Virus record (IMG/VR): IMGVR_UViG_2684622579_000002 | DNA from: a virus | Lineage: Duplodnaviria; Heunggongvirae; Uroviricota; Caudoviricetes | Direction: 5' to 3' (one strand) | Length of the DNA stretch: 16,029 bases | Part shown: one piece after another, positions 1 to 16,029 of the stretch | Position numbering within the stretch: position 1 is the stretch's first letter | How the letters are laid out: the number at the start of each line of letters is the position of its first letter | The notes under the pieces: generated by a model | Seen by the model: only the letters and a program-made list of their open reading frames with translations | What the model was told of the DNA's origin: nothing | The model's database searches: none | Program-made: the position numbers and the translations under genes

Positions 1-555
1 ATGCTTATTGGCTATGTACGTGTATCAACAAATGACCAGAATACCGATCTACAACGTAATGCGCTGAACTGTGCAGGATGTGAGCTGATTTTTGAAGACA
101 AGATAAGCGGTACAAAGTCCGACAGACCAGGACTGAAAAAGCTGCTCAGGACATTATCGGCAGGTGACACGCTGGTGGTCTGGAAACTGGACCGACTGGG
201 GCGCAGTATGCGGCATCTTGTCGTGCTGGTGGAGGAGTTGCGCGAACGAGGCATCAACTTTCGTAGTCTGACGGATTCAATTGATACCAGTACCCCAATG
301 GGGCGCTTTTTCTTTCATGTGATGGGTGCCTTGGCTGAAATGGAGCGTGAACTGATTGTTGAACGAACAAAAGCTGGACTGGAAGCAGCTCGCGCACAGG
401 GACGAATTGGTGGACGTCGCCCCAAACTTACACCAGAACAATGGGGGCAGGCCGGACGATTAATTGCATCAGGCGTTCCTCGCCAGAAGGTGGCGATCAT
501 CTATGATGTTGGTATATCGACACTGTATAAGAAGTTTCCGGTCGGAGATAAATGA
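1..555 (+). CDS. pin: Serine recombinase, DNA invertase of the Pin/Hin/Gin family (complete, 184 aa)
   Basis: N-terminus MLIGYVRVSTNDQ with the catalytic Ser context typical of resolvase/invertase enzymes; conserved RLGR and GRFFFHVMGALAEMERELI motifs; C-terminal HTH-like region (IASGVPRQKVAIIYDVGISTLYK). ATG at 1, TGA at 553-555. Confidence 0.85.
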   Translation: MLIGYVRVSTNDQNTDLQRNALNCAGCELIFEDKISGTKSDRPGLKKLLRTLSAGDTLVVWKLDRLGRSMRHLVVLVEELRERGINFRSLTDSIDTSTPMGRFFFHVMGALAEMERELIVERTKAGLEAARAQGRIGGRRPKLTPEQWGQAGRLIASGVPRQKVAIIYDVGISTLYKKFPVGDK

Positions 556-596
556 AACCGTAGCACGTCGTATGCAAGAAGATCGTGCTGCGGTTT
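555..596. repeat. Hairpin repeat copy A (about 13 bp stem with one G-T wobble, 16-nt loop tcgtatgcaagaagat) between convergent pin and GIY-YIG genes
   Basis: Positions 558-580 (ccgtagcacgtcgtatgcaagaa) match 1582-1605 (ccgtagccacgtcgtatgcaagaa) except for one inserted base. Stem arms 555-567 and 584-596 are complementary. Confidence 0.6.
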
Positions 597-615
597 ATGC
601 TTATCACTTAAAGAC

Positions 616-1485
<870 letters not shown>

Positions 1486-1580
1486 CTAAGCCTTTGAATT
1501 TACATAGTACAAAAAAGATACTTTTCCTCATAATGTGAATTAATTTTATGTTTCGTTTGATGATTGGACCGGTCTCGAAA

Positions 1581-1614
1581 CCCGTAGCCACGTCGTATGC
1601 AAGAACGTGCTACG
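1581..1614. repeat. Hairpin repeat copy B (9 bp stem with one bulge, 13-nt loop tcgtatgcaagaa) upstream of the GIY-YIG gene
   Basis: Direct-orientation near-identical copy of the element at 555-596; stem arms 1584-1592 and 1606-1613. Confidence 0.6.
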
Positions 1615-1885
1615 ACTGGCTGGTGAACTTCCGATAGTGCGAGTATTGAATGATTTCCAACTGTTATCGATTTTGCGTATTTTTTGCATGAGAGGATTTT
1701 TACCTCCTCCCGCCGATCCTCCATGGCTTTACGCCTGTGTCTCTGGTCTGCTATGTGCCAATAGCGGACATTGCTAACATTATCTAATACACAACAAAAA
1801 ATGTCAGTCTATATGATATCATCTACTGTCTTTTAAATTCCCCACCTGTCTCAGTTATTAGTGTTAGATAAGGAATCAAAAAATT

Positions 1886-2560
1886 ATGAGAGCATATAAA
1901 TTTAGGTCGGCTTCTCAAATAGCATTTACCCTAGATATAATTTTTAATCGTAGGCTTTTTTGCTCTGACTGGAAAATGTTGAATGACCCAATGGAAGGGA
2001 TGTTTGTTTTCTCTCATCAAACATCTGATGGTTACGACTATAAAAAAGAAATTCAGCAGATAATAGAAGAAAAGAAACGGCTTAAGGTTTGTTCTCTTTC
2101 AGCTACATATGAGTCTCATTTACTTTGGGCTCACTATGCTGGGGGGTTTGATGGTTGCGCTATCGAAATTGAAATCCCAGACAATCATCACAGTATTAAA
2201 CAAATTGAATATAGAGGTGTATTTGCAAATTTAGCAATGCCCAATATTTATAGTCCTGATGAACTTGCTAACCAAGTTTTATCCTCTAAATATCGAGAAT
2301 GGGAATACGAACAGGAAGTTAGGATTTTGCAAACGAATGAGTGGTTTTACTTAGATAAACCAGTTCGACGAGTAATAGCAGGGCATAGAATGCCTTCGGC
2401 ATTATTTGAAGCCATGAATATAATATGCAACTCGATGGGGATTGAATTTTGCCGTACTGGAATTGGTGATGAGGGGATTGATGCCGATTATGTTGAGCCC
2501 TCAAAAATTCTAACGCCGAATAATCATCTTGACTGGGATGTACTAAAAAATGACCGATGA
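1886..2560 (+). CDS. Hypothetical protein, DUF2971-like (224 aa)
   Basis: ORF with ATG at 1886, AGGA 11 nt upstream, AT-rich codon usage. LWAHYAGG and EWEYEQEVRIL motifs resemble what I recall of the DUF2971 family; this is unverified. Confidence 0.5.
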   Translation: MRAYKFRSASQIAFTLDIIFNRRLFCSDWKMLNDPMEGMFVFSHQTSDGYDYKKEIQQIIEEKKRLKVCSLSATYESHLLWAHYAGGFDGCAIEIEIPDNHHSIKQIEYRGVFANLAMPNIYSPDELANQVLSSKYREWEYEQEVRILQTNEWFYLDKPVRRVIAGHRMPSALFEAMNIICNSMGIEFCRTGIGDEGIDADYVEPSKILTPNNHLDWDVLKNDR

Positions 2561-2699
2561 ATTAGAGATTTATATGGTTAGCAGAGTGTAAGGCTCAAGA
2601 TTCCCACGCTCAATAACCAATTGATTGTGAATAACTTTCACCCACAATTGCTCGATATGAAACTATGAGCAATTGTGATGTAAATGTATGCAACAGGTT

Positions 2700-3326
2700 T
2701 TATATCTTATTCCCAAGTATTAACTGTGTTGAGCGAGCCATAATTCTAAATATAAATGGCATACCCTCTGTTAGCTCATCGAGTGTTGGCGTTCGCCTGC
2801 TTGCTTCCAAAAGTATTGAACGCAGAAACTCAACTTCTGGATCACATGCAATTTCTTCATCCAATGCCTTAAGTTTGCCTTTTATTTCTTTTATCTCTGA
2901 CAAACTATGGTTGAGGGTTTCACTTCCCTTTATTTCTGAAAGTATACGTCTTTCATGGTAATTAAGTTGCTCACGGAAAAACAATGCCATACTGGCTTTC
3001 TTTACTAAAAGCTCCATTTCCTTTCTTTTTTTCTCAAGATCTAAGATTTCTTCTTGAGTTGAGTTTTTATTCGTTTTTAGGGATTTTAACTCACTAATAG
3101 TCTTAGTTATGGACTCTAATGAAGTGGCCTCAAGCTGTTCTAAATCTGACTGTGTAATAGCAGGCTTCGACAATGAATAGATGCAAACAATAGTCATTAC
3201 AAAACCTACAATAGCCATCCCATTTAAATAAATTGGCAGTTCCAATTTATTTAAATACGCAAATAAACCACCTATAATGAAATAAGCCATACTTAACAAA
3301 ACCAGTACAGTACAAAACCGCCTCAT
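2700..3326 (-). CDS. Membrane-anchored coiled-coil protein (208 aa), function unknown
   Basis: Two N-terminal hydrophobic segments (VLVLLSMAYFIIGGLFAYL and GMAIVGFVMTIVCIYSL) followed by a charged heptad-like region (EEILDLEKKRKEMELLVKK). GAGG SD 6 nt upstream of the ATG at 3324-3326. Confidence 0.55.
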   Translation of the reverse strand: MRRFCTVLVLLSMAYFIIGGLFAYLNKLELPIYLNGMAIVGFVMTIVCIYSLSKPAITQSDLEQLEATSLESITKTISELKSLKTNKNSTQEEILDLEKKRKEMELLVKKASMALFFREQLNYHERRILSEIKGSETLNHSLSEIKEIKGKLKALDEEIACDPEVEFLRSILLEASRRTPTLDELTEGMPFIFRIMARSTQLILGNKI

Positions 3327-3754
3327 TCTAACCTCGTTAAATTTTTTTAGTTTATATGGTTAACCTACTAAAACCTTGTTCCCAGCATTTCGAGCAGGAA
3401 CTTTACGTTCCTCACTTGAGCAAGCTACTGCGGCAACACAATATCTTAACTTAATAAACTTAACTAGCAAGCTACTCATAACGTCCGCTCTTCGCTCATA
3501 ACAGACATAAACTTCAGTTATGGCATAAAGGTATGCATGCTGGGTGGGGAAAGTATGAAGGAAAAGAAGACTGCTGCGCCGTTTGTCGTCACGTTTATCT
3601 TCATTGGCTATGCAAGTCGTAATACAAGGTGGGACAAAACTGAGACACATAAGGCCTCGCAATGGCTTGCAAGGCTTTACATGTTTTGATGTAGTGGGAC
3701 GTGTGAGCGCAGTGTTGATGGGGTAATGCTTTGAATTAGAAGCGGATTCTTATA

Positions 3755-3800
3755 ATTCGTAATGCGAAGGTCGTAGGTTCGACTCCTATTATCGGCACCA
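3755..3800 (+). other. 46-nt 3' fragment of a tRNA-Thr(CGU)-like gene (anticodon loop through CCA) lacking the 5' half: probable att core or direct repeat at an island junction
   Basis: attcgtaatgcgaaggtcgtaggttcgactcctattatcggcacca contains an anticodon loop with CGT, a T-arm GGTTCGACTCC and an acceptor 3' strand TATCGGC-A-CCA. No complementary GCCGATA acceptor 5' strand is present upstream, so this is not an intact tRNA. Confidence 0.7.
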
Positions 3801-3964
3801 TCACCTAGTTTTCCCAAGTCAACCCACATCAACAAAATCATTTAAAAACATATATATTACGTTATTTTCATACGTTTGAGGTCAACCCTTGTCTCTTGAA
3901 ATCAACACGCGGTTGGGGGCACAATCAGGGGCATGTTCTGTTCGGTCTAGGAAATGTGCCCCCA

Positions 3965-5155
3965 ATGATGCTGAATGCCCGCAAGGTTGAAGCTGCGAAA
4001 GGAAAAGAGAAGAGCTACAAGCTGTTTGATGGAGGTGGCCTATACCTTCAGGTCGAACCTAATGGCTCGCGTTACTGGCGTATGAAATACCGTTTTGCTG
4101 GTAAAGAGAAACGATTGTCCTTTGGTGTTTATCCAACAGTCACACTTGCTGATGCCAGACAAAAACGAGAAGACGCGAAGAAACTACTCGCAGCAGGTGA
4201 AGATCCCGGCGAAGTCAAAAAAGCCAAAAAGCAGGCTTTAAATGCAGCGATTGAGACACTTAACCCATTCAGAGAAGTGGCGTTAGAGTGGCACAAAATG
4301 AAATCACCCAAATGGTCTGAGGGCTATGCTTCCGACATCATTGAGGCATTCGAGAAAGACATTTTCCCGCATATTGGGCACAGACCTATAGCTGATATTC
4401 AGCCCCTTGAACTGCTTGAAGTTCTGAGGTTGATAGAAGCTCGAGGCGCTATGGAGAAAGCGAAGAAAGTCCGTCAGCGATGCGGTGAAGTTTTTCGCTA
4501 TGCCATCGTAACGGGTAGGGCAATCTACAATCCGGCACCGGATCTTGCCAGTGCGATGCAAGGACATGAAGCAGTCCACTATCCATTCCTCAAAGCCAAC
4601 GAACTACCGGAGTTCTTTAATGCCCTTAATTCTTATTCAGGAAGTCCAATTGTATTGTTGGGGGCGCATTTACTTATCCTGACAGGTCTACGAACTGGAG
4701 AACTACGAGCAGGTGAGTGGCGAGAGGTGGATTTTGATAATGCGGTGTGGGAGATCCCAAAAGAACGTATGAAAATGCGTAGGAGCCATATTGTCCCGTT
4801 GTCAAAACAAGCATTATCCCATCTCAAAAGTTTGAAAGAACTAACTGGGAACTACCCGCTGATGTTCCCTGGACGCAACGATCCTAGCAAATTTATGAGT
4901 GAAGCAAGCATTAATCAGGTGTTTAAACGTATTGGATATGCAGGGCGTGTTACGGGGCATGGTTTCAGGCATACGATGAGTACAATCCTACATGAGAAAG
5001 GATTTAACAGCGCTTGGATTGAAACCCAGCTTGCTCATTCGGACAAAAACTCTATTCGTGGAATTTATAACCATGCCCAATATCTCGAAGGGAGAAGAGA
5101 AATGATGCAATGGTATGCTAATTATTTATCTGAGCTAATTGGTACTCATAAATGA
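3965..5155 (+). CDS. int: Tyrosine recombinase, P4-type integrase (about 396 aa)
   Basis: N-terminal MLNARKVEAAKGKEKSYKLFDGGGLYLQV is the characteristic P4-integrase N-terminal arm; C-terminal catalytic region has HGFRHTMST and a downstream tyrosine context (IRGIYNHAQY). Immediately follows the tRNA 3' fragment. Start placed at ATG 3965/3968 rather than the TTG at 3896 given in the ORF track. Confidence 0.9.
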   Translation: MMLNARKVEAAKGKEKSYKLFDGGGLYLQVEPNGSRYWRMKYRFAGKEKRLSFGVYPTVTLADARQKREDAKKLLAAGEDPGEVKKAKKQALNAAIETLNPFREVALEWHKMKSPKWSEGYASDIIEAFEKDIFPHIGHRPIADIQPLELLEVLRLIEARGAMEKAKKVRQRCGEVFRYAIVTGRAIYNPAPDLASAMQGHEAVHYPFLKANELPEFFNALNSYSGSPIVLLGAHLLILTGLRTGELRAGEWREVDFDNAVWEIPKERMKMRRSHIVPLSKQALSHLKSLKELTGNYPLMFPGRNDPSKFMSEASINQVFKRIGYAGRVTGHGFRHTMSTILHEKGFNSAWIETQLAHSDKNSIRGIYNHAQYLEGRREMMQWYANYLSELIGTHK

Positions 5156-5976
5156 ATATTTTAAAAATTAATAATACTGATTCTCTGCTCAGAGATTACT
5201 ACCAGTTGGATGAAGCTTCAGAAAAAATTGGTTGTAGTGAAAAGGATATACTCTGGTTTGCCAGAGAACGAGATGTAGAGCTATGCATGGAATTCCATGA
5301 TGATGAGTATGATGTTTCATGTGGTTTGAAGATTGATGGTCAAATGGATGAGTTCTTATCTAATCTGAAATATTTACCACGAGATAGAAATGGCAATATT
5401 ATGTTGTCAGACTTAAGTTCTATAAGAATCCCTGATGAAGATAATTTAATTGATAAAAATGGTTTTATTCGATGTTTCATATCCGGTTTATGGGCTGTTG
5501 ATTATGAATATAAAGATCTGTTAGTTAAGCATGAGGGGCAACCGGATTCTTGGCCTATTCATTTTCTACTGGCGGGTACGCCTAATATAAATTGTAAGGT
5601 AATTCTTTATGTAAATTATGATGAAAAAGAAAATTATTATCTTTTTGAGGTTTTGTGGATTACAAAGGTACAGATTCAAAAATTCATTGATATAGTCTTA
5701 TGCGAACAAAAGCGGATAAAAAACGCCAATAAATATAAATCACAATCTGAGGCGCAAAAACAAAAACATGCTGTTCCTCGAGCTGAAATACTCATGGCTA
5801 TTATTTCGCTCTATCATCGTGATATGAGGCTAAGAAGAGAGAGTCCAGCAGCGATAGCTGATTATCTTTTTCAACATGCCAGTGAGTTCTGGCCTAAGAC
5901 CGGAGAACCGCCTTTGAGCTATGATACTGTTGTTAGTTTGCTACGTAGTTGCATGAAAAACATTAAGTTTAACTAA
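5152..5976 (+). CDS. Hypothetical protein (274 aa), AT-rich, translationally coupled to the integrase
   Basis: ATGA overlap with the integrase stop (ATG 5152, TGA 5153-5155); AT-rich codon usage unlike the GC-rich replication module; no motif I can assign. Confidence 0.6.
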   Translation: MNILKINNTDSLLRDYYQLDEASEKIGCSEKDILWFARERDVELCMEFHDDEYDVSCGLKIDGQMDEFLSNLKYLPRDRNGNIMLSDLSSIRIPDEDNLIDKNGFIRCFISGLWAVDYEYKDLLVKHEGQPDSWPIHFLLAGTPNINCKVILYVNYDEKENYYLFEVLWITKVQIQKFIDIVLCEQKRIKNANKYKSQSEAQKQKHAVPRAEILMAIISLYHRDMRLRRESPAAIADYLFQHASEFWPKTGEPPLSYDTVVSLLRSCMKNIKFN

Positions 5977-6101
5977 ATATTAACAATTATTGTGGCTAAT
6001 GATTTTGGATTTTTTTCATTAGTCACATTTTTCTCATTTATAACCTATGTTTTAATTTTCCGTGTTGAAGCCAATAGACTTAGATAAACGGAGAATGATG
6101 A

Positions 6102-6392
6102 ATGTTATCTAAACATGATAATACTACTTTGCAACGACCTTCAATGGATTCTCTGATCGATATGAAGTTTATTACTTCCGATTGTTTATTAAGTGATAAA
6201 TGGATTTATCGATTGATTTCTCTGAATCGCTTTCCAAAACCTATAAAAATAGGTCGGATGTCACGATGGCGCGCTGCTGATTATTATAAGTGGCGAGATG
6301 GGTTTGAAGAAAACTCAGGTCAACATTTTGAGGGAATGAGAAATAAGGCAAGAGCAATTAATAAAGGGAATAGATTATCACCTACTCCCTAA
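6102..6392 (+). CDS. alpA: AlpA-family phage transcriptional regulator (small DNA-binding protein)
   Basis: IYRLISLNRFPKPIKIGRMSRWRAADYYKW resembles the AlpA/phage regulatory protein HTH signature; GGAG SD 8 nt upstream of ATG 6102. Shorter starts at 6144 or 6162 are possible. Confidence 0.7.
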   Translation: MLSKHDNTTLQRPSMDSLIDMKFITSDCLLSDKWIYRLISLNRFPKPIKIGRMSRWRAADYYKWRDGFEENSGQHFEGMRNKARAINKGNRLSPTP

Positions 6393-6424
6393 GCCTTAAT
6401 TGATAGTTAGTAATATTTAACTGA

Positions 6425-6598
6425 TTAGCCTTTAGGGTCAATCCCGCGTGATTGGAGTTCTTTGCGTAAAATTCTTTTAATCCAAGTTGCCAACGCGCTA
6501 TCTCCATCTTTGCGCATTTCGTTTTCGAGTTGCAACCTAAAATCGTCGGTAAGACGCATTTGGAATGGTGGAGAACGTTTCTCTTGTGGTGTTGACAT
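6425..6598 (-). CDS. Arc/MetJ-type ribbon-helix-helix DNA-binding protein (57 aa), absent from the supplied ORF track
   Basis: Hand-translated minus-strand ORF MSTPQEKRSPPFQMRLTDDFRLQLENEMRKDGDSALATWIKRILRKELQSRGIDPKG; the PPFQMRL segment resembles the Arc N-terminal beta-strand motif (PQFNLR). Start codon overlaps a palindromic operator. Confidence 0.6.
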   Translation of the reverse strand: MSTPQEKRSPPFQMRLTDDFRLQLENEMRKDGDSALATWIKRILRKELQSRGIDPKG

Positions 6599-6638
6599 GG
6601 TAATTACCCTAGAATATGATGACTACATGGTAATTACC
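6595..6638. promoter_or_regulatory. Two copies of the 14-bp repeat ACATGGTAATTACC, each containing the perfect palindrome GGTAATTACC, 30 bp apart: putative operators
   Basis: Palindromes at 6599-6608 and 6629-6638; the first overlaps the start codon of the Arc-like gene, the second lies in its promoter region, within the divergent intergenic region 6599-6729. Confidence 0.55.
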
Positions 6639-6666
6639 ATTGTAAGTATAGTTCGCTTGTAAAAGC

Positions 6667-6701
6667 AATGCCCGATTGTGCGGGAACACAAATCGGGCAT
6701 T
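6667..6701. promoter_or_regulatory. 14-bp-stem inverted repeat (AATGCCCGATTGTG / CACAAATCGGGCATT, loop cgggaa) in the leader of the replication operon
   Basis: Arms 6667-6680 and 6687-6701 are complementary with one bulge; located 29 nt upstream of ATG 6730; no U-tract follows. Confidence 0.45.
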
Positions 6702-6729
6702 TAACCAACCGTTATAAGAGGTAACGAAG

Positions 6730-6906
6730 ATGGCTAAACAGAAGTGTACCTGGTTATTTGCGGCGATCAACCGCAGTCAACGCAATGCCCGTCCTGTGAT
6801 GTTAAGGATCACCGCAGATAACGAGCGGTCAGCGCGGCGCAGACTTGCCCCGGACTATGTACTGAGCTTTGCCGGGCGCATTCCCTGCGGAGGTGAACAT
6901 GCGTAA
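6730..6906 (+). CDS. Small protein (58 aa), first gene of the replication operon; possibly Icd-like
   Basis: Hand-translated MAKQKCTWLFAAINRSQRNARPVMLRITADNERSARRRLAPDYVLSFAGRIPCGGEHA; AAGAGG SD 8 nt upstream; stop overlaps the next gene start (ATGCGTAA). Family assignment is from memory and weak. Confidence 0.5.
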   Translation: MAKQKCTWLFAAINRSQRNARPVMLRITADNERSARRRLAPDYVLSFAGRIPCGGEHA

Positions 6907-7258
6907 TTATCCGCACCCCGGCGAACGCTGGCAGCATGAACGTGGCTGGACGGTCACGATTATCCGATTAATAGAAGCCTCGCCCTCTGTGGCGCTGGTT
7001 AATCCTGAATTCAGCTGTGAAGTGCTGATACGTCATGACAGCGACAACCAGCTTTCTTCCTGCCCTCTGGCATGGTTTGAACAGCGGTATACGCGCCTGT
7101 TTGATGTACCGCTCTTTAAGCCTGCACCAGCTCCTGCAGGCGGTAGTGGTTCCGGCCCGCTGACACTGCATCCGTCTGTGCTATTTATCCGCTGGCGGGA
7201 GCGTAGCATATGGCGTTCTGCTGAGCCTGACGACGGTCACTATTCAAAGTTTCTCTGA
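6899..7258 (+). CDS. Hypothetical protein (120 aa)
   Basis: ATG at 6899 preceded by GGAGGT; GC-rich codon usage consistent with neighbours; the ORF track extended it to an upstream alternative start at 6869. Confidence 0.5.
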   Translation: MRNYPHPGERWQHERGWTVTIIRLIEASPSVALVNPEFSCEVLIRHDSDNQLSSCPLAWFEQRYTRLFDVPLFKPAPAPAGGSGSGPLTLHPSVLFIRWRERSIWRSAEPDDGHYSKFL

Positions 7259-7289
7259 CAAAATACCGCTGAAAACGGAGTAATCCACG

Positions 7290-7574
7290 ATGAATATTTC
7301 AAACGGGCACAACGGTGCTCAGGGCCACACTTTGCCTGAAAAACACAATACCGGTGCTTTTGCCTATGGGTTGTCAGAGGACAGTTTCGGAAAGCTGACC
7401 CGCGCAAGAAATGCCTGCGACATGCTCCAGCTTCTCTTTTCTGAATACCCGTCTCAGGCCGGAGCACTGGACGCTGGCTGTGCGCATGGTGTCGCCGCGC
7501 TGATGGAGTACCTGCTGGCAGATTTGACGGATATTGCACACAGTTGCGCACTGATTGAAGGAGGTGCCAGATGA
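7290..7574 (+). CDS. Hypothetical protein (94 aa)
   Basis: ATG 7290 with GGAG 8 nt upstream; stop overlaps the next start. Confidence 0.5.
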   Translation: MNISNGHNGAQGHTLPEKHNTGAFAYGLSEDSFGKLTRARNACDMLQLLFSEYPSQAGALDAGCAHGVAALMEYLLADLTDIAHSCALIEGGAR

Positions 7575-7954
7575 ACCAGCCGCAGGTTTCCATTTTCCCG
7601 GCAGAAATGACCACCGCGCTTTACCGGCGGGCTATTGCTTCAGCATGGCGGCAGAAAATGCTGAACGAAACTGGCAGTGATCAGTATGGTCCGCACAGCC
7701 TGACGGTGGAGCGTATTGAAATGGCCATTGCGCTGCATATCGAGTGCGTACTGATTAACGAGTACGGCGAAGTGCAGGGCGCCGCTACCGCGCTGGCACT
7801 GCTGACTGACATGCTGGAGCCGTCACTGCTGACCGCGCCGCCGGTACTGACCGCGCGCGGCTGTGAAGTGATGGCGGAGATGTACCGCACGCTTCCGGCG
7901 GCCTTTGATGACTTCTGCAGTACCGGTGTGACGTTGTATGAGGGGGAAGTATGA
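7571..7954 (+). CDS. Hypothetical protein (127 aa)
   Basis: ATG 7571 with GGAGGT SD; ATGA overlaps at both ends indicate translational coupling into the primase gene. Confidence 0.55.
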   Translation: MNQPQVSIFPAEMTTALYRRAIASAWRQKMLNETGSDQYGPHSLTVERIEMAIALHIECVLINEYGEVQGAATALALLTDMLEPSLLTAPPVLTARGCEVMAEMYRTLPAAFDDFCSTGVTLYEGEV

Positions 7955-10623
7955 CAATACGGACGGTTACGCAGATTTCAGCCGCCGCACGGGGGAAATG
8001 GCCCGTTATTCTGCAGATGCTGCGTATTGATGTACCTGAAAACGGCAGGCACGGTCCCTGCCCGAAATGTGGGGGCAAGGATCGTTTTCGCCTTGATGAC
8101 CTTGACGGGCGCGGGACGTGGATCTGCAGCCAGTGTGGCAATGGTGACGGTCTGGATCTGGTTAAGCTCGTAACCGGTTACAGCGTCAGAAAGGCTGCGC
8201 AGGAGGTGGCGCAGGTGCTTAATGTGCCGGATGTGCAGGAACTGCCTGTTAAGCCTGCCAGACAAAAAGCCCCTAAACGAGACATGGGTCTTACCGTGGC
8301 GGCGCTGATGAAAGAGAGCCACACGGGAGAAAGCGCCTATCTGACAGGAAAAGGGTTCGCCGGATACCCGGCCTCTCTGACCGGAAGCGTGCAGCATATC
8401 AGCGGTAAGGATTTTCCTGCCGGTTCCCTGCTGTTACCACTCACGACCAACACCGGAGCCGTGACCGGTGCACAGCTTATCGCCCCGACGGGTGAAAAAA
8501 GCATACTGCCCGGCAGCACGATGAAAGGCGCGTTTGTGTCGCTCAGCCCGTTACCGTCTGAACCACCGGTACAGGTGGTGATTACCGAAGGTTACGCTAC
8601 GGCGCTGACGGTAAGCCAGCTCACTGCCGGATGCGTAGTGGCTGCCATATCTGCGGGCAACCTGCCCAATGTGGCGCAGTCGCTGCGGGCACGCTGGCCT
8701 GAGGTAAAAATTATCATCGCCGGTGATAACGATTTTCAGGACGGGGGTGAGAATCCCGGCAGAGCCTTTGCTGAACGGGCGGCAAAAGCTGTTGGCGGCT
8801 GGATGACGCTGCCACCAGGAGAGATTAAGGCTGACTGGAATGACTTTCATCGGGAGCACGGTATTACCCGTGCCCGTGAAGCCTTTCGCAACGGTCTGGT
8901 ACTGTGCGGGGAAGGCCGCACGCAACTGCCGCACGGGTTCCGTCTTACCCAGGAATATCTCTGGTATGAAAAGCAGGTACAGCGCAACGGTGAGACGGAG
9001 ATCCAGAACGTCAAAATATGCAGCCCGCTGCGCGTGACGGCAATTACCTGCGATGCCGATGGCGGTAACTTCGGACGACTGCTGGAATGGGAAGATACGT
9101 GGGGTGAGTGTCGCCGCTGGGCGATGCCAATGGAAATGCTGAGCGGCAGTGGTGAGGAACTGCGCCGGGTACTGCTGGTTAACGGGCTGTCTTATATCAG
9201 CACCACCGGTGAGGCACGCGCACGCCTGATGGAATATATCTCACTGTGTAAACCGGAACGCCGCGTGACCTGCGTCAGTCGTACTGGCTGGCATGGTCAG
9301 GTTTACGTCCTGCAGGATGAGGTCAGCGGTGAAGGTGCAGAGGGTGTCATTCTCCAGACCACTTCCGTGCAGGGGCGTGATTTCCGCGTGTCGGGCACAA
9401 CAGAGGAATGGCGGGAGCATGTATCCCGCTACTGTACCGGCAACTCCCGCGTGGCATTTGCTGTCAGCCTGGCCTTTGCTGCACCACTGTTACGGCTGGT
9501 TGGTATGGACGGCGGCGGCTACCACCTCAAAGGGGAATCGACAGACGGTAAGACCACCACCATGAAAGCGGCAACCTCCGTCTGCGGCGGGCCTGACTAC
9601 TGGCAGACATGGCGGGCCACCGGCAACGCGCTGGAGGGATGCGCCAGCCGCCGTAACGATGCCGCCATGATGCTTGATGAGATCCGGGAAGTTGACGGAC
9701 GCGAGGCAGGCAATATCGCCTACATGCTGGCAAACGGTCAGGGCAAGGGCCGTGCCGGTACGGACGGTGAGCTGCGTACCCGTAAGCAGTGGCGCCTGTT
9801 GTTCTTTTCAACTGGCGAGTTGTCTCTGACCGAACATGCGGCAAAGGCCGGTGAGCGTACTTTTGCCGGGATGGAAGTCAGGATGATCCAGATCCCCAGC
9901 GATTCCGGGAAGTTTGGCGTTTTTGAGGAGCTGCACGGCTTCGACAGCGGCAAGGCTCTGGCAGAGCATCTTGAATGGGCCACGTCCTGCTACTACGGTT
10001 CGCCGTTCCGGGAGTGGCTGAAAGCACTGACCGCTGATCTTAACGGACTAACGGCACAGGCAAAATCGCTGATGAAGGAATATGCTGCCGCCCTGACTCC
10101 GAAAGATGCAGGCAATCAGGTGGGCCGGGCTGTGAACCGCTTTGCACTGGTGGCGATGGCAGGTGAACTGGCAACCCGTCTGGGTATCACCGGCTGGCCT
10201 GAGGGTGAAGCACTGCGGGCAACCCGCGTCTGCCTGAACGCATGGCTGAAAGATCGCGGGCACACCGCCAATCAGGAAGATATCGCCGCACTGGAGCAGG
10301 TTCGCAGTTTCTTTACCGCGAATCAGTACAGCCGCTTTGCAGACTGGTATGACGAGCGCAACCGCCCCGGCAATATGGTGGGCTGGCGCAGGGTGGAGAA
10401 AGGCAGTACCGCGCAGGGCACGGAAGCTGTCACTACGTTCTATGTCATGCCGTCCGGCTGGAAAGAAATCTGCAGGGGATTTGACCCGCGCAAGGTGGCG
10501 CGTCTGTGCGCAGATCGTGGATACCTGCTGCCCTCCACTGATGGCAAACTCCAGACAACCATTCGCCCGCCAGAGATGAATCCCCGCAGGCTCTATGTCT
10601 TCAACAGCGAGGTGCCGGGTTAA
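7951..10623 (+). CDS. P4-alpha-like primase-helicase (890 aa): zinc ribbon, TOPRIM and C-terminal P-loop NTPase domains
   Basis: N-terminal CPKCGG...CSQCG zinc-binding motif; TOPRIM-like VVITEGYATALTV and IIIAGDNDFQD; Walker A-like GESTDGKTT. GAGGGGGA SD upstream of ATG 7951. Confidence 0.9.
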   Translation: MTIRTVTQISAAARGKWPVILQMLRIDVPENGRHGPCPKCGGKDRFRLDDLDGRGTWICSQCGNGDGLDLVKLVTGYSVRKAAQEVAQVLNVPDVQELPVKPARQKAPKRDMGLTVAALMKESHTGESAYLTGKGFAGYPASLTGSVQHISGKDFPAGSLLLPLTTNTGAVTGAQLIAPTGEKSILPGSTMKGAFVSLSPLPSEPPVQVVITEGYATALTVSQLTAGCVVAAISAGNLPNVAQSLRARWPEVKIIIAGDNDFQDGGENPGRAFAERAAKAVGGWMTLPPGEIKADWNDFHREHGITRAREAFRNGLVLCGEGRTQLPHGFRLTQEYLWYEKQVQRNGETEIQNVKICSPLRVTAITCDADGGNFGRLLEWEDTWGECRRWAMPMEMLSGSGEELRRVLLVNGLSYISTTGEARARLMEYISLCKPERRVTCVSRTGWHGQVYVLQDEVSGEGAEGVILQTTSVQGRDFRVSGTTEEWREHVSRYCTGNSRVAFAVSLAFAAPLLRLVGMDGGGYHLKGESTDGKTTTMKAATSVCGGPDYWQTWRATGNALEGCASRRNDAAMMLDEIREVDGREAGNIAYMLANGQGKGRAGTDGELRTRKQWRLLFFSTGELSLTEHAAKAGERTFAGMEVRMIQIPSDSGKFGVFEELHGFDSGKALAEHLEWATSCYYGSPFREWLKALTADLNGLTAQAKSLMKEYAAALTPKDAGNQVGRAVNRFALVAMAGELATRLGITGWPEGEALRATRVCLNAWLKDRGHTANQEDIAALEQVRSFFTANQYSRFADWYDERNRPGNMVGWRRVEKGSTAQGTEAVTTFYVMPSGWKEICRGFDPRKVARLCADRGYLLPSTDGKLQTTIRPPEMNPRRLYVFNSEVPG

Positions 10624-10649
10624 GGCTTTGCGTGAGTCTTATTTATTAA

Positions 10650-10845
10650 GGGTAACAGGTGAAACAGGTGGAACAACCGTATTTTACAGGGCTGAATCTG
10701 TTCCACCTTCTGAAATAGTGAGGTGGAACAGATGTAACGCCAGCCAATCCGCTGTTCCACCTTGTTACCCGCGATGTTCCACCGGTGCAGTGTATATAAA
10801 TGCTTTATAAAACAAATGGGTAACACATGTTTCACCTGTTACACC
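10650..10845. repeat. Iteron cluster: five copies of the 9-mer GGTGGAACA/TGTTCCACC in alternating orientation, bounded by a 15/16-bp inverted repeat, with an adjacent AT-rich tract
   Basis: GGTGGAACA at 10667-10675 and 10722-10730; TGTTCCACC at 10699-10707, 10753-10761 and 10775-10783; the forward-reverse pair recurs with 55-bp periodicity. Outer inverted repeat GGTAACAGGTGAAACA (10651-10666) versus TGTTTCACCTGTTACA (10828-10843). AT-rich tract gtgtatataaatgctttataaaacaaatg at about 10790-10817. Confidence 0.65.
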
Positions 10846-10933
10846 GCATCAGGGACATAAAGCAGACTGAAACAGAGGGCATTTTTATCTGGCTGGCTTT
10901 CATAGCCACGTCTGAATAACCGCAAGCGCCCGT

Positions 10934-10951
10934 TGTACCAGCCACCACACA
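10934..10951 (+). promoter_or_regulatory. TGT-N12-ACA dyad (TGTACCAGCCACCACACA), candidate Ogr/Delta-dependent late promoter element for the sid/psu/ogr operon
   Basis: The motif centre lies about 80 bp upstream of ATG 11024, compatible with the roughly -55 placement of this element in P2/P4 late promoters. Confidence 0.4.
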
Positions 10952-11023
10952 CTGAGCACCGATAGTGTGCTTGTGTCAGCCACGACACAATTGACGTAAC
11001 GAACCAACCCGACAGGAGAAGTC

Positions 11024-11767
11024 ATGAACAACACCGCAGTGAATAACAACCTTTCCACTTTTCCGGCTGTAACGCAGCGGGCACTGGAAACCATGAACAC
11101 AGCCAGAAACGCATGGCTTGAAGCACGTCGTCAGCAGAAAGCGGCAGCGGATAATATTGCGACAATCCGCCAGCGTCGCGCTGAAATGGAAGCCACGACG
11201 AACACACTGAATGAGGAGTGGCGCACGCTGTTTCGTGAAAGTCAGGGCGTGGTCTCAAAGGAAATGAAAAAACTGCGCACGGAAATTGCGCTGGGACGAG
11301 AAACTCTTGAGGATTTTGATGAGCTGCTGGAGGCTCAGGAAAGCGAAAATGCACTTTTGCCGCAGAAAGCTGCGGAATTAGCCGGAAAGTATATCCACGC
11401 GCATAACATCCTTGTGGATATTCGCGCAAAACAAATCTGGGAAGATTTTATGCAGTCGCATGGAAAAGCGCTTATTCAGACGCTGAGCCTGCTTAAATCC
11501 ACAATGGGCCGGGAAGCCAGTGCCGTTGTGGGTGTGGTGAATTCAGTTAATGACCCGGACACAGTGCTGAAAGACTTTATTCATAAACATATCACCAGAC
11601 CGGCTCTGGCTAACGATGCGATGCCTGAGCAGGACCCGGTGTTTAAACTGGCGGGAGTTGCCCCGGATTATGCGGCGCGTCTGGATTTCAGTAATCAACT
11701 CTCTCCGGCAGCTATGCATAAAATTAAGGTTCGTCAGGAACTTGCTGAGAAGGAGAAAGCAGTATGA
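11024..11767 (+). CDS. Sid/Psu-family protein (247 aa); by size and position probably a Sid-like capsid size-determination scaffold
   Basis: GGAG SD 5 nt upstream; shares NAWLEARRQQKAAAD and DFMQSHGKAL motifs with the downstream Psu-like protein; ATGA coupling to the next gene. Confidence 0.6.
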   Translation: MNNTAVNNNLSTFPAVTQRALETMNTARNAWLEARRQQKAAADNIATIRQRRAEMEATTNTLNEEWRTLFRESQGVVSKEMKKLRTEIALGRETLEDFDELLEAQESENALLPQKAAELAGKYIHAHNILVDIRAKQIWEDFMQSHGKALIQTLSLLKSTMGREASAVVGVVNSVNDPDTVLKDFIHKHITRPALANDAMPEQDPVFKLAGVAPDYAARLDFSNQLSPAAMHKIKVRQELAEKEKAV

Positions 11768-12315
11768 CGGCCCGAGGCACGCCTGACCAGGCACTTACCA
11801 GTTTTCGGAATGCCCGTATTCTGTGGGCCGGACATAATGAGAGCCGAAAAGCCGTTGAACAACAGATAACATCTCTCCTCGCTGCCACAGAAAAACCAGC
11901 AGATTATGCCCGACAGCTCGAATTACTGCGGGAACGTCTGGATGTGCTGAAATGGCAAATTAACTGTGCTGCGCGCGAATGCATTTACTCGCAGCATTTA
12001 CTGATGGAGGCCTGCACAGAAGCCGCTCTCAGCAATTTTATGCAGGCGAATGGGGCAGCCCTGACATCTGCACTGGCTCCGTTCCTGAAGGGGCGCGGAG
12101 GGGTTGACGTTGCGTCCCGTATATTACGCAGTGCTCTGGTTCGCCAGCTGGCAATAACACCGCCTGAAATTGCCGGGGATTATCGTGAGATCCTGGATGA
12201 ATCCGGTTTGATGCCTGACCCCGGGATGATTCGTGATTGCCAGGGTTCTTACACCCCGGCACAACATCTGCGTTTTCAGCAACGCCTGAATGACATTAAC
12301 GATATACAGGAGTGA
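11764..12315 (+). CDS. psu: Psu-like polarity suppression / capsid decoration protein (183 aa)
   Basis: LKWQINCAARECIYSQH and FMQANGAALTSALAPFLKG match my recollection of P4 Psu (VRKWQVNQAAGRYI and FMQQHGTALAAALAP); similar length to P4 Psu. Confidence 0.65.
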   Translation: MTARGTPDQALTSFRNARILWAGHNESRKAVEQQITSLLAATEKPADYARQLELLRERLDVLKWQINCAARECIYSQHLLMEACTEAALSNFMQANGAALTSALAPFLKGRGGVDVASRILRSALVRQLAITPPEIAGDYREILDESGLMPDPGMIRDCQGSYTPAQHLRFQQRLNDINDIQE

Positions 12316-12320
12316 TATTA

Positions 12321-12593
12321 ATGGCACTTAAATGTCCGGAATGCGGTACAGTTGCACACGCCAGAACAGCAGCCTATGAAGCTCCGTCAGTTAAACGCTC
12401 GTGGTATCAGTGCCAGAATCTGGAATGTTCCTGCACATTTACGGCACTGGAGAGTGTGGATAAGATAATCATGAAACCCCGGCGCAATGAACAGCTATCA
12501 GACAAAGCACAATCCCCGGAAAAACAACAGCAAACGCTCAATCGCTATGGCTCCGCGTCAAAACTGTCAAGCCGTCAGCAGATTCCTGTCTGA
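12321..12593 (+). CDS. ogr: Ogr/Delta-family zinc-finger late transcription activator (90 aa)
   Basis: CPECG...HART...YQCQNLECSCTF matches the Cys4 pattern of P2 Ogr (CPLCQ...HART...HQCQNVNCSATF); AGGAG SD 8 nt upstream of ATG 12321. The ORF track started it at the GTG at 12312. Confidence 0.8.
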   Translation: MALKCPECGTVAHARTAAYEAPSVKRSWYQCQNLECSCTFTALESVDKIIMKPRRNEQLSDKAQSPEKQQQTLNRYGSASKLSSRQQIPV

Positions 12594-12613
12594 TTAGAAA
12601 AAAACGCCCACGT

Positions 12614-12640
12614 AATCCCGGTCGAGTACCGGGATTTTTA
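12614..12640 (+). terminator. Rho-independent terminator after the ogr-like gene
   Basis: aatcccggt / accgggatt 9-bp stem with a 5-nt loop, followed by a T-run (gggattttt) 20 nt after the stop codon. Confidence 0.65.
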
Positions 12641-13050
12641 ACACCTTTTCCCTGGCTGGCCTGAGAGCGCATGAGTGCATGTCTATGGCGCATGAAAATG
12701 CATGAGCCTTATGCACCTTTTTTGAGGCGAAAACCTTTGTGTGGTGGTATCTGAGACGATTTATGGCATGCATGAAAACCAGTCTGTTAAGCGAAGCGGG
12801 CAGGCGTGCGGGGCTGCCCGCGATAGCACTGAAATCAACAGGTAAAACTATTTTTTATTAGTAGTGTAAACTGGGAGCGAACGGACTCTGTCATGCTGTA
12901 TCATCCTGTAATGATCAATCTCACTGGTGTCTGTATAGATGTCAACCAGTTTCGACGGCTGTGTCTAACTTAAAATTAGAGCTTAATCAAGTTTTTCCTC
13001 GAGAATACTTTTAAAAGACAATGAGTTATGAGAAAGTGGAGGCTGTCACG

Positions 13051-13079
13051 TTGGTCATATGTAACACTCCACGTAATCT
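13051..13079 (+). promoter_or_regulatory. Putative sigma70-type promoter (TTGGTC - 17 nt - TAATCT) for the three-gene operon
   Basis: -35-like TTGGTC 13051-13056, 17-nt spacer, -10-like TAATCT 13074-13079, about 44 nt upstream of ATG 13123. Identified by eye only. Confidence 0.3.
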
Positions 13080-13122
13080 TAATCGCTTTGTAAATGTTGA
13101 AGTTAATTAATAGGGAAAACTG

Positions 13123-14082
13123 ATGCTAACCAGGGCTGAAAATATAAGAAAAATCACAAGCTATTTAGCTATTCTCTCAAGAGAGGTTGAGATTAGTGCC
13201 TCCCTCAATCTTTTGGATATCAACGTTCAAGCGGAATCTTTTTATAGAGATTTCTTAAACTTATGTTATGGATATAATTTAAGAAATACCAATAGTGAAG
13301 AGCAAAACTACCAAGCAATAGATCTTGCTGATGAAGATCGGAAGATTGCTATACAAGTAACTTCAACTTCTGACTTGGGAAAAATTAAGAATACAGTTGA
13401 TGGATTTATAAAAAGTAAGCAATATGAAAAATATGATAGACTAATTGTACTGAATATAACTGAAAAGAAAAAGCACAGATTGAAAGAGTATGGAATAGCC
13501 GGGTGCTATGTAATTAATATCAAAGATGATGTATGGGATTATAAGGATATAATTAGAAAGATAAACGATTTGAATGATTGTGATATATCAACAATATGCT
13601 CATTTTTGGAACGTAATATTAATACTAAAGCTGCTGATAAACCGCCGAAAGAAGTCACAACTATGTTTGCGATGATTGAATTATTGAGTGATGATGCTCA
13701 CCCATTGGCAGGAAATGGATTTATTGAAGAGCCTAATCCTGAAAATAAAATATATAAAAGATTTTCAGATTATTCAGAGCGGTTGATTGGCTTATATACT
13801 GGGTTAGCTCCATTATATAGTGGGATATTTAAGTCAATAAAAGAACAGAGCGATATTGGTATCGTAAGGTACCAAAAGATGAGTTTGTATTTAGAGTCAT
13901 TTAGTGATAAGGTCTTAAGAAGCCATGGTGGAGATCCTATCTTGGCGCTTAATTATTTAAAAGAATATTTTTCTAAACAACTGAGCCAGAGAAATGTAGA
14001 TTACGATGAAACAGCTATCAAATTTTTCTTAATTGAGAATTTAATTGCATGTAACGTCTTTCCTAATTCGGAGATTCTTTGA
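13123..14082 (+). CDS. Hypothetical protein (319 aa), putative effector of a three-gene system; N-terminal region possibly SMEK-like
   Basis: AGGGA SD 6 nt upstream; AT-rich codon usage. N-terminal LNLLDINVQAESFYRDFLNLCYGYNL...IAIQVTSTSD resembles what I recall of SMEK-domain proteins of ABC-three-component systems; unverified. TGATG overlap with the next gene. Confidence 0.65.
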   Translation: MLTRAENIRKITSYLAILSREVEISASLNLLDINVQAESFYRDFLNLCYGYNLRNTNSEEQNYQAIDLADEDRKIAIQVTSTSDLGKIKNTVDGFIKSKQYEKYDRLIVLNITEKKKHRLKEYGIAGCYVINIKDDVWDYKDIIRKINDLNDCDISTICSFLERNINTKAADKPPKEVTTMFAMIELLSDDAHPLAGNGFIEEPNPENKIYKRFSDYSERLIGLYTGLAPLYSGIFKSIKEQSDIGIVRYQKMSLYLESFSDKVLRSHGGDPILALNYLKEYFSKQLSQRNVDYDETAIKFFLIENLIACNVFPNSEIL

Positions 14083-14330
14083 TGTTAAGTTTTTTTTCGA
14101 AAGATGAGGATTTGACAAAATCCCCTCCTGTTGTAGGGGCTAAAATTCTTAATTTATTTGACGAAACAAAAAAAGAAAAAATTAGTATTTTCGATTTAGC
14201 AAAAGAATTAAAGAAAAACAACTCTCTAGGAGTGCGTGCAATTTATTTTGGAATGGTCTTTCTTTATACTCTTGATCTTATCGATTTCGATGAGCCATAT
14301 GTGATAAATAAAAATGTTAAGAATAAATAA
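14082..14330 (+). CDS. Small protein (82 aa), putative middle/adaptor component
   Basis: ATG 14082 overlaps the upstream TGA (14080-14082); its 3' end overlaps the ATPase start by 17 nt; AT-rich. Confidence 0.55.
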   Translation: MLSFFSKDEDLTKSPPVVGAKILNLFDETKKEKISIFDLAKELKKNNSLGVRAIYFGMVFLYTLDLIDFDEPYVINKNVKNK

Positions 14331-16029
14331 ACTATATAGCATACCAGAATCTTTTGAGCCAGTAAGCTTTGATAGTGGCATCAATATCATCTTAGGTGAA
14401 AAAGATGTTTCATCTAACAAAACTAATGGAGTGGGTAAAACTCTTTTAATAGAGTTTATTAATTTTTGTTTATTAAAAGAATTTAAGTCGAGTAGAGTTT
14501 CTAAAATTCCTCATTCTGATTTTTCGAAAGACATTTTGATATGCCTTGATTTTAATATTGATAATATTAACATTATATCCCAGCGTTCTATTGGGAAACA
14601 TAATGAGCCAACACTTGTAATAAATGGAAAAACAATAGAGTTTAGTGGATTAGATGATGCGTTATCTCATTTAAGCAATCTTATCTTTAAGAATAGTAAG
14701 GGTATACTTCATCCATCATTTAGAGCGATGCTGGGGCCTCTGATACGCGATGAACGATCTGAATTTAAATCTATTGTTGAGTGCTTCGACACAAAATTAC
14801 ATATACCTGCTGACTATACTCCTCATCTTTATTTGTTAGGTATTGATATTGCTCCCTATAAAGAGGCAAAGATTTTACAACGAGAAATAGATGATTTATC
14901 AACTACAAAAAATAAAATAAAGAGAGATATTGAATTTCTGACGGGAAAAAAAATTAGTTCTGCAAAGGCAGAGGTTAATGATCTTAAATCAAAAGTTGAA
15001 CATATCAGAAACGCTATGGATGCATTTGATAGCGATAGCAGTTATGAACTTATCAAAGATGAAGTAGAAGAATTAGAAAGTTCTTTAGAAGAGTTGCGGA
15101 ATAAAAGAACAATACTTAAGTTAGAGCTTTCAAGAATAAATGCTCTCGTTGGTGAAGTATACATAAATGATGATGAAGTAGTTGAAATTTATAATAAATT
15201 TAAAGTTGGATTAGGTGATGCTATCAAAAAAGAACTTAATGATGTTATTTCATTTAAGAAAAAAATAGATCACTTCCAAAACACTTTGTTAAATACGCGA
15301 AAAGAAACATTACTTTCTGAATTGCGTAAGATATCAGATAAGCTATATACAGTAAATAGACTTTATAAAGAAAAAGCTAGTGTTTTTGAGCAGGCGGGGG
15401 GGTTTAAAAGCCTGAAAATTTTAATAATGACTTATCAGAAAAAGTTAGAGGAGTATTCACAGTTATCTTCATTGCTTAAAAAATTTGAAGATTTCGATTC
15501 TAAATGGAAAGTTAAGAAGTCAGAACGCTCTTCTATGATAATTTCGTTAGATCTTTCTATTATGGATAACGAAAAAACGATTGAATCTTTTGAGGAAACC
15601 ATTTTATCAATCCATGAATATGTTTTTGGAAATAGAAAGTGTTCTTTCGAAATTAAGGCGACAGAGAAGAAAGAAACTATCTCAATGGATTTAAGAATTG
15701 ATGATGACGGTAGTCATAGTAATGAGCGAGAAAAGGTTTTCTTTTATGATTTGGCTCTTTTACTTACAGAAGAAACGTTTCGACGTCACCCTGGATTATT
15801 AATTCATGATAATATTTTTGATGTGGATCAAGATACATTAATTAAAAGCTTGAATTATTTGGCAGAGAAATCCAGTTGCTTAAATGATGCACAATATATT
15901 TTGACGTTAAATAGCGACAAAATTAGTGAAATTGATAAAAGAGATTTGAAACTAGATATTAACTTCTATAAGCGAGCTTCGTTAACTAAAATAAATAGAT
16001 TCCTGGGAAGGCATTATCAAGAAATATAA
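14314..16029 (+). CDS. ABC/SMC-type coiled-coil ATPase (571 aa; the ORF ends exactly at the window edge)
   Basis: N-terminal P-loop region NIILGEKDVSSNKTNGVGKTLLIEF; long charged helical middle (EAKILQREIDDLSTTKNKIKRDIEFL...); C-terminal Walker B-like GLLIHDNIFDVD. TAA at 16027-16029. Confidence 0.8.
   Translation: MLRINKLYSIPESFEPVSFDSGINIILGEKDVSSNKTNGVGKTLLIEFINFCLLKEFKSSRVSKIPHSDFSKDILICLDFNIDNINIISQRSIGKHNEPTLVINGKTIEFSGLDDALSHLSNLIFKNSKGILHPSFRAMLGPLIRDERSEFKSIVECFDTKLHIPADYTPHLYLLGIDIAPYKEAKILQREIDDLSTTKNKIKRDIEFLTGKKISSAKAEVNDLKSKVEHIRNAMDAFDSDSSYELIKDEVEELESSLEELRNKRTILKLELSRINALVGEVYINDDEVVEIYNKFKVGLGDAIKKELNDVISFKKKIDHFQNTLLNTRKETLLSELRKISDKLYTVNRLYKEKASVFEQAGGFKSLKILIMTYQKKLEEYSQLSSLLKKFEDFDSKWKVKKSERSSMIISLDLSIMDNEKTIESFEETILSIHEYVFGNRKCSFEIKATEKKETISMDLRIDDDGSHSNEREKVFFYDLALLLTEETFRRHPGLLIHDNIFDVDQDTLIKSLNYLAEKSSCLNDAQYILTLNSDKISEIDKRDLKLDINFYKRASLTKINRFLGRHYQEI

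What the first reader, a model, noticed from the sequence alone, without database searches (positions are those of the whole stretch)
1886..3326. AT-rich convergent pair: DUF2971-like protein and a two-TM coiled-coil membrane protein next to the invertase
Both genes are AT-rich and lie in an accessory context between a phage-type invertase and an integration site. Membrane-anchored coiled-coil proteins and DUF2971-type proteins recur in phage-defence or abortive-infection neighbourhoods. Their functions are unknown, and because they are convergent each would act as a single-gene unit.
Basis: inference. Interest (0 to 1): 0.45.

Follow-up and report, generated by a model that had tools for sequence, protein, structure and literature searches.

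The report
Two-gene accessory cassette in prophage
The two AT-rich convergent genes are real and travel together in a 1.76-kb cassette bounded by inverted repeats at the end of an E. coli prophage: one encodes a DarT-like ADP-ribosyltransferase-fold protein already listed as a single-gene phage-defence candidate, and the other an uncharacterised two-pass membrane protein, so this is a new member of known kinds rather than a new system.

Summary
Window 1886-2560 (+, 224 aa) and 2700-3326 (-, 208 aa) are conserved, convergent, AT-rich genes (GC 0.33-0.38). They lie between a pin invertase plus a PD-T4-3 defence gene and a tRNA-fragment att site followed by a P4-like integrase.

The 208-aa protein has two N-terminal transmembrane helices and a long helical domain. 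Its family has 207 cluster representatives, no Pfam or PADLOC model and no conserved partner.

The two genes co-occur only in close enterobacterial variants. There they share one 1761-bp cassette (1746-3506) whose ends match the inverted repeats annotated in P2 "Z-region" GenBank records. The same ends flank other cargo elsewhere.

Verdict: each gene most likely acts alone. Defence is plausible for the ART-like gene and unproven for the membrane gene. Interest is modest.

The parts
1746..3506 (.). Discrete 1761-bp accessory cassette that carries both genes
   Evidence: The same boundaries (within 10 bp) recur at 81-99.5% nucleotide identity in at least 8 contexts with unrelated flanks: a PAI-536-type island, a Citrobacter islet and metagenome contigs. 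At this same slot, strain QDFD216 shares the flanks and end motifs but carries different cargo.
1746..1772 (+). Left terminal inverted-repeat motif, GTCTGCTATGTGCCAATAGCGGACATT, itself a 9-bp-stem palindrome
   Evidence: It is an inverted repeat with 3480-3506: 27 nt, 81% complementary. The pattern gives 0 matches in 200 shuffles. It matches the feature annotated 'left inverted repeat' in GenBank AJ512680.1, AJ512676.1 and AJ512683.1, the P2 Z-region records. As single-stranded DNA it folds at -5.8 kcal/mol, z -2.8.
1886..2560 (+). 224-aa PDC-S31 / DUF2971-type protein with a DarT-like ADP-ribosyltransferase fold
2643..2677 (.). Palindrome between the two stop codons, CACAATTGCTC...GAGCAATTGTG; a candidate bidirectional terminator
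   Evidence: RNA fold of 2556-2705 gives -36.3 kcal/mol, z -2.47, with 3 of 200 shuffles as good. There is no T-run on either strand, so terminator function is only inferred.
2700..3326 (-). 208-aa membrane protein with a two-TM hairpin (about 3-26 and 30-53) and a long helical C-terminal domain; uncharacterised family
   Evidence: The conserved core is MELLVKKASxxLFL (residues about 104-117) and LDEEI (155-159). No Pfam, PADLOC, NCBIfam or PHROG family fits.
3480..3506 (-). Right terminal inverted-repeat motif; on the minus strand it reads GTCTGTTATGAGCGAAGAGCGGACGTT
   Evidence: Homology to QDFD216 and TF5 resumes exactly here, at window 3480/3481.
1579..1745 (.). Left flank of the cassette slot, conserved among strains that carry different cargo
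   Evidence: Window 1579-1772 equals L005 3555-3749 at 95.9% identity. It also matches L006 3001-3191 at 84.9%.
616..1389 (-). Context: GIY-YIG protein that matches the PD-T4-3 single-gene defence system
   Evidence: PADLOC PD-T4-3, E 2.7e-140. Pfam LEM-3_GIY-YIG, E 2.4e-14.
1..555 (+). Context: pinE-type serine invertase at the tail-fibre end of an e14-like / Mu-type-tail prophage
3755..3800 (+). Context: tRNA 3'-end fragment (att repeat), where homology to P4-like satellite insertions begins
   Evidence: Read from the sequence (...GGTTCGACTCCTATTATCGGCACCA). There is no complete tRNA. Matches of H1-H3 and H11-H15 start at 3755.
3896..5155 (+). Context: tyrosine integrase of the P4-like satellite. 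RefSeq starts it at about window 3965.

Best explanation
Window 1746-3506 is one inverted-repeat-bounded accessory cassette. It is of the kind first annotated around the Z/fun region of P2-like phages. It sits in the variable slot between the pin invertase plus PD-T4-3 end of an e14-like prophage and its att site. The cassette carries two independently transcribed cargo genes that read inward from the two ends.

Gene 1 (224 aa) is a stand-alone PDC-S31 / DUF2971-family enzyme with a DarT-like ADP-ribosyltransferase fold. My inference is that it stays inactive until phage infection. It would then use NAD+ to ADP-ribosylate a nucleic-acid target (less likely a protein target), stopping replication or translation in an abortive-infection manner, as proposed for the DUF2971 system Aristaios.

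Gene 2 (208 aa) is an N-in/C-in hairpin inner-membrane protein with a long cytoplasmic helical domain, from an uncharacterised family confined to mobile elements. My inference is that it acts on its own as a lysogenic-conversion factor at the membrane, such as superinfection exclusion or a membrane-directed abortive effector.

Shown: gene reality, family membership, fold, absence of conserved partners, cassette boundaries and cargo swapping. Inferred: antiphage role, ADP-ribosylation and its substrate, the membrane protein's function, and how the cassette moves.
For: Identity of gene 1:
- PADLOC PDC-S31, E 3.4e-82, full length.
- RefSeq names it DUF2971.
- E142 and E144 (the ExE position) and Y84 are invariant in 57 sequences from many phyla. 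This fits the motif description for DUF2971 in PMC12522546.

Stand-alone status of gene 1:
- 72 of 73 genome loci have no homologue of the membrane protein.
- No immediate-neighbour family is found in more than 3 of 62 neighbours.
- A different DUF2971 gene sits alone in a 1.05-kb cassette with the same ends (L135 5001-6047).

Defence association:
- Neighbours include RM subunits, GajB-like helicases, SduA_C, HEPN, RES and FRG, AbiU2 and a GTPase conflict system.
- PD-T4-3 is adjacent in the window.
- Aristaios is a single DUF2971 gene with an ART fold and an abortive-infection phenotype.

Gene 2:
- 207 representatives share the same architecture.
- There is no conserved neighbour. Neighbours are integrases, transposases, repressors, TIR, ParE-like and BstA proteins.

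Cassette:
- Searches support the boundaries and end motifs.
- The annotated P2-EC46 Z-region also holds two convergent ORFs between the same repeats.
Against: - Nothing here shows antiphage activity. PDC-S31 is only a candidate, and no paper in the held library mentions it.
- The motif I histidine is absent (K5-F6-R7), and I could not superpose catalytic residues.
- A free-standing ART toxin with no antitoxin needs an unexplained control mechanism.
- For gene 2 the only evidence is context. Fold searches were uninformative.
- The two genes are always together in the enterobacterial variants with at least 80% identity. A functional link in that clade is therefore not excluded.
Confidence: 0.55

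Rival explanations
1. The two genes form one two-component system. The membrane protein would act as sensor, anchor or antidote for the ART-like enzyme, or as its downstream effector.
For: All TM homologues with at least 80% identity to the window's protein (variants at 100, 97, 94, 86 and 80%) have the DUF gene as their convergent neighbour, across several flanking contexts. A lone ART toxin would need a control partner.
Against: The linkage is explained by shared carriage in a single 1.76-kb cassette. TM homologues at 73% identity or below never have a DUF neighbour (L011, L023-26, L007-10, L029-30, L110-L131). DUF homologues at 79% (Billgrantia) and below lack it, 72 of 73 loci. The genes are convergent, with separate promoter sides and a palindrome between them. 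That layout is unlike toxin-antitoxin or sensor-effector operons.
Confidence: 0.15
2. Gene 1 is an offensive ADP-ribosylating toxin or effector, used in interbacterial competition or against a host, rather than a phage-defence protein.
For: PMC12522546 predicts DUF2971 as an ART family and estimates that about 18% of members are effectors, including Legionella lpg1268. In one context the cassette lies next to an orphan CDI-type toxin and immunity pair, RNAse_A_bac and CdiI_2.
Against: The protein is a compact 224 aa with no signal peptide, no TM segment and no delivery domain. No secretion-system or immunity gene is conserved beside it. Its neighbours are defence-type genes, and PADLOC lists the family as a defence candidate.
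Confidence: 0.1
3. Neither gene is a defence gene. They would be ordinary 'moron' cargo, such as a membrane stress or lysogenic-conversion protein and a degenerate or regulatory ART-fold protein, that hitch-hikes on a mobile cassette.
For: Cassettes with the same ends carry clearly non-defence cargo: flxA in Qin, LysR plus LysE, and LysR plus hydrolase plus MFS. The membrane protein matches no defence model.
Against: The ART-like protein is 50-80% identical across distant phyla, with invariant candidate catalytic residues. This argues for a conserved enzymatic activity under selection. It is repeatedly embedded among defence genes. Other cassettes of this type carry Lit-family exclusion genes.
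Confidence: 0.2

Closest known systems
PADLOC PDC-S31 (single-gene phage defence candidate) / Pfam DUF2971 (PF11185)
   Same: Full-length HMM match (residues 1-205 against profile 1-202 of 208, E 3.4e-82). The gene is single with no conserved partner and lies in defence-island-type neighbourhoods.
   Different: Nothing structural differs. It is simply a member. The Pfam DUF2971 score is just below the gathering threshold (20.6 vs 22). The family has no tested function.
DarT (DNA ADP-ribosyltransferase toxin of DarTG)
   Different: There is no DarG macrodomain antitoxin next to it in the window or in related loci. Sequence identity is 6-9%, and there is no HMMER-level similarity to any PDB chain. 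The motif I histidine is missing. A conserved C-terminal subdomain (about 150-205, GIGDEGIDAD) has no DarT counterpart.
Aristaios (Lactococcus plasmid single-gene antiphage system; DUF2971, ART fold, abortive infection; PMC11381338)
   Same: It has the same Pfam family and the same predicted fold class. It has a single-gene architecture and is carried on a mobile element.
   Different: Aristaios is 316 aa and comes from a Gram-positive plasmid.
P2 Z/fun-region inverted-repeat cassettes (GenBank AJ512676, AJ512680 and AJ512683; Nilsson, Karlsson & Haggard-Ljungquist 2004, cited from reference lists only)
   Same: The terminal motifs are the same. Both hold AT-rich foreign cargo, and both have two convergent ORFs reading inward from the repeats. 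Cargo is swapped between strains at a fixed slot.
   Different: Here the slot is not in a P2-like phage. It lies downstream of the pin invertase of an e14-like prophage. The same cassette also occurs in CP4/PAI-type islands, in a Citrobacter chromosomal islet and in a P2-like phage between S and V.
Prophage membrane exclusion proteins (e.g. SieB, Imm; from general knowledge)
   Same: It is a small inner-membrane protein encoded in accessory regions of prophages and islands.
   Different: No sequence or profile match to SieB or to any Pfam, PHROG or PADLOC family. The resemblance is one of category only.

Membership tests
PADLOC PDC-S31 | Significant full-length match to a PDC-S31 profile HMM | tested here: met
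   PDLC04991: E 3.4e-82, 273 bits, residues 1-205 against profile 1-202 of 208. Three further PDC-S31 models also match.
PADLOC PDC-S31 | Single-gene system with no obligatory partner gene | tested here: met
   No neighbour family occurs in more than 3 of 62 immediate neighbours across 36 loci. The TM partner is absent from 72 of 73 loci.
PADLOC PDC-S31 | Demonstrated antiphage activity | not testable with these tools
   The family is a candidate only. No paper in the held library mentions PDC-S31.
Pfam DUF2971 (PF11185) | Score at or above the Pfam gathering threshold | tested here: inconclusive
   The score is 20.6 bits against a cut-off of 22, covering the whole 89-position model at residues 80-147. 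Some close homologues carry a precomputed PF11185 hit (P0016, P0030, P0106). RefSeq names the identical protein DUF2971.
ADP-ribosyltransferase superfamily (DarT-like / HYE clade) | ART beta-sandwich fold | tested here: met
   [not shown]
ADP-ribosyltransferase superfamily (DarT-like / HYE clade) | Catalytic motifs: H or R (I), Y (II), E or ExE (III) | tested here: inconclusive
   E142-x-E144 and Y84 are invariant. There is no His in strand 1 (K5 F6 R7). This agrees with the DUF2971 description in PMC12522546. I could not superpose the residues on DarT.
ADP-ribosyltransferase superfamily (DarT-like / HYE clade) | NAD+-dependent ADP-ribosylation activity | not testable with these tools
   This needs a biochemical assay.
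DarTG toxin-antitoxin system | Adjacent DarG macrodomain antitoxin in an operon | tested here: not met
   The only neighbour is the convergent membrane protein, which has no macro domain. No macro domain appears among the top neighbour families in related loci.
P2 Z-region-type inverted-repeat cassette | Cargo bounded by the left and right inverted repeats annotated in AJ512680.1 | tested here: met
   The left motif is at 1746-1772 and the right at 3480-3506. The left motif's 33-nt consensus (sequence taken from L002, differing from the window's copy at four positions) aligns to the 'left inverted repeat' feature of AJ512680, AJ512676 and AJ512683.
P2 Z-region-type inverted-repeat cassette | Different cargo at the same slot in related genomes, with breakpoints at the repeats | tested here: met
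   Window against QDFD216 and TF5: homology runs up to 1772 and resumes from 3480/3481, and the cargo between is unrelated.
Type II toxin-antitoxin pair | Two co-directional, co-transcribed adjacent genes that co-occur across relatives | tested here: not met
   The genes are convergent. Co-occurrence is limited to cassette variants with at least 80% identity.
Known superinfection-exclusion or membrane defence families (SieB, ZorA, KwaA, etc.) | Profile match of the 208-aa protein | tested here: not met
   Pfam, NCBIfam, PHROGs and PADLOC give only weak coiled-coil-type hits for the protein (best E-values 0.0015-0.046). Of 63 family members, at most 4 hit any one Pfam family, and only one member hits ZorA, at 3.6e-5.

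The most novel reading that the evidence does not exclude
The paired heterotypic palindromic end motifs may define a widespread integron-like cassette-exchange system in Enterobacteriaceae. The left loop is TGTGCCAG and the right loop is TGAGCGAA. An unidentified recombinase or transposase would swap cargo at fixed slots in P2-like, e14-like and lambdoid (Qin flxA) prophages and in CP4/PAI-type islands. Cargo includes defence genes such as this ART-like gene, Lit-family genes and other DUF2971 genes. The left motif occurs in 2719 of 5426 complete E. coli genomes, and cassettes occur in tandem with spacers of about 18 bp. Within that reading, the ART-like gene and the membrane protein could also prove to be a new two-part defence module.
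Probability: 0.2. Interest if true: 0.7.

Novelty: new member of a known kind. Interest (0 to 1): 0.35.

Why it matters
If gene 1 is active, it would be an enterobacterial, experimentally tractable example of a free-standing DarT-like ADP-ribosyltransferase used in defence without a macrodomain antitoxin. That raises the question of how such a toxin is held in check and what it modifies. The family is strikingly conserved, at 50-80% identity across phyla.

The membrane protein belongs to a family of 207 cluster representatives with no annotation at all.

The cassette ends give a practical handle. Searching for the two motifs finds accessory and defence cargo slots in about half of E. coli genomes. 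The mechanism that moves these cassettes is, as far as I could establish here, still unknown.

Tried and rejected
- Sequence search of the gene 1 profile against all PDB chains gave only spurious beta-2-microglobulin hits.
- Pfam, NCBIfam, PHROGs and PADLOC gave no credible family for the membrane protein or for 63 of its relatives.
- The heptad-periodicity test for a coiled coil was not significant.
- The promoter and terminator consensus scan gave 10 promoter-like sites against 8.5 expected, so it says nothing.
- Rfam found no family in the window, and ARAGORN found no tRNA.
- I looked for a conserved partner of either gene in 73 plus about 50 loci and found none.
- I looked for target-site duplications next to the cassette ends and saw none by eye.
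- A full-text search for the motif sequence found nothing relevant. The 2004 P2 paper and Odegrip 2006 were not readable.
- The phage collection holds no close homologue of either protein. There are only 30%-identity DUF relatives in four small Vibrio 'PE003/PE004' elements.
- I rejected the DarTG reading because there is no macrodomain. I rejected the TA-pair reading because the genes are convergent and do not co-occur beyond the cassette.
Full report
**What the window is**

The window is Escherichia coli DNA. Nearly all complete E. coli genomes match parts of it, but none holds this exact arrangement.

- Positions 1-555 encode a pinE-type invertase at the tail-fibre end of a prophage with Mu/e14-type baseplate genes.
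- Positions 616-1389 (-) encode a GIY-YIG protein that matches the PADLOC model of the single-gene defence system PD-T4-3 (E 2.7e-140).
- From about 3755 a tRNA 3'-end fragment starts a P4-like satellite, with its integrase at 3896-5155, running to about 12800. ARAGORN finds no whole tRNA.
- The satellite's own cargo at 13123-16029 is a SMEK_N protein plus a DUF2326 / PDC-M68B protein.

The finding therefore lies in the stretch between the invertase and the att site. That stretch differs among strains. NADC1036 has an AraC regulator there, QDFD216 a 497-aa hypothetical protein, and other strains hold restriction-modification genes or an AAA ATPase.

**Check of the observation**

They are convergent and AT-rich, with GC 0.33-0.38. 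Both are conserved genes.

The membrane protein has two hydrophobic helices at its N-terminus. After them comes a 76-residue helix, then shorter ones. My simple heptad test did not confirm a coiled coil, so "long helical domain" is the safe wording.

Homologues conserve the first twelve residues, and R2 is invariant in the 12 aligned homologues. The 208-aa start is thus more likely than the 196-aa start used by RefSeq.

**Gene 1**

- Pfam gives DUF2971 just under threshold (20.6 against 22 bits).
- PADLOC gives a full-length match to PDC-S31, a single-gene "phage defence candidate" (E 3.4e-82).
- The family is unusually well conserved, at 53-81% identity in Halomonadaceae, Azospirillum, Burkholderia, Verrucomicrobia, Ignavibacteriota, Acidobacteriota and others.
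- An AlphaFold model built on 57 sequences is confident (pLDDT 83.8).
- HMMER sees no PDB relative, so the link is at fold level only.

This agrees with two papers. A 2025 survey predicts DUF2971 to be an ART family related to DarT, AbiGi and Tox-ART-HYD1. It describes a poorly conserved motif I histidine, a conserved tyrosine and an ExE motif (PMC12522546). A 2024 study found that a single lactococcal DUF2971 gene, Aristaios, gives abortive-infection-type phage resistance and has an ART fold (PMC11381338).

In my alignment Y84, E142 and E144 are invariant, and strand 1 reads K5-F6-R7 without a histidine. Assigning these residues to the catalytic motifs is an inference, because I could not superpose the structures.

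**Is gene 1 a single-gene unit?**

In 73 loci from one-genome-per-species contigs, only the near-identical Citrobacter locus also encodes the membrane protein. Immediate neighbours are heterogeneous, and no family occurs in more than 3 of 62.

Many neighbours are defence-type:
- type I and type III RM subunits, with the gene sometimes embedded with 4-bp overlaps;
- GajB-like UvrD helicases, SduA_C, HEPN, RES, FRG and DUF4917;
- HEPN_AbiU2 plus a second DUF2971 gene in Billgrantia;
- a GAAD / GASH / DO-GTPase conflict system in a metagenome-assembled genome.

There is no macrodomain neighbour, so this is not a DarTG system.

**Gene 2**

Word-indexed search found only 13 relatives. A profile search of 1.84 billion representatives found 207, of which 176 have E below 1e-10. 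Almost all are 195-240 aa with the same layout and a conserved MELLV(K/R)KASxxLFL core.

None of Pfam, NCBIfam, PHROGs or PADLOC has a family for it, and fold searches were uninformative.

Its genomic settings are accessory parts of mobile elements:
- after the integrase of a 186-like prophage;
- in a Methylotenera integrative element next to a staphylococcal-nuclease-like gene and umuDC;
- beside IS3 elements, a TIR gene and CP4-type genes;
- among runs of small phage-like genes.

No neighbour family recurs. Neighbours include integrases, repressors, CAP12-type TIR, a ParE-like toxin and BstA. The positive charges (R2, R3 before TM1; K54 after TM2) suggest that both termini are cytoplasmic, which is an inference.

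**Why the two genes are together**

All membrane-protein variants with at least 80% identity (100, 97, 94, 86 and 80%) have gene 1 as convergent neighbour. Those at 73% or below never do.

The explanation is physical. Window 1746-3506 is a discrete module found with the same ends at 81-99.5% nucleotide identity in contexts whose flanks are unrelated. These include:
- the PAI-536/CP4-type island downstream of a YeeP-like GTPase, in 21 of 5426 complete E. coli genomes;
- a Citrobacter islet between an orphan CDI toxin/immunity pair and fec genes;
- several metagenome contigs.

An 80%-identity copy also lies between the S and V genes of a P2-like phage (L018). There the detectable homology is shorter, window 1878-3343, with one motif copy nearby.

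The ends are imperfect inverted copies of a roughly 27-nt palindromic motif. The left copy is GTCYGCTnTGTGCCAGnAGCGGACATT. The right copy, read on the other strand, is GTCYGYTnTGAGCGARGAGCGGAC. The pattern is not expected by chance.

At the window's own slot, strain QDFD216 shares the flank and the motifs. Window 1579-1772 matches it at 95.9% and 3481-4200 at 98.6%, but it carries an unrelated 497-aa gene between them.

The same motif pair bounds other cargo:
- flxA in the Qin prophage;
- LysR plus LysE;
- a ParA gene plus two hypothetical genes;
- GNAT plus a hypothetical gene;
- a different DUF2971 gene on its own (1.05 kb).

A Lit-family exclusion gene in the Z/fun position of a P2-like prophage is also preceded by the left motif. 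Cassettes can lie in tandem, separated by about 18 bp.

A 33-nt consensus of the left motif (taken from the PAI-536 copy, L002) is found in 2719 of 5426 complete E. coli genomes. In the phage collection it occurs almost only in P2-like phages.

These repeats are not new. GenBank entries AJ512680, AJ512676 and AJ512683 ("P2-EC46/30/58 proviral Z-region") annotate them as "left inverted repeat" and "right inverted repeat". In AJ512680 they flank two convergent "putative lysogenic conversion" ORFs. [quoted passage not shown] I saw that paper only in reference lists. I could not read it, so I do not know how much of the distribution described above it already reports.

**Mechanism and rivals**

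The best-supported reading is two independent cargo genes in one Z-region-type cassette.
- Gene 1 is a stand-alone DarT-like ART. It probably acts as an abortive-infection effector that ADP-ribosylates nucleic acid after infection.
- Gene 2 is a membrane-acting conversion or exclusion factor of unknown mechanism.

The palindrome at 2643-2677 between the stop codons may insulate the two transcripts. The steps from "ART fold and defence neighbourhood" to "defence by ADP-ribosylation" are inference.

The rivals are:
- a true two-component system in this clade, favoured by strict co-inheritance but disfavoured by loss of the pairing beyond the cassette and by the convergent layout;
- an offensive toxin or effector, although there is no delivery domain or secretion context;
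- plain non-defence cargo, since cassettes of this type also carry flxA and LysR/LysE.

**Novelty and score**

- Gene 1 is a new member of a catalogued candidate family whose fold has already been predicted in print.
- The cassette ends have been annotated since 2003-2004.
- Gene 2 is truly uncharacterised, but there is nothing yet to say what it does.
- The most interesting open points are how a free-standing ART toxin is controlled, what the membrane family does, and what moves these cassettes.

I score interest at 0.35.

Noticed in passing
window 616-1389 (-): The GIY-YIG gene next to the invertase matches the single-gene defence system PD-T4-3 (PADLOC E 2.7e-140; PHROG 5356). It is absent from strain QDFD216, where the cassette flank follows pinE directly.
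   Followed up: partly
window 1746-1772 and 3480-3506; L133 5001-6015; L134 5001-7031; L005 3723-5951; L031 9641-12301; L135 5001-6047 and 6066-8181; L136 5001-8101; L137 5001-7783: A family of cassettes is bounded by the same pair of palindromic inverted-repeat motifs and carries varied cargo: flxA of Qin, LysR plus LysE, a Lit-family gene, another DUF2971 gene, and ParA. Some lie in tandem with spacers of about 18 bp. The left motif occurs in 2719 of 5426 complete E. coli genomes. It is annotated as an inverted repeat only in the P2 Z-region GenBank records, and the mover is unknown.
   Followed up: partly
window 13123-14082 and 14314-16029 (+): The P4-like satellite's variable end carries a SMEK_N-domain protein (Pfam E 5e-46) and a DUF2326 / AAA_23 protein that matches PADLOC candidate PDC-M68B (E 1.4e-48). 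GC there is about 0.30. Other strains have Drt3a/b or an AAA ATPase plus an S8 peptidase at this position.
   Followed up: no
window 5152-5976 (+): An AT-rich 274-aa ORF directly after the P4-like integrase overlaps its stop codon. It has no Pfam or PADLOC family and is conserved as 'hypothetical protein' in many strains.
   Followed up: no
window 2700-3326 (-): RefSeq annotates this gene from M13 (196 aa). Homologues conserve the 12 residues upstream (MRRFC..., with R2 invariant in the 12 aligned homologues), and a GAGG lies 6 nt before the upstream ATG. The 208-aa form is therefore more likely.
   Followed up: partly
[not shown]
   Followed up: no
phage records PQ189304.1, PQ189312.1, PQ189385.1 and PQ189305.1: The only phage-collection relatives of gene 1 (30% identity) lie in four 13.6-14.8-kb Vibrio cyclitrophicus 'PE003/PE004' elements. 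These look like small satellite-like or defence elements rather than full phages.
   Followed up: no
L021 / L033 (Billgrantia ethanolica), about 4860-11300: A 79%-identical gene 1 homologue lies in a run of HEPN_AbiU2, a 403-aa unknown, the gene itself, an FRG-domain protein, a second longer DUF2971 protein, a GNAT and a 224-aa unknown. This is a probable defence islet with two DUF2971 paralogues.
   Followed up: no
window 11024-11767 and 11764-12315 (+): Two adjacent genes in the P4-like satellite are both annotated 'phage polarity suppression protein' in RefSeq. One of them is called 'septation initiation protein' in some strains.
   Followed up: no

Follow-up and report, generated by a model that had tools for sequence, protein, structure and literature searches.

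The window, i.e., the whole stretch of 16,029 nt analysed here, contains no intact tRNA gene according to ARAGORN; its positions 3755..3800 (+ strand) are an exact copy of the last 46 nt of the E. coli thrW tRNA-Thr gene, the longest thrW suffix in the window. This 3′ part is the attR of the left-hand prophage, an SfV/e14-like neighbour in tandem, and is not a scar made by the satellite that follows; it also holds the attL of that satellite, a 19-nt att core, CTCCTATTATCGGCACCAT (3783..3801, + strand). The same 19-mer is found at both ends of elements L001, L002 and L009. In VE-T9 and VG12A2, where an identical satellite (99.6–100%) adjoins an intact thrW, the second CTCCTATTATCGGCACCAT copy occurs about 175 bp past the point corresponding to the window end, giving an att-to-att distance of 12,420 bp; the attR of the satellite studied here is expected at the same place, i.e., outside the window. 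Positions 3783 to ~16203 very likely constitute a complete, 12.4-kb P4-like satellite prophage in E. coli thrW, one that is probably mobilisable. An earlier note on this DNA had described a P4-type satellite beside a tRNA-Thr 3′ fragment and had suggested searching for a second att copy downstream; the fragment is indeed the thrW 3′ end, and the repeat was found in the identical elements.

From attL, the order is int, orf274, alpA, a divergent small ORF with the early promoter, icd/kil, two ORFs, cnr and the primase-helicase gene, and, onward to attR, the ori iterons, Psid, sid, psu, delta, a terminator, cos and the defence hotspot. All core ORFs in the window are intact, and each feature named in the earlier note (int, alpA, primase-helicase, iterons, sid/psu-like and ogr/delta-like genes) is present, albeit with a weak match for AlpA. 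Features described below are on the + strand unless stated otherwise.

The tyrosine integrase gene (3896..5155; RefSeq start at ~3965) specifies a member of the P4 Int family with the Pfam domains Arm-DNA-bind_3, Phage_int_M and Phage_integrase, 43% identical to P4 Int. It is followed, at the position of cII in P4, by orf274 (5152..5976; low GC, 0.34), which carries no functional assignment and gave no match in Pfam, PHROGs, PADLOC, NCBIfam or PDB. We found orf274 to be co-inherited with int and alpA (94% amino acid identity in a Citrobacter), and the three genes are exchanged together as one module with a boundary at ~6670. The stretch 5152–5976 had been taken for variable cargo; orf274, however, does not vary independently but travels with this integrase. 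The third gene of the module (6102..6392) encodes an AlpA/Vis-like HTH regulator or excisionase, with weak matches throughout: the Pfam AlpA score of 20.6 bits falls just short of the cut-off (21), phrog_66 is matched at E 1.6e-6, and the identity with P4 ORF88 is 32% over 41 amino acids.

The early region opens with a divergent, RefSeq-annotated ORF of 57 amino acids (6425..6598, − strand), a candidate repressor; it has homologues of 54% identity at the same position in elements L004, L010 and L015 and no family match in Pfam, PHROGs, PADLOC, NCBIfam or PDB. An ORF at 6462–6662, antisense to this small ORF, was rejected as a gene. The best promoter match of the region is a candidate early promoter, TTGACA-17-TATGAT (6592..6640; 11 of 12 positions), flanked by two operator-like GGTAATTACC palindromes (repeats D4 and I5). 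Downstream lie the homologue of the P4 kil region (6730..6906), annotated in RefSeq as “host cell division inhibitor Icd-like” and 54% identical to the C-terminus of the P4 “cI” ORF; two conserved early ORFs (6869..7574; phrog_30862 and phrog_14861); and a DUF5375 gene (7571..7954; Pfam E 2.2e-13), the product of which matches phrog_5991, as does P4 ORF106/Cnr, with 40% identity between the two. Neither of the two early ORFs is a homologue of epsilon (Ash), the protein that derepresses the helper: P4 epsilon belongs to phrog_10016 and the small early ORFs to other PHROGs, and BLAST gave no match. A second, PLL-like late promoter was not found upstream of the early genes.

On the − strand, at 6664..6735, we identified a candidate cis-antisense RNA composed of a covarying hairpin (6664–6703) and a stretch complementary to the ribosome binding site and the AUG of the Icd/Kil-like gene. 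The hairpin was missed in the MAFFT and RNAalifold consensus of 80-nt segments, owing to indels, and was recognised once sequences were folded singly and the alignment was trimmed. Of the cells on the minus strand, 91% are paired, and six pairs show double changes; the covariation score was reached by none of 500 shuffles. There are 26 G.U pairs on the minus strand as against four on the plus strand, and the minus strand is the more stable one in 16 of 17 variants. The covarying hairpin thus indicates a cis-antisense RNA opposite the Icd/Kil-like start codon, with the RNA itself being a candidate. The Rfam scan yielded no C4/CI-type RNA and one symR-like match at this place, which at 31.6 bits is below the threshold of 61; where P4 has its sense CI RNA, none of that type was detected in the satellite, which has the candidate antisense RNA instead.

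The product of the primase-helicase gene (7951..10623) combines, according to Pfam, a primase with Zn-ribbon and Toprim domains, similar to that of P4 alpha, and a DUF927 helicase in one polypeptide. Its identity with P4 alpha (38%) extends over amino acids 5–316 only; beyond, where P4 alpha has the Pfam domains D5_N, DUF5906 and Pox_D5, the satellite protein has DUF927, and the PDB matches differ likewise (8tch and 5dgk for the satellite helicase, 7ola for P4 alpha). DUF927 helicases are of the SaPIbov1-Rep/Cch class, an assignment that rests on the helicase classes of PMC7581432. Judged by its domains, the satellite has P4’s D5-type helicase replaced by one of the DUF927 (SaPIbov1-Rep/Cch) type. 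Directly 3′ of the gene is an origin-like cluster (10652..10845; no strand assigned) of seven TGTTYCACC iterons in both orientations around an AT-rich stretch; all seven copies in the window fall within 10658–10836, versus 0.2 expected. They are similar to the P4 type-1 repeat, TGTTCACC, which is likewise found 3′ of the replicase gene in P4, but a single iteron cluster was found in the satellite, with no second one to match the separate ori and crr of P4. An ORF at 10595–10810 that overlaps the iterons was rejected as a gene.

The late operon is preceded by a Psid-like promoter (10934..10989) with two TGT-N12-ACA activator dyads (consensus from PMC3931495) at −90 and −52 from the sid ATG, a spacing shared with P4 Psid and all collinear relatives (−88 and −50 in the O157 element discussed below). 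The motif is not enriched across the whole window (seven occurrences versus 3.7 expected). The Sid homologue, for capsid size determination (11024..11767), matches phrog_6165 over its full length (E 8e-93), the group that also includes P4 Sid, and its best solved-structure match is P4 Sid (7jw1; E 1.2e-9). It takes profiles or a small database to see this homology; tblastn with the sid-like protein against 50,697 phage records returned nothing at E 1e-5. Next come the Psu homologue (11764..12315; Pfam Psu E 1e-44; phrog_6366 E 4e-70; 30% identity to P4 Psu) and the Ogr/Delta zinc-finger activator (12312..12593; RefSeq start 12321; Ogr_Delta E 1e-15). The latter is single-domain, with one Ogr_Delta stretch as against two in P4 delta, and covers phrog_603 at positions 63–138 only. 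The relationship to P4 families put forward in the earlier note is borne out on alignment by these late proteins and by the primase N-terminus.

A hairpin followed by a T-run (12614..12636; inverted repeat I1) is the likely terminator of the late operon. Beyond it lies a P2-family cos region (12674..12822), which consists of a GCATG-repeat block and a box (CATGAAAACC...AAGCGGGCA|GGCGTGCGGGG) and aligns with the termini of the P2-like phage Cartapus and with P4 cos. Compared with the P2/186-type box, it is short of one G, so compatibility with a helper terminase is putative. The 19-mer at the predicted cos cut site occurs in IMG/VR in satellite copies only, and in no helper. Homology among the E. 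coli elements stops at 12822.

The remainder of the window is hotspot cargo, an ABC-3C/short-Lamassu-like system (13123..16029). Its three genes encode a SMEK-domain protein (13123–14082; strong SMEK_N match in Pfam), an MC6-like middle component (14079–14330; Pfam score 20.9 bits against a cut-off of 27.2) and an ABC ATPase with DUF2326 (14314–16029; DUF2326 and AAA_23 in Pfam, PDC-M68B in PADLOC). The arrangement resembles that of ABC-3C/short Lamassu, i.e., a three-gene cassette of a SMEK-domain protein, a small middle component and an ABC/SMC-like ATPase in a cos-adjacent satellite hotspot. It differs from it in that PADLOC v2 makes no Lamassu call and returns PDC-M68B for the ATPase only, and in that the MC6 match is under the Pfam cut-off; the defence role of the cargo is a predicted one. 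Sister elements have other cargo in this place: a retron, an AAA ATPase plus S8 peptidase, or further genes. The segment 13123–16029 had been singled out as variable cargo, correctly so inasmuch as it occupies the known cos-adjacent defence hotspot, although the slot starts at ~12823, just after cos.

Satellite phage P4 (NC_001609) has counterparts of the Int, Kil/Icd, Cnr, primase N-terminal domain, Sid, Psu and Delta of this satellite and, by a weak match, of its Vis/AlpA regulator; in both genomes, each of ~12 kb, a slot for accessory or defence genes comes after a P2-type cos, and both integrate at a tRNA 3′ end. Under the seven-component definition of de Sousa & Rocha, which allows one or two missing components, the integrase, Sid, Psu and Delta/Ogr are present and epsilon is absent, and a P2-type cos adjoins the variable hotspot; the AlpA match is borderline, and of alpha only the N-terminal primase has its homologue, the helicase and ori-binding part being of another family. 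The gene order is another matter. The prototypical order in P4-like elements is int, psu-delta-sid, alpA, epsilon, alpha; in the satellite, it is int, alpA, primase, sid, psu, delta, with the core genes on one strand, whereas the late operon of P4 lies between int and vis, divergent from the early genes. The attP of the satellite is upstream of int, between the hotspot and int, whereas that of P4 lies between alpha and int, and the satellite lacks an ORF151 homologue as well as epsilon.

The late order sid, psu, ogr, as opposed to sid, delta, psu in P4, and the single-domain activator had both been noticed earlier and are seen as stated; they had been taken to suggest a divergent lineage. However, gene order does not define the lineage: the psu/delta swap occurs in ~20% of P4-like elements and is already published (PMC8628076; a variant of de Sousa & Rocha 2021), the same late operon occurs in a canonical layout in E. 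coli O157:H7, and relatives from the satellite’s own lineage, in Enterobacter, Citrobacter and Pantoea, have ogr immediately after sid, without a Pfam-recognisable Psu. The element of O157:H7 strain 86-24 (L017) has the same sid-psu-ogr operon with the one-domain activator (92% DNA identity; 88–91% at the protein level), then cos and an ABC-3C-type hotspot, but its layout is the divergent one of P4, its primase is of the P4-alpha type (73% identical to P4 alpha) and its int lies beyond the hotspot. The sid-psu-delta order is one of several interchangeable versions of the late module and not a lineage marker; its departure from P4 is of little consequence. The real divergence, which had gone unnoticed, is that the core genes are collinear, that the helicase has been exchanged for a DUF927 one and that no epsilon is detectable. 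Overall, the family is ordinary and the variant under-described.

The junction between primase and sid, diagnostic for the collinear layout, is present in 325 of 5,426 complete E. coli genomes (~6%), in five other genera and in IMG/VR contigs; the layout also occurs in Shigella, Enterobacter, Citrobacter, Pseudocitrobacter and Pantoea, with primases 95–100% identical. It recurs at thrW and at tRNA-Leu, combined with another integrase and other cargo (retron St85; AAA ATPase plus S8 peptidase). Vertical inheritance at one locus is contradicted by the tRNA-Leu copies and those in other genera; the identical layout at two tRNA sites, with different integrases and cargo, in six genera and with nearly invariant primases, argues for recent horizontal spread. 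The thrW satellite is a member of this collinear sub-lineage, which is widespread among P4-like elements.

This distribution bears on whether the satellite could be a decaying, cryptic P4-like remnant that is no longer mobilisable and owes its odd layout to rearrangement during decay. Epsilon is missing, a second prophage in tandem locks the satellite in place, and a gene is damaged in two of the three full-length copies (IS1 in orf274 in VG12A2; a split ATPase gene in VE-T9), so decay of such satellites does occur. However, every core ORF in the window is intact, and so are the att cores, cos, the Psid dyads and the iterons; the recurrence of the layout at two tRNA sites in six genera, with near-identical primases, indicates recent horizontal spread. 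We deem it unlikely that the satellite is such a remnant.

It is less likely still that the satellite should be classed as a Gram-negative PICI-type island which captured a P4 late module and would behave like a PICI rather than like P4. The collinear, unidirectional series of int, alpA, primase-helicase and ori, as well as the iterons immediately 3′ of a gene for a SaPIbov1-Rep-class helicase, would fit such an origin, and P4-like elements score as “Type C PICI” according to the SatelliteFinder authors. Yet, the early region resembles that of P4 gene by gene (identities of 54% for Icd/Kil, 40% for Cnr/DUF5375, 38% for the primase N-terminus and 43% for Int), everything that serves packaging and hijacking is P4-type (Sid, Psu, Delta, Psid, P2-type cos then hotspot), and Pfam and PHROGs scans revealed no genes for packaging or redirection of the PICI type (terS, ppi, rpp, capsid-morphogenesis genes). 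Finally, a canonical element that was inverted or translocated once, in this strain, or an error of assembly, would agree with published surveys in which the P4 order is highly conserved and other orders are rare, often blamed on neighbouring integrases, but is already refuted by the recurrence of the junction in complete E. coli genomes, other genera and IMG/VR contigs.

With SaPIbov1-type PICIs and SCCmec Cch, the P4-like satellite has in common a DUF927 self-loading helicase, an iteron origin directly 3′ of the gene and a collinear layout of int, regulator and replication genes; it differs in that the helicase is fused to a P4-type DnaG/Toprim primase, the hijacking genes are those of P4 and not of PICIs, the host is Gram-negative and the helper would be P2-like. 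We tentatively propose, at somewhat less than even chances, that collinear elements with a DUF927 helicase and no epsilon are a functionally distinct sub-family of P4-like satellites that published surveys did not resolve. Its members would combine the hijacking module of P4 with a replicon of the SaPIbov1 type, and would owe their immunity to a cis-antisense RNA opposite the Icd/Kil start codon, with a stem sequence that varies between types, and not to the sense CI RNA of P4. Such elements may be hidden among the “Type C, lacking epsilon and alpha” or the “rare organisational variants” of the surveys.

Nearly half of all E. coli genomes contain P4-like satellites, which are major carriers of systems for defence against phages. 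Tools that detect and delimit them assume the P4 gene order and the P4 alpha and epsilon proteins. Collinear elements may be mis-typed, mis-delimited or dropped, because their hotspot, when integrated, sits between cos and attR and not beside int. This concerns a sub-lineage with another layout, another helicase class and no epsilon in ~6% of complete E. coli genomes. It offers a natural comparison of two replicon types behind one hijacking module, and may offer a second design of RNA-based immunity in satellites.

By homology, the integrase would recombine at the 19-bp core at the thrW 3′ end. In the lysogen, the early operon may be held down at the 6592–6620 promoter and the Icd/Kil start, by the small divergent ORF, the cis-antisense RNA, or both. 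When a P2-like helper is active, the promoter geometry suggests that helper Ogr or the satellite’s own one-domain Delta would activate Psid via the two dyads. As established for their P4 homologues, Sid would form a scaffold on the outside of the helper capsid and reduce its size, whereas Psu would decorate the capsid and inhibit Rho. The Toprim primase-DUF927 helicase would fire the iteron origin next to its own gene, as the homology with SaPIbov1 Rep and Cch and the iteron position suggest, while the cos-adjacent slot would carry an exchangeable defence system, here the ABC-3C/Lamassu-like one. From the cos alignment, the helper terminase is predicted to cut at the P2-type cos and to package the 12.4-kb genome, which is at the upper end for small P4 capsids, quoted at ~12 kb.

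The window originates from the proA-thrW locus of the E. coli chromosome, and nucleotides 3755-16029 are 99.6-100% identical to three complete genomes by sequence comparison. In strains VE-T9 and VG12A2, the intact tRNA-Thr gene thrW directly adjoins the same element, while ARAGORN predicts no tRNA in the window, in which the thrW remnant amounts to the last 46 nt of the gene (3755-3800). The sequence upstream (1-3754) belongs to the right-hand end of a different prophage, SfV/e14-like and in tandem with the satellite. It encodes a pinE invertase (1-555), a GIY-YIG protein (616-1440, minus strand) that matches PD-T4-3 (E 3e-140), a PDC-S31 protein (1886-2560) and two ORFs without assignment (2700-3326 and 3360-3662, minus strand), and has the look of a second cluster of defence genes, located where a prophage ends. 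In strain NADC1036, a complete myovirus-type prophage (HK97-type capsid, Mu-like baseplate genes, ymfQ/ymfR, pinE) precedes the same junction. Together with the prophage end in the window, this identifies the “tRNA fragment” as the attR of the tandem neighbour. SfV-family phages use a 46-bp thrW core.

The crossover core of the satellite itself is the 19-mer CTCCTATTATCGGCACCAT (3783-3801). The second att copy, which the earlier note had placed downstream, does exist: CTCCTATTATCGGCACCAT is repeated about 175 bp past the DUF2326 stop codon in VE-T9, VG12A2 and a third genome with the same element (L009), and the element measures 12,420 bp from att to att in VE-T9. Because the window breaks off (16029) exactly at the DUF2326 ATPase stop codon, it lacks attR along with the rest of the final ~190 bp of the element. 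In VE-T9 (L001), a lambdoid prophage with its own integrase (L001 27481-42218) directly follows the satellite attR. This is another type of tandem arrangement at thrW, which could mislead integrase-based satellite delimitation.

The P4 gene set claimed in the earlier note is borne out by family, identity and structure matches; that of the AlpA/Vis-like HTH protein is weak. The integrase has three integrase domains and 43% identity with P4 Int; the Icd/Kil-like peptide shares 54% with the P4 kil region and the DUF5375/Cnr protein 40% with P4 ORF106. The primase (Zn-ribbon plus Toprim) is 38% identical to P4 alpha over residues 5-316. Identity between the Sid-like protein and P4 Sid is 24%; phrog_6165 is a full-length match for each of the two, and among solved structures the Sid-like protein best matches P4 Sid (7jw1), with Psu ranked behind. 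Psu is recognised by Pfam (E 1e-44), and the activator is a one-domain Ogr/Delta protein, whereas P4 Delta has two domains.

Iterons, putative late promoter and predicted cos provide independent support for the P4 identity. The iteron TGTTYCACC occurs in seven copies (0.2 expected), all within 10658-10836, flanking an AT-rich stretch directly 3′ of the primase gene; the type-1 repeat annotated in P4 is TGTTCACC. Two TGT-N12-ACA dyads, the consensus of Ogr-dependent P2 late promoters (PMC3931495), begin 90 and 52 bp upstream of the sid ATG. The dyads of P4 Psid lie at exactly −90 and −52, as do those of all collinear relatives, and those of the element in O157:H7 strain 86-24 at −88 and −50; across elements the TGT and ACA arms are kept while the interiors vary. 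The motif by itself is not enriched across the window, and the case for the predicted late promoter lies in conserved dyad geometry rather than motif frequency. Between the terminator hairpin of the ogr gene (12614-12636) and the cargo sits a P2-family cos region, with a GCATG-repeat block (12674-12705) and a cos box, CATGAAAACC...AAGCGGGCA directly followed by GGCGTGCGGGG (about 12770-12813), both of which align with P4 cos and with the genome ends of the P2-like phage Cartapus. The cos cut is predicted to fall between 12802 and 12803. The homology shared by the E. coli elements ends at 12822; thus, the variable region begins right after cos, as it does in the hotspots of P4-like elements (PMC9122126).

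The late-gene order sid, psu, ogr is as the earlier note reported it. It does not, however, mark a divergent lineage, as had been proposed: the P4 order is found in 77% of complete P4-like elements, and the commonest exception, in 20%, is the psu/delta swap (de Sousa & Rocha, PMC8628076). The flagged order is therefore already published, in a very well-known family. It is also found in O157:H7 86-24, whose late operon (92% DNA identity, 88-91% protein identity) has the canonical P4 layout around it: the early operon, with a P4-alpha-type primase (73% identical to P4 alpha) at its end, is oriented divergently, and on the late-operon side come cos, an ABC-3C hotspot and int. Conversely, among relatives with the backbone of the window, the order varies. 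In four of them, from Enterobacter soli, Citrobacter and Pantoea (L010, L012, L014, L015; about 10001-11040 in each), ogr directly follows sid. The ORF after ogr in L010 (E. soli), the sole relative run against Pfam, gave no Psu match there, nor did tblastn (E 1e-5) detect psu in the other three; in two further relatives (L011 and L013) a weakly Sid/Psu-like ORF (28-29%) stands after ogr. The late module can thus be exchanged and varies within lineages. The original observation is confirmed, and its interpretation partly supported.

The overall layout differs from P4. Oriented so that int lies on the plus strand, the P4 prophage has the order int(+), cII, beta/gop, cos, psu(−), delta(−), sid(−), vis(+), cI/kil, epsilon, orf151, cnr, alpha(+), crr, att. 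In the present element, all core genes share one strand: attL, int, orf274, alpA, a 57-aa minus-strand ORF with the early promoter, icd/kil, two ORFs, cnr and primase-helicase are followed by iterons, Psid, sid, psu, delta, terminator, cos, hotspot and attR. In the circular form, cos and int flank the hotspot as in P4, but attP lies between them.

The replicase is chimeric by its domain matches, the primase domain being common to P4 alpha and the helicase part different. Behind the primase domain, P4 alpha carries D5_N, DUF5906 and Pox_D5 (solved relative 7ola), whereas the replicase of the element carries DUF927, with 8tch (“Pathogenicity island protein”) and 5dgk (“Active helicase”) as solved relatives. 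The Cch/SaPIbov1-Rep class is characterised by DUF927 and the Cch2/SaPI5-Rep class by D5_N, and SaPI origins consist of iterons directly downstream of rep (PMC7581432). The iterons directly downstream of the DUF927 replicase gene match this arrangement exactly. No epsilon or ORF151 homologue was detectable in the element. The Cnr homologue (7571-7954) is kept although the helicase/ori-binding part of the replicase is replaced; P4 Cnr controls copy number via alpha.

The collinear layout is that of a lineage, not an accident. Strain Sanji carries it at tRNA-Leu, where the integrase differs (71% identical to P4 Int) and the hotspot holds retron St85; in NADC1036 it lies at thrW and its cargo comprises an AAA ATPase and an S8 peptidase. 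The layout recurs in IMG/VR contigs and in Shigella, Enterobacter, Citrobacter, Pseudocitrobacter and Pantoea, with primases 95-100% identical. The primase-iteron-sid junction (probe 10250-11350, at least 80% covered) is present in 325 of 5,426 complete E. coli genomes, and the exact core with this integrase in 61 genomes. In elements with other integrases, homology is limited to about 6670-12822 (98.7% identity), from which it follows that the segment of int, orf274, alpA, small ORF and promoter is swapped as one module. Both limits are sharp recombination boundaries, the integration/immunity module and the hotspot each being exchanged whole. The gene orf274 (5152-5976), formerly counted as variable, does not behave as free cargo: beside the same integrase in a Citrobacter it is 94% identical. 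Published surveys analysed gene order for types A and B only, calling other orders rare; their commonest “Type C” lacks epsilon and alpha, and to P4-specific profiles the collinear lineage would look like just such a Type C. We found no paper combining “P4-like” and “DUF927” in the literature searched, and consider the collinear DUF927-helicase sub-lineage an under-described variant of modest interest.

In the immunity region, the element's best sigma-70 match (TTGACA-17-TATGAT, 6592-6620; 11/12) is flanked by two GGTAATTACC palindromes (together 6592-6640), beside the start of the conserved divergent 57-aa ORF (6425-6598, minus strand; no family), with which the palindromes may form a repressor/operator pair. 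A YlcI/YnfO-family ORF takes the slot of this ORF in the Sanji element. A hairpin (6664-6703) lies just downstream of the promoter and ahead of the Icd/Kil-like ATG (6730). Of 17 distinct variants, 16 fold more stably as the minus strand (by a mean of 4.9 kcal/mol). The stem sequence varies between element types. In a 12-variant alignment, 15 pairs are 91% paired, versus 28-46% with partners slid. Both sides have changed in six pairs, and the observed covariation score was reached by none of 500 shuffles; the shuffle figures are not probabilities, as the sequences are related. The minus strand has 26 G.U pairs and the plus strand four, and plus-strand pairing falls to 79%. The sole Rfam match is sub-threshold, symR-like and on the minus strand (6664-6735). 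Combined, covariation, strand asymmetry and this match suggest a candidate cis-antisense RNA, with a predicted length of about 75 nt and a predicted start near 6735, that would cover RBS and AUG of the Icd/Kil-like gene. The P4 immunity RNA is the sense-strand CI RNA; antisense control here would be another design. A 16-nt direct repeat, GTAAAAGCAATGCCCG (6659-6674) and GTCAACGCAATGCCCG (6776-6791), supplies the hairpin's 5′ arm with one copy and has the second within the icd-like ORF, recalling P4 seqA and seqC; the likeness is strongest in this variant only.

In the best-supported reading, each functional step of which is drawn from homology and from conservation of architecture, the element would be a helper-dependent satellite working like P4: it would integrate at the thrW 3′ end, Psid would be switched on by Ogr/Delta, Sid and Psu would remodel a P2-like capsid, and the helper terminase would cut cos. 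Its difference from P4 would be a SaPIbov1-type self-loading helicase replicon. The cargo is a predicted ABC-3C-type cassette of three proteins: one with a SMEK domain (Pfam E 5e-46), a small one that is MC6-like (Pfam match below cut-off) and the ABC ATPase with DUF2326 (PADLOC PDC-M68B). The Lamassu grouping includes ABC-3C systems, and SMEK is one of the effectors listed for short Lamassu systems. Signs of decay were seen in two genomes: the ABC ATPase gene of VE-T9 (L001 25560-27274) is annotated as two overlapping CDSs and is probably frameshifted, and in VG12A2 (L002 19586-20367) an IS1A lies inside orf274.

Follow-up and report, generated by a model that had tools for sequence, protein, structure and literature searches.

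A 46-nucleotide 3′ part of thrW as the probable hybrid attachment site of an SfV/SfI-type prophage and a P4-like satellite

Introduction

The tRNA gene thrW, located beside proA, is the integration site of a group of phages that includes SfI, SfII, SfV, SfX, and P22. The attP core of SfI consists of 46 bases and is identical to the core of attL and attR as well as to the cores of SfII, SfV, SfX, and P22; in such phages, the cargo genes gtrABC are located immediately upstream of attP (PMC3636060). Occupancy of thrW can be serial. In experiments in which SfI infected an SfX lysogen, SfI integrated at attL, and the result was two tandem prophages at thrW with an att site between them (PMC3306764). 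A different class of mobile elements, the P4-like satellites, is defined by a gene set and gene order comprising an integrase, alpha primase, psu, delta, sid, and alpA (PMC8628076). The defence hotspot of these satellites is located between psu/delta and the att site (PMC9122126).

Here, we analyzed a 16,029-nucleotide stretch of DNA assigned to a virus of the Caudoviricetes (IMG/VR record IMGVR_UViG_2684622579_000002), hereafter referred to as the window, in which a partial tRNA-Thr gene at positions 3755-3800 separates two types of DNA. Compared to the thrW sites of SfI, SfII, SfIV, SfV, SfX, and P22, this locus has the same 46-base core, and the arm on its cargo side is 97.7% identical to that of SfIV. 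The layout is also the same, i.e., cargo slot, attP, int, and xis in the phage, with int and the cargo at opposite ends of the prophage. The locus differs from those of the Sf phages in three respects: the cargo slot contains genes for PD-T4-3 and PDC-S31 together with an open reading frame (ORF) of 208 aa instead of gtrABC, the host is Escherichia coli instead of Shigella flexneri, and the core is followed on its right side by a satellite and not by the chromosome. Compared to the SfI-SfX tandem at thrW (PMC3306764), we observe the same serial pair with a partial-tRNA att site in between; by contrast, the second element here is a P4-like satellite with an integrase of another family and a shorter, nested core. 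Because the integrase family differs and the core is shorter and nested, the shared site would be a hybrid of two recombination systems. Finally, compared to the P4-like satellites of Enterobacterales (PMC8628076, PMC9122126), the satellite in the window has the same gene set (integrase, alpha primase, sid-like, psu, delta, AlpA-like, and Icd-like) and variable defence cargo in the same place, between delta and the att site; it likewise integrates at the 3′ end of a tRNA, with a short direct repeat as boundary. P4 integrates at leuX, whereas the satellite lineage described here uses thrW, and its cargo is SMEK/DUF2326 (PDC-M68B).

Results

Positions 3755-3800 are identical to the 3′ part of thrW

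The sequence of window positions 3755-3800 on the plus strand is ATTCGTAATGCGAAGGTCGTAGGTTCGACTCCTATTATCGGCACCA. This sequence is identical at 46/46 positions to positions 31-76 of thrW, which encodes tRNA-Thr(CGU), as annotated in E. coli VG12A2 and NADC1036. These positions of thrW extend from the last base of the 5′ strand of the anticodon stem through the anticodon loop, the variable loop, the T arm, and the 3′ strand of the acceptor stem to the CCA. The original prediction, which was made from the letters of the window, described this stretch as the 3′ part of a tRNA-Thr from the anticodon loop through CCA, and both this description and the coordinates are correct.

The prediction also held that the 5′ strand of the acceptor stem is absent. 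Identity to thrW breaks sharply at 3754/3755, and the 30 positions upstream of the breakpoint, with 9 scattered matches, are unrelated to thrW. ARAGORN detected no complete tRNA (0 genes) in the whole window. The Rfam tRNA model scored the fragment at 14.2 bits compared to a gathering score of 29, and the alignment was limited to the T arm and the 3′ strand of the acceptor stem. The complete cloverleaf of a functional tRNA gene, including the acceptor 5′ strand and the D arm, is thus lacking at 3755-3800. Folding of the upstream region into a complete tRNA had been named as the outcome that would speak against the prediction; neither ARAGORN nor Rfam found such a structure. The 47-mer starting at 3754 occurred once in the window and in 0/200 shuffled sequences. 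A second copy of the core was not found within the window because the window stops short of the attR of the satellite.

The 46 bases at 3755-3800 are not only those of the published phage core (PMC3636060) but are also present as the attP core in the genomes of SfIV and phi458. Based on these matches and the identity to thrW, we annotated 3755-3800 on the plus strand as the core of an SfV/SfI-type phage att site and as the attR of a prophage. The idea that the fragment is an att core therefore stands, given its identity to the published core; what changes is the owner of the core, which is the prophage, while the repeat that belongs to the satellite has a length of only 19 nt.

The DNA to the left of the core resembles the right end of an SfV/SfI-type prophage

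The window opens with a plus-strand gene for a pinE-like serine invertase of the Pin/Hin type (positions 1-555; Pfam Resolvase, 1.3e-51, and HTH_7), the invertase of a prophage tail-fibre switch. Because the thrW prophages of NADC1036, QDFD216, and Sanji have an annotated pinE at their right ends, this gene marks the late-gene end of a prophage. It is followed by three genes that we classified as prophage cargo. The minus-strand gene at 616-1440 codes for a member of the PD-T4-3 defence family with a GIY-YIG domain (Pfam LEM-3_GIY-YIG, 2.4e-14; PADLOC PD-T4-3, 2.7e-140), and the plus-strand gene at 1886-2560 encodes the candidate defence protein PDC-S31 (PADLOC PDC-S31, 3.4e-82; weak match to DUF2971). 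The third, at 2700-3326 on the minus strand, was taken from the ORF list and encodes a protein of 208 aa in an AT-rich variable slot; it had weak PADLOC matches only and no Pfam match. The GC content is 0.34-0.44 at 501-3500 and 0.51 at 1-500. The earlier description of 1-3700 as AT rich is, thus, roughly right for the larger part of this region but does not apply to its first 500 bp. Among the 5426 complete E. coli genomes that made up our comparison set, window 1500-3475 (GC 0.34-0.38) had no megablast match, while both adjoining segments are common. We assigned the cargo in 1500-3475 to the prophage because it is placed between pinE and a conserved arm.

This arm, located at 3475-3754, is a phage attP arm that in the free phage faces gtrA or other cargo. 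It represents a conserved module because the matches to the junction across many E. coli genomes begin at 3475-3494 irrespective of the cargo that precedes it. The arm is also conserved in SfIV and phi458. Specifically, window 3630-3800 is 97.7% identical over 172 nt to the gtrA-int intergenic region of SfIV, which comprises attP arm and core, and window 3480-3800 is 90.1% identical to phage phi458. The attP of SfIV is split at the core, in that its left arm and core align with the window, while its core and right arm are 99.7% identical to the NADC1036 sequence that comes after the intact thrW and leads into the phage int. As judged from these alignments, the split is the mark left by site-specific recombination, and the window contains the attR of such a prophage.

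In relatives, pinE and the gene for the GIY-YIG protein come after the tail-fibre genes of a lambdoid prophage with an HK97-type head and a contractile Mu-like tail, i.e., a prophage of the SfV/SfI/e14 type. In NADC1036, the right end of this prophage, consisting of pinE, the GIY-YIG gene, and the arm, matches window 1-~1500 and 3475-3754. The proposal that the region to the left of the fragment is a second element or a prophage end is supported by this match together with the identity to the SfIV arm, and we conclude with high confidence that this DNA is the right end of a lambdoid prophage of the SfV/SfI type.

We also observed a terminator-like hairpin on the minus strand of the arm (3646-3685; −21.5 kcal/mol; z, −4.26). 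Its position past the phage int and across attP would correspond to that of the sib/tI retroregulation site of lambda. Moreover, phage 21 and lambda-like phages have DNA beside attP to which window 3483-3689 is 88% identical.

The DNA to the right of the core is a P4-like satellite with a nested 19-nt core

As stated in the original prediction, an integrase gene is located directly downstream of the fragment. This gene encodes a P4-type tyrosine integrase (3965-5155; Pfam Arm-DNA-bind_3, Phage_int_M, and Phage_integrase; RefSeq annotation of identical genes); the ORF is open from a TTG at 3896, and the start annotated in RefSeq is the ATG at 3965. It is followed by the early and replication region of the satellite at 5152-10623, and all genes of the satellite in the window are on the plus strand. 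Based on Pfam and the RefSeq annotation of elements that are 99-100% identical, this region includes a hypothetical ORF and an Icd-like ORF, a gene for an AlpA-like HTH protein (6102-6392; weak Pfam match), an ORF for a DUF5375 protein (7571-7954), and the gene for an alpha-type primase with TOPRIM and DUF927 (7951-10623). Further downstream are a sid-like gene (11024-11767; weak Psu match), psu (11764-12315; Pfam Psu, 1e-44), and ogr/delta (12312-12593; Pfam Ogr_Delta, 1e-15). The defence hotspot at 13123-16029 contains AT-rich cargo, i.e., genes for a SMEK-domain protein (Pfam SMEK_N, 5e-46), a protein of 83 aa, and a DUF2326/PDC-M68B protein (Pfam DUF2326, 4.4e-19; PADLOC PDC-M68B, 1.4e-48). 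Integrase, alpha primase, psu, delta, sid, and alpA are, accordingly, all present in the conserved order by which P4-like satellites are recognized (PMC8628076).

The boundaries of the satellite were defined using VG12A2. In this genome, the intact thrW downstream of proA is immediately followed by an element that is 100% identical to window 3755-16029. At its far boundary, a 19-nt direct repeat, CTCCTATTATCGGCACCAT, is present (19228-19246 of the VG12A2 locus, L003) and is followed by native chromosome. The element, thus, also has the integration at a tRNA 3′ end and the short direct repeat as boundary that characterize such satellites. VG12A2, which has the satellite alone beside the intact thrW, also provides the comparison with a strain that lacks the prophage at this site, as had been suggested with the original prediction. 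In the window, we annotated the 19-nt sequence nested in the fragment, at 3783-3801 on the plus strand, as the core of the satellite and here as its attL, based on the direct repeat in VG12A2 and an 18-nt copy in NADC1036. This core consists of the last 18 nt of the tRNA and one T. The attR of the satellite, as placed in VG12A2, is located ~180 nt past the end of the window. Because the core of the satellite has a length of at most 19 nt, the remaining 27-28 nt must have a source other than the satellite. The phage-type and satellite integrases have no meaningful similarity beyond a weak match in the catalytic domain.

The DNA just inside the attR of the satellite is wholly different between VG12A2 (L003, 19180-19246) and a second, otherwise near-identical satellite (L004, ~34250-34320). 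Because this inner flank differs right up to the 19-nt core, the variable hotspot extends to the core on that side. Both the prophage slot (616-3326) and the satellite hotspot (13123-16029) contain defence-type cargo adjacent to the att site that the two elements share. The cargo found at these two places in relatives comprises an AAA ATPase, a restriction-modification system, a gene of the AraC family, DRT3, or an AAA ATPase combined with an S8 peptidase.

The hybrid junction is present in other E. coli genomes

None of the 5426 complete E. coli genomes matched ≥80% of the window as a single genome. The best genome matches form a mosaic in which VG12A2 accounts for the right part of the window with 100% identity and NADC1036 for some of the left part. 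In NADC1036, we observed the order proA, intact thrW, int, lambdoid prophage, pinE, cargo, the 46 nt, P4-type int, and satellite, followed by the 18-nt copy of the satellite core, which is one G short, and then by a LysR fragment and paoD. In this genome, the intact thrW is located ~42 kb upstream of the junction on the same strand. The expectation that an intact tRNA gene lies further to the left on the same strand, thus, holds in the closest complete genomes.

The exact hybrid junction, consisting of phage arm, core, and left end of the satellite, was detected in 17 of the 5426 complete genomes. In all 17, the query matches at least one additional place, which is what the presence of an intact thrW besides the junction would predict. 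An arrangement in which thrW is directly followed by an SfV-type int arm was detected in 1301 genomes, and the same satellite, with 99-100% identity, is widespread alone at intact thrW.

Two other arrangements were observed at this site. In Sanji (L008, 14126-14171 onward), another integrase island comes after the phage arm and the 46-nt core; it encodes an HsdM-like methyltransferase and an AAA ATPase of the ORC/CDC6 type. Many clinical E. coli genomes match the junction in the same way as Sanji, i.e., over the phage arm and the core and for 37 nt past the latter, with Sanji's being the only island that was examined. A30 (L009, 2641-2702 and 16002-16018) has a three-element array at the thrW site in the order phage arm, 46-nt core, a different P4-like satellite, a 17-nt core, and an SfV-type integrase pseudogene that is truncated and into which IS1 has inserted.

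Discussion

The data presented here support that positions 3755-3800 are, with a high degree of probability, a hybrid attachment site common to two mobile elements that are independent of each other and both have the 3′ end of thrW as their target. In the mechanism that we propose, each of the two elements would carry a copy of this end, and integration would regenerate an intact tRNA gene on the left and leave a partial copy behind on the right. The phage tyrosine integrase would recombine within the 46-nt core, giving rise to an intact thrW at the left end of the prophage and the 46-nt attR at its right end, while the P4-type integrase of the satellite would use only 3783-3801. Recombination by the phage integrase at this type of site is documented for SfI and SfX (PMC3636060, PMC3306764). 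Because the core of the satellite nests in that of the phage, a single 46-nt segment can be the attR of the phage and the attL of the satellite. The expected full array would have the order proA, thrW, prophage, 46 nt, satellite, 19 nt, and chromosome. The intact thrW and the satellite attR that belong to the window would, as placed from relatives, be located outside it. Each element would retain its own two sites and might, therefore, be excised independently. Excision of the phage would put thrW directly against the satellite, which is the state observed in VG12A2.

Two other explanations for the fragment were considered. If the window contained a single element, the fragment would be the satellite's own attL from which the 5′ half of the tRNA gene has been deleted, and the DNA to the left would be chromosome or an unrelated island. 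The location of the integrase gene immediately downstream of the fragment agrees with this explanation, but the repeat of the satellite comprises 19 nt and not 46, the breakpoint falls exactly on the boundary of the published phage core (PMC3636060), the attP arm of SfIV matches the left flank with 97.7% identity, and relatives have pinE and tail genes upstream. We, therefore, regard it as highly improbable. The 46 nt were also considered as the satellite's own core, and this was rejected, as the lone satellite is bounded by just 19 nt. Even less credible is that the fragment arose by chance or is a decayed tRNA pseudogene unrelated to site-specific recombination. Apart from the absent 5′ half, nothing speaks for such an origin, while the 46/46 identity indicates that there is no decay, none of the 200 shuffled sequences matched, and the same boundary recurs in many genomes as well as in genomes of free phages.

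Within the hybrid site, the structure of the array alone does not discriminate between the two possible orders of arrival. We suggest that the satellite was probably resident first and that the phage then entered the regenerated intact thrW. In the opposite order, the prophage would have been resident first, and the satellite would later have integrated into the attR of the prophage rather than into an intact thrW. This order would yield an identical final structure, the 46-nt fragment includes the complete 19-nt core of the satellite, and the attR of a lone prophage would retain the native sequence downstream of the core. Nevertheless, three observations favor the satellite as the first resident and make the opposite order the less likely one, although a realistic possibility. 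In the experimental precedent at thrW, the newcomer SfI entered the attL of the SfX lysogen (PMC3306764). The same satellite is widely found alone at intact thrW. Also, the array in A30, in which a decayed phage remnant is farthest downstream, fits with successive entry at the intact tRNA gene. A30 is the one case that we found of the reverse order, satellite and then phage, in a search that was not a systematic count, and its consistency with entry at the intact tRNA is suggestive only.

The promoter region of the satellite integrase gene abuts the core. It is conceivable, but in our view doubtful, that the hybrid site couples the two elements, e.g., if phage induction or read-through from the cargo altered expression of the satellite integrase, or else that thrW arrays grow strictly by entry at the intact tRNA. 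If arrays did grow strictly in this way, the order of the elements would equal the order of their arrival and would be usable as a record of infection in E. coli lineages.

Earlier work has already described this site, both families of elements (phage and satellite), and the occupancy of thrW in tandem, and a literature search for thrW, P4-like, and tandem in combination found nothing. The tandem integration described here is an ordinary, textbook case, and this site adds no new biology. Its value is mainly for annotation, as the boundaries can be given with base-exact precision: the prophage ends at 3800, and the core of the satellite starts at 3783. The defence genes on either side of the core belong to different vehicles. 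The locus is, thus, a clean example of nested att cores that are used by two unrelated integrases at one tRNA gene.

What the first reader, a model, noticed from the sequence alone, without database searches (positions are those of the whole stretch)
5152..5976. AT-rich unknown gene translationally coupled to the integrase
The ATG overlaps the integrase stop codon (ATGA), and the gene's composition differs sharply from the neighbouring GC-rich genes. A cargo gene co-translated with int is unusual. It may be a second variable cargo site (defence or anti-defence), or an integrase accessory factor such as a directionality factor, although 274 aa is large for that role.
Basis: partly seen in the sequence, partly recalled or inferred. 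Interest (0 to 1): 0.55.

Follow-up and report, generated by a model that had tools for sequence, protein, structure and literature searches.

The report
Conserved unknown gene between int and alpA
The AT-rich gene after the integrase is real and uncharacterised, and it keeps the same place (integrase, this gene, alpA) in phage satellites across several orders of Gammaproteobacteria, so it looks like part of the satellite's control module rather than swappable cargo.

Summary
ORF 5152-5976 (274 aa) starts at an ATGA overlap with the integrase stop and has 34% GC.

The window is an E. coli P4-like satellite at tRNA-Thr (thrW). The gene ("X") matches no Pfam, PHROG, PADLOC or NCBIfam model and no PDB sequence. 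Fold searches gave only weak hits. It is under purifying selection (dN/dS about 0.1).

- **Family:** small, about 45 clusters, in Enterobacterales, Aeromonas, Rheinheimera and Arsukibacterium.
- **Position:** in about 30 loci examined it lies integrase -> X -> alpA, 99-139 nt upstream of alpA. This holds in satellites with different attachment sites, replication modules, capsid-hijack modules and defence cargo.
- **Cargo reading not supported:** X stays in place while the real hotspot varies.
- **Directionality-factor reading disfavoured:** X does not track the integrase (Int 84-97% identical where X is 24-31%). The tight int-X junction is lost in distant members.
- **Evolution:** X tracks the satellite backbone, undergoes allele replacement, and is the most AT-rich gene of the module in every lineage.

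The AlphaFold model shows an N-terminal winged-helix-like unit, a variable middle and a conserved C-terminal helical domain.

Best guess, at moderate confidence, is a DNA-binding regulator of the int/alpA lysogeny-induction switch. A lysogeny-expressed anti-phage factor remains a serious rival.

The parts
3755..3800 (+). Attachment-site copy: only the 3' 46 nt of tRNA-Thr(CGT), containing the core TCCTATTATC. This is the left end of the satellite, which sits in a tandem island array.
   Evidence: ARAGORN finds no tRNA in the window. The alignment to the intact thrW of strain CD09 is identical from ATTCGTAATGCG... to CACCA and onward. There is one exact match of the 3' end. The core sequence is as reported for a thrW satellite in PMC11773190.
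3829..3858 (+). Candidate promoter of the int-X operon (TCAACA-18-TATATT, 9 of 12).
   Evidence: Consensus scan only. No + strand promoter-like site lies between here and the X start, which is the basis for treating int-X as one transcript (inference).
3965..5155 (+). Tyrosine integrase, 396 aa from the RefSeq start (the longest ORF starts at 3896), with Arm-DNA-bind_3, Phage_int_M and Phage_integrase domains.
   Evidence: Pfam E 1e-25 to 4e-35. RefSeq annotation of identical DNA.
5152..5976 (+). Gene X, 274 aa, an uncharacterised family. Residues 12-62 (nt 5185-5337) are predicted as a beta-alpha-alpha-beta-beta winged-helix-like unit. Residues 63-171 (nt 5338-5664) form a variable beta-rich middle. 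Residues 172-202 are a long helix. Residues 205-270 (nt 5764-5961) form the most conserved, helical C-terminal domain.
   Evidence: ORF and translation. Homologues and alignments. AlphaFold2 model, mean pLDDT 77. No family hits. dN/dS about 0.1.
5991..6027 (+). Inverted repeat or hairpin directly after the X stop (TGTGGCTAATGA-N13-TCATTAGTCACA), followed by AUUUUUCUCAUUU. It is terminator-like, or a protein-binding site.
   Evidence: RNA fold -15 kcal/mol, z = -4.4. The arms are conserved and the loop varies in Pantoea, Erwinia and Citrobacter. Other clades carry their own inverted or direct repeats at the same place.
6055..6096 (+). Stem in the alpA 5' leader that pairs the alpA Shine-Dalgarno sequence (UUUUCCGU with ACGGAGAA).
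   Evidence: The SD is paired in the minimum-energy fold in all 15 X-bearing loci folded, with different stem sequences in different clades.
6102..6392 (+). alpA-like helix-turn-helix regulator (96 aa), the invariable downstream neighbour of X.
   Evidence: Weak Pfam AlpA hit, E 4e-4. RefSeq calls it a 'helix-turn-helix transcriptional regulator'. The gene after X is AlpA-like by Pfam or tblastn in the other loci; the one exception is L030, whose 61-aa neighbour has no Pfam record.

Best explanation
X is a core protein of the satellite's lysogeny/induction control module (int - X - alpA), not cargo. It is made together with the integrase from the int promoter while the satellite is integrated. 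In E. coli this happens by termination-reinitiation at the ATGA overlap. It most likely binds DNA through an N-terminal winged-helix-like unit and acts on the adjacent alpA control region or the lytic switch. The fast-changing middle region would then serve as a specificity or sensor part, and the conserved C-terminal helical domain as a constant interaction or oligomerisation part. In function this resembles the master repressors of Gram-positive satellites.

Shown: the gene is real and under selection; its position next to alpA is conserved; it is inherited with the satellite backbone and not with the integrase; it undergoes allele replacement.

Inferred: co-transcription with int, DNA binding, the target, and the direction of regulation.
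For: - **Position.** In about 30 loci from Escherichia/Shigella, Citrobacter, Pantoea, Erwinia, Brenneria, Aeromonas, Arsukibacterium, Rheinheimera and metagenomes the order is integrase -> X -> small regulator on one strand. The regulator is AlpA-like in all but L030, where it has no Pfam record. X ends 99-139 nt before that gene's start.
- **Independence from the rest of the element.** The order holds across different att sites (tRNA-Thr CGT and TGT, tRNA-Sec, tRNA-Gly, tRNA-Arg, and two kinds of site beside smpB). It also holds across different replication modules (DUF927 primase or DnaB helicase), different hijack modules (sid/psu/delta; P2-type capsid plus GPO scaffold; HK97-type capsid) and different defence cargo.
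- **Inheritance.** X identity follows the backbone and not Int. Window versus L016: Int 84%, X 31%, primase 66%. Window versus L005: Int 64%, X 59%, primase 91%. IMG/VR loci have Int 90-97% identical to the window's but X only 24-31%. The homology break lies about 30 nt before the int stop.
- **Selection and exchange.** dN/dS is about 0.1, but in close element pairs X is far more diverged than its neighbours. L007 versus L015: X dS 1.16, against int 0.30, alpA 0.14 and primase 0.21. That is allele replacement, as seen for specificity or immunity determinants. The N-terminal and middle parts change and the C-terminal domain stays (95% versus 70-75%).
- **Signals.** No + strand promoter-like site lies between the int promoter candidate and X. 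A stable hairpin with a U-rich tail follows X.
- **Literature.** For Gram-negative satellites it is stated that a master repressor is not known, and that alpA is switched on by the helper phage through an unidentified route (PMC6092414).
Against: - No operator can be assigned to X. The repeats upstream of alpA could equally be AlpA's own autoregulatory sites or a terminator, and the half-site does not recur elsewhere in the window above chance.
- X is not universal. A sibling satellite with a 98% identical backbone carries an unrelated 212-aa gene in the slot. Other thrW elements have no gene there.
- A small ribbon-helix-helix-like ORF and two palindromes at the strongest promoter of the region (6592-6620) could already provide the repressor function.
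- X is co-directional with alpA rather than divergent from it, unlike Stl.
Confidence: 0.4

Rival explanations
1. X is a lysogeny-expressed accessory (moron-like) gene. It would be a single-protein anti-phage, superinfection-exclusion or anti-defence factor expressed constitutively behind int, and unrelated to the satellite's own regulation.
For: - Strongly AT-rich in every lineage (GC3 0.22-0.39).
- The fastest-evolving gene of the module, with allele replacement.
- Present in only 66 of 5426 complete E. coli genomes.
- The slot holds an unrelated gene in a sibling element and is empty in others.
- Accessory genes between the integrase and the regulator are described for PICI satellites (PMC10085698).
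- In canonical P4 the gene after int (cII) belongs to the gop-beta-cII anti-phage system (PMC9122126).
Against: - No hit to 5027 PADLOC defence models.
- No recognisable enzymatic or effector domain.
- It stays fixed while the real hotspot, at the other end of the element, turns over.
- It keeps the same position and a constant spacing to alpA down to about 20% identity across orders and across satellite types. That is unusual for cargo.
- It is absent from phage and plasmid records.
Confidence: 0.27
2. X is an integrase accessory protein, that is a recombination directionality or architectural factor. It would be made in fixed ratio with Int and bind att-arm DNA to steer integration versus excision.
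For: - Stop/start overlap or 0-1 nt spacing to int in three enterobacterial clades.
- The junction is kept although Int alleles are exchanged.
- The predicted N-terminal topology is the one shared by Xis/AlpA/MerR-type winged helices.
Against: - X does not co-vary with Int or the att site. The same Int (90-97% identical) is paired with X alleles of 24-31% identity, and similar X alleles with Int of 61-64% identity and a different tRNA target.
- In distant members the gap to int is 94-184 nt, or up to 445 nt with two small ORFs between, while the spacing to alpA is constant.
- Closely related integrases work without X.
- An AlpA/Vis-type gene, annotated in P4 as excisionase and regulator, is already present.
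- X is three to four times larger than typical tyrosine-recombinase directionality factors (own knowledge).
Confidence: 0.12
3. X is a decaying remnant or a mis-called ORF with no function.
For: No annotation anywhere; every source calls it a 'hypothetical protein'.
Against: - An 825-nt open frame in 34% GC DNA.
- Full-length homologues of 250-310 aa in many genera.
- dN/dS of 0.06-0.13.
- A confident multi-domain AlphaFold model.
- Only occasional IS1 insertions.
Confidence: 0.01

Closest known systems
Stl / Rpr master repressors of SaPIs and other Gram-positive PICI satellites
   Same: A mid-sized protein (about 250-300 aa) encoded on the integrase side of the element and expressed in the integrated state. 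It has an N-terminal DNA-binding-type unit, a divergent middle and a more constant C-terminal part, and alleles differ strongly between otherwise similar elements. The Stl architecture is from my own knowledge. Its role and position are as described in PMC6092414.
   Different: No sequence or fold relation was shown. X is co-directional with, and upstream of, the activator gene alpA rather than divergent from the lytic operon. DNA binding, repression and binding of a helper protein are all untested for X.
AlpA / P4 Vis / Xis-type winged-helix regulators and excisionases (Pfam PF05930, PF12728)
   Different: X is 274 aa with two further regions. It has no Pfam hit and no hhalign similarity to AlpA or Vis. 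It always co-occurs with a separate AlpA gene, so it is not a replacement for it.
P4 cII (Pfam PF26915), part of the gop-beta-cII anti-phage system
   Same: The gene directly downstream of, and co-oriented with, int. It is similar in size (264 aa).
   Different: No homology (hhalign probability 0.1%; no Pfam hit). cII lies in the variable hotspot, whereas X lies between int and alpA and is conserved. One Pantoea element has both X and a cII-family gene.
Accessory genes in the int-regulator interval of PICI-type satellites and cryptic prophages (for example yfjH between intA and alpA in CP4-57)
   Same: The same interval, with unknown function.
   Different: YfjH is on the opposite strand and is unrelated (hhalign probability 0.3%). 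X is a conserved family with fixed orientation and spacing.

Membership tests
Variable defence/cargo hotspot of P4-like satellites | Gene content at the locus differs between otherwise closely related elements | tested here: not met
   Elements with six different hotspot cargoes all keep an X homologue after int. However, a sibling with a 98% identical backbone has an unrelated 212-aa gene in the slot, so the whole int-X-alpA block is exchanged as a unit.
Variable defence/cargo hotspot of P4-like satellites | Match to a known or candidate defence protein model | tested here: not met
   PADLOC gives 0 families at E<=1 for X. Genes at 616-1440, 1886-2560, 13123-14082 and 14314-16029 do match.
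Variable defence/cargo hotspot of P4-like satellites | Confers resistance to phage infection | not testable with these tools
   Needs plating assays.
Recombination directionality factors / excisionases of tyrosine integrases | Inherited with its cognate integrase and attachment site | tested here: not met
   Int 84-97% identical with X 24-31%; Int 61-64% with X 58-60%; correlation of the pairwise identities only 0.45. X occurs with several tRNA targets (tRNA-Thr CGT and TGT, tRNA-Sec, tRNA-Gly, tRNA-Arg) and at sites beside smpB.
Recombination directionality factors / excisionases of tyrosine integrases | Small winged-helix protein belonging to PF05930, PF12728 or related families | tested here: not met
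   274 aa. No Pfam hit in any of 17 members. hhalign to AlpA and Vis is negative.
MerR-like / winged-helix DNA-binding fold (N-terminal unit only) | beta-alpha-alpha-beta-beta topology with structural similarity to solved members | tested here: inconclusive
Stl/Rpr-type satellite master repressor | Encoded on the int side and expressed in the integrated state | tested here: inconclusive
   Position is met. Expression is inferred only, from the overlap with int and the lack of its own promoter-like site.
Stl/Rpr-type satellite master repressor | Divergent from the lytic operon, with operators in between | tested here: not met
   X is co-directional with alpA and the early genes. The divergent small gene at 6425-6598 fits this feature better.
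Stl/Rpr-type satellite master repressor | Binds operator DNA and is released by a helper-phage protein | not testable with these tools
   Needs EMSA or ChIP and interaction assays.
P4 cII family (PF26915) | Sequence or profile similarity | tested here: not met
   No Pfam hit. hhalign probability 0.1%.
YfjH (CP4-57 int-alpA interval gene) | Sequence or profile similarity | tested here: not met
   hhalign probability 0.3%.

The most novel reading that the evidence does not exclude
X is the missing helper-sensing master regulator of AlpA-controlled Gram-negative satellites. It would sit on the alpA control region through its N-terminal winged helix and be released, or activated, when its rapidly diversifying middle domain meets a helper-phage protein. 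This would explain how helper phages switch on alpA, and why X alleles are swapped like immunity determinants.
Probability: 0.2. Interest if true: 0.75.

Novelty: new variant of a known kind. Interest (0 to 1): 0.45.

Why it matters
P4-like and PICI-type satellites are present in a large share of enterobacterial genomes and carry much of their anti-phage arsenal. How Gram-negative satellites stay silent, and how a helper phage turns on their activator AlpA, is stated in the literature to be unknown (PMC6092414). A conserved, unannotated protein with a DNA-binding-like unit sits directly upstream of alpA in several satellite types and is exchanged like a specificity determinant. That makes it a concrete, easily testable candidate for this control step. 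If it turns out instead to be a single-gene anti-phage factor, it would be a new defence family that current defence-finding models miss. Either way, it should be treated as part of the satellite's left-end module and not as hotspot cargo.

Tried and rejected
- **Family libraries.** Pfam, PHROGs, PADLOC and NCBIfam on X and on 17-22 family members gave no meaningful hit. Four of 22 members weakly match phrog_7144, which has no known function.
- **Solved structures by sequence.** A PDB profile search gave only chance hits to antibody chains, E > 0.1.
- **Profile comparisons.** YfjH, P4 cII, AlpA and P4 Vis were all negative. The 212-aa protein in the same slot of the leuX sibling was also negative.
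- **Other collections.** tblastn against phage and plasmid records found no match. Rfam found nothing in the window.
- **Literature.** Searches on the RefSeq accessions and on PICI induction found nothing about this family.
- **Further operator copies.** The inverted-repeat half-site does not recur in the window above chance.
- **Diverse alignment as a query.** The first attempt to scan genomes with the most diverse alignment failed for lack of a conserved stretch, so I used a narrower alignment.
- **Recent foreign acquisition as the cause of low GC.** I rejected this because the low GC is kept in all lineages, including at 20-30% protein identity and in a 64% GC Aeromonas host.
Full report
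**Observation.** The integrase ORF ends ...CAT AAA TGA at 5155, and the next ORF starts at the ATG at 5152, so the two share ATGA. The ORF 5152-5976 encodes 274 aa, and no ORF of 50 aa or more overlaps it in another frame or strand. Its GC is 0.34 (GC3 0.28). That compares with 0.45 for int, 0.35 for alpA and 0.59 for the primase. The gene is therefore part of an AT-rich tract of about 4800-6500 set against a GC-rich backbone, not an island between two GC-rich genes.

**What the window is.** Identical DNA occurs in E. coli chromosomes downstream of proA at tRNA-Thr (thrW). The gene order is att, int, X, alpA-like regulator, a small minus-strand ORF, icd-like, three small ORFs including DUF5375, a TOPRIM/DUF927 primase, a sid-like gene, psu and delta. 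These are followed by a variable defence locus, here an SMEK-domain protein plus a DUF2326/PDC-M68B protein. This is a P4-like satellite, but its gene order differs from canonical P4 (PMC8628076). The window carries only the 3' 46 nt of the tRNA (3755-3800), so the satellite lies behind another island that holds PD-T4-3 and PDC-S31 defence genes.

**The gene is real but unannotated.**
- X has full-length homologues at 54-94% identity in Enterobacter, Citrobacter, Pantoea and Erwinia. Its own 90% cluster has 1562 members, and the exact sequence is seen on 901 contigs. Every source names it 'hypothetical protein'.
- A profile search of 1.84 billion representative proteins found only 44 relatives at E<=0.001. 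Most are 250-330 aa and match across most of the profile; the rest are short fragments.
- A second profile search found 45 clusters, extending to Aeromonas, Arsukibacterium and Rheinheimera.
- dN/dS is 0.06-0.13 in all pairs that are not saturated.
- In complete E. coli genomes X is present in 66 of 5426, always single-copy, chromosomal and next to an integrase.
- It has no match in phage or plasmid records.

**No known family.** Pfam, PHROGs, PADLOC and NCBIfam give nothing for X or for 17-22 family members. A PDB sequence-profile search gives only chance hits.

**Predicted structure.** The AlphaFold2 model has mean pLDDT 77 and shows four regions:
- a beta-alpha-alpha-beta-beta unit at residues 16-62 (pLDDT 84-88);
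- a beta-rich middle region;
- a long helix at 172-202;
- a helical C-terminal domain at 210-270.

**Genomic context across the family.** In every locus recovered, X lies between a tyrosine integrase of the Arm-DNA-bind_3 type and a small regulator that is AlpA-like in all but L030, all on one strand.

| Loci | Attachment site | Element type |
|---|---|---|
| E. coli, Shigella, Citrobacter wls619 | tRNA-Thr(CGT) | P4-like |
| Pantoea, Erwinia, Citrobacter youngae | tRNA-Sec | P4-like, other cargo |
| Pantoea agglomerans | none found in the locus | degraded element |
| Uncultured Enterobacterales (MAGs) | tRNA-Thr(TGT) | satellite with P2-type capsid, GPO scaffold, Ash and primase |
| Brenneria | tRNA-Gly | primase-bearing element, other genes not scanned |
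| E. coli sibling satellite | tRNA-Arg | 293-aa homologue (hhalign 99%, E 1e-18) |
| Aeromonas, Arsukibacterium, Rheinheimera | beside smpB | primase-type or DnaB-type elements |
| Further Aeromonas and metagenomic elements | not determined | various |
| 14 IMG/VR contigs | not determined | various |

The distance from the X stop to the alpA start is 99-139 nt throughout. The distance from int to X varies more:
- -4, 0 or +1 nt in three enterobacterial clades;
- 4 and 30 nt in two others;
- 94-184 nt in four distant loci;
- 422-445 nt, with two small ORFs between, in the two DnaB-type elements.

The constant feature is therefore the place upstream of alpA. Tight coupling to int is a property of the enterobacterial branches.

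**X goes with the backbone, not with the integrase.**
- Window versus L016: Int 84%, X 31%, primase 66%.
- Window versus L005: Int 64%, X 59%, primase 91%.
- Eight IMG/VR loci have Int 90-97% identical to the window's Int but X only 24-31% identical, with primase about 62%.
- The DNA homology between such pairs ends about 30 nt before the int stop. Integrases are thus exchanged against X at a breakpoint in the last codons of int, while the tight junction is retained.
- In E. coli, 333 genomes share the icd-to-DUF5375 backbone, most at 95% identity or more. Only 62 share the int-X-alpA left block. The others carry different left blocks. One has the distant X homologue (L021). Another has an unrelated 212-aa AT-rich gene in the same slot (L020).
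- Related thrW integrases (about 71-72% protein identity) are followed directly by alpA or by other genes.

**Mode of evolution.** In close element pairs X is much more diverged than its neighbours at both synonymous and non-synonymous sites.
- L007 versus L015: X dS 1.16 and dN 0.117, against int 0.30 and 0.015, alpA 0.14 and 0.028, primase 0.21 and 0.013.
- L016 versus L017: X is saturated, against int dS 0.31.

This pattern means allele replacement by recombination, not relaxed constraint. The N-terminal and middle parts change while the C-terminal domain is kept (95% versus 70-75% identity in L007/L015). X is also the most AT-rich gene of the module in every lineage. GC3 is 0.22-0.39, including in an Aeromonas genome whose flanks are 64% GC. 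Low GC is therefore a maintained property and not a mark of recent import. I could not test the possible reasons, such as silencing by nucleoid proteins or low expression.

**Signals.**
- The only + strand promoter-like site ahead of int is at 3829-3858. None lies between it and X.
- Directly after X there is a 12-bp-stem hairpin with a U-rich tail (-15 kcal/mol, z -4.4). Its arms are conserved and its loop varies in the P4-like clade. Other clades carry their own inverted repeats at the same place, and two carry direct repeats. The element could be a terminator, an operator or both.
- The alpA leader then forms a stem that pairs the alpA ribosome-binding site. The stem is present with different sequences in all 15 X-bearing loci folded.
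- Downstream, a ribbon-helix-helix-like 57-aa ORF on the minus strand diverges from the best promoter match of the region. That promoter is bracketed by two copies of ATGGTAATTACCAT.

**Interpretation.** The cargo reading fails its own test. X is retained while the true hotspot turns over, and the family keeps position, orientation and spacing across orders and satellite types.

The directionality-factor reading is weakened in three ways. There is no co-inheritance with Int and att. Coupling is lost in distant members. An AlpA/Vis-type gene is present next door, annotated in P4 as excisionase and regulator.

The data fit best a protein that belongs to the control module of the satellite. It would be made with Int in the integrated state, most likely bind DNA, and act on the alpA switch or the early promoter. 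Its variable part would set specificity. This resembles the Stl/Rpr master repressors of Gram-positive satellites, whose three-part architecture I cite from my own knowledge. For Gram-negative satellites the literature states that no master repressor is known, and that alpA is induced by the helper through an unknown route (PMC6092414; PMC11773190).

I give this reading 0.4. The points against it:
- no family membership, no assignable operator and no experiment;
- X is not universal among alpA-bearing satellites;
- a small RHH-like gene may already fill the repressor role.

A lysogeny-expressed anti-phage or exclusion factor remains plausible at 0.27. It is supported by AT-richness, fast turnover, patchy distribution, the replaceable slot, known accessory genes in this interval of PICIs (PMC10085698), and P4 cII after int being part of a defence system (PMC9122126). 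An integrase accessory factor gets 0.12. The remaining weight is for functions not considered.

**Novelty and score.** The family is unannotated and has no detectable relative of known function or structure. Its likely job, as a regulator or accessory protein of a satellite's lysogeny module, is of a known kind. I rate it a new variant of a known kind, with interest 0.45. It is not spectacular on present evidence, but it gives a specific candidate for an open question in satellite biology and corrects the cargo interpretation.

Noticed in passing
window 6055-6096 (also L005, L006, L007, L010, L014-L018, L021, L023-L026 just upstream of alpA): The alpA 5' leader forms a stem that pairs the alpA Shine-Dalgarno sequence. 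The stem is kept with different sequences in different clades: UUUUCCGU/ACGGAGAA, CCUCCGU/ACGGGGG, CACUCCA/UGGAGUG, CUGCCGUGUU/AACACGGCAG, UACCCC/GGGGUA and CUCCU/AGGAG. This suggests translational control of the satellite's activator.
   Followed up: partly
window 5991-6027: A 12-bp-stem inverted repeat lies right after the X stop, followed by a U-rich tail (-15 kcal/mol, z -4.4). Its arms are conserved and its loop varies in related satellites. Other clades have their own inverted repeats, and two have direct repeats, at the same place. It could be a terminator or a protein-binding site.
   Followed up: partly
window 6425-6640: A conserved 57-aa minus-strand ORF with a ribbon-helix-helix-like sequence diverges from the best sigma-70 match of the region (TTGACA-17-TATGAT, 6592-6620). 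That promoter is bracketed by two exact copies of ACATGGTAATTACC (6595-6608 and 6625-6638), which hold the palindrome ATGGTAATTACCAT. It is a likely repressor/operator pair for the early operon.
   Followed up: no
window 1-3800: The satellite is not next to an intact tRNA. Only the 3' 46 nt of tRNA-Thr are present (3755-3800). The upstream DNA is another island with PD-T4-3 (616-1440, minus strand) and PDC-S31 (1886-2560), so this is a tandem island array at thrW.
   Followed up: partly
window 13123-16029: The defence hotspot after delta holds an SMEK-domain protein that matches the N-terminal part of an Aga_REase-PNTD model, an 83-aa ORF and a DUF2326/PDC-M68B protein that runs off the window. 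The same satellite in another strain carries DRT3 there instead.
   Followed up: no
window 3965-12593 as a whole: The gene order int-X-alpA-icd-...-primase-sid-psu-delta-hotspot, all on one strand, differs from canonical P4. In P4 int is followed by cII, beta and gop, the sid/delta/psu operon lies on the opposite strand, and the vis-to-alpha operon runs to the far att site (PMC8628076).
   Followed up: no
window 5100-5155; L035-L042, L016: Integrase alleles are exchanged against the rest of the element at a breakpoint about 30 nt before the int stop. Int is 90-97% identical to the window's in contigs whose X is 24-31% and whose primase is about 62% identical.
   Followed up: yes
L020 4346-4984 (E. 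coli 675SK2, leuX satellite with 98% identical backbone): An unrelated, equally AT-rich (GC 0.31) 212-aa hypothetical protein occupies the int-alpA slot. It has no Pfam hit and a long 377-nt repeat-rich spacer to alpA. It may be a functional analogue of X.
   Followed up: partly
L016/L017 9183-12259, L028 8290-11504: X-bearing satellites in uncultured Enterobacterales and in Aeromonas encode a P2-family major capsid protein and a GPO-type scaffold, fused in Aeromonas, together with Ash and a DUF927 primase. The Aeromonas element also encodes an Ogr/Delta regulator. This is a capsid-encoding relative of P4-like elements.
   Followed up: no

Follow-up and report, generated by a model that had tools for sequence, protein, structure and literature searches.

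Immunity of the satellite phage P4 is the textbook case of repression by RNA alone. When a P4-like satellite carries none of the P4 immunity RNAs in the place where P4 has them, what could keep its replication genes silent? The question is raised by a short region between the integration and the replication genes of a satellite contained in a DNA stretch of 16,029 nucleotides, which we call the window and to which coordinates refer unless another locus is named. A preliminary description of this region proposed a small, unannotated, divergent gene for an Arc-like repressor with twin palindromic operators, and suggested that it could replace the RNA-based immunity described for P4. The founding paper on the Gram-negative islands leaves their global repressor unclear and describes AlpA as an activator, and the cf-PICI paper describes AlpA alone. 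In a literature search that covered subscription journals thinly, we found no P4-like satellite or PICI for which a ribbon-helix-helix (RHH)/Arc repressor or an antisense RNA had been described.

The satellite and its regulatory slot

Matches to Pfam and NCBIfam, together with the RefSeq annotation of an identical E. coli locus (L001), identify in the window the gene set of a P4-like satellite, namely an integrase, an AlpA/Vis regulator, an alpha-type primase, Psu, a Sid-like Psu paralogue and an Ogr/Delta zinc finger; the same sources identified no Epsilon/Ash among the satellite genes. The integrase gene (3896-5155) is followed by an ORF of unknown function, which is interrupted by IS1 in L001. 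The gene of the AlpA/Vis-like regulator (6102-6392, plus strand) lies upstream of the early operon and is co-directional with it. Its product scores 20.6 bits with Pfam Phage_AlpA, marginally below the cut-off of 21, and matches the PHROG family 'excisionase and transcriptional regulator' (E 1.6e-6). The early operon starts with an Icd-like ORF (6730-6906, plus strand; NCBIfam NF033153, E 5.5e-24) and continues on the same strand (6899-10623) with orf119, orf94, a DUF5375 gene and, as its last member, the gene of an alpha-like Toprim/DUF927 primase-helicase (7951-10623). Two Psu-family genes and the Ogr/Delta gene are found 3' of the primase-helicase gene.

A 100% identical stretch is present in E. 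coli chromosomes. The left flank differs from that of L001 (window 3300-3965), so the integration context differs between the two. The window contains no tRNA gene, and in L001 a tRNA-Thr gene lies 165 bp before int. Defence-type genes flank the satellite core on both sides (1-2560 and 13123-16029): upstream of int are a resolvase (1-555), a PD-T4-3 GIY-YIG protein (616-1440, minus strand) and PDC-S31 (1886-2560), and after delta are a SMEK_N protein, an MC6-like small protein and a DUF2326/AAA protein (PDC-M68B).

In P4 and in the window alike, a slot extends from vis/alpA to the Icd-like ORF that heads an epsilon/DUF5375/alpha operon. The P4 slot, between vis (ORF88) and the Icd-like ORF, holds the C4/CI RNA, isrK and c4-a1b1, and an Rfam search of P4 detected all three (C4 with 74.9 bits). 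In contrast, neither C4, isrK nor a1b1 gave a match in the window at the Rfam gathering score, or at E<=10 within 6300-7400, and no homologue of the repressor described below was found in P4. The proposal that the locus stands in for P4 immunity was therefore borne out as far as the shared slot and the absence of C4, isrK and a1b1 are concerned; it was not borne out as a purely protein-based replacement, as the predicted module includes a cis-antisense RNA. The old 'cI gene product' CDS of P4 (8168-8584 of L072), labelled 'transcriptional repressor', takes in the C4/CI RNA and has the Icd-like ORF (8365-8168) as its last part. The PHROG families matched by the Icd-like proteins carry the same label, which was probably inherited from the P4 annotation, and Pmp8_0007 is likewise labelled as such.

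A conserved small gene divergent from the early operon

The slot of the window contains, as the preliminary description had claimed, a minus-strand ORF of 57 codons that runs from ATG to TAA (6425-6598), and it is indeed divergent from the operon that the Icd-like ORF heads at 6730. We found 85 homologues with 54-98% identity, almost all of 56-58 residues, in Escherichia, Shigella, Citrobacter, Salmonella, Pantoea, Erwinia, Yersinia, Xenorhabdus, Photorhabdus, Gilliamella, Pasteurella and other genera, a range that covers Enterobacterales and Pasteurellaceae. Length and reading frame are kept across genera, and codon comparisons gave a median dN/dS of 0.10 at dS ~1.6. A lack of conservation in related elements had been named as a finding that would speak against the gene; the ORF is conserved and, judged by the codon comparisons, is a real gene under purifying selection.

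It could be argued that no protein is made from the ORF and that the conserved region is merely a promoter and a regulatory RNA, for the ORF is short, the copy in the window has no family match, and RefSeq missed the ORF in O157:H7. We regard this as scarcely credible, given a dN/dS of this order at such divergence, the constant length and frame, and the predicted RHH fold of the product. We therefore continue with the reading that the ORF encodes a protein. The description of the gene as unannotated was right for the O157:H7 homologue and wrong for the 100% identical E. coli locus, where RefSeq lists the product as the hypothetical protein WP_001605077.1. In O157:H7 FRIK944 (L073, 7001-7174, minus strand) an intact homologue with the same GGTAATTACC operators is absent from RefSeq, and a long 'Icd-like' pseudogene is called across it on the opposite strand (6558-7151).

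A consensus scan found a terminator-like hairpin with a T-run on the minus strand at 6365-6390, 3' of the repressor gene and within the 3' end of alpA. It has no T-rich tail on the plus strand, and we infer that it belongs to the repressor gene. A toxin-antitoxin reading, with the RHH protein as antitoxin, was rejected, because the window has no co-directional partner ORF and the terminator-like hairpin comes next. In the capsid-forming island (L073, 6770-6958, minus strand) and in EcCICFT073 (L076, 9243-9416, minus strand), the repressor gene is followed by a conserved arginine-rich ORF of ~57-62 residues (MTDKELTKTLSPARKRRRRK...) with the same orientation, which is absent from the window.

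Predicted fold of the 57-residue protein

Comparison with profile models of the RHH/Arc group, which the preliminary description had suggested, had a divided outcome. The window protein itself gave no match at the Pfam or NCBIfam thresholds, and its homologues P0042 (75% identity) and P0071 (72%) passed the cut-off of Pfam Arc (PF03869; 21.3 and 22.0 bits, cut-off 20.4). Weak Arc matches were obtained for 13 of the 42 family members. Distant relatives collected by an exhaustive profile search match HicB, Arc, RHH_1, RHH_5 and NikA-like models, and PHROG 228 ('Arc-like repressor') was matched as well. The hhalign alignments of the protein with Arc and with Mnt are in register and place RSPPFQMRLTDDF on KMPQFNLRWPREV of Arc and on DDPHFNFRMPMEV of Mnt.

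AF2 modelling with a diverse alignment predicted an extended N-terminus, a helix at residues 18-31, a G-D-S turn and a second helix at residues 36-50 (pLDDT 79), and this run superseded one with a shallow alignment that had returned a single long helix. The layout that we derive, a beta-strand at about residues 10-16 (PFQMRL), helix A (18-31), the GDS turn and helix B (36-50), has the RHH signature of an N-terminal strand and two helices with a G-x-(S/T/N) turn between them, and the top Foldseek matches of the predicted structure are NikR and Arc. The best sequence matches in the PDB were designed helical repeats, which we dismissed as composition artefacts. Taken together, the Arc scores of homologues, the hhalign register and the diverse-alignment model back the RHH candidate of the preliminary description, and we accept an Arc-like RHH fold with moderate confidence, since the window protein scores below the thresholds and the evidence is transitive and structural.

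Two predicted operators flank the -10 box of the early promoter

Upstream of the Icd-like ORF we predict an early promoter on the plus strand (6592-6620), with a -35 box TTGACA (6592-6597), a 17-nt spacer and a -10 box TATGAT (6615-6620). It matches the consensus at 11 of 12 positions and would start transcription at about 6627. Its spacer is filled by the first predicted operator, O1 (6599-6608), which has the sequence GGTAATTACC and sits between the SD and the start codon of the repressor mRNA. The second, O2 (6627-6640), reads ATGGTAATTACCAT, with a core (6629-6638) identical to GGTAATTACC; relative to the early promoter it takes up positions ~+1 to +12, and the predicted start of the repressor's own promoter also falls on it. 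The two identical 10-bp palindromes, 30 bp apart from start to start, are present as described before. They are the sole exact copies of GGTAATTACC in the 16-kb window, both are intergenic, and both belong to a 14-nt direct repeat, ACATGGTAATTACC. A search of the window for further operators gave near matches at chance level (10 observed, 5.8 expected). One-mismatch copies occur within the primase gene at 8577-8586 and 9039-9048 (GGTGATTACC and GGCAATTACC).

Two details of the earlier account need correction. The start codon of the repressor gene (6596-6598) does not overlap the palindrome; it abuts the 10-bp core and overlaps just the extended repeat of 12-14 nt. The spacing of 30 bp, which had been equated with three helical turns, holds in the window, but among lineages it lies anywhere between 27 and 35 bp, so that the phase is not conserved. 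We have accordingly rejected helical phasing as a conserved operator feature, and this range of spacing does not support cooperative binding on the same face. What is constant, in the loci compared, is that the operators flank the -10 box.

The -35 box overlaps codons 1-3 of the repressor gene. In ~45 non-redundant related loci TTGACA is invariant at this position, as it is in all loci in which the N-terminus MS(T/I/S) is conserved. It persists also in loci that use GTG or TTG as start codon, and Ser2 is always encoded by TCA, which points to selection on the -35 box itself. In nearly all related loci a -10 box is found after 17-18 nt. About 45 non-redundant loci, drawn from many genera, have the same succession of start codon, O1, -10 box and O2, which is more than expected by chance. 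In Pantoea leporis the segment of O1 and O2 is the most conserved intergenic stretch (88-93%, compared with 60-75% elsewhere).

The number of sites differs among loci. Gilliamella (L008 and L021) has a third operator copy upstream of the repressor gene, where GGTAACGACC flanks a perfect TATAAT on both sides, and this TATAAT would serve as -10 box for the repressor gene. Yersinia and Pectobacterium loci have a third, partial site, and the window has two sites alone.

The predicted promoter of the repressor gene

For the repressor gene we predict a promoter on the minus strand (6639-6668), with a -35 box TTGCTT (6668-6663), an 18-nt spacer and a -10 box TACAAT (6644-6639) that abuts O2. It would be weak, matching the consensus at 8 of 12 positions. 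In loci of the GGTAATTACC type, the arrangement TTG(C/T)TT-17/18-TA(C/A)AAT is found again 40-41 nt ahead of the ATG, with its -10 box next to O2. As the start site would fall inside O2, negative autoregulation of the repressor is implied by this geometry.

A predicted cis-antisense RNA over the start of the early operon

Between O2 and the start of the Icd-like ORF lies a second conserved element, which the preliminary description overlooked. We predict here a cis-antisense RNA of ~76 nt on the minus strand, from ~6735 to ~6660. Its parts are a stem P1 (GCCA/UGGU), a hairpin P2 (6710-6726) and a terminator hairpin (6667-6701) with a U-run behind it. The loop of P2 carries an anti-SD sequence, and the RNA is complementary to the SD (6716-6721) and the AUG (6730) of the first early gene.

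Several lines of evidence assign the RNA to the minus strand. The Alifold consensus energy is -25.7 kcal/mol on this strand, compared with -17.7 on the plus strand, and for single sequences the minus strand has the lower minimum free energy in 31 cases out of 31. G.U pairs number 85 on the minus and 10 on the plus strand, and the U-run after the long hairpin averages 5.6 of 9 positions on the minus strand as against 1.3 of 9. Compensatory changes are found in 14 of the 22 pairs, with 96.5% of cells paired, a result that none of 500 shuffles matched. We considered whether the hairpin at 6667-6701 could instead be a sense-strand leader or an RNA like CI of P4, and rejected this reading because there is no C4 match, the fold is better on the minus strand, the two strands differ in their G.U pairs and a U-run occurs on the minus strand only.

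The promoter of the antisense RNA would be located within codons 5-14 of the Icd-like ORF (6743-6770, minus strand; -35 box TTGATC at 6770-6765, 16-nt spacer, -10 box TACACT at 6748-6743). In 38 of 38 non-redundant loci, a TAnnnT hexamer precedes the conserved AGCCAT at a distance of exactly 7 nt, irrespective of whether the ORF that follows encodes an Icd-like protein, a primase or another product. From the minus-strand fold, the U-tail, the compensatory pairs and this conserved TAnnnT we conclude that a cis-antisense RNA of ~76 nt probably is expressed and belongs to the module. The tail of its terminator would also provide the -35 region for the repressor gene. R1, a covariance model derived from the alignment, gave one match per related locus and no match in P4. 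The sole resemblance in Rfam is to symR (RF01809), at 31.6 bits (E 8e-4), a long way short of the gathering score of 61; the predicted antisense RNA would represent a family absent from Rfam.

Pairing of operators with recognition strands

Palindromic sites are also found at related loci in which the sequence differs from GGTAATTACC, and across four lineages they co-vary with residues 8-14 of the strand. This gives indirect support to a dimer of the RHH kind, which would insert a two-stranded sheet into the major groove at a symmetric site. Proteins with the recognition strand KRSP(P/Q)(F/Y)QMRL are paired with GGTAATTACC, those with KRSPQFPMRL with GGTATATACC, those with K(T/S)(D/Q)QYQ(I/L)RL with TGTAATTACA and those with RRGNPPFQFRL with GTGTAATTACAC. 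Position 13, which corresponds to Asn11 of Arc by alignment, changes from Q to P together with the centre of the palindrome. As there are four operator types, part of this covariation could reflect shared ancestry. Together with the conserved geometry of promoter and operators, it supports the proposal of the preliminary description that the layout is that of an autoregulated repressor over an early operon.

The covariation also bears on who binds the palindromes. They could be bound by another protein, such as AlpA/Vis, the integrase, or a helper-phage or host factor, with the RHH protein acting elsewhere or in the manner of an anti-repressor or antitoxin. This is very unlikely in our judgement: the operator sequence tracks the recognition strand of the RHH protein and not the neighbouring genes, the repressor operon contains no toxin gene, and no other exact copies of the operator are found in the window. 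We therefore prefer the reading that the RHH protein would bind the palindromes itself.

Exchange of the repressor region is seen in Pantoea stewartii and Enterobacter soli. From ~6716 rightwards, their early operons share 95-100% identity with the window; left of this point identity falls to ~57%, and a different repressor with GTGTAATTACAC-type operators is found. The exchanged block is large and takes in the integration genes. Such mosaicism would be the pattern expected of exchangeable immunity regions, and variants of operator and recognition strand would define immunity groups of satellites.

Distribution and putative sister cassettes

The Arc-like module occurs in 646 of 5426 complete E. 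coli genomes; in 443 (~8% of the 5426) the match covers at least 80% of the query. Its carriers include an element of O157:H7 that resembles capsid-forming islands and the Pasteurella element Pmp8. On chromosomes are 655 of the 657 occurrences in E. coli.

This distribution matters to another reading of the module, that it is mainly a copy-number controller of the plasmid kind, like CopR/RNAIII of pIP501 or CopG/RNAII of pMV158, and not a determinant of lysogeny or immunity. The likeness to these plasmid systems is real and is taken up below. We consider the reading unlikely as the main account, since the loci examined are all chromosomally integrated (in E. coli, at the places just counted) and the controlled promoter drives the Icd-like gene and others as well. 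Roles in copy number and in immunity are not mutually exclusive, and in what follows we take the module to act mainly as an immunity and replication switch.

In EcCICFT073 and in a P4-like element at tRNA-Leu, the same slot encodes a divergent protein of ~60 residues that belongs to the YlcI/YnfO family (slots at 9474-9853 of L076, E. coli CFT073, and at 3203-3582 of L074). The protein family is a different one, related by hhalign at an E of ~9e-4 only, and the operators are direct repeats (GTGCGATTCA three times; GTGGGCCACACC twice) in place of palindromes. The architecture recurs nevertheless: repeats are located in the spacer of a TTGAC(A/G) promoter and just 3' of its -10 box, the first gene is Icd-like, and the same antisense RNA is predicted, with R1 scores of 53.8 and 70.8 bits. 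The YlcI/YnfO-type locus looks like a sister immunity cassette in EcCICFT073, the reference Gram-negative island; the literature searched contained no characterisation of this type.

A two-layer model of the switch

The computational evidence makes it probable, in our view, that an autoregulated repressor and a cis-antisense RNA together form a two-layer immunity and replication switch. We argue that a dimer of the Arc-like RHH protein would bind both GGTAATTACC palindromes. Since O1 lies in the spacer and O2 at the start of the early promoter, their occupancy would keep the replication genes off; this promoter, a strong one of the sigma-70 type, is predicted to drive the operon of the Icd-like, orf119, orf94, DUF5375 and primase genes. 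Because O2 would also span the start of the weak divergent repressor promoter, the repressor should limit its own synthesis. The second layer would act on transcripts that escape repression. The antisense RNA, made from the promoter in the first early codons and ended by the terminator just before the repressor promoter, would mask the SD and the AUG of the first early gene, and blocked translation of the Icd-like ORF may lower downstream expression through polarity, for which icd-ant of P1 provides a precedent. Since the antisense promoter faces the early promoter, shutting the latter should also favour synthesis of the antisense RNA, and such an effect has been shown for CopR of pIP501.

How the switch could be induced is a matter of speculation. 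Transcription driven by AlpA could read through, antisense through the repressor gene, into the early operon, in a way that would resemble PLL of P4. The hairpin at 6365-6390 is T-rich on the minus strand only, so AlpA-driven transcription would run through it. Against our reading of the module stands the published work on Gram-negative islands, in which induction is activated by AlpA and no such repressor is mentioned.

It is conceivable that the module has a wider meaning. We put forward, as a tentative proposal that we hold to be possible more than probable, that repressors of the RHH type (Arc-like or YlcI/YnfO-like), combined with a shared antisense RNA, are the missing 'global repressor' of Gram-negative islands and many P4-like satellites, that they are exchangeable immunity cassettes whose variants set incompatibility groups, and that helpers override the switch, for example by AlpA read-through. 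A module of this kind would explain the silence of the satellites, the swaps of regulatory regions between elements that are otherwise near-identical, and which satellites exclude each other. Its repressor gene is one that genome annotation sometimes misses. The module thus offers a concrete, testable candidate for satellite silencing, P4 itself being silenced by a different RNA.

Comparison with known systems

Like the immunity of P4, which involves the PLE leader and the CI/C4 RNA with its seqA and seqC targets, the module would serve to silence the early operon. The RNA of P4, however, is processed from the sense strand, whereas the RNA predicted here is a cis-antisense RNA from the opposite strand. 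SaPIs and PICIs provide another parallel in phage satellites, as the divergent repressors Stl and Rpr likewise lie between the integration and replication modules. Stl proteins, however, are large repressors of the HTH kind, and helper proteins lift their repression, whereas the module described here would combine a 57-residue RHH protein with an antisense RNA. The resemblance to SymR/SymE is one of architecture only: SymR is an RNA of ~77 nt whose promoter lies within the first codons of its target and which covers the SD and AUG, and the target gene is unrelated.

The closest analogues, on our best reading, are immI of P22 (mnt/sar) and the plasmid pair CopR/RNAIII. In immI of P22, the RHH repressors Mnt and Arc, the overlapping promoters Pant and Pmnt and the antisense RNA sar form one control region. 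By geometry and comparative evidence, the module would share with it a small divergent RHH repressor with an operator over a strong promoter, and a short cis-antisense RNA over the ribosome site of the downstream gene. The differences are in the details. The P22 operator is a single site bound by a tetramer, whereas two separate 10-bp palindromes flank the -10 box here; Mnt has a C-terminal tetramerisation domain that the 57-residue protein lacks; P22 controls arc-ant, whereas the genes downstream here are the Icd-like gene, unknowns, DUF5375 and the primase gene; and sar had no Rfam match in the window.

In plasmids, replication is controlled by a repressor and a countertranscript together, as with CopR/RNAIII of pIP501, CopG/RNAII of pMV158 and CopB/CopA of R1. 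There, as proposed here, a small repressor (of the RHH type in CopG) and a cis-antisense RNA act on the 5' part of a replication operon, with converging sense and antisense promoters, which in the window would lie ~108 bp apart. The plasmid repressor is co-transcribed with its target, however, whereas the gene described here is divergent and belongs to integrated satellites, and there is no sequence relationship between the two. Judged by its sequence features, the module would therefore be a switch of a known kind, like that of P22 immI or of CopR/RNAIII, in a setting that was previously undescribed and with an RNA layer added.

Follow-up and report, generated by a model that had tools for sequence, protein, structure and literature searches.

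The hairpin at positions 6667-6701 of the window (the whole stretch of 16,029 nt analysed here) is likely to be the 3' stem-loop, and probably the intrinsic terminator, of a SymR-like cis-antisense RNA of about 77 nt that would cover the start of an icd-like gene. We give this reading a probability of roughly 0.7. We observe a minus-strand-specific two-stem structure, a conserved promoter embedded in the icd-like ORF, a U-rich tail, a SymR-like architecture, and mutual exclusivity with the C4/CI RNA. From these sequence features we infer that an RNA is produced, where its ends lie, and that it has a regulatory effect.

The inverted repeat lies far above chance expectation. On the plus strand, positions 6667-6701 read AATGCCCGATTGTG-CGGGAA-CAC-A-AATCGGGCATT. 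A repeat search finds perfect 11-nt arms (6667-6677 and 6691-6701), which folding extends by a one-base bulge (A) and three further pairs around a 6-nt loop; the 14-bp stem described in an earlier note on this DNA is thus real. The hairpin has a dG of -18.7 kcal/mol as plus-strand RNA and -20.0 kcal/mol as minus-strand RNA, with z-scores of -4.7 and -5.8, respectively, and 0 of 200 shuffles fold equally well. Furthermore, the window holds four perfect stems of at least 11 bp (loops of 3-15 nt) against a mean of 0.06 per dinucleotide shuffle, any such stem being present in just 4% of shuffles. Two more perfect hairpins of at least 11 bp, at 2643-2677 (CACAATTGCTC...GAGCAATTGTG) and 3222-3256 (the AT-only palindrome ATTTAAATAAATTGG...CCAATTTATTTAAAT), are also far above the shuffle expectation.

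The hairpin is not an intrinsic terminator of the plus strand. Its plus-strand tail is UAACCAACCG in the window, without a U-tract, and CUGACCAA in relatives, neither of which makes a rho-independent terminator. The earlier statement that no U-tract follows the stem is correct for the plus strand and incorrect for the minus strand, where GCTTTTAC comes after the stem.

The window carries a P4-like satellite, and the hairpin sits in its early control region. The relevant features are as follows.

3896-5155: integrase
6102-6392: AlpA-like HTH protein (weak match)
6425-6598, minus strand: divergent 57-aa protein (MSTPQEKRSPPFQMRLTDDF...), presumed ribbon-helix-helix (RHH) repressor
6592-6620, plus strand: predicted sense promoter TTGACA-17-TATGAT (11/12 matches; predicted TSS near 6627)
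6597-6640: two ATGGTAATTACC operator-like repeats, ATGGTAATTACCCT at 6597-6610 and the perfect palindrome ATGGTAATTACCAT at 6627-6640
6730-6906, plus strand: Icd-like putative cell-division inhibitor of 58 aa (NCBIfam NF033153, 84 bits; RefSeq identical locus)

The Icd-like gene is the first of its operon and is followed by three small ORFs and a TOPRIM/DUF927 primase (7951-10623); psu-like and delta-like genes come after the primase operon. As the earlier note had placed it, the hairpin lies in the leader of this operon, 3' of the operator-like repeats and 5' of the Shine-Dalgarno (SD) sequence and the ATG at 6730, at about +40 to +75 of the predicted sense transcript. Equivalent sense promoters are visible in loci with other hairpin classes. 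The operator-like repeats overlap the -35 element and the TSS of the sense promoter, and the repeat search finds no sequence similarity between them and the hairpin. On the minus strand, a distance of 68 nt separates the hairpin from the divergent ORF downstream of it. The product of this ORF has no Pfam, NCBIfam, PHROG or PDB match and is presumed to be RHH from sequence pattern and position. In the identical locus of E. coli VG12A2, RefSeq carries no ncRNA annotation at the hairpin.

The icd-like module is widespread among Enterobacteria. We find it in 333 of 5426 complete E. coli genomes, as well as in Enterobacter, Citrobacter, Pantoea, Shigella and Pseudocitrobacter; records from Klebsiella, Leclercia and Salmonella name the Icd-like protein too. 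NCTC11121, another carrier, is 99.1% identical, and the L002-class element occurs in E. coli ST167 or ST410 isolates. In VG12A2, an identical satellite module is located at tRNA-Thr beside proBA, with IS1. The window has no tRNA gene, and its DNA left of the integrase (1-3900) is of prophage type (pinE invertase, a LEM-3-like GIY-YIG protein and an S1 peptidase). These different flanks indicate that insertion sites differ between copies of the same satellite control region. Directly 3' of the primase stop, the window also has eight copies of the iteron GGTGGAACA in both orientations (10658-10845; five exact, three with one mismatch), which include a perfect hairpin at 10697-10732. The whole window has nine iteron matches, a number reached by 0 of 200 shuffles. 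This region is probably the ori/crr-like primase-binding region of the satellite, because the iterons resemble the annotated P4 ori type-1 repeat TGTTCACC (= GGTGAACA).

The predicted antisense RNA consists of an outer helix enclosing an anti-SD stem-loop, followed by the reported hairpin and a tail. Its parts, and the promoter assigned to it, are the following.

6743-6770, minus strand: predicted sigma-70 promoter, with -35 TTGATC (6770-6765), a 16-nt spacer and -10 TACACT (6748-6743)
6659-6735, minus strand: predicted cis-antisense RNA of 75-77 nt, in the order 5' AGCCAU, P1, SL1, linker, SL2, tail
6703-6735, minus strand: putative outer helix P1, in which AGCCA (6735-6731) pairs with UGGUU (6707-6703)
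6709-6727, minus strand: putative SL1, with stem UCGUUA/UAACGG and the 7-nt loop CCUCUUA
6667-6701, minus strand: SL2, the reported hairpin, AAUGCCCGAUU-U-GUGU[UCCC]GCACAAUCGGGCAUU, a putative 3' intrinsic terminator
6659-6666, minus strand: U-rich tail GCUUUUAC, with the predicted RNA 3' end near 6659-6661 (to 6663)

The SL1 loop is an anti-SD sequence, complementary to AAGAGG at 6716-6721. The 5' strand of P1 is complementary to the start codon and GCT codon of the icd-like gene, and its 3' strand sits in a conserved linker, UGGUYAR.

Selection acts on the single-stranded structure of the minus strand. We gathered 145 loci by alignment of Icd-like proteins and defined a short-Icd subfamily ("MAKQKCTW..." proteins, at least 57% identical). 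In megablast comparisons, the homology of relatives breaks off at window positions 6670 or 6704, that is, at the hairpin. A hairpin recurs at this position in every short-Icd locus that retains at least 130 nt of upstream sequence, and its stem comes in at least five unrelated sequences. Of 48 unique variants, 45 form a more stable fold in this region as the minus strand, and the mean advantage is 5.6 kcal/mol. Across 28 distinct hairpins, the minus strand has 211 G-C, 126 A-U and 70 G.U pairs, and 0 A.C mismatches, which would be wobbles on the plus strand; 17% of stem positions carry a G.T pair that exists on one strand but not on the other.

Covariation supports the same structure. We built a covariance model, R1, for the putative RNA and aligned 35 distinct sequences to it; in the window, it matches 6659-6735 on the minus strand with 90.4 bits. 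Helix 3 (the reported hairpin) is 98.8% paired, with double changes in 10 of its 14 pairs, and helix 2 (the anti-SD stem-loop) is 86.7% paired, with double changes in 4 of 6. None of 500 shuffles reaches these pairing and covariation values. Sliding the 3' partners of helix 3 by 1-3 columns lowers the paired fraction to 31-47%. Read as the plus strand, helix 3 is 85.5% paired and has 2 G.U pairs, compared with 67 on the minus strand, while helix 2 has 48 G.U pairs on the minus strand and 2 on the plus. Helix P1, including one G.U pair, is invariant in 35/35 sequences and hence carries no covariation information. These pair counts come from an alignment fitted to the minus-strand model, and the model-free tests (folding of each variant and pair counts in distinct hairpins) agree with them. 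A MAFFT/RNAalifold consensus was weak, with divergent classes mis-registered, and per-sequence tests and the covariance-model alignment were used instead.

The covariation comparison proposed in the earlier note thus shows that the pairing of the dyad is kept among related elements. Structure is maintained while sequence changes, as expected of a selected element acting at the RNA level, an option that the note had considered. Because this selection is specific to the minus strand, it excludes a symmetric dsDNA operator and argues against a structure in the sense leader. The note's suggestion of a palindrome bound by AlpA or a helper-phage factor does not fit a stem whose sequence varies while pairing is kept and whose wobbles are strand-specific. 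Rather than a conserved symmetric half-site, we find a varying stem, 67-70 strand-specific wobbles and an asymmetric bulge. Control of read-through in the sense transcript, also suggested there, is disfavoured by the better minus-strand folding in 45 of the 48 variants.

The putative 5' end is defined by a promoter that is conserved within the icd-like coding sequence. The pattern TTGA[TA][CT]-16-TA[CAG]ACT-7-AGCCAT is present in 56 of 56 unique homologues. In the window, the predicted -10 element is followed by 7 nt to A6735, the predicted antisense TSS inside the icd-like ORF; the promoter spans codons 5-14 and matches the consensus at 8 of 12 positions. Among 41 unique ORF starts, third-codon positions are invariant only in codons 2, 3, 5, 6, 13 and 14 (codon 2 GCT, 5 AAG, 6 TGT/TTT/TCT, 13 ATC/TTC, 14 AAC), and ATGGCT is invariant in all 41. 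The third position of codon 6 is fixed despite a residue change (C/F/S). These invariant codons coincide with the predicted TSS, -10 and -35, whereas other degenerate sites have an entropy of about 0.4-1.7 bits; the enrichment of invariant sites in the promoter core is significant (Fisher p = 0.004). A constraint on translation initiation could be an alternative cause of the invariance of codons 2-3. It would not easily explain that of codons 5, 6, 13 and 14.

Many, though not all, variants have a terminator-like 3' end. In about 20 of 28 variants, the minus strand continues beyond the hairpin with G[CU] and a U-run (e.g., GUUUUUUUG, GCCUUUUUC and GCUUUUUUUUU), and a terminator scan scored the homologous minus-strand hairpin of locus L088 as terminator-like. 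The scan did not call the window hairpin, whose tail GCUUUUAC has four U after GC, under the scan rule of 5 of 8, with a stem of -20 kcal/mol; nor did it call the L039 hairpin with its internal U.U mismatch. In one large class (L002, L010, L043, L047 and L053) and in L083 and L089, no U-run immediately follows the hairpin. Termination cannot therefore be the sole role of the hairpin. It is best described as a 3' terminal stem-loop, with termination as its probable, and maybe not its only, role in this element.

Some loci have a second candidate site for 3' end formation. In the class with GGTGCGATTCACC operators, which has no U-run after the main hairpin, an operator-palindrome hairpin and a U-run lie about 10 nt beyond it. 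In the loci of this class (L002, L010, L043, L047 and L053), the operator palindrome AAGGUGAAUCGCACCUU folds into a small hairpin that is followed by a U-run (e.g., CUUUUUUAAA). The antisense transcript of these five loci may end there, at about 110 nt. If true, this would link operator sequence to RNA 3' end formation.

Hairpin class co-segregates perfectly with the cluster of the divergent protein, while the anti-SD half and icd are common to all. This places a module boundary in the conserved linker (TGACCAA). The divergent small proteins (window 6425-6640 and L002-L089) form five sequence clusters, of which three are RHH-like, with a common C-terminal motif WIKRILRKELQSRG, and two are YlcI/YnfO-like. 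Operator palindrome and hairpin class are both cluster-specific, forming a swappable module with the protein. The co-segregation fits simple physical linkage. A candidate promoter for the repressor gene, TTGCTT-18-TACAAT, lies at 6668-6639 on the minus strand; its -35 element overlaps the hairpin base and U tail, and its predicted TSS falls within the second operator.

The class-specific SL2 is always found with its repressor/operator module, in contrast to the universal anti-SD half. Under the broader immunity reading considered below, which we regard as unlikely, SL2 could therefore be a specificity determinant, acting through pairing kinetics, a module-specific RNA-binding partner, or read-through into the repressor gene. 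If true, this would define heteroimmune satellite classes.

The icd-like ORF also contains GCAATGCCCGTCCTGTG (6782-6798), a copy of the left arm of the hairpin that is 80% complementary to the right arm. We considered an arrangement like P4 seqA/B/C, with this as a third copy (GCAATGCCCG..CCTGTG, 6782-6798), and rejected it. The complementarity is confined to the class of the window and is probably a coincidence, because the icd-like ORF is conserved and the hairpin sequences differ in other classes.

Two mutually exclusive RNA solutions precede the same gene family. In P4 (L015), the C4/CI RNA (Rfam RF01695, 74.9 bits) lies directly upstream of an Icd-like ORF, with an a1b1/seqA-type target further upstream. 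The hairpin occupies the position where P4 has this RNA, which bears out the likeness to P4 immunity control that the hairpin had first suggested. The window has no RF01695 match at the gathering threshold, and 6200-7400 has none at E values up to 10. Among L090-L145, with 51 unique readable upstream sequences (at most 63% identical), all but L128 have a C4-type sequence upstream. R1 has no match in P4 or in 56 C4-type loci, and exactly one minus-strand site, ending at ATG+6, in each assessable short-Icd locus. Across 136 loci, C4-type and R1-type RNAs are mutually exclusive.

The P4 Icd-like ORF lies within the old "cI protein" annotation. PHROG and RefSeq label the P4 137-aa ORF (L015 1246-1662) and Icd-like proteins, including that of the window (6730-6906), as "transcriptional repressor". 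The 137-aa ORF overlaps the CI RNA (Rfam C4, L015 1323-1410), and only its C-terminal third is Icd-like. The label seems to go back to the old P4 "cI gene product" ORF.

Other explanations of the hairpin account for part of these data. The minus-strand structure might instead lie in the divergent repressor mRNA, as part of a long 5' leader or attenuator, with a promoter in the icd-like ORF and read-through to 6598-6425. The repressor ORF is indeed 68 nt beyond the hairpin on the same strand, hairpin class and repressor cluster co-segregate perfectly, and the window has a weak U-tract, with none in several classes. Yet a U-run is clear in most classes, L088 has a textbook terminator hairpin, and the full-length two-stem SymR-like architecture stops at the hairpin; there is also the separate candidate repressor promoter (6668-6639), and simple linkage equally accounts for the co-segregation. 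We consider a repressor leader distinctly unlikely. It is also compatible with a SymR-like antisense RNA, since terminator read-through could feed the repressor. It is less likely still that the hairpin acts in the sense mRNA leader by stabilising the 5' end, offering an RNase III site, or modulating read-through or translation of the replication operon. Such a role would suit its location at about +40 to +75 of a transcript from a strong predicted promoter and its good plus-strand fold in the window (-18.7 kcal/mol). The 67-70 minus-only wobbles, against 0-2 plus-only ones, become C.A mismatches on the plus strand, where folding is weaker in 45 of 48 variants and no U-tract follows.

Readings at the DNA level are very improbable. 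If a dimeric protein (AlpA, the repressor or a helper-phage factor) bound it as dsDNA, the near-perfect dyad would stand beside operator-like repeats and change with repressor class, as co-evolving operators would. It bears no likeness to those repeats, however, and symmetric Watson-Crick partners would be expected on both strands, rather than G.T at 17% of stem positions on one strand only; the bulge position, the apical GUG/CAC and the loop are conserved, while the half-site sequences are not. A minus-strand ssDNA hairpin, such as a priming or origin signal in satellite replication, would tolerate G.T wobbles, and strand asymmetry alone cannot tell RNA from ssDNA. However, a conserved promoter, a 5' end placed at the start codon, an anti-SD loop and a U tail are all characteristic of RNA, and the iterons of the likely origin are elsewhere (10658-10845), which leaves this reading with equally slim odds.

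We propose that the antisense RNA would silence the icd-like gene. Transcription would run leftward from A6735, six bases inside the icd-like ORF, under a promoter in codons 5-14. The RNA would cross the start codon and the SD sequence, display the anti-SD in the SL1 loop, and end after the hairpin at GCUUUU. It would be perfectly complementary to the translation initiation region of the mRNA from the operator-controlled promoter at 6592-6620. Made constitutively, it would pair with leaky sense transcripts and so block ribosome binding and/or promote decay of the Icd-like mRNA, keeping a toxic Icd-like protein silent in the quiescent satellite. This would add a second layer on top of operator-mediated repression, and the strong sense promoter, once derepressed, would out-titrate the antisense RNA. 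More speculatively, the downstream primase operon might be silenced via translational polarity. A rationale for tight control comes from prophage-encoded exclusion, in which a toxic effector role has been ascribed to Icd-like proteins in at least one system (bioRxiv 10.1101/2023.04.06.535777).

A broader role in immunity is conceivable. The antisense RNA and the divergent repressor might form the immunity system of a large P4-like branch that lost C4/CI, with the block on the icd-like gene imposing Rho-dependent polarity on the primase operon. We regard this extension as unlikely; if true, such polarity would be the functional equivalent of P4 CI immunity.

P4-like satellites and PICI-type islands are common in Enterobacteria and carry anti-phage defence hotspots. 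Our literature search found no description of an antisense RNA to icd-like genes in P4-like satellites, nor of how toxic early genes or replication are silenced in P4-like elements without CI RNA. If true, a conserved, SymR-like antisense RNA located at the gene that opens the early operon would provide a concrete mechanism, and would represent a family missing from Rfam and from genome annotation. Cis-antisense RNAs over the ribosome-binding site (RBS) of a toxic gene are a known kind; this instance, and its role as a counterpart of C4/CI in a P4-like branch, appear to be new. Such an RNA would further suggest that the C4 RNA (P4/P1) and a P22-immI-like repressor with antisense RNA are interchangeable cassettes before the icd-like gene.

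The closest functional parallel is the C4/CI RNA of P1/P7 and P4. In P1, c4 RNA keeps icd from being translated and thereby prevents expression further downstream. The gene family, the place and the RNA-level silencing at the start of the early operon are the same. However, C4/CI RNAs come from the same strand as their target, are processed from the operon transcript and use short loop complementarities, while the RNA predicted here would be cis-antisense, from the opposite strand.

The layout of the control region recalls that of P22 immI. The P22 sar RNA is a short cis-antisense RNA that starts inside the gene it regulates and covers its ribosome-binding site. The immI region (mnt, arc, sar, ant) is a precedent for a small repressor combined with a cis-antisense RNA (PMC2629481). 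Both regions have a small divergent repressor, palindromic operators over a strong promoter, and a cis-antisense RNA (here predicted) over an RBS. They differ in the regulated gene, which is ant in P22 and icd-like here, and the element here is a satellite. Besides SymR, no Rfam family gives a credible match to the region at E values up to 10, and no likeness to sar in sequence or structure is detectable.

Similar RNAs control other tightly regulated or toxic genes. FinP (target traJ) and the type I antitoxins Sok and IstR are two-stem-loop antisense RNAs of about 70-80 nt that lie over an RBS and end in a terminator hairpin; FinO/ProQ or Hfq are the chaperones associated with such RNAs. Their families and targets differ from those described here.

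SymR of E. coli K-12 is the closest structural parallel. It is a 77-nt RNA whose promoter is embedded in its target ORF, symE (Kawano et al. 2007, PMC1891008). At the gathering threshold, the whole window has no Rfam family. A permissive scan matches SymR (RF01809) full-length at 6735-6664 on the minus strand with 31.6 bits (E = 9e-4), short of the gathering score of 61, and the SymR model also matches L002 (24.6 bits); other permissive matches (CRISPR-DR50, algC and a miRNA) were at chance level and were rejected. Detection is reciprocal. In the 4-kb mcrB-hsdS region of K-12, the best R1 match is the annotated symR, at full length and with the exact 5' end (2336-2417, 25.6 bits, E about 8e-6, a rough value from a shortened calibration).

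The two RNAs differ in target and context. The target here is Icd-like (NF033153), whereas SymE is an AbrB-fold, SOS-induced toxin, and homology between them is unsupported (BLASTP E = 0.17). The icd-like gene belongs to the early operon of a P4-like satellite with a divergent repressor, whereas symE is a LexA-controlled chromosomal gene. Because the targets are unrelated and the score is below the Rfam threshold, we describe the predicted RNA as SymR-like in architecture, not as a family member. The similarity is partly forced by any anti-SD/anti-AUG design, and either homology or convergence is possible. Regardless of origin, SymR and the predicted RNA both have an outer helix and a stem-loop that covers the SD region, and both carry a long 3' hairpin whose apex is GUGUUnnnGCAC; in SymR, too, this hairpin lacks a classical U-tract. 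Their 5' ends, AGUCAU in SymR and AGCCAU here, both map 6 nt into the ORF and 7 nt past the -10 element, which for SymR is TAGAAT, inside symE. By sequence geometry, K-12 symR and the predicted RNA are alike in being antisense to the SD and start codon of a target whose ORF contains their promoter.

Follow-up and report, generated by a model that had tools for sequence, protein, structure and literature searches.

A diverged P4-type early operon with a candidate protein repressor and antisense RNA in a probable phage satellite of E. coli

The DNA analysed here, referred to below as the window, is a stretch of 16,029 nucleotides from a virus of the class Caudoviricetes (IMG/VR record IMGVR_UViG_2684622579_000002). 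It probably contains a phage satellite of the P4 family that has integrated into the chromosome of E. coli, and the four small genes upstream of its primase, together with the primase itself, probably make up a diverged and reordered form of the P4 early ('left') operon, kil-epsilon-orf151-cnr-alpha. Gene for gene, ORF1 is likely to correspond to Kil, ORF2 to be a remote relative of orf151, ORF3 to occupy the epsilon slot and ORF4 to correspond to Cnr. What is new lies in the control of the operon, where a small protein repressor and a probable antisense RNA have probably taken the place of the P4 immunity RNA.

About one enterobacterial genome in three has a P4-like satellite; these elements carry defence systems, yet annotation leaves their small early genes as hypothetical. 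A first-pass annotation of the window had likened the positions of the four genes to those at which P4 encodes kil, eta and epsilon-type functions, and had offered all four products as candidates for helper derepression or host takeover. The likeness in position is real for Kil and for the epsilon slot but breaks down at eta, which is absent, and the functional proposal fails for ORF4, as described below.

Layout of the element and its early operon

The element comprises an integrase, an AlpA-type regulator and the early operon, followed by sid/psu/delta-like genes and defence cargo. Both the integrase and the sid/psu/delta-like genes are annotated in an identical E. coli locus in RefSeq, which carries the same four small CDS, and profile searches recovered Psu-like and delta-like matches among the proteins of the element. 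The operon genes lie on the plus strand. ORF1 (6730..6906; 58 aa) is the first to be translated and is followed by ORF2 (6899..7258; 119 aa), ORF3 (7290..7574; 94 aa), ORF4 (7571..7954; 127 aa) and, as the last gene, a primase-helicase of 890 aa (7951..10623) with Pfam matches to a zinc ribbon, Toprim and DUF927. These sizes are the ones first assigned, except that ORF2 had been given as 120 aa.

The start of ORF2 overlaps the stop codon of kil by 8 nt (ATGCGTAA at 6899-6906), and ATGA overlaps join ORF3 to ORF4 (7571-7574) and ORF4 to the primase (7951-7954), each exactly where the first-pass annotation had placed it. That annotation had read the overlaps as a sign that all four genes are co-translated with the primase. 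ORF2 and ORF3 are separated by a gap of 31 nt and do not overlap, and because of this gap the genes form two potentially coupled groups, ORF1-ORF2 and ORF3-ORF4-primase, instead of one four-gene chain. Every start is preceded by its own Shine-Dalgarno sequence, as read from the sequence, and the overlaps would allow translational coupling without proving it. A site resembling a terminator, on the minus strand of this gap (7266-7278), was rejected as being no more than chance expectation.

Conservation of the four small genes

All four small genes are under purifying selection. Compared with relatives, dN/dS was 0-0.17 for ORF1, 0.12-0.35 for ORF2, 0.20-0.41 for ORF3 and 0.10-0.28 for ORF4, far under 1 in each case; the corresponding values for the primase were 0.03-0.06. 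Conservation among related elements had been named beforehand as a test of the first-pass proposal, and the arrangement is indeed kept in 33 related loci. The junction spacing of -8, +28 to +31, -4 and -4 or +9 holds in almost all of them, and in about 30 of the 33, across several enterobacterial genera, neither gene lengths nor junctions are disturbed. The four-gene block occurs in 333 of 5426 complete E. coli genomes. The same architecture is found in two distant loci, L075 and L078 (the latter without the DUF5375 gene), whose ORF2-family members share no more than 32-40% identity with ORF2. Frameshifted copies held in databases (for example P0030, P0065 and P0095) could be taken to favour a reading of the small ORFs as chance open frames or functionless decayed remnants. 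Against this stand the low dN/dS of each of the four genes, the intact lengths and junctions across genera and an architecture that persists at 32-40% identity. These conservation data refute the reading, which retains a negligible probability.

Kil, a probable Cnr and the primase

The four genes had been described as lacking recognisable motifs, which is incorrect for the first and the last of them. ORF1 matches the NCBIfam model NF033153 (phage_ICD_like) over residues 6-52 with 84 bits (cut-off 25; E 5.5e-24), and pairwise alignment with the Kil part of P4 ORF137, for which the experimentally defined C-terminal 65 aa served as reference, gave 54% identity over 46 aa (E 6e-15). A tblastn search of the phage collection with ORF1 also recovers P4. 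By these similarities ORF1 is a true homologue of the cell-division killer Kil of P4, and the same activity is predicted for it; overexpression of Kil kills the host of P4. No eta was found, a stop codon at 6715-6717 closing the kil frame upstream. ORF1 has no match to any Pfam family, including the Ash domain PF10554, which P4 ORF137 does match.

ORF4, directly upstream of the primase, matches Pfam PF17345 (DUF5375) with 50.5 bits (gathering score 30; E 2.2e-13) and is 40% identical to P4 ORF106 over 96 aa (E 4e-17). Among the P4 genes epsilon, orf151 and orf106, which lie between eta and alpha, orf106 is the only one with homologues in P4-type loci other than P4. A cnr-containing family occurs in 90% of elements and a 75-aa family in 61% (PMC8628076); the latter was also recovered here in P4-type loci. 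Since ORF106 alone is conserved between eta and alpha, as fits the widespread cnr-containing family, we infer that it is cnr, the regulator of replication copy number. ORF4 is probably a Cnr-type copy-number regulator with this activity predicted from its relatives, and not the candidate helper-exploitation factor that had been proposed.

The primase resembles P4 alpha over residues 5-316 (38% identity, E 1e-48), whereas the remainder differs, and the alpha helicase family PF03288 is absent from its Pfam matches. As judged from these alignments, only the N-terminal primase domain of P4 is retained, and the operon is joined to another helicase domain than that of P4. Cnr reportedly acts on alpha, and the Cnr-insensitive alpha mutants of P4 map to its C-terminal DNA-binding region. 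This region is not conserved in the primase studied here, and the target of Cnr in this element is consequently uncertain.

ORF2 and the epsilon slot

In ORF2 a Pro/Gly/Ser linker connects a small beta-barrel at the N-terminus to a conserved C-terminal tail, whose last residues are DDxHYSxFL. Compared directly by position with P4, neither ORF2 and epsilon nor ORF3 and orf151 showed similarity in pairwise alignment; a relationship emerged only with the partners exchanged, ORF2 being compared with orf151 and ORF3 with epsilon. The ORF2 family aligned with orf151 in hhalign at E 2.7e-4 and a probability of 41% in a very small search space, and in HMMER the real orf151 ranked third of 5001 when set against shuffles. 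The family member P0023 aligned with P4 orf151 over its full length at 28% identity (BLASTP E 1.6e-5; phmmer 1.3e-4), E-values between 1e-4 and 1e-5 in this comparison again deriving from very small search spaces. Common to the ORF2 family and orf151 are an N-terminal motif xPQxGE(R/I)Y and a C-terminal acidic stretch ending Y-x-x-(F/Y)-L. The two proteins fall in different PHROGs, orf151 in phrog_10748. Consistent with these similarities, ORF2 is probably a remote homologue of P4 orf151. Weak matches of 8 of 16 ORF2-family members to DUF4222 (best E 0.003, under threshold) give a hint of the fold only, and a search of PDB sequences with the ORF2-family profile returned nothing useful. With tblastn, neither ORF2 nor ORF3 had a match at E up to 1 among 50,697 deposited phage genomes.

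ORF3 sits in the epsilon slot: it lies between kil and the primase, beside an orf151-type gene, and has a length of about 95 aa. The slot is identified as such because the distant loci L076 and L077 have at the same place, behind their Icd-like and ORF2-like genes, an evident member of the epsilon family PF25738 'Derepression' (E 1.7e-26). ORF3 itself has no Pfam match, to PF25738 at E up to 10 or to any other family. Three of 15 relatives gave sub-threshold matches to PF25738 (best E 0.016, 15.4 bits, gathering score 27), which is the sole Pfam family to match more than one member of the ORF3 family. In hhalign the family aligned with epsilon at E 0.0045-0.0055 with a probability of only 7-8%; the core comprised 17-20 columns around (F/Y)xKLxRA, and the two were colinear over 78 columns at 22% identity. 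The AF2 model of ORF3 (pLDDT 70) shows a disordered N-terminus and a helical hairpin formed by helices 30-52 and 62-91, a fold too simple for searching, and Foldseek against viral structures found no match under E 0.3. From its slot and these alignments, ORF3 is a probable candidate for an epsilon-type helper derepressor, and ORF3 or ORF2 may derepress the helper.

The similarity between ORF3 and epsilon is not significant, the ORF2 and ORF3 families are small, confined to Enterobacterales and everywhere unannotated, and the slot tolerates unrelated content, given that a single 75-aa gene stands in for epsilon and orf151 in all other P4-type loci examined. The 75-aa family showed no similarity to ORF3 or to epsilon. 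These observations would suit accessory genes specific to the clade and without kinship to orf151 or epsilon, acting as accessory replication factors for the DUF927 primase or as inhibitors of a host function; the element would then come by an induced helper in another way, for example by waiting until the helper is induced. We nevertheless regard such an origin as unlikely, in view of the end-to-end alignment of orf151 with P0023, the N- and C-terminal motifs common to both, the unique position of PF25738 among Pfam families and the Icd-like, ORF2-like and epsilon-family trio of L076 and L077.

Promoter, candidate operators and candidate repressor

A promoter scan placed the early-operon promoter at 6592..6620 on the plus strand (TTGACA, 17 nt, TATGAT), with 11 of 12 consensus positions matched. 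By repeat search, two copies of ACATGGTAATTACC, the candidate operators O1 (6595-6608) and O2 (6625-6638), bracket the -10 element, and the palindrome GGTAATTACC lies within each copy. At both of these places related loci have repeat pairs of their own, each pair going with a different repressor, and in every one of the six leader types a TTGAC-type -35 and a -10 fall between the operator repeats. The repressor candidate is a divergent 57-aa protein of ribbon-helix-helix (RHH, Arc-like) type encoded on the minus strand at 6425..6598, with a weak match to an Arc-like PHROG (phrog_228, E 0.003). Each operator type in the related loci has its own small RHH-like ORF at this place, with a conserved pattern of beta-strand and helix, and the sequence type of the repressor switches together with the operator repeats, giving at least six exchangeable specificities. 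From this pattern the RHH candidate appears to be the immunity protein of the element.

P4 relies on CI (C4) and seqA (isrK) RNA, neither of which was found here: Rfam models for C4 (RF01695), isrK (RF01394) and c4-a1b1 (RF03163) had no match in the window at E up to 1, and no C4 or isrK RNA was detected in three other loci of the clade at E up to 0.1. In P4 and two P4-type loci, by the same scan, C4 scored 75-84 bits and isrK 61-75 bits. Lacking both eta and the CI/seqA RNA, the control region is not P4-like.

A predicted structured RNA on the minus strand over the kil start

Antisense to the leader, Shine-Dalgarno sequence and start codon of kil, the minus strand encodes a putative structured RNA (6659..6735) that is supported by covariation, by its fold and by a weak Rfam match to symR. 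An outer helix pairs 6731-6735 with 6703-6707; stem-loop 1 (6710-6726) presents the anti-Shine-Dalgarno sequence in its loop, and stem-loop 2 (6667-6701) is accompanied by a U run (6661-6664). Compensatory changes affect 10 of the 13 hairpin pairs. Across the alignment 87.8% of cells are paired and 15 pairs change on both sides, which none of 500 shuffles reached. The minus-strand fold is the stabler one in 18 of 18 distinct sequences (mean difference -6.1 kcal/mol), most minus-strand folds having 2-4 G-U pairs (range 0-4) as against 0-1 on the plus strand. A covariance model returned one match per locus in the 33 clade loci, always on the minus strand, and none in the 26 P4-type loci that were searched. 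The reading of the hairpin as an attenuator or terminator on the plus strand was rejected, since no plus-strand U run follows the hairpin and the plus fold is the weaker in every one of the 18 sequences. The symR model (RF01809) matches 6735-6664 on the minus strand with 31.6 bits (E 0.012), and membership of the SymR family was rejected at this score, the gathering score being 61.

The structure would belong either to a cis-antisense RNA some 75 nt long or to the repressor mRNA, as its 5' leader. A candidate promoter for the minus-strand RNA was read from the sequence at 6743..6770 (minus strand; TTGATC, 16 nt, TACACT), inside kil codons 5-14, and its predicted start lies near 6735. It is weak, with 8 of 12 consensus positions matched, and is not among the sites reported by the promoter scan. 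Divergent loci keep the TTG that begins the -35 hexamer and a TAnACT -10, while the overlapping codon varies between Cys, Phe and Ser, as would fit a promoter at this place.

Two other accounts of this RNA were weighed against that of a cis-antisense regulator of the operon. As an mRNA leader, it would be transcribed from a promoter facing that of the operon, in a convergent-transcription switch like those of coliphages 186 and P2; it is followed immediately, on its own strand, by the repressor gene, no good separate promoter for it was found by eye or by promoter scan, and in two leader types the U run after the hairpin is missing, so that read-through is likely there. In the window this run is short (4 U). 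Most leader types, in contrast, have a U-rich tract right behind a strong hairpin, which is the anatomy of an intrinsic terminator, and the extent of the RNA fits the 77-nt symR model; we consider the leader account possible though somewhat doubtful. In the other account, Kil and the RNA would be mainly a type I toxin-antitoxin (addiction) module that stabilises the island, and not a checkpoint of the life cycle. The combination of a small toxic protein and an antisense RNA lying in cis across the start of its translation recalls SymE/SymR, which the weak symR match echoes, and the RNA structure is conserved. Yet kil is the first cistron of a replication operon, with an 8-nt overlap to ORF2 in almost all loci, and the RNA hairpin is exchanged along with the repressor/operator module, which ties it to immunity. 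In P1 and P4, moreover, an Icd-like cistron governs the downstream genes, as described for P4 (PMC10111431). An addiction module as the main role therefore seems improbable to us.

Discussion

Together these data allow us to propose how the operon may be controlled, with the minus-strand RNA taken as a cis-antisense regulator. In the integrated state the divergent RHH repressor would occupy both operators around the promoter. On transcripts that leak through, the minus-strand RNA, being complementary to the ribosome-binding site and start codon of kil, would stop kil translation, and by analogy with P1 and P4 this block would prevent expression of the downstream genes and the primase. In P1 (c4/icd) and P4 (CI/kil), Rho can terminate transcription when the Icd-like leader gene goes untranslated; translational repression of P1 c4/icd/ant reportedly involves such Rho termination, and translation of P4 kil is said to prevent termination (PMC10111431). 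Upon induction kil would be translated, followed by ORF2 through the 8-nt overlap, and the ATGA overlaps would link the amounts of ORF3, Cnr and primase. Kil would then delay division, ORF3, perhaps with ORF2, would act on the repressor of the helper prophage, and Cnr would limit primase-driven replication.

The operon shares with the P4 left operon its strand logic and gene content: a Kil homologue as the first translated gene, an orf151-like gene with an epsilon-sized helical protein, and a Cnr homologue directly before a primase with an alpha N-terminal domain. In P4, overlaps of 8 nt occur at kil/epsilon and at epsilon/orf151 (P4 coordinates), and here ORF2 has an 8-nt overlap with the kil stop. 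Relative to P4, epsilon and orf151 have changed places, the orf151-like gene preceding the gene in the epsilon slot; P4 has the eta/Ash extension of kil, which is missing here; the helicase part is DUF927 and not of the alpha type; and the operon is co-directional with sid/psu/delta, from which it diverges in P4. Unlike in P4, immunity here apparently involves a protein (the RHH repressor with its operators) and a putative cis-antisense RNA.

The immI region of P1 (c4, icd, ant) likewise has an Icd-family cell-division inhibitor as its first cistron, overlapping the next gene, and its proposed control is by an RNA complementary to the Icd-type ribosome-binding region; the Icd likeness of ORF1 rests on the NCBIfam Icd-like model. 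In P1 the RNA is encoded upstream on the sense strand and reaches its repeated target sites in trans, whereas that of this element would be truly cis-antisense, and the downstream gene of P1 is Ant, which the downstream genes here are not. With SymE/SymR the element has in common a short RNA of two stem-loops, here predicted, that runs from the first codons of a small toxic gene over its Shine-Dalgarno sequence and start, and the weak Rfam match has the same extent and strand. It differs in its score (31.6 against 61), in that ORF1 is unrelated to SymE and in its target, here the leader cistron in an operon of five genes.

By profile content, the element resembles the Type C#01 P4-like satellites (Moura de Sousa and Rocha; PMC8628076, PMC10085698), which are P4-family elements with integrase, AlpA, sid/psu/delta and a defence hotspot that lack the epsilon/Ash and alpha profiles. 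It too would miss the survey profiles PF10554 (Ash), because ORF1 has no Pfam match, and PF03288 (alpha helicase), because the Pfam matches of the primase do not include it. Where those surveys left the small genes unresolved, they are assigned here to Kil, an orf151-like protein, the epsilon slot and Cnr, and the control region is described as well.

Going a step further, we suggest tentatively that this widespread clade has exchanged the RNA immunity of P4 and P1 for an undescribed, approximately 75-nt cis-antisense RNA that masks the kil ribosome-binding site and for an exchangeable RHH cassette of at least six specificities, the terminator hairpin travelling along with it. Joined to this suggestion, and equally tentative, is that ORF3 is a new and highly diverged branch of the epsilon family that is always paired with an orf151-type protein.

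For annotators, the four genes acquire usable names, Kil, orf151, epsilon slot and Cnr, and DUF5375 is indicated as the family of the Cnr copy-number regulator. ORF3 becomes a concrete candidate for the awakening of helpers by satellites in which no epsilon is recognisable. Immunity in this clade is suggested to be modular and protein-based with an antisense RNA layer, which bears on superinfection exclusion and on helper specificity. The findings also bear on how Icd-like leader genes have repeatedly come to serve as checkpoints of translation: if the proposed exchange of immunity systems is true, translation of an Icd-like gene would act as a conserved checkpoint, reached by convergence from three different RNA mechanisms.

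A conserved four-gene block ahead of the primase

Four small plus-strand genes, ORF1 (6730-6906, 58 aa), ORF2 (6899-7258, 119 aa), ORF3 (7290-7574, 94 aa) and ORF4 (7571-7954, 127 aa), are followed by a primase on the same strand (7951-10623, 890 aa). The first-pass annotation had described these ORFs, and all are present at the lengths it gave except ORF2, which it made 120 aa. The junction overlaps that it reported, ATGCGTAA at 6899-6906 and ATGA at 7571-7574 and 7951-7954, are exact. Its reading of them as co-translation with the primase stands only in part: as every start codon of the block is preceded by its own Shine-Dalgarno sequence, translational coupling is possible but unproven, and ORF2 and ORF3 do not overlap, lying 31 nt apart. 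This spacer (7259-7289) is 28-31 nt long in almost all loci, and holds a small hairpin with a terminator-like score on the minus strand that is within chance expectation.

Conservation among related elements had been set as a check on these ORFs. Related loci were gathered from IMG/VR (21), from a one-genome-per-species set (51) and by exact protein look-up (4). The same block occurs in 33 loci from Escherichia/Shigella, Enterobacter, Citrobacter, Pseudocitrobacter and Pantoea, almost all of which keep the junctions (-8, +28 to +31, -4, and -4 or +9). The same 1.4 kb is found at ≥80% identity in 333 of 5426 complete E. coli genomes, and RefSeq annotates the same four CDS in the E. coli copy. 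Across the 33 loci, identity is 53-100% for ORF2, 47-100% for ORF3 and 69-100% for ORF4, and at least 90% in all full-length copies of the primase. Pairwise dN/dS against the window was 0-0.17 for ORF1, 0.12-0.35 for ORF2, 0.20-0.41 for ORF3, 0.10-0.28 for ORF4 and 0.03-0.06 for the primase. These low values show that ORF1-ORF4 are coding genes under purifying selection, evolving several times faster than the primase.

ORF1 and ORF4 resemble Kil and Cnr of P4

The four genes had been said to carry no recognisable motifs, which is wrong for two of them: ORF1 scores 84 bits against the NCBIfam family 'host cell division inhibitor Icd-like' (cut-off 25), and ORF4 matches Pfam DUF5375 above threshold. 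ORF1 is 54% identical to residues 86-131 of P4 ORF137, the part from which Kil is translated, and we identify it as the predicted Kil. Kil is summarised in PMC10111431 as a truncated Eta with a role in cell killing. In P4 the kil frame is open upstream as eta, whereas here it is closed by a TAA at 6715-6717, which precedes the Shine-Dalgarno region by three codons. Given the closed frame, and that no Ash (PF10554) domain was found in ORF1, eta is absent from the block.

ORF4 is 40% identical to P4 ORF106. In P4, three genes lie between eta and alpha, namely epsilon, orf151 and orf106, of which only orf106 has homologues in other P4-type loci. Among these loci epsilon and orf151 are confined to actual P4 copies, and elsewhere both are replaced by one conserved gene of 75-77 aa, phrog_10110, located between kil and cnr in the other P4-alpha-type elements examined (L036-L074; for example L045 4777-5004). 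Moura de Sousa and Rocha (PMC8628076) describe two frequent families in this interval, one of 75 aa and absent from P4. That family is the phrog_10110 gene, a possible derepressor of the elements that carry it. From the conservation of orf106 alone, together with the two frequent families, we infer that ORF106/DUF5375 is cnr, and ORF4 appears to be Cnr-like. The positional guess from P4 was good, but of the four genes proposed as helper-exploitation candidates one would control replication instead. P4 replication is reportedly restrained by Cnr acting on alpha, in agreement with ORF106 being cnr. The similarity of the primase to P4 alpha is limited to its first ~316 residues (38% identity), the remainder being a DUF927 module. 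In a distant relative (L078, 3607-3879) there is no Cnr/DUF5375 gene and an ORF3-like gene directly overlaps the primase start; Cnr is therefore dispensable in some members.

ORF2 and ORF3 in relation to orf151 and epsilon

ORF2 had no family match in Pfam or NCBIfam, and its relatives in the databases are all 'hypothetical'; a profile run exhaustively over 1.84 billion representatives returned only 27 proteins. The family has a conserved N-terminal domain of ~68 residues starting xPQxGERYQH, a variable linker rich in Pro, Gly and Ser, and a conserved C-terminal tail ending DDxHYSxFL. P4 orf151 starts MFDFPQPGEIYR and ends DNSYRNYL. An hhalign comparison of the two aligned 62 N-terminal columns (E 2.7e-4, probability 41%), with the real orf151 sequence ranking 3/5001 against shuffles, and the ORF2-family protein P0023 aligned with orf151 end-to-end at 28% identity (BLASTP E 1.6e-5, phmmer 1.3e-4). 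ORF2 is probably homologous to P4 orf151.

ORF3 likewise matched no family, and in its AF2 model a helical hairpin (pLDDT 80-90 in the helices) follows a disordered N-terminus. Its similarity to epsilon (PF25738) is weak, both by hhalign (E ~0.005 around a common (F/Y)xKLxRA motif) and in Pfam, where PF25738 is the sole family matched by more than one ORF3-family member (3/15, best E 0.016). No similarity to the 75-aa family of P4-type loci was detectable. Synteny is more telling. Two related loci, L076 and L077, carry an operon of an Icd-like gene (NF033153, E 1.8e-9), an ORF2-like gene, a clear PF25738 member (E 1.7e-26) and a primase; orf151-type and epsilon-type genes are adjacent there and in P4, as they would be in the window if ORF3 is epsilon-like. 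We give even odds to ORF3 being a relative or functional analogue of epsilon.

The control region differs from that of P4

In P4 and P4-type loci Rfam places C4 (CI RNA) and isrK/c4-a1b1 (seqA) upstream of kil, whereas it found none of these RNAs in the window or in three other loci of its clade, which has instead a promoter-repeat-RHH (ribbon-helix-helix) cassette and a hairpin. Sequence scanning placed a near-consensus plus-strand promoter at 6592-6620, flanked by two copies of ACATGGTAATTACC, its -35 overlapping the start codon of an Arc-like ORF of 57 aa that is oriented divergently. Across related loci the control region exists in at least six versions, each with its own repeat pair at the same two positions and its own small ribbon-helix-helix-like ORF, a pattern that reads as the signature of exchangeable repressor/operator specificities. 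Each of these cassettes (window 6590-6701, and the equivalent region in L004, L008, L015, L020 and L032) has its own candidate RHH repressor, a pair of operator repeats and a hairpin that resembles a terminator. The recombination boundary lies immediately upstream of a YTRACCA motif that is conserved.

Between the operators and kil lies a conserved minus-strand hairpin (6667-6701), which varies in sequence by type but keeps its pairing, with compensatory changes in 10 of 13 pairs. The minus strand folds better in 18/18 distinct sequences (mean difference -6.1 kcal/mol), having 2-4 G-U pairs in most (range 0-4) at places that are C-A mismatches on the plus strand, and in most types a U-rich run follows the hairpin on the minus strand. 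A second minus-strand stem-loop (6710-6726) exposes an anti-Shine-Dalgarno sequence in its loop, and the start-codon complement and a conserved ACCA motif together form an outer helix. Pairing extends to 87.8% of cells overall, and 15 pairs are changed on both sides, which 0/500 shuffles reach. A covariance model of the structure matched once in each of 33 loci of the clade, in every case antisense to kil, but in none of the 26 P4-type loci searched; the sole Rfam match, a weak one, was SymR on the same strand and over the same extent. Codons 5-14 of kil hold a possible minus-strand promoter (TTGATC, 16 nt, TACACT), its TAnACT core constant while the overlapping codon varies. At the level of structure, these comparisons give good support to an RNA from the minus strand that is complementary to where kil translation begins; this RNA may be a small RNA in its own right or may form the leader of the repressor mRNA.

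The block lies in a P4-family satellite

The identical E. coli locus adjoins tRNA-Thr and proA, and runs integrase, AlpA-type regulator, block, two Psu/Sid-like genes, an Ogr/Delta-like zinc-finger gene and cargo. The window has the same gene set, and the element is a P4-family satellite. Its Sid-like (247 aa), Psu-like (183 aa) and Delta/Ogr-like (93 aa) genes (11024-12593) overlap one another and run in the direction of the primase operon, whereas in P4 itself (L002), used for comparison, they are divergent from the replication operon and ordered sid-delta-psu. Downstream (13123-16029) are genes for a SMEK_N-domain protein, a small MC6-like protein and a DUF2326/AAA protein, cargo that looks like an ABC-3C-type predicted conflict system in a P4-like defence hotspot. 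A family-less 274-aa gene (5152-5976) shares an ATGA overlap with the integrase stop, and carries an IS1A insertion in strain VG12A2 (L001 7015-8377). Left of the integrase (1-3700) are a serine resolvase (1-555), a GIY-YIG LEM-3-like nuclease (616-1440, minus strand) and three family-less ORFs. No tRNA gene was found anywhere in the window, whereas in NZ_CP128592 the identical operon has tRNA-Thr as its direct neighbour. The window may derive from another site or from a composite island.

Among related elements, the cargo of one (L008 9281-9488) has retron msr-like and STnc400-like RNA matches and another (L031 1124-1214) adjoins tRNA-Sec. Near-P4 contigs (98-100% protein identity) in MAGs labelled Dysgonomonas, Clostridiales, Ferruginibacter and 'bacterium' (L039, L041-L043) are most likely binning or contamination artefacts.

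These data allow us to propose a model in which repressor and antisense RNA would hold kil untranslated and, by analogy with P1 c4/icd and P4 CI/kil, the operon would then terminate before the primase. Upon induction Kil would be made, then ORF2 through coupling, with ORF3, Cnr and primase produced as a coupled trio. Judged from its sequence, the block is best described as a diverged, reordered P4 left operon: what is known is that operon, and what differs here is the gene order, together with the other helicase module and the other immunity system to which the block is joined.

Follow-up and report, generated by a model that had tools for sequence, protein, structure and literature searches.

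Short repeats downstream of a primase-helicase gene: the probable single replication origin of a P4-like satellite of Escherichia coli

What purpose is served by a cluster of short repeats, arranged in both orientations, that begins directly behind a primase-helicase gene? The window analysed here, a stretch of 16,029 nucleotides from IMG/VR virus record IMGVR_UViG_2684622579_000002, carries such a cluster in the intergenic region between the gene for an 890-aa primase-helicase (7951-10623, + strand) and the next gene, which starts at 11024. The original prediction took the repeats for the binding sites of the primase-helicase and for the replication origin of the element, by analogy with the alpha protein of P4 and its cis-acting regions ori and crr. 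Our analyses lead to a related but modified view: it is probable (we would put it at about 0.8) that 10630-10845 is a single replication origin, whose 8-9 bp iterons would be read by a predicted winged helix at the C-terminus of the protein encoded just upstream.

The element that carries this region is an E. coli P4-like satellite located at a tRNA-Thr gene, next to proA; over the stretch tested, the window is identical to an E. coli chromosome. Its genes lie on one strand in the order integrase, small regulators, a DUF5375 protein (homologue of P4 ORF106), primase-helicase, Sid-like protein, Psu, an Ogr/Delta zinc-finger protein, and SMEK and DUF2326 genes; it is the set int, DUF5375, primase-helicase, sid-like, psu and ogr/delta that marks it as P4-like. 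The array occurs at ≥ 90% identity in 326 of 5,426 complete E. coli genomes, and seven E. coli genomes have two places matching the same array. The two genes that follow the intergenic region (11024-11767 and 11764-12315) are adjacent members of the Psu family, the first with a weak Psu match and in the Sid position, the second with a strong Psu match; P4 sid is itself annotated as Psu-like, and the order sid-psu-delta of this element compares with sid-delta-psu in P4. Beyond ogr/delta, positions 13123-16029 hold a SMEK-domain gene, a small ORF and a DUF2326/AAA gene, which probably represent the satellite's defence hotspot cargo. Their equivalents in a related E. coli locus (L059) are annotated as an ABC-three-component system. 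A sequence like the 19-nt P4 cohesive end was sought across the whole window and was not found, and a cos or packaging site within the array was rejected on the same ground, the window having no similarity to P4 cos.

The intergenic region contains eleven sites of 8-9 bp, five of them exact and six degenerate, in the order FFF-R-F-RRR-[AT-rich]-F-RR (F, forward; R, reverse), preceded by a conserved box of 20 bp. The five exact copies of GGTGGAACA (or TGTTCCACC when read from the other strand) that had been predicted are all present, at 10667 (+), 10699 (-), 10722 (+), 10753 (-) and 10775 (-). To these we add three copies with one mismatch, at 10658 (+), 10828 (-) and 10837 (-), and, if the 8-mer GGGTAACA is allowed, further sites at 10650 (+), 10763 (-) and 10818 (+), which brings the total to eleven in 196 bp. 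The first of them lies 27 bp 3' of the primase-helicase stop codon. Such a density would hardly arise by chance: with at most one mismatch allowed, the pattern is present nine times in the window against 2.6 expected, a count reached in 0 of 200 shuffles, and all eight matches to GGTGNAACA in the 16-kb window fall inside the 188 bp from 10658 to 10845.

Read from left to right, the array opens with a tandem triplet on the + strand at a spacing of 9 bp (10650-10675: F1 GGGTAACA, F2 GGTGAAACA and F3 GGTGGAACA), which is found at the same position in related loci, followed by a single reverse site whose position is also kept across loci (R1, 10699-10707, reading TGTTCCACC on the + strand). A forward pair comes next (10722-10739, + strand), made up of F4 (GGTGGAACA) and a decayed tandem copy, GATGTAACG, at 10731-10739, which comes on top of the eleven sites and in the common E. 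coli allele is the consensus GGTGGAACG. Three reverse sites (10753-10783, - strand: R2 TGTTCCACC, R3 TGTTACCC and R4 TGTTCCACC) then lead up to an AT-rich segment at about 10789-10817, a candidate unwinding element with sites on both sides. The right-hand sites (10818-10845) consist of the forward 8-mer GGGTAACA at 10818-10825 and two reverse copies, TGTTTCACC (10828-10836) and TGTTACACC (10837-10845), both of which read TGTTCCACC in close relatives. The allele in the window thus has three decayed copies (GATGTAACG, TGTTTCACC and TGTTACACC) where the common E. coli allele or close relatives have the consensus, and this exact allele of the array is shared with only one complete E. coli genome.

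The larger features described from the sequence at the outset can be followed in this layout, one of them at a different place. The 55-bp periodicity is borne out by same-strand copies 55 bp (10667 to 10722) and 54 bp (10699 to 10753) apart. The bounding inverted repeat, given as 15/16 bp, is real and somewhat longer, with arms of 19 nt that are 95% complementary (10652-10670 and 10824-10842); the arms are tandem degenerate iterons that face each other, GGGTAACA-GGTGAAACA-GGTGGAACA on the left and TGTTTCACC-TGTTACACC on the right. An AT-rich stretch exists as well, but rather than following the array it sits inside it, between the fifth exact copy and the right arm. It includes the least stable 25-mer of positions 10500-11050 (10793-10817, -24.2 kcal/mol against a window mean of -32.5, sd 4.0), although this instability is only moderate, ranking about 146th among the 16,004 25-mers of the window. 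The segment is off-centre, with eight sites to its left and three to its right. The three sites just left of it point the same way as the two outermost right-hand sites, and the site sets opposed to each other are the outermost ones, the triplet at 10650-10675 (+) and the pair at 10828-10845 (-).

Several other kinds of feature were looked for in and around the array. No second iteron cluster was found in the 16-kb window, nor within 3 kb on either side of the gene in related loci, and no long direct repeat, including the 120-bp organisation known from P4, was found in the array. The array contains no consensus DnaA box (one match with a single mismatch is at chance level) and no IHF site beyond chance, which fits a start of replication that would be independent of the host initiator. 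No sigma-70 promoter was found in the region, and no terminator-like site between the primase-helicase gene and the array. Two 71-aa ORFs that run over the array (10595-10810 on the + strand and 10620-10835 on the - strand) were discarded as genes, as they are unannotated in RefSeq and interrupted by indels of 1 nt and 7 nt in relatives.

The left edge of the origin array is formed by the conserved leader box, GCGTGAGTCTTATTTATTAA (10630-10649, + strand). A box of the form CG(T/C)GAGTCTTAT, continued by T/A-rich sequence, stands ahead of the first iteron in almost every related locus, irrespective of iteron class, and it moves with the array in locus L039 (box at 6808-6826), where a gene has been inserted after the primase gene. 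It resembles TCTTTTTTATTAAGG in P4 ori (9382-9396 of P4, our locus L001). No conserved hairpin or consensus structure was found in the box, and the idea that it is a terminator or structured element was dropped on that account and for want of a terminator-like site. Strong terminator-like hairpins (GGAGGGGCG...CGCCCCTTTTTTT) do follow the primase gene in two other loci, L036 (2793-2830) and L037 (5664-5700), with the iterons beginning about 90 bp later; this hairpin is absent from most loci, the window included.

On the far side of the array, a pattern search located two TGT-N12-ACA dyads (10934-10951 and 10972-10989, + strand) upstream of the sid-like gene at 11024, the first of them 89 bp after the end of the array, in a stretch that aligns with the Psid region of P4. 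Their centre-to-centre distance of 38 bp presumably corresponds to the -55 and -18 sites reported for P4 Psid. The dyads are a probable Psid-like late promoter of the sid-like gene, activated by Ogr/Delta and with a start site expected near 11000, that adjoins the origin and is separate from it. A further motif, TTCTGGC(N)GGC, follows the array at about 40 nt and comes before the Ogr/Delta dyads (TTATCTGGCTGGC at 10886-10898) and is kept in most related loci and in P4 (TTCCTGGCTTGCC at about 9463-9475 of L001).

The primase-helicase comprises a Zn-ribbon and Toprim primase (residues 5-316), a DUF927 helicase (residues 330-612, Pfam) and a C-terminal helical bundle with a winged helix (about 657-884). 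The suggested analogy with P4 alpha applies to part of this protein: residues 5-316 are the sole part that resembles alpha (38% identity, BLASTP), whereas the helicase and the C-terminal part belong to the SaPIbov1 Rep/Cch type, the helicase having phmmer matches to SaPIbov1 Rep (8tch, 4.5e-15) and SCCmec Cch (5dgk, 2.8e-13). Rep and Cch are self-loading initiators that have their iteron origin directly 3' of the gene. In a model of residues 641-890 built with 37 homologues (mean pLDDT 84), a helical bundle leads into a unit of the order strand-strand-helix-helix-strand-strand (residues 811-884), and Foldseek returns 8tch with probability 1.0. The origin-binding domain of P4 alpha (1ka8) has no profile similarity to the C-terminus of the initiator (hhalign probability 0.1%) and is absent among the fold matches listed; the C-terminal 250 residues have no Pfam match, whereas the P4 C-terminus matches Pox_D5. 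Homology between the DNA-binding domain and the origin-binding domain of P4 alpha was therefore rejected, none being seen by BLASTP, Pfam or hhalign or among the fold matches listed. A likeness between the wing motifs GIQTNL of P4 and KLQTTI of the window protein is a lead by eye only. Judged by these matches and the model, the initiator is a hybrid, in which a P4-type primase is joined to a SaPIbov1 Rep/Cch-type helicase and a predicted winged helix.

The association between array and gene is far wider than this one element. A scan of one genome per species yielded 55 loci across the Enterobacterales that encode relatives of the protein (57-100% identity), 51 of them usable. In 47 of the 51 usable loci, the 320 bp that follow the stop codon hold 4-12 copies of an 8-mer specific to the locus (23 per kb), against three occurrences of such 8-mers in 371 kb of flanks. 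In three further loci (L039, L047 and L056) an inserted gene separates the primase gene from the box and array, which are found some 1.1 kb farther down. The architecture is kept in 50 of the 51 loci, the sole locus without an array being truncated, and follows throughout the order box, 2-3 forward, 1 reverse, 1-2 forward, 2-3 reverse, AT-rich gap and 2-3 reverse sites, or FFF-R-FF-RR(R)-AT-RR(R). The AT-rich gap is at the same place in the related loci and often holds one forward site.

While the layout is stable, the word itself differs between lineages. We distinguish at least seven word classes (GGTGGAACA, GGTGTAACA, GGGGTAACA, TGGTAACA, GTGGGAACA, GTGGATACA and TGTAGTACA), and any one locus uses one class in all of its copies. 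For example, a Pantoea locus (L006) whose protein is 91% identical to that of the window has GGTGTAACA at each aligned site where the window has GGTGGAACA, a T for a G, and the spacers diverge freely. Such concerted change within a locus is to be expected if a single co-evolving protein reads all the sites. In three genomes, two elements with differing iteron classes are found together (Pantoea stewartii L004/L046, Pantoea leporis L013/L052 and Enterobacter intestinihominis L012/L042), a number too small for significance.

Two pairs of closely related proteins have different iteron words. Residues 841-890 make up 5.6% of the protein length. Between the Xenorhabdus loci L023 and L024, which use GGTGTAACA and TGGTAACA, the proteins have 31 differences, five of them in this segment; between the Proteus loci L025 and L028, with GGTGTAACA and GGGTAACA, there are 21, four of them in the segment (binomial p 0.028 for each switching pair). 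Six pairs of Xenorhabdus loci with the same iteron, by comparison, have 177 differences, none of which lies in residues 841-890 (Fisher p 5e-5 for L023/L024 against these pairs). The substitutions in the switching pairs fall at 846 and 850, where the predicted recognition helix begins, at 866, 867 and 870 in the first strand of the wing, at 883 in its second strand, and at 887 in the tail. Across the loci, residue 866 is Lys with GGTGNAACA or GGGTAACA words and Arg with TGGTAACA-type words, an association that is confounded by phylogeny. Column-wise mutual information between residues and iteron class did not single out the winged helix; we regard that scan as uninformative because it is dominated by hypervariable N-terminal columns and phylogeny, and used the close-pair comparison instead. 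Segment-wise identity against iteron class likewise gave no clean signal. The covariation thus consists of two independent close-pair switches and one phylogeny-confounded association, and we consider it supportive, not proof, of a model in which the iteron word tracks the predicted recognition helix and wing of the initiator. Together with the retention of the array in 50 of 51 loci and the concerted change of its words, it lends comparative support to the proposal that the array is both a set of primase-helicase sites and an origin.

How might such an origin work? We propose that initiator oligomers would assemble on the opposed tandem sites at the ends of the array and on the inner sites, the end sets positioning two assemblies, and that the AT-rich segment at 10789-10817 would then open. 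The DUF927 helicase could load itself, the fused Toprim primase would prime, and a host polymerase would take over. The scheme as a whole would follow the pri-rep-ori logic of SaPIs and PICIs, and would functionally be that of P4 alpha and ori. We infer binding, melting, self-loading and priming alike from the anatomy of the locus and from the SaPI/PICI and P4 precedents, and on sequence alone the element may have an origin of another kind elsewhere. The initial description had left the choice between an ori and a crr; a single array suits the origin reading, and because there is no second cluster we favour a single origin rather than a pair of ori plus crr.

The choice nonetheless deserves to be weighed against other uses of the sites. 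The array could be an auxiliary cis element like crr, bound by the initiator while synthesis starts at a separate origin, just as P4 needs both ori and crr. P4 crr occupies the same position directly downstream of alpha, and a short stretch resembles it (CAATCCGCTGTTCCACCTT vs CAATCCACTGTTCACCCTT, a score reached by nine of 300 shuffles). Such a helper seems very unlikely, however, given that neither the window nor the 3 kb around the gene in related loci holds a second cluster, that the 120-bp direct repeats are missing, that the array has its own AT-rich segment flanked by sites, and that its best P4 match is ori. Very unlikely, too, is a mainly regulatory operator, whether for read-through of the replication operon, for control of a sid-like late promoter or for pairing of elements to set copy number. 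The location between a replication gene and a late promoter, 89 bp before the first TGT-N12-ACA dyad, would suit such an operator, as would the lack of a terminator-like site between gene and array, and plasmid iteron arrays combine origin and control functions. But a regulatory role would add to an origin function and not replace it, the arrays of L039, L047 and L056 keep box and architecture at about 1.1 kb from the primase gene, and an AT-rich core with inverted site sets is the origin layout of SaPIs and PICIs (PMC9371898, PMC6092414).

That the sites are instead bound by some other protein, be it the integrase, a helix-turn-helix regulator, Ogr/Delta, a packaging protein or a host protein, we hold to be highly improbable. 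The repeats do hold TGT...ACA triplets like those of Ogr/Delta dyads, but the true TGT-N12-ACA dyads are separate, at 10934-10989. The sites are also about 5.5 kb from int and away from the element end, and similarity to P4 cos is lacking. The word switches coincide with changes in the predicted winged helix of the primase-helicase, and the array is linked to that gene across the Enterobacterales. We therefore retain the reading of 10630-10845 as a single replication origin served by its upstream gene.

If correct, this reading locates the likely origin of a P4-like lineage that many other Enterobacterales share with E. coli, where 326 of 5,426 complete genomes have it; we found no description of the lineage in the literature searched. 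The design principle is already established for SaPIs, PICIs and P4; what matters for the annotation of such elements and for satellite-based delivery vectors is that a hybrid replicon would here use a single PICI-style origin and not the two-site system of P4. The natural iteron switches, each with few amino-acid changes, offer a tractable case for studying how a winged helix reads 9 bp, and could yield orthogonal replicons. We raise more tentatively, as a possibility that we think has less than an even chance, that the family is a set of mutually orthogonal initiator-origin pairs, with at least seven words each matched by a few substitutions in the recognition helix and wing, and that the cis module (box and iterons upstream of Psid) shares ancestry with P4 ori. 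Were this true, co-resident satellites could replicate without cross-talk, replication engines would have been exchanged on a conserved origin scaffold, and P4 ori and crr would go back to one ancestral site.

Among known systems, P4 is the obvious first comparison. The iteron that the original prediction had given for P4, TGTTCACC (the complement reads GGTGAACA), agrees with the annotated P4 record and with the P4 sequence itself, and the P4 core word GGTGAACA is nearly the same as the window words GGTGGAACA, GGTGAAACA and GGGTAACA, which differ from the P4 iteron by one inserted base or two substitutions. The octamer TGTTCACC is itself absent from the window array, which is made up of the 9-mers TGTTCCACC, TGTTTCACC and TGTTACACC and the 8-mer TGTTACCC; the window has one exact GGTGAACA, which at 6892 does not belong to the array. 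Alignment with P4 ori and crr, proposed earlier as a check, gave ori as the best match and crr as a weaker one: positions 10636-10667 (TCTTATTTATTAAGGGTAACAGGTGAAACAG) align with the ori core at 9382-9414 of P4 (TCTTTTTTATTAAGGTGAACAGAGGTGAACAG) with a score of 33, against a shuffle mean of 16 (sd 2) and with none of 300 shuffles reaching it. P4 ori and the window have in common tandem forward sites, then a reverse site and an AT-rich stretch. In the P4 annotation, crr comes right after alpha, and the iterons of ori are placed some 80 bp ahead of the Psid dyad. The array in the window fills both positions, ori-like upstream of a Psid-type promoter and crr-like downstream of an alpha-type gene, because the replication operon of this element is co-oriented with sid, whereas that of P4 is divergent from it.

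Other features set the two systems apart. The window has a single array, where P4 has ori and crr several kb apart with crr consisting of two 120-bp direct repeats, and although the primase domain is homologous to that of alpha, the helicase is of the DUF927 type while P4 has another type of helicase and a C-terminus with Pox_D5. On the strength of the local similarity to the ori core, the array may share ancestry with P4 ori, despite the origin of the helicase and origin-binding half from another family. Since it lacks the octamer, the two separated elements, the 120-bp crr repeats and an alpha-type C-terminus, we do not file it as a member of the P4 ori/crr system.

The word iteron also invites comparison with plasmids. 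Iteron plasmids of the pPS10, RK2 and F type have direct repeats of about 17-22 bp that are bound by WH1-WH2 Rep monomers, with DnaB recruited through DnaA (PMC4980987). A plasmid oriV also has DnaA boxes and an unwinding element that depends on DnaA. Like a plasmid oriV, the window array has repeated putative initiator sites beside a candidate AT-rich unwinding element, and its family falls into initiator-iteron specificity classes. Unlike oriV, its sites are only 8-9 bp long and stand in both orientations, a consensus DnaA box is missing, and the initiator itself is helicase and primase.

The closest parallels are with the replication modules of SaPIs and PICIs. SaPI Reps read their iterons via a C-terminal winged helix; these iterons directly follow rep and flank an AT-rich region (PMC9371898, PMC7581432). 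Modules of this type have at least two iterons on either side of that region, pointing in opposite directions. The E. coli PICIs have the same origin layout, their pri-rep-ori replication having been tested for one of them, and four of their Pri-Rep alleles have been described (PMC6092414). For the comparison with EcCICFT073 Pri-Rep and its origin, the stretch of the CFT073 chromosome that we examined proved to be a lambdoid prophage and was set aside. The element nevertheless differs from these modules in several respects. With sid, psu, ogr/delta, DUF5375 and a late promoter of the P4 type, it is P4-like and does not have the gene set and layout of a PICI, its primase domain is alpha-like, its iterons are 8-9 bp long compared with 5-6 bp in SaPIs, its AT-rich segment is off-centre, and a conserved leader box precedes the array. 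What it has in common with them is the plan of the whole: a DUF927-type initiator-helicase, self-loading in SaPIbov1 Rep/Cch, with a C-terminal helical and predicted winged-helix domain; a primase that is fused to the helicase or lies next to it; an array of short iterons directly 3' of the gene, pointing both ways about an AT-rich segment; and initiator alleles paired with cognate iteron words.

Follow-up and report, generated by a model that had tools for sequence, protein, structure and literature searches.

The closest described relatives of the locus analysed here are the late promoters of phage P2 and the sid late promoter (Psid) of phage P4. The inverted repeats bound by Ogr lie at about -55, and Ogr requires a contact with the alpha subunit of RNA polymerase (PMC3152322), and a consensus of TGT-N12-ACA has been described together with the activator motif CX2CX22CX4C (PMC3931495). 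In the P2 RefSeq record (NC_001895), the annotated activator sites are centred about 55-58 nt upstream of the mapped late starts. Each of the P2 late promoters PO, PP, PV and PF has one imperfect site, without a second dyad near -18. None of the annotated P2 sites (L158; 3063-3080, 17561-17578 and 10243-10259) fits the exact consensus: the PO/PP and PF sites read TGT-N12-CCA and the PV site has 11 nt between TGT and ACA, while all satellite sites examined are exact. Since the P2 sites are imperfect, a site that matches the consensus exactly need not be bound by the Ogr of any given helper. Ogr, P4 Delta, phiR73 Delta, PSP3 Pag and 186 B cross-activate one another's promoters.

In P4, Psid drives sid, delta and psu, three genes reported to stand under one promoter (PMC13586616, citing Reiter et al. 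1998). The P4 record X51522 carries no promoter annotation. Psid (NC_001609, about 9493-9557) contains two exact TGT-N12-ACA dyads, at 9493-9510 and 9531-9548, which are 38 bp apart. Another exact dyad (9133-9150) lies upstream of the leftward operon of P4, in the late promoter PLL, which is activated by Delta. P4 Delta reportedly protects the -55 region of every P2 and P4 late promoter. On the two P4 promoters it is said to leave a second footprint near -18, which modulates activation and does not mediate it.

The satellite and its late operon

Gene content identifies the window, i.e. the whole analysed stretch of 16,029 nt (IMG/VR record IMGVR_UViG_2684622579_000002), as an E. coli prophage of the P4-like satellite type. 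It carries int, alpA-like, epsilon-like, alpha primase, sid, psu and delta as core genes, a cos-like site and, adjacent to that site, a cargo hotspot. The primase domains found are PF08273, Toprim and DUF927, and a DUF5375 protein matches ORF106 of P4. The epsilon-like and alpA-like genes are named from position and RefSeq product name only, and the integrase and the layout of the element are taken from strain VG12A2, to which the 2.1 kb surrounding the dyads are 100% identical. In that strain the element adjoins tRNA-Thr, with the order int, regulators, primase, sid, psu, delta, cargo. Overall, the satellite lineage occurs in 333 of 5426 complete E. coli genomes (about 6%), and the promoter is unannotated. 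Positions 3764-3800 of the window match the 3' end of tRNA-Thr (GAAGGTCGTAGGTTCGACTCC...CACCA); ARAGORN detected no complete tRNA in the window, and VG12A2 has the full tRNA-Thr ahead of int. Since the window holds only this 3' end, another element may have inserted in tandem at the same site. Scans of the window for Rfam families and tRNAs returned none.

The genes and signals downstream of the dyads are the following.

11024-11767, + strand: sid-like capsid size-determination gene, 247 aa (PHROG 6165, 8e-93; Pfam Psu, 1.6e-9)
11764-12315, + strand: psu (polarity suppression / capsid decoration), 183 aa (PF07455, 1e-44; PHROG 6366, 4e-70)
12321-12593, + strand: delta/ogr-like activator, 90 aa (PF04606, 1e-15), MALKCPECG...CQNLEC, with one CX2CX22CX4C zinc finger
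12614-12639, + strand: intrinsic terminator closing the sid-psu-delta operon, AATCCCGGT-CGAGT-ACCGGGATT and then TTT, with a 9-bp stem in the minimum-energy and centroid folds
about 12761-12831, + strand: cos-like packaging site between the late operon and the cargo, from a weak local alignment to the P4/P2 cos junctions, with the blocks TGCATGAAAACC and AAGCGGGC.AGGCG shared

The initial annotation had placed the dyad at 10934-10951 upstream of a sid/psu/ogr operon, which the PHROG 6165, PF07455 and PF04606 genes confirm. That this is the helper-exploitation operon (sid, psu, delta) follows from the Pfam and PHROG assignments together with pairwise matches to the P4 proteins. The sid-like protein, whose gene has an AGGAG ribosome-binding site at 11014-11018, shares 24% identity with P4 Sid over 226 aa (E 2e-12), and Psu is 30% identical to P4 Psu. 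Delta is 47% identical to P2 Ogr (51 aa) and 45% identical to the first finger of P4 Delta, the only two activators with which it was compared. A cognate C4 zinc-finger activator is thus available within the element, having both the PF04606 match and the CX2CX22CX4C motif in its translation. For this gene the list of open reading frames gives a GTG at 12312 as the start, versus an ATG at 12321 that is preceded by GGAG. The true start is most likely the ATG, with which the N-termini of homologues (MALKCPECG) and the RefSeq annotation in VG12A2 agree.

The element departs from P4 in several respects. Its gene order is sid-psu-delta rather than sid-delta-psu, an order swap seen in 20% of P4-like elements (PMC8628076). 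P4 Delta is a 166-aa tandem of two fingers, whereas Delta of the window, with 90 aa and one finger, is like the single-domain Ogr family (P2 Ogr, phiR73 Delta, PSP3 Pag and 186 B) in its CX2CX22CX4C finger and its size. The primase operon is divergent from sid in P4 but co-oriented with sid in the window. Searching a phage collection with the sid region, as DNA and as protein, gave no matches, because P4 is too diverged.

A counterpart of PLL was not found in the window either. No exact dyad occurs in 5976-7951, upstream of the alpA-like, epsilon-like and primase genes, and where P4 has PLL the window has a consensus sigma-70 promoter with repeats of its own. This near-consensus promoter (TTGACA, 17 nt, TATGAT; 6591-6639) has a leftward 57-aa ORF (6425-6598) on one side and the rightward icd-like, epsilon-like and primase genes on the other, and it is overlapped by two copies of ACATGGTAATTACC that lie 31 bp apart. 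It is probably an early promoter with the ACATGGTAATTACC copies (6595-6639) as repressor operators, unlike the RNA-based immunity of P4. Between the primase stop (10623) and the sid promoter there is a further group of repeats.

10654-10845, no strand assigned: iteron cluster, replication-origin-like, with about eight copies of GGTGGAAC / GTTCCACC in both orientations (repeat families D1, D4, D5 and D20; inverted pairs I1, I2, I11 and I18)

These iterons are like the type-1 ori repeats of P4 (TGTTCACC) and one base longer. In P4 the repeats stand about 80 bp upstream of the distal dyad, and in the window the iterons are likewise just upstream.

Two dyads in the arrangement of Psid

The 18-mer TGTACCAGCCACCACACA, a TGT-N12-ACA dyad, is located exactly where the initial annotation had reported it, at 10934-10951 on the + strand, and it starts 90 nt upstream of the ATG at 11024. 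One exact match of this kind is by itself not significant. The whole window holds seven exact matches where 3.71 +/- 1.88 are expected, and at least seven were obtained in 16 of 200 shuffles. Matches with one mismatch are not enriched in the window scan (69 observed, 75.6 expected); such a scan, being at chance level, is unable to identify degenerate sites.

A second exact TGT-N12-ACA dyad, TGTGTCAGCCACGACACA, lies at 10972-10989, which is 38 bp downstream of the first from start to start and 52 nt upstream of the same ATG. Counting the T ahead of each, the two dyads agree at 16 of 19 positions. Their combined 56-nt pattern occurs once in the window with an expectation of 0.01, and among 20,000 mononucleotide shuffles of the window 21 produced the pair (about 0.1%). 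The significance of the dyad at 10934-10951 therefore comes from its context, namely the second dyad and the conservation of the pair, and not from the single match. The promoter can be laid out as follows.

10934-10951, + strand: site I, predicted distal activator dyad (TGTACCAGCCACCACACA), centre 10942.5, about -55.5 from the predicted start
10972-10989, + strand: site II, predicted proximal activator dyad (TGTGTCAGCCACGACACA), centre 10980.5, about -17.5, with an extended 6-bp palindrome TGTGTC/GACACA
10986-10995, + strand: near-invariant block CACAATTGAC, in which CACAAT (10986-10991) is taken as the -10 hexamer
10998, + strand: predicted transcription start, an A, 7 nt past the -10 hexamer and 26 nt upstream of the ATG, from the position of the -10 and the -55 rule of P2

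The P4 dyads start 90 and 52 nt upstream of the sid ATG, offsets identical to those in the window even though Sid and Psu share only 24% and 30% identity between the two elements, and the register between the two promoters is ungapped from the distal dyad through the sid ATG. Overall identity is low: 67 of 158 columns are identical, concentrated in the dyads and around the -10. Common to both are the TGT/ACA triplets and CACAATT, and in both promoters the ACA of the proximal dyad falls within CACAAT, the putative -10 element. P4 has the block CACAATTTTC where the window has CACAATTGAC. The P2 late promoters PO, PP, PV and PF share the activator family and have their site at about -55, where the predicted start would also place the distal dyad of the window, and the left half-site TGTGTCAG of the proximal dyad is identical in the P2 PO/PP site as well as in the P4 distal site. 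The initial annotation had proposed a P2/P4 late-promoter architecture. This holds for the distal dyad, which is placed as in the P4 sid promoter, but the dyad at 10972-10989 had been overlooked, and with it the arrangement is that of P4 Psid rather than of a generic P2 late promoter.

If CACAAT is the -10 hexamer, transcription would start near 10998 and the dyad centres would fall at -55.5 and -17.5, which we take to be the sites of P4 Psid. The second centre would lie near -18, with its dyad overlapping the putative -10, and the spacing is 38 bp in P4 also. A consensus scan of 10880-11023 detected no sigma-70 promoter, and TAGTGT, the hexamer at the -35 position 17 bp ahead of the -10, agrees with TTGACA at two of six positions. 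With neither a functional -35 nor a consensus sigma-70 promoter, the region has the features of activator dependence at the sequence level.

A CRP-type site (TGTGA-N6-TCACA) has TGT and ACA 10 nt apart; the separation is 12 nt in both dyads and in all relatives, which rules out a CRP site. The exact dyad at 3890-3907, about 58 nt upstream of the annotated int start (3965), is probably due to chance, and a nearby CACAAT (3920-3925) would place it near -33 if it were a late promoter. The exact dyad at 12333-12350 lies within Cys/Thr codons of the delta zinc finger and looks like chance as well. A match with one mismatch at 13049-13066, ahead of the cargo ATG, was taken as chance given the lack of enrichment in its class.

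We also noted a motif, TTTTCCCTGGCTGGC, which is found both ahead of the promoter (10883-10897) and just past the delta terminator (12646-12660). A copy of it stands just upstream of the distal dyad in a number of relatives (L008, L010, L012, L015-L017, L127-L131 and L136-L151). Many relatives have the upstream copy within a strong hairpin, CCTTTTCCTGGCTGGCCAGAAGAAGG (-20 kcal/mol, z = -3.1), which is followed by a T run that runs into the distal dyad. The hairpin looks like a terminator insulating the promoter, and its counterpart is degenerate in the window and in P4. In the window itself, the stretch from the co-oriented primase gene to the promoter showed no terminator, so transcription may in part read through into sid.

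Conservation of the paired dyads

We gathered sid loci from one-genome-per-species contigs and from IMG/VR, with P4 Sid and an alignment of diverse Sid proteins as queries. Two exact dyads were present in 155 of the 157 sid-homologue loci and in all 155 full-length ones, both exceptions being truncated sid matches. The loci come from several genera, and their Sid proteins range in identity from 100% down to 38%. Throughout, the spacing of the dyads is 38 bp (39 in a few), and the proximal dyad starts 48-54 nt upstream of the sid ATG, at exactly 52 nt in 123 loci. The layout depends neither on gene order (sid-delta-psu or sid-psu-delta) nor on the number of fingers in Delta, which is usually one (about 90 aa) and two in P4.

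The loci comprise 64 distinct promoter segments. Conservation was measured on 55 unique promoters and on 13 representatives that differ from one another by more than 12%. All twelve TGT/ACA positions are invariant in the 13 representatives, and the interiors of the dyads vary. Outside the triplets, the CACAATTGAC block is the most highly conserved part in both the 55 and the 13. The proximal palindrome reads TGTGCC/GGCACA in most relatives versus TGTGTC/GACACA in the window; both half-sites have changed and the symmetry has been kept. The lineage differences in the dyad interiors could reflect activator specificity.

The pair is also specific. Apart from the sid promoter, only six pairs occur in 638 kb of satellite loci, all of them one homologous second promoter, and 989 kb of P2-like phage loci plus P2 contain none. 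We tentatively suggest, at somewhat less than even confidence, that the paired layout (dyads at about -55 and about -18, with the proximal ACA in the -10) is a universal signature of the late promoter of P4-like satellites, without counterpart in the helpers and kept regardless of gene order and of the number of Delta fingers. Were it universal, the signature would point to a conserved two-site logic, for example activation at low and self-limitation at high activator level, and would provide a simple sequence marker of satellite genes under helper control. The biology of the P4 sid promoter has been studied since the 1980s-90s, and the present finding is not unexpected. What is new, and only mildly so, is how widely the -18 site is conserved and that the examined helper phage sequences lack it.

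Proposed activation of the operon and control of the cargo

Taken together, 10934-11023 is very probably the orthologue of the P4 sid late promoter in a P4-like satellite of E. coli, which gives exact coordinates to the point at which the helper-exploitation operon of this satellite lineage would be controlled. The dyads, their geometry and conservation, the gene content, the terminator and the missing sigma-70 consensus were computed here, and the binding protein, the start site, the activation and the role of site II are predicted from homology. The promoter is most likely activated by the helper Ogr and by the element's own Delta. With its weak -10 (CACAAT) and no usable -35, it would be silent unaided. 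A small C4 zinc-finger activator of the Ogr/Delta family would bind the distal dyad near -55 and recruit RNA polymerase through the alpha subunit. The first supply of activator would be the Ogr of an infecting or induced P2-like helper, and the later supply the satellite's Delta, whose gene lies in the same operon, resulting in positive feedback. Delta may also act on the late operons of the helper. The predicted transcript would carry sid (the small-capsid scaffold), psu (anti-termination and capsid decoration) and delta, and would stop at 12614-12639, before cos. At site II, near -18 and partly within the -10, binding of the activator would tune the output, most likely by limiting it at high activator concentration.

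Among the alternatives, the best surviving one, which we nevertheless regard as unlikely, is that the promoter answers only to the satellite Delta and not to the helper Ogr, in which case it would be a purely autoregulatory switch set off by a different signal from the helper. The interiors of the dyads vary by lineage with both half-sites changing together (TGTGTC/GACACA versus TGTGCC/GGCACA), the P2 sites deviate from the exact consensus, and Delta of the window is just 47% identical to P2 Ogr, as such a private switch might lead one to expect. The proximal left half TGTGTCAG, however, is identical in the P2 PO/PP and P4 distal sites, and a promoter that required its own product would still need a first input. 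The cross-activation among Ogr, P4 Delta, phiR73 Delta, PSP3 Pag and 186 B argues against it as well.

Less probable still, and in our view hardly to be expected, is that the dyads serve the element's repressor or another DNA-binding protein as operators, or that they fold as RNA hairpins when transcription reads through from the primase operon. In favour, the proximal dyad covers part of the -10, where repressors typically bind, and it has a 6-bp palindrome that might fold into a hairpin and that the two-sided change in relatives preserves. Moreover, the primase gene is co-oriented and no terminator was detected between it and the promoter. Against these points, the symmetry of the distal dyad is limited to TGT/ACA, which fits a protein site with fixed contacts and not a 3-bp stem, and the motif, spacing and position all equal those of the P4 sid promoter. 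The likely repressor operators are a different repeat (ACATGGTAATTACC, 6595-6639), and the region gave no Rfam match. That the dyad is a functionless chance match is scarcely credible: single exact matches are common (7 observed, 3.7 expected) and others in the window (12333, 3890) look accidental, but the pair arises in about 0.1% of shuffles and is invariant in 155 loci of several genera while its flanks diverge, and this conservation of the pair excludes a chance origin.

The cargo operon beyond cos (13123-16029) encodes a SMEK_N-domain protein, a small protein with a sub-threshold match to MC6 (the ABC-3C middle component) and a DUF2326/AAA protein, which matches the candidate system PDC-M68B (PADLOC). 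As the initial annotation had stated, no second copy of the dyad precedes this operon: 12594-13122, between delta and the 13123 operon, contains no exact match. Beyond the dyad, no consensus promoter and no terminator were found in front of the cargo, the terminator at 12614-12639 being the end of the delta operon. Since that terminator and the cos-like site stand between the two operons, the separate control of the cargo that had been suggested is plausible, although the absence of a dyad is compatible with some read-through from Psid into the cargo. A cargo hotspot of this kind has been described, in which defence systems work from native promoters without a helper (PMC9122126). With anti-phage cargo past cos and no late control element, the cargo of the window is probably expressed independently of helper infection.

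Separate control is also reasonable from the comparison with relatives in which cargo is under late control, which show the full pair where the cargo of the window does not. Taken as a marker, the pair flags a second promoter before tail-chaperone and tape-measure cargo (L159-L163) and not before the defence cargo of the window. Some close relatives whose Sid is 86-90% identical (L108, L115-L118, L126 and L159-L163) have lost psu and carry this second exact pair past cos. It consists of TGTATGGCGCATCTAACA, 20 nt and TGTGTGAGTCCGGGCACA (2821-2876 in L115) and precedes two genes (2911-3222 in L115; 7911-11072 in L160), one for a tail-assembly chaperone of gpE type (PF10109) and one for a tape-measure-like protein of 878 aa (PF10145), with int after them. 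The arrangement suggests that these satellites carry tail genes read from a late promoter. In the second pair the proximal dyad is followed by CTG rather than ATT, and a GACATTGAC block lies about 10 nt beyond.

Follow-up and report, generated by a model that had tools for sequence, protein, structure and literature searches.

The cos site of P2 and P4 is defined in the literature as a 55-bp core shared by the two genomes (Ziermann and Calendar 1990, as quoted in PMC9594776, PMC2231350, and PMC5694545). The GenBank records of both P2 and P4 begin at GGCG, right after GCGGGCG in the circular junction. Comparison of the P2 and P4 ends with the phage regions yields a common plan of the P2-family cos: three GCATN boxes precede a TGCATKAAAACC box by about 95, 82, and 72 nt, and the latter box is followed by a 10-nt spacer, AAGCGGGCR, a 19-nt cohesive end starting with GGCG, and YGCGCGC. 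The array of three GCATN boxes is probably a defining feature of the P2/P4-family cos. In P2-like phages cos lies between the early region and the cargo or portal genes. Apart from P4 itself, phiR73 is the one satellite of this type known to have been packaged by P2.

It has also been published that in P4-like satellites cos abuts the defence hotspot (Rousset et al. 2022, PMC9122126). The cos–hotspot arrangement in general is thus already known. The only possibly new point of the present analysis is a satellite-only, length-compensated rearrangement of the cos core, of which no mention was found in the passages of that article that were consulted.

The P4-like satellite prophage

We analyzed a stretch of 16,029 nt (IMG/VR record IMGVR_UViG_2684622579_000002), referred to below as the window. 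The element in the window is a P4-like satellite prophage of about 12.4 kb, which is a packageable size. It is identified as such because it combines an integrase, an alpha primase-helicase, two Psu-family proteins, an Ogr/Delta protein, and an att repeat within about 12.4 kb. The features outside the cos region are the following.

3783 to 3801: 19-bp att repeat CTCCTATTATCGGCACCAT; together with a second copy about 190 nt past the window end it bounds the element of about 12.4 kb
3896 to 5155: tyrosine integrase
Between the integrase and the alpha gene: small regulatory genes, one of them Icd-like
7951 to 10623: alpha-type primase-helicase with Zn-ribbon, Toprim, and DUF927 domains (Pfam)
11024 to 11767: sid-like gene (Pfam Psu family)
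11764 to 12315: psu (Pfam Psu family)
12312 to 12593, plus strand: ogr/delta-like late-gene activator, a 93-aa zinc-finger protein (Pfam Ogr_Delta, E = 1e-15; RefSeq annotation)
12614 to 12641, plus strand: probable intrinsic terminator of the sid-psu-ogr operon, a 9-bp stem (AATCCCGGT/ACCGGGATT) followed by a T-run
13123 to 16029, plus strand: hotspot cargo, consisting of a SMEK_N-domain protein, an 83-aa ORF, and a DUF2326 protein (annotation; Pfam SMEK_N, DUF2326)

The gene set, the size (about 10–12 kb for this group), and the att repeats at a tRNA gene all agree with membership in the P4-like satellites, and the satellite core genes are all intact according to the RefSeq annotation and Pfam. 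An island next to tRNA-Thr in E. coli CD09 and its relatives is 99.6% identical to the window over 12.3 kb; strains with the element include CD09, VG12A2, and VE-T9. Just the last 46 nt of the tRNA-Thr gene are contained in the window (3755–3800), and neither ARAGORN nor Rfam reported a complete tRNA there. The DNA to the left (a resolvase at 1–555, a GIY-YIG protein at 616–1440, and unknown ORFs) is unlike that of CD09, and it appears that at thrW the satellite follows another island in tandem. The attP of the satellite lies between the cargo and int, so that in the prophage the cargo is found at the att end. A search of IMG/VR for the attP junction predicted for the excised or packaged form gave no matches.

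The ogr/delta-like gene is the final conserved gene ahead of cos. The stem at 12614–12641 behind it is retained in the sibling satellites with sequence changes, and the hairpin is likely to be the ogr terminator, going by its sequence, even if a consensus terminator scan missed it. The cargo, which follows after a gap of 530 nt, gave profile matches to PADLOC PDC-M68B (E = 1e-48) and to the N-terminal module of Aga_REase (E = 3e-41) and is a candidate anti-phage system. An identical SMEK protein occurs in 280 indexed blocks of the assembly collection; in all 10 places listed, of 24 contigs, it is found behind the same satellite backbone.

Identification of the probable cos region

The gap between ogr and the cargo contains the proposed cos. 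A preliminary description of this DNA had suggested a cos or packaging region here on account of repeated GCATGA-type motifs and a GC-rich hairpin followed by AGCACTG. By direct inspection of the sequence all of these motifs were found where it had placed them: gcgcatgag at 12667–12675, tatggcgcatgaaaa at 12684–12698, tatggcatgcatgaaaa at 12762–12778, a perfect 8-bp inverted repeat with a 10-nt loop (GCGGGCAG at 12796–12803 and CTGCCCGC at 12814–12821), and AGCACTG at 12826–12832. The parts of the region are as follows.

12669 to 12705, plus strand: GCATG(A) box cluster, with boxes at 12669, 12677, 12690, and 12700, that is 101, 93, 80, and 70 nt upstream of the core box
12706 to 12768, plus strand: spacer from the boxes to the core, with a conserved CATGC, a T-run, and CTGAGACGATTT
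12769 to 12821, plus strand: cos core of 53 bp (P2/P4 equivalent 55 bp), TGCATGAAAACC-AGTCTGTTAAGCGAAGCGGGCA-GGCGTGCGGGGCTG-CCCGC
12769 to 12780: core box TGCATGAAAACC
12796 to 12802, plus strand: GCGGGCA, which in the 186/Fels-2-type cos is the left flank of the top-strand cut site (cut between GCGGGCA and GGCG)
12803 to 12821, plus strand: candidate cohesive segment in the sequence register, 19 nt, GGCGTGCGGGGCTGCCCGC
12798 to 12816, plus strand: alternative cohesive segment in the distance register, 19 nt, GGGCAGGCGTGCGGGGCTG
12822 to 13122, plus strand: cargo-specific leader outside the conserved cos, starting with GATAGCACTG; the homology to the siblings stops at 12816–12822

Alignment of the region with the cos sequences of P2 and P4 did reveal similarity, and the closest relatives turned out to be Fels-2-type P2-like phages and not P2 or P4. 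A blast search of 12560–13130 against INPHARED at E <= 1e-5 gave no matches; the cos homologies emerged solely with an 86-nt query at a permissive threshold of E <= 10. At this setting the query matched P2-like phages only (Salmonella RE-2010; Klebsiella, Yersinia, and Burkholderia Peduoviridae; Escherichia phage 500465-1), and the matches, weak as they are, were always located in intergenic DNA at the position of the P2-family cos. Smith–Waterman z scores (500 shuffles) reached 11–16 against Fels-2-type cos and 4.9–5.5 against P4 and P2. The core is 66% identical to that of P4, 70% to that of P2, and 70–73% to those of Fels-2-type phages. It has the length of about 55 bp, the TGCATKAAAACC-type start, and the AAGCGGGCR followed by GGCG that characterize the family, with AAGCGGGCA at 12794–12802 directly followed by GGCGTGCGGGG at 12803–12813.

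In the window, as in the family, the GCATG boxes precede the GCATGAAAACC box by about 70–95 nt, and AAGCGGGCA joined to GGCGTGCGGGG comes next. Counted from the core box, the boxes are found at -93/-80/-70/0 in the window, with an extra one at -101, compared with -95/-82/-72/0 in P4 and the Fels-2-type phages and -94/-82/-72 in P2. Over the whole window GCATGA is no more frequent than expected (10 copies; expectation 11.7). Four copies on the same strand, at 12669, 12690, 12700, and 12770, are clustered within 107 nt, for which a rough Poisson estimate that allows for position gives less than 1e-4; extra GCATG copies are present at 12677 and 12766. Conservation is a stronger argument for the boxes than these cluster statistics, and the same boxes recur at near-identical spacing at the cos of P2, P4, and Fels-2-type phages. 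The block GAGTGCATGTCTATGnnGCATGAnnnnGCATGA, which is common to the Fels-2-type helper cos, is the best-conserved part of the spacer region among the satellites. The spacer at 12706–12768 is nearly constant in length and is 2 nt shorter than that of the helper phages. We propose the box cluster as the cosB-like, terminase-binding part of cos.

The location also agrees. The region lies between conserved genes and a cos-proximal variable region, a layout found likewise in P4, RE-2010, 500465-1, and P2, and it occupies the P4-like position after the sid/psu/delta late genes and directly ahead of the variable cargo, as the preliminary description had noted. Homology to experimentally defined and predicted P2-family cos sites thus bears out the suggestion of a packaging region. 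Its detailed likeness to P2/P4 cos has to be redrawn, in that the match consists of TGCATGAAAACC and, further on, AAGCGGGCA joined to GGCGTGCGGGG, plus the upstream GCATG boxes, whereas the AGCACTG at the end of the motif GCGGGG...AGCACTG lies in the cargo-specific flank, is absent from the sibling satellites, and was rejected as a part of cos.

The GC-rich hairpin is likewise incidental. The repeat is perfect in the window (single-stranded DNA fold of 12796–12821, -13.1 kcal/mol; z = -2.6 against shuffles, which is modest) but is not conserved among the sibling satellites, which carry CTGCGCGC, CTGTGCGC, CTGTTCGC, CTGCTCGC, or CAGCGCAC at this place. It may be better understood as two inverted flank motifs, GCGGGCA and TGCCCGC, that bracket the putative cut region.

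The conservation of the region is sharply bounded. Among the sibling satellites of the IMG/VR, GTDB, and metagenome loci, near-identity extends as far as ...GGGGCTG(N)(N)CGC, and no relationship is seen right after it; the homology ends at 12816–12822, where the cargo starts. In 34 distinct sibling sequences the core is near-invariant amid varying neighbouring DNA, and the best-conserved columns of the sibling alignment are those of the GCATG box block and the core. This conservation border indicates a cis-acting site that ends on the right at the point where the variable cargo begins. The segment from ogr to cos occurs in 848 of 5426 complete E. coli genomes (about 16%); the cargo and flank of the window follow it in 3 of the 5426. 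Over the aligned stretch the alpha protein is 98–99.8% identical to that of the window in five of the eight species-representative loci that carry the core (Shigella, one Citrobacter, Pseudocitrobacter, and both Enterobacter), and 95% identical in a sixth. Such near-identity across genera points to recent horizontal spread and hence to a working packaging signal.

A gene call on the antisense strand in one assembly (12594–12773) was rejected, since the frame is broken at varying points in most siblings. No Rfam family was found in the window. The region 12669–12821 is neither coding nor a known RNA, and it is a conserved cis-acting DNA site.

Based on homology, position, and conservation, we estimate the probability at roughly 0.85 that 12669–12821 is the functional cos of this P4-like satellite and is used by P2-family helper terminases, most likely of the Fels-2 type; it is on these same three grounds that cleavage and packaging are proposed to take place here. 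Fels-2-type phages are the likely helpers because the box block of the window is nearly identical to theirs.

Some observations concern the DNA beyond the border. The first bases of the leader, GATAGCACTG (12822–12831), are identical to the final 8 nt of one helper cosN class, GGCGAGGCGGGGATAGCAC, together with the 2 nt (TG) that follow it (L046, L080, and L127). In locus L199 the same flank (GATAGCACTGAAATC...) and the same cargo follow a different core variant. The likeness of GATAGCACTG may be a relic of cos-mediated cargo transfer or may be due to chance. In several sibling satellites the hotspot has, immediately behind cos, a portal gene resembling P2 gpQ (L153:7324–8502; also L163, L149, L150, and L213). 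This gene has about 60% identity to P2 Q, matches Pfam Phage_portal, and is oriented as Q is next to cos in P2. It looks like helper DNA captured by a crossover at cos, and in the satellite it could serve as a decoy or interference factor.

The rearranged core and candidate cut sites

The core of the window departs from the family plan in two respects. First, AAGCG is tandemly duplicated (12789–12798, plus strand), and because of this duplication the spacer between the core box and GCGGGCR measures 15 nt, compared with 10 nt in all P2-like loci and canonical satellites examined. The junction of GCGGGCA and GGCG is thereby shifted 5 nt farther from the GCATGAAAACC box than in every sampled helper phage. 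Second, the segment after this junction is shortened. Canonical segments have the form GGCG[AT]GGCGGGG plus 7 nt, followed by YGCGCGC; examples are GGCGAGGCGGGGAAAGCAC, GGCGTGGCGGGGAAAGCAT, GGCGTGGCGGGG[ACTG]TACGAG, and ...ATAGCAT/C, each then followed by YGCGCGC. The window reads GGCGTGCGGGG, with one G fewer, then CTG and CCCGC, and does not conform to this pattern. In the window class as a whole GGCG is followed by G[TG]G[CG]GGGGC[TA]G, which leads straight into a CGCGCGC-type box. The distance from GCGGGCA to this box is 14 nt and not 19, as one G and an ACGA-like piece, together 5 nt of the canonical 19-nt cohesive segment, are missing. In the window itself the right flank CCCGCGA matches the CGCGCGC box of the helpers at 5 of 7 positions. 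The gain and the loss of 5 nt cancel, so the core length is kept and MAFFT aligns helper and satellite cores without gaps. In this ungapped register a 19-nt segment of different sequence fits.

The comparison set comprised about 120 IMG/VR loci with a P2-family core. All loci in this set with P2 A, P, or Q genes have the 10-nt spacer and one of the canonical 19-nt segments named above, followed by YGCGCGC, and several P4-like satellites from IMG/VR carry exact helper-type 19-nt segments. The rearranged core was found in 33 IMG/VR loci, all 33 of them satellites, and in eight of eight species-representative genomes (GTDB, +5-spacer pattern), again all satellites (Shigella, two Citrobacter, Pseudocitrobacter, two Enterobacter, Scandinavium, and Pantoea). 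A further 65 metagenome contigs have the same spacer and left core; the segment is shortened in most of these too, though not in all (L196 and L227 are among the exceptions). Judged by gene content, six of the eight metagenome contigs checked are satellites, two have no marker-gene match within the contig sequence, and none is a helper. Searches of IMG/VR, INPHARED, and the eight species-representative genomes carrying the rearranged core yielded no helper phage that has it, and in these collections this core has no helper counterpart of the kind that the P4 core has in P2. The rearranged core is assumed to be compatible with enterobacterial terminases.

Odd variants also occur. L227 shows a further deletion in the core. 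L196 (ERZ781269.53, at about 4162, minus strand), a P4-like satellite, has a hybrid cos in which window-type boxes and the 15-nt spacer are followed by a canonical-type, full-length GGCGTGGCGGGGGCTACGAG and CGCGCC. It arose by recombination between the two cos classes or else represents an intermediate in their evolution, and it indicates that the GCGGGCAGGCGTG stretch is truly homologous between them.

Separately, Escherichia phage 500465-1 (NC_049342; L011:5080–5140) combines a canonical core with GGCGTGCGGGG, which like the window has one G fewer. The portal and terminase genes of this prophage are split into pieces, for which reason the missing G may reflect a sequencing error or decay rather than a real helper variant.

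Where the staggered nicks would fall can be predicted in more than one way. A first candidate places the top-strand nick between 12802 and 12803, as in the helpers, and the bottom-strand nick between 12821 and 12822, 19 nt on, which would give GGCGTGCGGGGCTGCCCGC. The first 11 nt of this segment equal the helper GGCGTG(G)CGGGG minus one G, TGCCCGC at 12815–12821 is an inverted copy of GCGGGCA, and the bottom nick fits the end of conservation. A second candidate has the nicks after each inverted flank motif, which would give a 12-nt overhang (12803–12814); in a variant of it the nick precedes the CGCGCGC-type box, giving 14 nt (12803–12816). A third candidate keeps the nicks at the helper distances from the outer boxes, giving GGGCAGGCGTGCGGGGCTG (12798–12816). 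The GCATGAAAACC box and the CGCGCGC-type box of the right flank are then as far from this segment as they are in the helper phages, and the segment fits the kept core length, the CGCGCGC box that comes next in most siblings (straight after ...GGGGCTG), and the Burkholderia alignment.

One of the 65 metagenome contigs, a sibling satellite (L212; OGHK01005189.1, 6078 nt), ends exactly after ...AAGCGGGCAGGCGTGCGGGGCTG, corresponding to position 12816 of the window. We rejected this end as proof of a physical cos end, because the variants diverge at the next base and an assembly branch point explains it equally well. The starts of two independent contigs (L190 and L222) coincide, lying within the GCATG cluster 74 nt ahead of the TGCATGAAAAC box. 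It follows that assemblies tend to break at the GCATG repeats and that contig ends have to be read as DNA ends with caution.

Tentatively, this widespread satellite lineage may use a satellite-only, re-registered cos core in which the cut-site motif GCGGGCA/GGCG is displaced by 5 bp through the AAGCG duplication and the cohesive segment is shortened or re-phased by the loss of 5 nt; we regard this as rather doubtful. If it is true, the ends of the packaged DNA would have a sequence, and perhaps also a length (12–14 nt against 19 nt), unlike that of any helper phage. The satellite ends would then be uncoupled from the helper ends, with no cross-annealing to helper genomes, and the competition of the satellite for the helper terminase could change.

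The same departures could be read as damage, the region being a decayed, non-functional cos relic of a domesticated satellite that persists as a vertically inherited defence island at thrW. The core differs from all sampled helper cos in its spacing and in its 3' part, which lacks an ACGAG- or AAGCAC-type sequence; a helper with the same core was missing from IMG/VR and the eight species-representative genomes; the right flank box of the window is degenerate; and odd variants such as L227 and the hybrid L196 exist. Decay would nevertheless hardly leave a rearranged core nearly invariant over 34 distinct sequences whose neighbouring DNA varies, nor changes of +5 and -5 that cancel exactly. The occurrence in at least seven genera, with the near-identical alpha proteins in five of the eight loci and dozens of different cargos, argues for ongoing transfer, and all satellite core genes are intact. 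We consider a relic, although it is the main rival reading, unlikely.

It is very improbable that the region serves transcriptional control, with GCATG as operators for a satellite or helper regulator of the cargo and the inverted repeat as terminator or attenuator: an intergenic location between a conserved operon and cargo genes, repeated short motifs, and an inverted repeat of modest predicted stability would suit such a role, but the same boxes and core stand at the known cos position of helper phages beside unrelated genes (DinI, AIPR, TIR, portal), the boxes stay while the cargo genes change, the inverted repeat lacks a T-run and varies among the siblings, a scan of 12300–13200 found no promoter-like or terminator-like site, and the likely ogr terminator is a separate hairpin at 12614–12641.

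Proposed packaging model and comparison with known cos systems

Taking 12669–12821 as a functional cos, packaging could proceed as follows. A P2-like helper would trigger the satellite, and the excised, replicated circle would be recognized by the helper terminase (homologues of gpM and gpP). On the ogr side, the GCATG boxes and the GCATGAAAACC box would serve as binding sites for this terminase, which would then cut the GC-rich segment at about 12798–12821 by two staggered nicks. The linear satellite DNA would then be packed into small capsids remodelled by Sid, and the cohesive ends would re-circularize it in the next cell. Homology, position, the conservation border, and the distribution are shown by the data, and from there we infer the binding of terminase to the GCATG boxes, the cut positions, and the type of helper; the Fels-2-type P2-like phages are likely to be the natural helpers. 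Since the recognition elements would all lie on the ogr side, up to about 12821, variation in the DNA to the right would be tolerated, and the defence hotspot starts exactly there.

Locating cos fixes the left border of the defence hotspot and the ends of the capsid-borne DNA, which aids the annotation of related islands. The rearranged core is also a natural experiment on what P2-family terminases need, because the outer boxes are in place and the cut motif is half a helical turn away from its usual position. Efficient cleavage of the rearranged core would reveal which elements of the 55-bp core determine where the cuts fall, and it would mean that satellites need not copy the cohesive ends of their helper. 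The established picture of P4-like satellites stays unchanged.

The hotspot described by Rousset et al. (2022; PMC9122126) resembles that of the window in lying between the late genes and int/att, in adjoining cos, and in its sharp switch from conserved to variable DNA, and it shows no essential differences. The order of the late genes is sid-like, psu, and a single-domain 93-aa Ogr/Delta gene in the window, whereas it is sid, a double-domain 166-aa delta, and psu in P4.

The Burkholderia P2-like phages (for example vB_PL2b, PV072749) share GAAAACC-N6-GTTAAGCGAAG-N3-GCAGGCG with the window in the same register and with the same core length, which indicates that this form of the left flank exists in genuine P2-family phages. 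They belong to another host clade, the blast E value is weak (0.7), and the cohesive segment would by analogy be CCGCAGGCGGGGAGGGGAC.

The P4 cos (X51522, junction of 11460–11624 and 1–30) is like that of the window in lying after the late genes sid, delta, and psu and directly before non-essential cargo, which in P4 is gop/beta/cII. In both, three GCATN boxes and one GCATKAAAACC box are spaced almost alike and are followed by AAGCGGGC(R) joined to GGCG and by a GC-rich cohesive segment. The identity is 66% over the core and 57% over the 155-nt region. P4 differs in its 10-nt spacer and its 19-nt end GGCGAGGCGGGGAAAGCAC, which is identical to that of P2 and is followed by CGCGCGC; the window has the 15-nt spacer with the AAGCG duplication and GGCGTGCGGGGCTG, followed by CCCGC. 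The flanks GCGGGCA...TGCCCGC of the window appear to mirror the flanks GCGGGCR...YGCGCGC of the 19-nt ends in P2, 186, and the Fels-2-type phages.

The best matches to the window are the Fels-2-type cos sites (Salmonella RE-2010, Yersinia vB_YpM_MLG42, Escherichia 500465-1, and IMG/VR L119). They differ from it in having the 10-nt spacer and GGCGTGGCGGGG[AC]TACGAG followed by CGCGCGC, whereas in the window one G and the ACGA-type segment are missing and the distance from the boxes to the core box is 2 nt shorter. Near-identity is seen in the box block TGCATGTCTATGnnGCATGAnnnnGCATGA, in the TGCATGAAAACC box, and in AAGCGGGCAGGCGTG, and in the Fels-2-type phages, as in the satellite, the variable cargo starts just past the core.

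Follow-up and report, generated by a model that had tools for sequence, protein, structure and literature searches.

The three-gene operon at positions 13123-16029 of the window (the whole 16,029-nt stretch of viral DNA analysed here) probably encodes a short type II Lamassu system of the ABC-three-component (ABC-3C) kind. The subtype combines a SMEK effector, an MC6 middle component, and a DUF2326 ATPase, and its mode of action is proposed by analogy. The operon forms a 3.4-kb cassette that can be swapped for other cargo; it occupies the defence hotspot of a P4-like satellite whose integration site is tRNA-Thr, and its three genes are strictly co-inherited across phyla. As a sequence finding, this is largely ordinary and would not surprise a specialist. 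It gives a catalogued Lamassu subtype one further allele and one further carrier, a P4-like satellite at tRNA-Thr, and provides an example of cassette exchange at a known hotspot, with ABC-3C and DRT3 exchanged at identical breakpoints. Showing a phenotype for the SMEK subtype, or solving the structure of its complex, would carry the model of sequestration and release over to a second class of nuclease.

Satellite context and cassette layout

The original prediction placed the operon in a P4-like satellite, and Pfam searches confirm this setting. The window contains an integrase (3896-5155), a DUF927/Toprim primase (7951-10623), and two Psu-family genes (11024-12315), which include psu at 11764-12315 (Pfam Psu, 1e-44). 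Together with ogr/delta at 12312-12593 (Pfam Ogr_Delta, 1e-15), psu is among the late genes of the satellite, which border the hotspot; both lie on the plus strand, as do all features described below. The attL core, CTCCTATTATCGGCACCAT, occupies 3782-3800 and corresponds to the 3' end of tRNA-Thr. The same 19-mer recurs as attR at L001 17605-17623, 175 nt past the ATPase stop codon and outside the window.

Conserved satellite DNA extending from delta to the cargo (12594-12822) defines the left boundary of the hotspot and includes a hairpin, a T-run, and cos-proximal-like sequence. The terminator suggested earlier for this stretch is visible by eye as a hairpin and T-run after delta, at about 12613-12640, although a consensus scan did not flag it. 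The suggested cos-like character holds in part: the region shares the loose core AAGCGGGCAGGCGTG-CGGGG with cos-proximal DNA of a canonical P4 cassette, but the P4 19-mer cos was absent at up to three mismatches. Among 5426 complete E. coli genomes, 848 contain positions 12600-12822 and three contain the cargo.

Comparison with sibling satellites at the same chromosomal site corroborates the idea of a slot for variable defence cargo. These siblings carry drt3a/drt3b (DRT3) or another gene in the slot, with identical breakpoints. Homology with the DRT3-carrying siblings stops sharply at 12822 and resumes 175 nt after the ATPase stop. An allele of 66% identity lies between psu and int of a canonical P4 at tRNA-Leu. 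Two different P4-like lineages have captured two diverged alleles.

The cassette begins with a 5' non-coding leader (12823-13122). This stretch is variable, moves together with the operon, and is the presumed site of the promoter. A sigma-70 consensus scan flagged no site in this leader, a repeat search of it returned short chance-level pairs only, and an Rfam scan of the entire window gave no match. An AGGGA sequence is positioned 7 nt upstream of the effector ATG. The three open reading frames are co-directional and overlapping (13123-14082, 14082-14330, and 14314-16029). Read directly, the first junction is TGATG at 14080-14084 and the second is an overlap of 17 nt at 14314-14330, while the ATPase stop codon forms the final three bases of the window. 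GC content is 0.29-0.32 over 13001-16000 (about 30% in the operon) versus 0.50-0.61 over 6501-12500 in the satellite core. Reading frames, overlaps, and GC contrast all agree with the tightly coupled AT-rich operon described at the outset, and the recurrence of the same gene order in other genomes (see below) indicates more than a chance arrangement.

Effector, middle component, and ATPase

The first gene (13123-14082) is lmuA-like and encodes an effector of 319 aa with a SMEK_N nuclease domain followed by a conserved helical C-terminal domain. The original prediction could name no catalytic motif in this protein, a view that is superseded: judging by its profile matches, it carries a SMEK/Mrr-like nuclease domain of the PD-(D/E)xK fold. 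The matches include Pfam SMEK_N (5e-46), NCBIfam SMEK_N (8e-35), and the PADLOC Aga_REase model (3e-41), and RefSeq names the protein "SMEK domain-containing protein". The domain spans residues 10-148 (13150-13566), has a restriction-endonuclease-like fold, and shows homology to an Mrr nuclease domain whose structure has been solved from a short-pAgo system (7.5e-15 with the single sequence, 2e-29 with the profile). The effector has 368 homologs, and those listed keep a length of about 319 aa.

Putative active-site residues are E38 (13234-13236), D67 (13321-13323), Q78-V-T80 (13354-13362), and K87 (13381-13383). Across phyla, E38, Q78, V79, T80, and K87 are invariant in the effector homologs, and D67 is at least 90% conserved. 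The resulting motif is D...QxT with a displaced lysine, in contrast to the canonical D...ExK. Nuclease activity with such a motif is plausible.

The C-terminal domain of the effector (residues ~170-319; 13630-14079) is all-helical, with helices at 176-309 in an AlphaFold2 (AF2) model of moderate confidence, and contains the conserved motifs PNPENKIYKRF and CNVFPN. It always co-occurs with MC6 and DUF2326. In an exhaustive search of 1.84 billion representatives, it appeared only after SMEK_N or alone. We infer that it acts as a coupling or oligomerisation domain. A Pfam scan of 33 effector homologs matched no ABC-3C CTD family in any of them, Foldseek found nothing for this domain in the PDB, and a PDB profile search with the effector family retrieved the Mrr domain only and no solved LmuA structure.

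The lmuC-like middle gene (14082-14330) encodes 82 aa (83 aa if translation starts at 14079), and its start overlaps the lmuA stop within the TGATG. The window copy reaches 3.4e-4 and 21 bits against Pfam MC6, under the cutoff of 27.2, whereas 31 of 32 orthologs match this ABC-3C family at E<=0.01 (best Pfam value, 6e-9). An 82-aa reading frame between effector and ATPase is kept across phyla, and the divergent E. coli allele has a middle gene that RefSeq calls "ABC-three component system middle component 6". Searched against the PDB, the family profile returned nothing meaningful, and solved LmuC was not detected.

The lmuB-like third gene (14314-16029) encodes an ABC/Rad50-type ATPase of 571 aa belonging to the DUF2326/YydD family. 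The P-loop NGVGKT, long coiled-coil middle, and C-terminal LLIHD noted earlier are all found in it: Walker A (KTNGVGKT, residues 36-43) at 14419-14442, the coiled coil at ~14851-15627 (helices 180-438 in the AF2 model), a signature-like DGSHS at 15706-15720, and Walker B (LLIHD, residues 494-498) at 15793-15807. Walker A, Walker B, the D-loop, and the DGSHS..RE motif are invariant in 33 homologs. A CxxC zinc hook was looked for in the ATPase and is absent.

Profile matches of the ATPase comprise Pfam DUF2326 (4e-19) and PADLOC PDC-M68B (1.4e-48), the latter matched by all 33 aligned family members. PADLOC LmuB models match six of the 33 (best 2.8e-7), and the window copy scores only 0.014. The AF2 model (pLDDT 83) shows a head with a long helical middle. 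Its best Foldseek match is YydD (5e-25), followed by Lamassu LmuB (3e-14) and then Rad50/SMC; the type II Lamassu LmuB chains 9uxh_F, 9hqu, and 9hqx fall between 3e-14 and 7e-11. Against PDB sequences, the single sequence gave coiled-coil noise only, and the family profile nothing meaningful, so that solved LmuB is not detected by sequence.

Conservation and relation to known systems

Of 86 sequences examined, among them 78 species-level genome loci spread over many phyla, 83 keep the order and spacing of the triad; in the remaining three, the contig ends too soon upstream for the triad to be judged. In the same 83, a gap of about 200-235 nt between effector and ATPase holds a reading frame of 75-93 aa. 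The co-occurrence in other genomes on which the original prediction turned is therefore present. Neighbourhoods of the triad are unrelated among loci, and most of the 78 species-level loci lie outside satellites. Relatives exist that lack the SMEK domain but retain the C-terminal domain, MC6, and DUF2326, and effector-less forms adjoin other candidate toxins (a HEPN/nucleotidyltransferase protein encoded upstream). In the copy of E. coli VE-T9, the ATPase is annotated as two pieces.

The assignment to an ABC-3C or Lamassu-like triad of effector, small protein, and ATPase, as foreseen, draws on the Pfam families SMEK_N, MC6, and DUF2326 together with the LmuB fold match. As in other ABC-3C systems, an effector and a middle component precede a coiled-coil ABC ATPase; the differences are that the effector C-terminal domain falls outside all Pfam CTD families and that the window middle component scores under the Pfam cutoff. 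The A-C-B order with tight or overlapping junctions, a feature of short type II Lamassu, is present in the operon, and the 571-aa ATPase compares with ~570-600 aa for the short LmuB ATPase of catalogued systems. Two other candidates were rejected. Septu (PtuA/PtuB), to which similarity had been proposed, finds no PADLOC match, and the cassette has no HNH gene. A housekeeping RecF/RecN/SbcC protein with conserved context, named beforehand as the competing reading, disagrees with the rarity of the triad (10 of the 5426 complete E. coli genomes), with the varied neighbourhoods, and with the lack of an NCBIfam equivalog.

The suggestion of a new variant did not hold. SMEK is already catalogued among short-Lamassu effectors (bioRxiv 10.1101/2025.04.02.646746 / PMC12663957), and earlier work cloned and assayed an ortholog carried on P4. 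This system, "Syst.5_LmuBC_SMEK_Lamassu" from a P4 hotspot, was made by synthesis and failed to protect MG1655 from 28 virulent coliphages; its authors, using DefenseFinder, called the genes LmuB and LmuC (bioRxiv 10.64898/2026.02.27.708500). In File S4 of that preprint, the rows for pFD412, which we infer from the plasmid numbering to be Syst.5, are all exactly 1.00. Because these values look like placeholders, "no protection" is taken here from the main text. Syst.5 encodes the same three proteins in the same order, with an N-terminal SMEK domain in the effector and a location in a P4 hotspot. Nevertheless, the window allele is distinct: tblastn identity is 46% for the effector, 62% for the middle protein, and 56% for the ATPase, and DNA identity is ~63-75% over aligned segments. 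Its satellite also belongs to another P4-like lineage, at tRNA-Thr and with int at the opposite prophage end.

Solved Lamassu systems of the Cap4-CTD7-MC3 type (V. cholerae DdmABC; Salmonella LmuACB; PDB 9hqu, 9hqx, 9uxh, 9nyg) share the A-C-B order, the LmuB-like fold, and a nuclease effector with a separate C-terminal domain; Vc-Cap4 likewise lacks a zinc hook. However, none of the three window proteins matches the solved chains by sequence, the nuclease is SMEK/Mrr-like rather than Cap4, and the MC and CTD families differ. Bacillus subtilis YydD belongs to the same DUF2326 ATPase family and is the best structural match, but it has 18% identity to the window ATPase, and its partner in the integrative model PDB 9a6c is YydB, not SMEK. 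The window ATPase also matches the B component of the PADLOC candidate PDC-M68, whereas the effector matches no PDC-M68 model. A literature search on DUF2326, PDC-M68, and YydD/YydB found no functional study, no mention of PDC-M68, and no YydD defence phenotype. SPARDA-type short pAgo systems (SMEK/Mrr-APAZ; Kordia jejudonensis KjAgo) use a homologous SMEK nuclease domain as an immune effector, although the window system has neither APAZ nor Argonaute, and its sensor would be an ABC ATPase complex instead of a guide-loaded pAgo. SMEK-APAZ with KjAgo is reported to have collateral DNase activity, described as weak (PMC12205087).

Proposed mechanism and alternatives

Sequestration, liberation, and oligomerisation of the effector have been described for Lamassu (bioRxiv 10.1101/2025.03.14.643221), and the steps proposed here follow the solved Cap4-type complexes by analogy. 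One effector molecule would be held at its helical C-terminal domain by a pair of ATPase protomers together with the 82-aa middle protein, so that its SMEK nuclease stays an inactive monomer. Release of the effector may follow when aberrant DNA (free ends, hairpins, or an invader's replication intermediates) is bound and ATP drives engagement of the heads. Released effectors could then oligomerise via the C-terminal domain and assemble active nuclease sites. Non-specific DNA cleavage would lead to cell death or arrest before the invader spreads, i.e., abortive infection, and the satellite would gain, since competing phages or plasmids would be kept away from the host and from the satellite alike. 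Since the ATPase and middle-protein profiles miss solved LmuB and LmuC by sequence, the analogy rests on fold and operon logic.

Several observations count against this explanation: the Syst.5 ortholog was negative on 28 phages, the effector C-terminal domain has neither a Pfam CTD nor a structural match, the profiles miss solved LmuB and LmuC, the nuclease motif departs from D...ExK, and the window MC6 scores under the Pfam cutoff. The first invites an alternative in which the same machinery has natural targets other than virulent phages and may act chiefly on plasmids or other mobile elements, or on temperate or helper-type phages with cohesive DNA ends, as part of the competition between satellites and phages. 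Lamassu preprints report anti-plasmid activity and DNA-end sensing, and V. cholerae DdmABC, also active on plasmids, offers a precedent. The cassette directly adjoins cos-proximal DNA of the satellite, which is compatible with this alternative, as is the capture of two diverged alleles by two P4-like lineages. On the other hand, little weight attaches to a negative phage panel obtained with inducible expression in a heterologous host, and the same preprint states that a similar system was anti-phage in other work. Moreover, most of the species-level loci lie outside satellites, so the system is not tied to P4/P2 biology in any obligate way. We regard this alternative as unlikely. In the literature searched, we found no demonstrated target for any SMEK-type Lamassu.

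A further alternative, which we consider rather improbable, treats the clade of SMEK-CTD, MC6, and DUF2326 proteins as a distinct Lamassu branch with its own rules. The core of ATPase, middle component, and C-terminal domain could signal to effectors in trans, or the trigger could be DNA forms of temperate or helper phages, satellites, and plasmids instead of lytic phages. Room for both ideas comes from an effector C-terminal domain that has no detectable relation to solved or Pfam-catalogued CTDs, from its joining only to SMEK_N or to nothing, from the effector-less forms beside other candidate toxins, and from the negative 28-phage result.

SMEK might also be a DNA-binding or otherwise non-catalytic module here, in which case the ATPase complex, or some partner with its gene at another locus, would supply toxicity or defence. 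This view is very unlikely. QxT in place of ExK would suit it, as would the weak activity of KjAgo with SMEK-APAZ and the SMEK-less relatives, whose existence means that the core can persist without this domain. Yet the conservation of E38, D67, Q78, V79, T80, and K87 across phyla argues for a working active site. Variants of the PD-(D/E)xK-type fold with Q for E and a displaced lysine are known to be active, for example, DUF4365 with Q62/K64. Furthermore, the domain is homologous to a nuclease that serves as the effector of a pAgo system, which favors the nuclease reading.

A housekeeping or satellite life-cycle role (Rad50/SbcC-like repair or satellite DNA processing), or a decaying remnant, is hardly credible: the Rad50/SbcC-like ATPase fold and the divided VE-T9 annotation would fit, but the triad is rare in E. 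coli, lacks both a conserved chromosomal context and an Mre11/SbcD-type partner gene, can be exchanged for DRT3 at this position, and retains intact, strongly conserved reading frames.

Anatomy of the triad and its satellite

The three AT-rich genes at the right end of the window form a Lamassu/ABC-three-component (ABC-3C) triad in the cargo slot of a P4-like satellite. HMM searches, with matches to SMEK_N, MC6 and DUF2326, showed the original prediction to be essentially right in this respect; the names type II Lamassu and ABC-3C denote the same kind of system. The co-directional ORFs encode an effector of 319 aa (13123-14082), a middle protein of 82 aa (14082-14330; the ORF listing places its start at TTG 14079), and an ATPase of 571 aa (14314-16029), which ends at the last base of the window. 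Both proposed couplings are present, namely a TGATG overlap at 14080-14084 and a 17-nt overlap at 14314-14330, and the predicted AT-richness holds, with a GC content of 0.29-0.32 across 13001-16000 versus 0.50-0.61 across 6501-12500. The genes upstream confirm the P4-like context: one for a tyrosine integrase (3896-5155), one for a primase with Zn-ribbon, Toprim, and DUF927 domains (7951-10623), a Psu-family pair (11024-11767 and 11764-12315), and one for a zinc-finger protein of the Ogr/Delta type (12312-12593). The late genes at 11024-12593 begin with a 247-aa paralog of the Psu family, which matches Psu weakly and is probably the Sid counterpart, and continue with psu and then delta. Integrase and cargo occupy opposite ends of the prophage. 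The map of P4 differs from this satellite in both late-gene order and integrase placement.

Residues 10-148 of the effector correspond to Pfam SMEK_N (5e-46), and the protein also matches NCBIfam SMEK_N (8e-35) and the PADLOC model for short-pAgo-associated REases (3e-41). Among solved structures, only the "Mrr domain from Kordia jejudonensis Mrr-APAZ pAgo" proved related in sequence (7.5e-15 with the single sequence, 2e-29 with a 33-sequence profile). KjAgo with SMEK-APAZ displays weak collateral DNase activity (PMC12205087). E38, Q78-V79-T80, and K87 do not vary across 33 diverse homologs, and at least 90% of these retain D67; the resulting pattern on the restriction-endonuclease fold is D...QxT with a Lys close by. 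A conserved domain made up entirely of helices spans residues ~170-319 and carries the motifs PNPENKIYKRF and CNVFPN. No Pfam family matched this domain in any of the 33 members, and no solved structure resembling it was found; LmuA C-terminal domains have been described as unlike anything known (10.1101/2025.04.02.646746). Relatives of the effector number 368, and those listed retain its ~319-aa architecture.

For the middle protein, the Pfam match is to MC6 ("ABC-three component system middle component 6"), with an E-value of 3.4e-4 and a score of 21 bits that falls short of the 27.2-bit cutoff; 31 of 32 orthologs from related loci match MC6 at E<=0.01 (best 6e-9). The ATPase belongs to DUF2326 (4e-19), a family that carries the source name YydD, and matches the PADLOC candidate PDC-M68B (1.4e-48). 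Its relatives number more than 1100 at near-constant length, and the motifs KTNGVGK(S/T), RDERSEFKS, DGSHS..RE, LLIHDN, and FDVD are invariant; no CxxC zinc hook was found in the protein. The AF2 model (pLDDT 83) predicts a split ABC head with helices at 180-438. Foldseek ranked the YydD-YydB integrative model first (5e-25) and type II Lamassu LmuB chains second (9uxh_F, 3e-14; 9hqu and 9hqx, 3e-12 to 7e-11), followed by Rad50 and SMC heads, with PARIS AriA far behind. PADLOC LmuB models match six of 33 family members (best 2.8e-7) and the window copy only at 0.014.

Conservation of the triad and relation to known Lamassu systems

Co-occurrence of the three genes in other genomes was borne out in 83 of 86 sequences examined, where an effector homolog of full length immediately precedes the ATPase on the same strand, across a gap of ~200-235 nt containing an ORF of 75-93 aa; the three exceptions have <600 nt of upstream sequence. 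A scan with one genome per species gave 78 loci spanning Proteobacteria, Bacteroidota, Firmicutes, Cyanobacteria, Patescibacteria, Cloacimonadota, Chlorobiota, and others. The order SMEK_N, ~80-aa protein, DUF2326 recurred in unrelated neighborhoods in each of three loci inspected individually, from Rahnella, Desulfobacula, and Kangiella. P4-type neighbors occur at only four loci besides that of the window; the module is therefore self-contained and mobile, with P4 as just one carrier.

The effector C-terminal domain also occurs on its own. An exhaustive search of residues 170-319 against 1.84 billion representatives returned 163 relatives at E<=0.001 in two classes: the SMEK_N form (~310-366 aa, match at ~175-320) and a short form (~170-190 aa, match at ~30-180) that accounts for about 28 of 150 representatives listed. 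In an effector-less relative (L090 3753-7514; L091 809-4570), a 178-aa protein of the short form is followed directly by MC6 and then by a DUF2326 ATPase of 583 aa, and upstream of it are an ORF of 62 aa and a HEPN/nucleotidyltransferase protein of 295 aa. Among the matches listed from this search, the domain was never fused to another effector, and in the loci examined it was never found without MC6 and DUF2326. The short form is probably the published Lamassu clade that has lost its effector domain (10.1101/2025.04.02.646746). That study separates long from short Lamassu by LmuB length (~800 versus ~600 aa) and lists SMEK, HNH, and lipase as short-specific effectors.

The triad is real and belongs to a subtype already catalogued, at a hotspot that is also known. 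The suggestion of a new variant does not stand: an ortholog, Syst.5_LmuBC_SMEK_Lamassu, has already been cloned (bioRxiv 10.64898/2026.02.27.708500). Gene order is the same, and identities to the window proteins are 46% (effector), 62% (middle), and 56% (ATPase). Syst.5 in MG1655 gave no protection against 28 virulent phages, and the same preprint remarks that anti-phage activity was recently shown for a similar system. In its File S4, the rows for pFD412, which by plasmid numbering is the SMEK-Lamassu construct, are all exactly 1.00 and lack columns that other plasmids have; these figures seem to be placeholders, not titres that were measured.

In Salmonella and Vibrio Cap4-type complexes, an LmuB dimer and LmuC sequester the C-terminal oligomerization domain of one LmuA, which is freed by DNA-end binding and ATP-dependent head engagement, forms a cyclic oligomer with nuclease sites, and causes cell death (bioRxiv 10.1101/2025.03.14.643221). 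By analogy, the ATPase dimer and middle protein of the window would hold the effector C-terminal domain, DNA ends with ATP-dependent head engagement would release it, and the freed effector would oligomerize, form nuclease sites, and kill the cell. This logic fits the triad, whose effector has a nuclease domain at its N-terminus and a distinct conserved domain at its C-terminus, and whose ATPase is intact. The anatomy is observed, and the mechanism is carried over by fold and operon logic; no sequence-level link from the triad proteins to solved LmuA, LmuB, or LmuC chains was found.

Cargo exchange and other AT-rich regions

Of 5426 complete E. coli genomes, 848 contain window segment 12600-12822, and three contain the cargo, or ten when a 66%-identical allele is included. 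In strain CD09, the element is flanked by tRNA-Thr (adjoining proA) and a truncated LysR gene (adjoining paoD), with the triad as its final gene set. Sibling elements at this site share ~99% identity as far as window 12822 and once more beginning 175 nt past the ATPase stop, which defines a cassette of ~3.4 kb from 12823 to ~175 nt beyond the window end. The expectation of different cargo at this position proved correct: between identical breakpoints, near-identical satellites carry drt3a/drt3b, encoding antiviral reverse transcriptases (two strains; L086 and L088 6389-9675), or a 398-aa hypothetical gene (L087 6756-7952). The att core CTCCTATTATCGGCACCAT occurs at window 3782-3800 and at 17605-17623 of locus L001, 175 nt past the ATPase stop. 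The 66%-identical allele (L092 8811-11705) is carried by seven complete E. coli genomes and has psu on one side and int on the other, in a canonical P4-type satellite at tRNA-Leu; RefSeq names the middle gene of this allele ABC-3C middle component 6. PMC9122126 describes a P4 hotspot between psu and int, with which this placement agrees. In E. coli VE-T9 (NZ_AP027963.1 3558898-3562326), a 99.8%-identical copy has its ATPase region annotated as two proteins (DUF2326 protein and AAA family ATPase), which suggests a frameshift.

A second AT-rich island (1-3800) lies left of the satellite. Two of its genes are on the minus strand: one encodes a strong PD-T4-3 homolog bearing a GIY-YIG domain (616-1440; PADLOC 2.8e-140), and the other is a 208-aa ORF (2700-3326). 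The island also contains a serine resolvase (1-555) and a PDC-S31/DUF2971 candidate (1886-2560; 3e-82). Of tRNA-Thr, just the 3' portion remains (3755-3800), and ARAGORN detected no tRNA; it therefore seems that both islands lie in tandem at one att site, unlike in CD09 and VG12A2. Furthermore, an AT-rich 274-aa ORF (5152-5976, GC ~0.34) overlaps the integrase stop and had no Pfam or PADLOC match. This region could be a second cargo position of the satellite lineage. The counterpart of the ORF in VG12A2 is disrupted by IS1.
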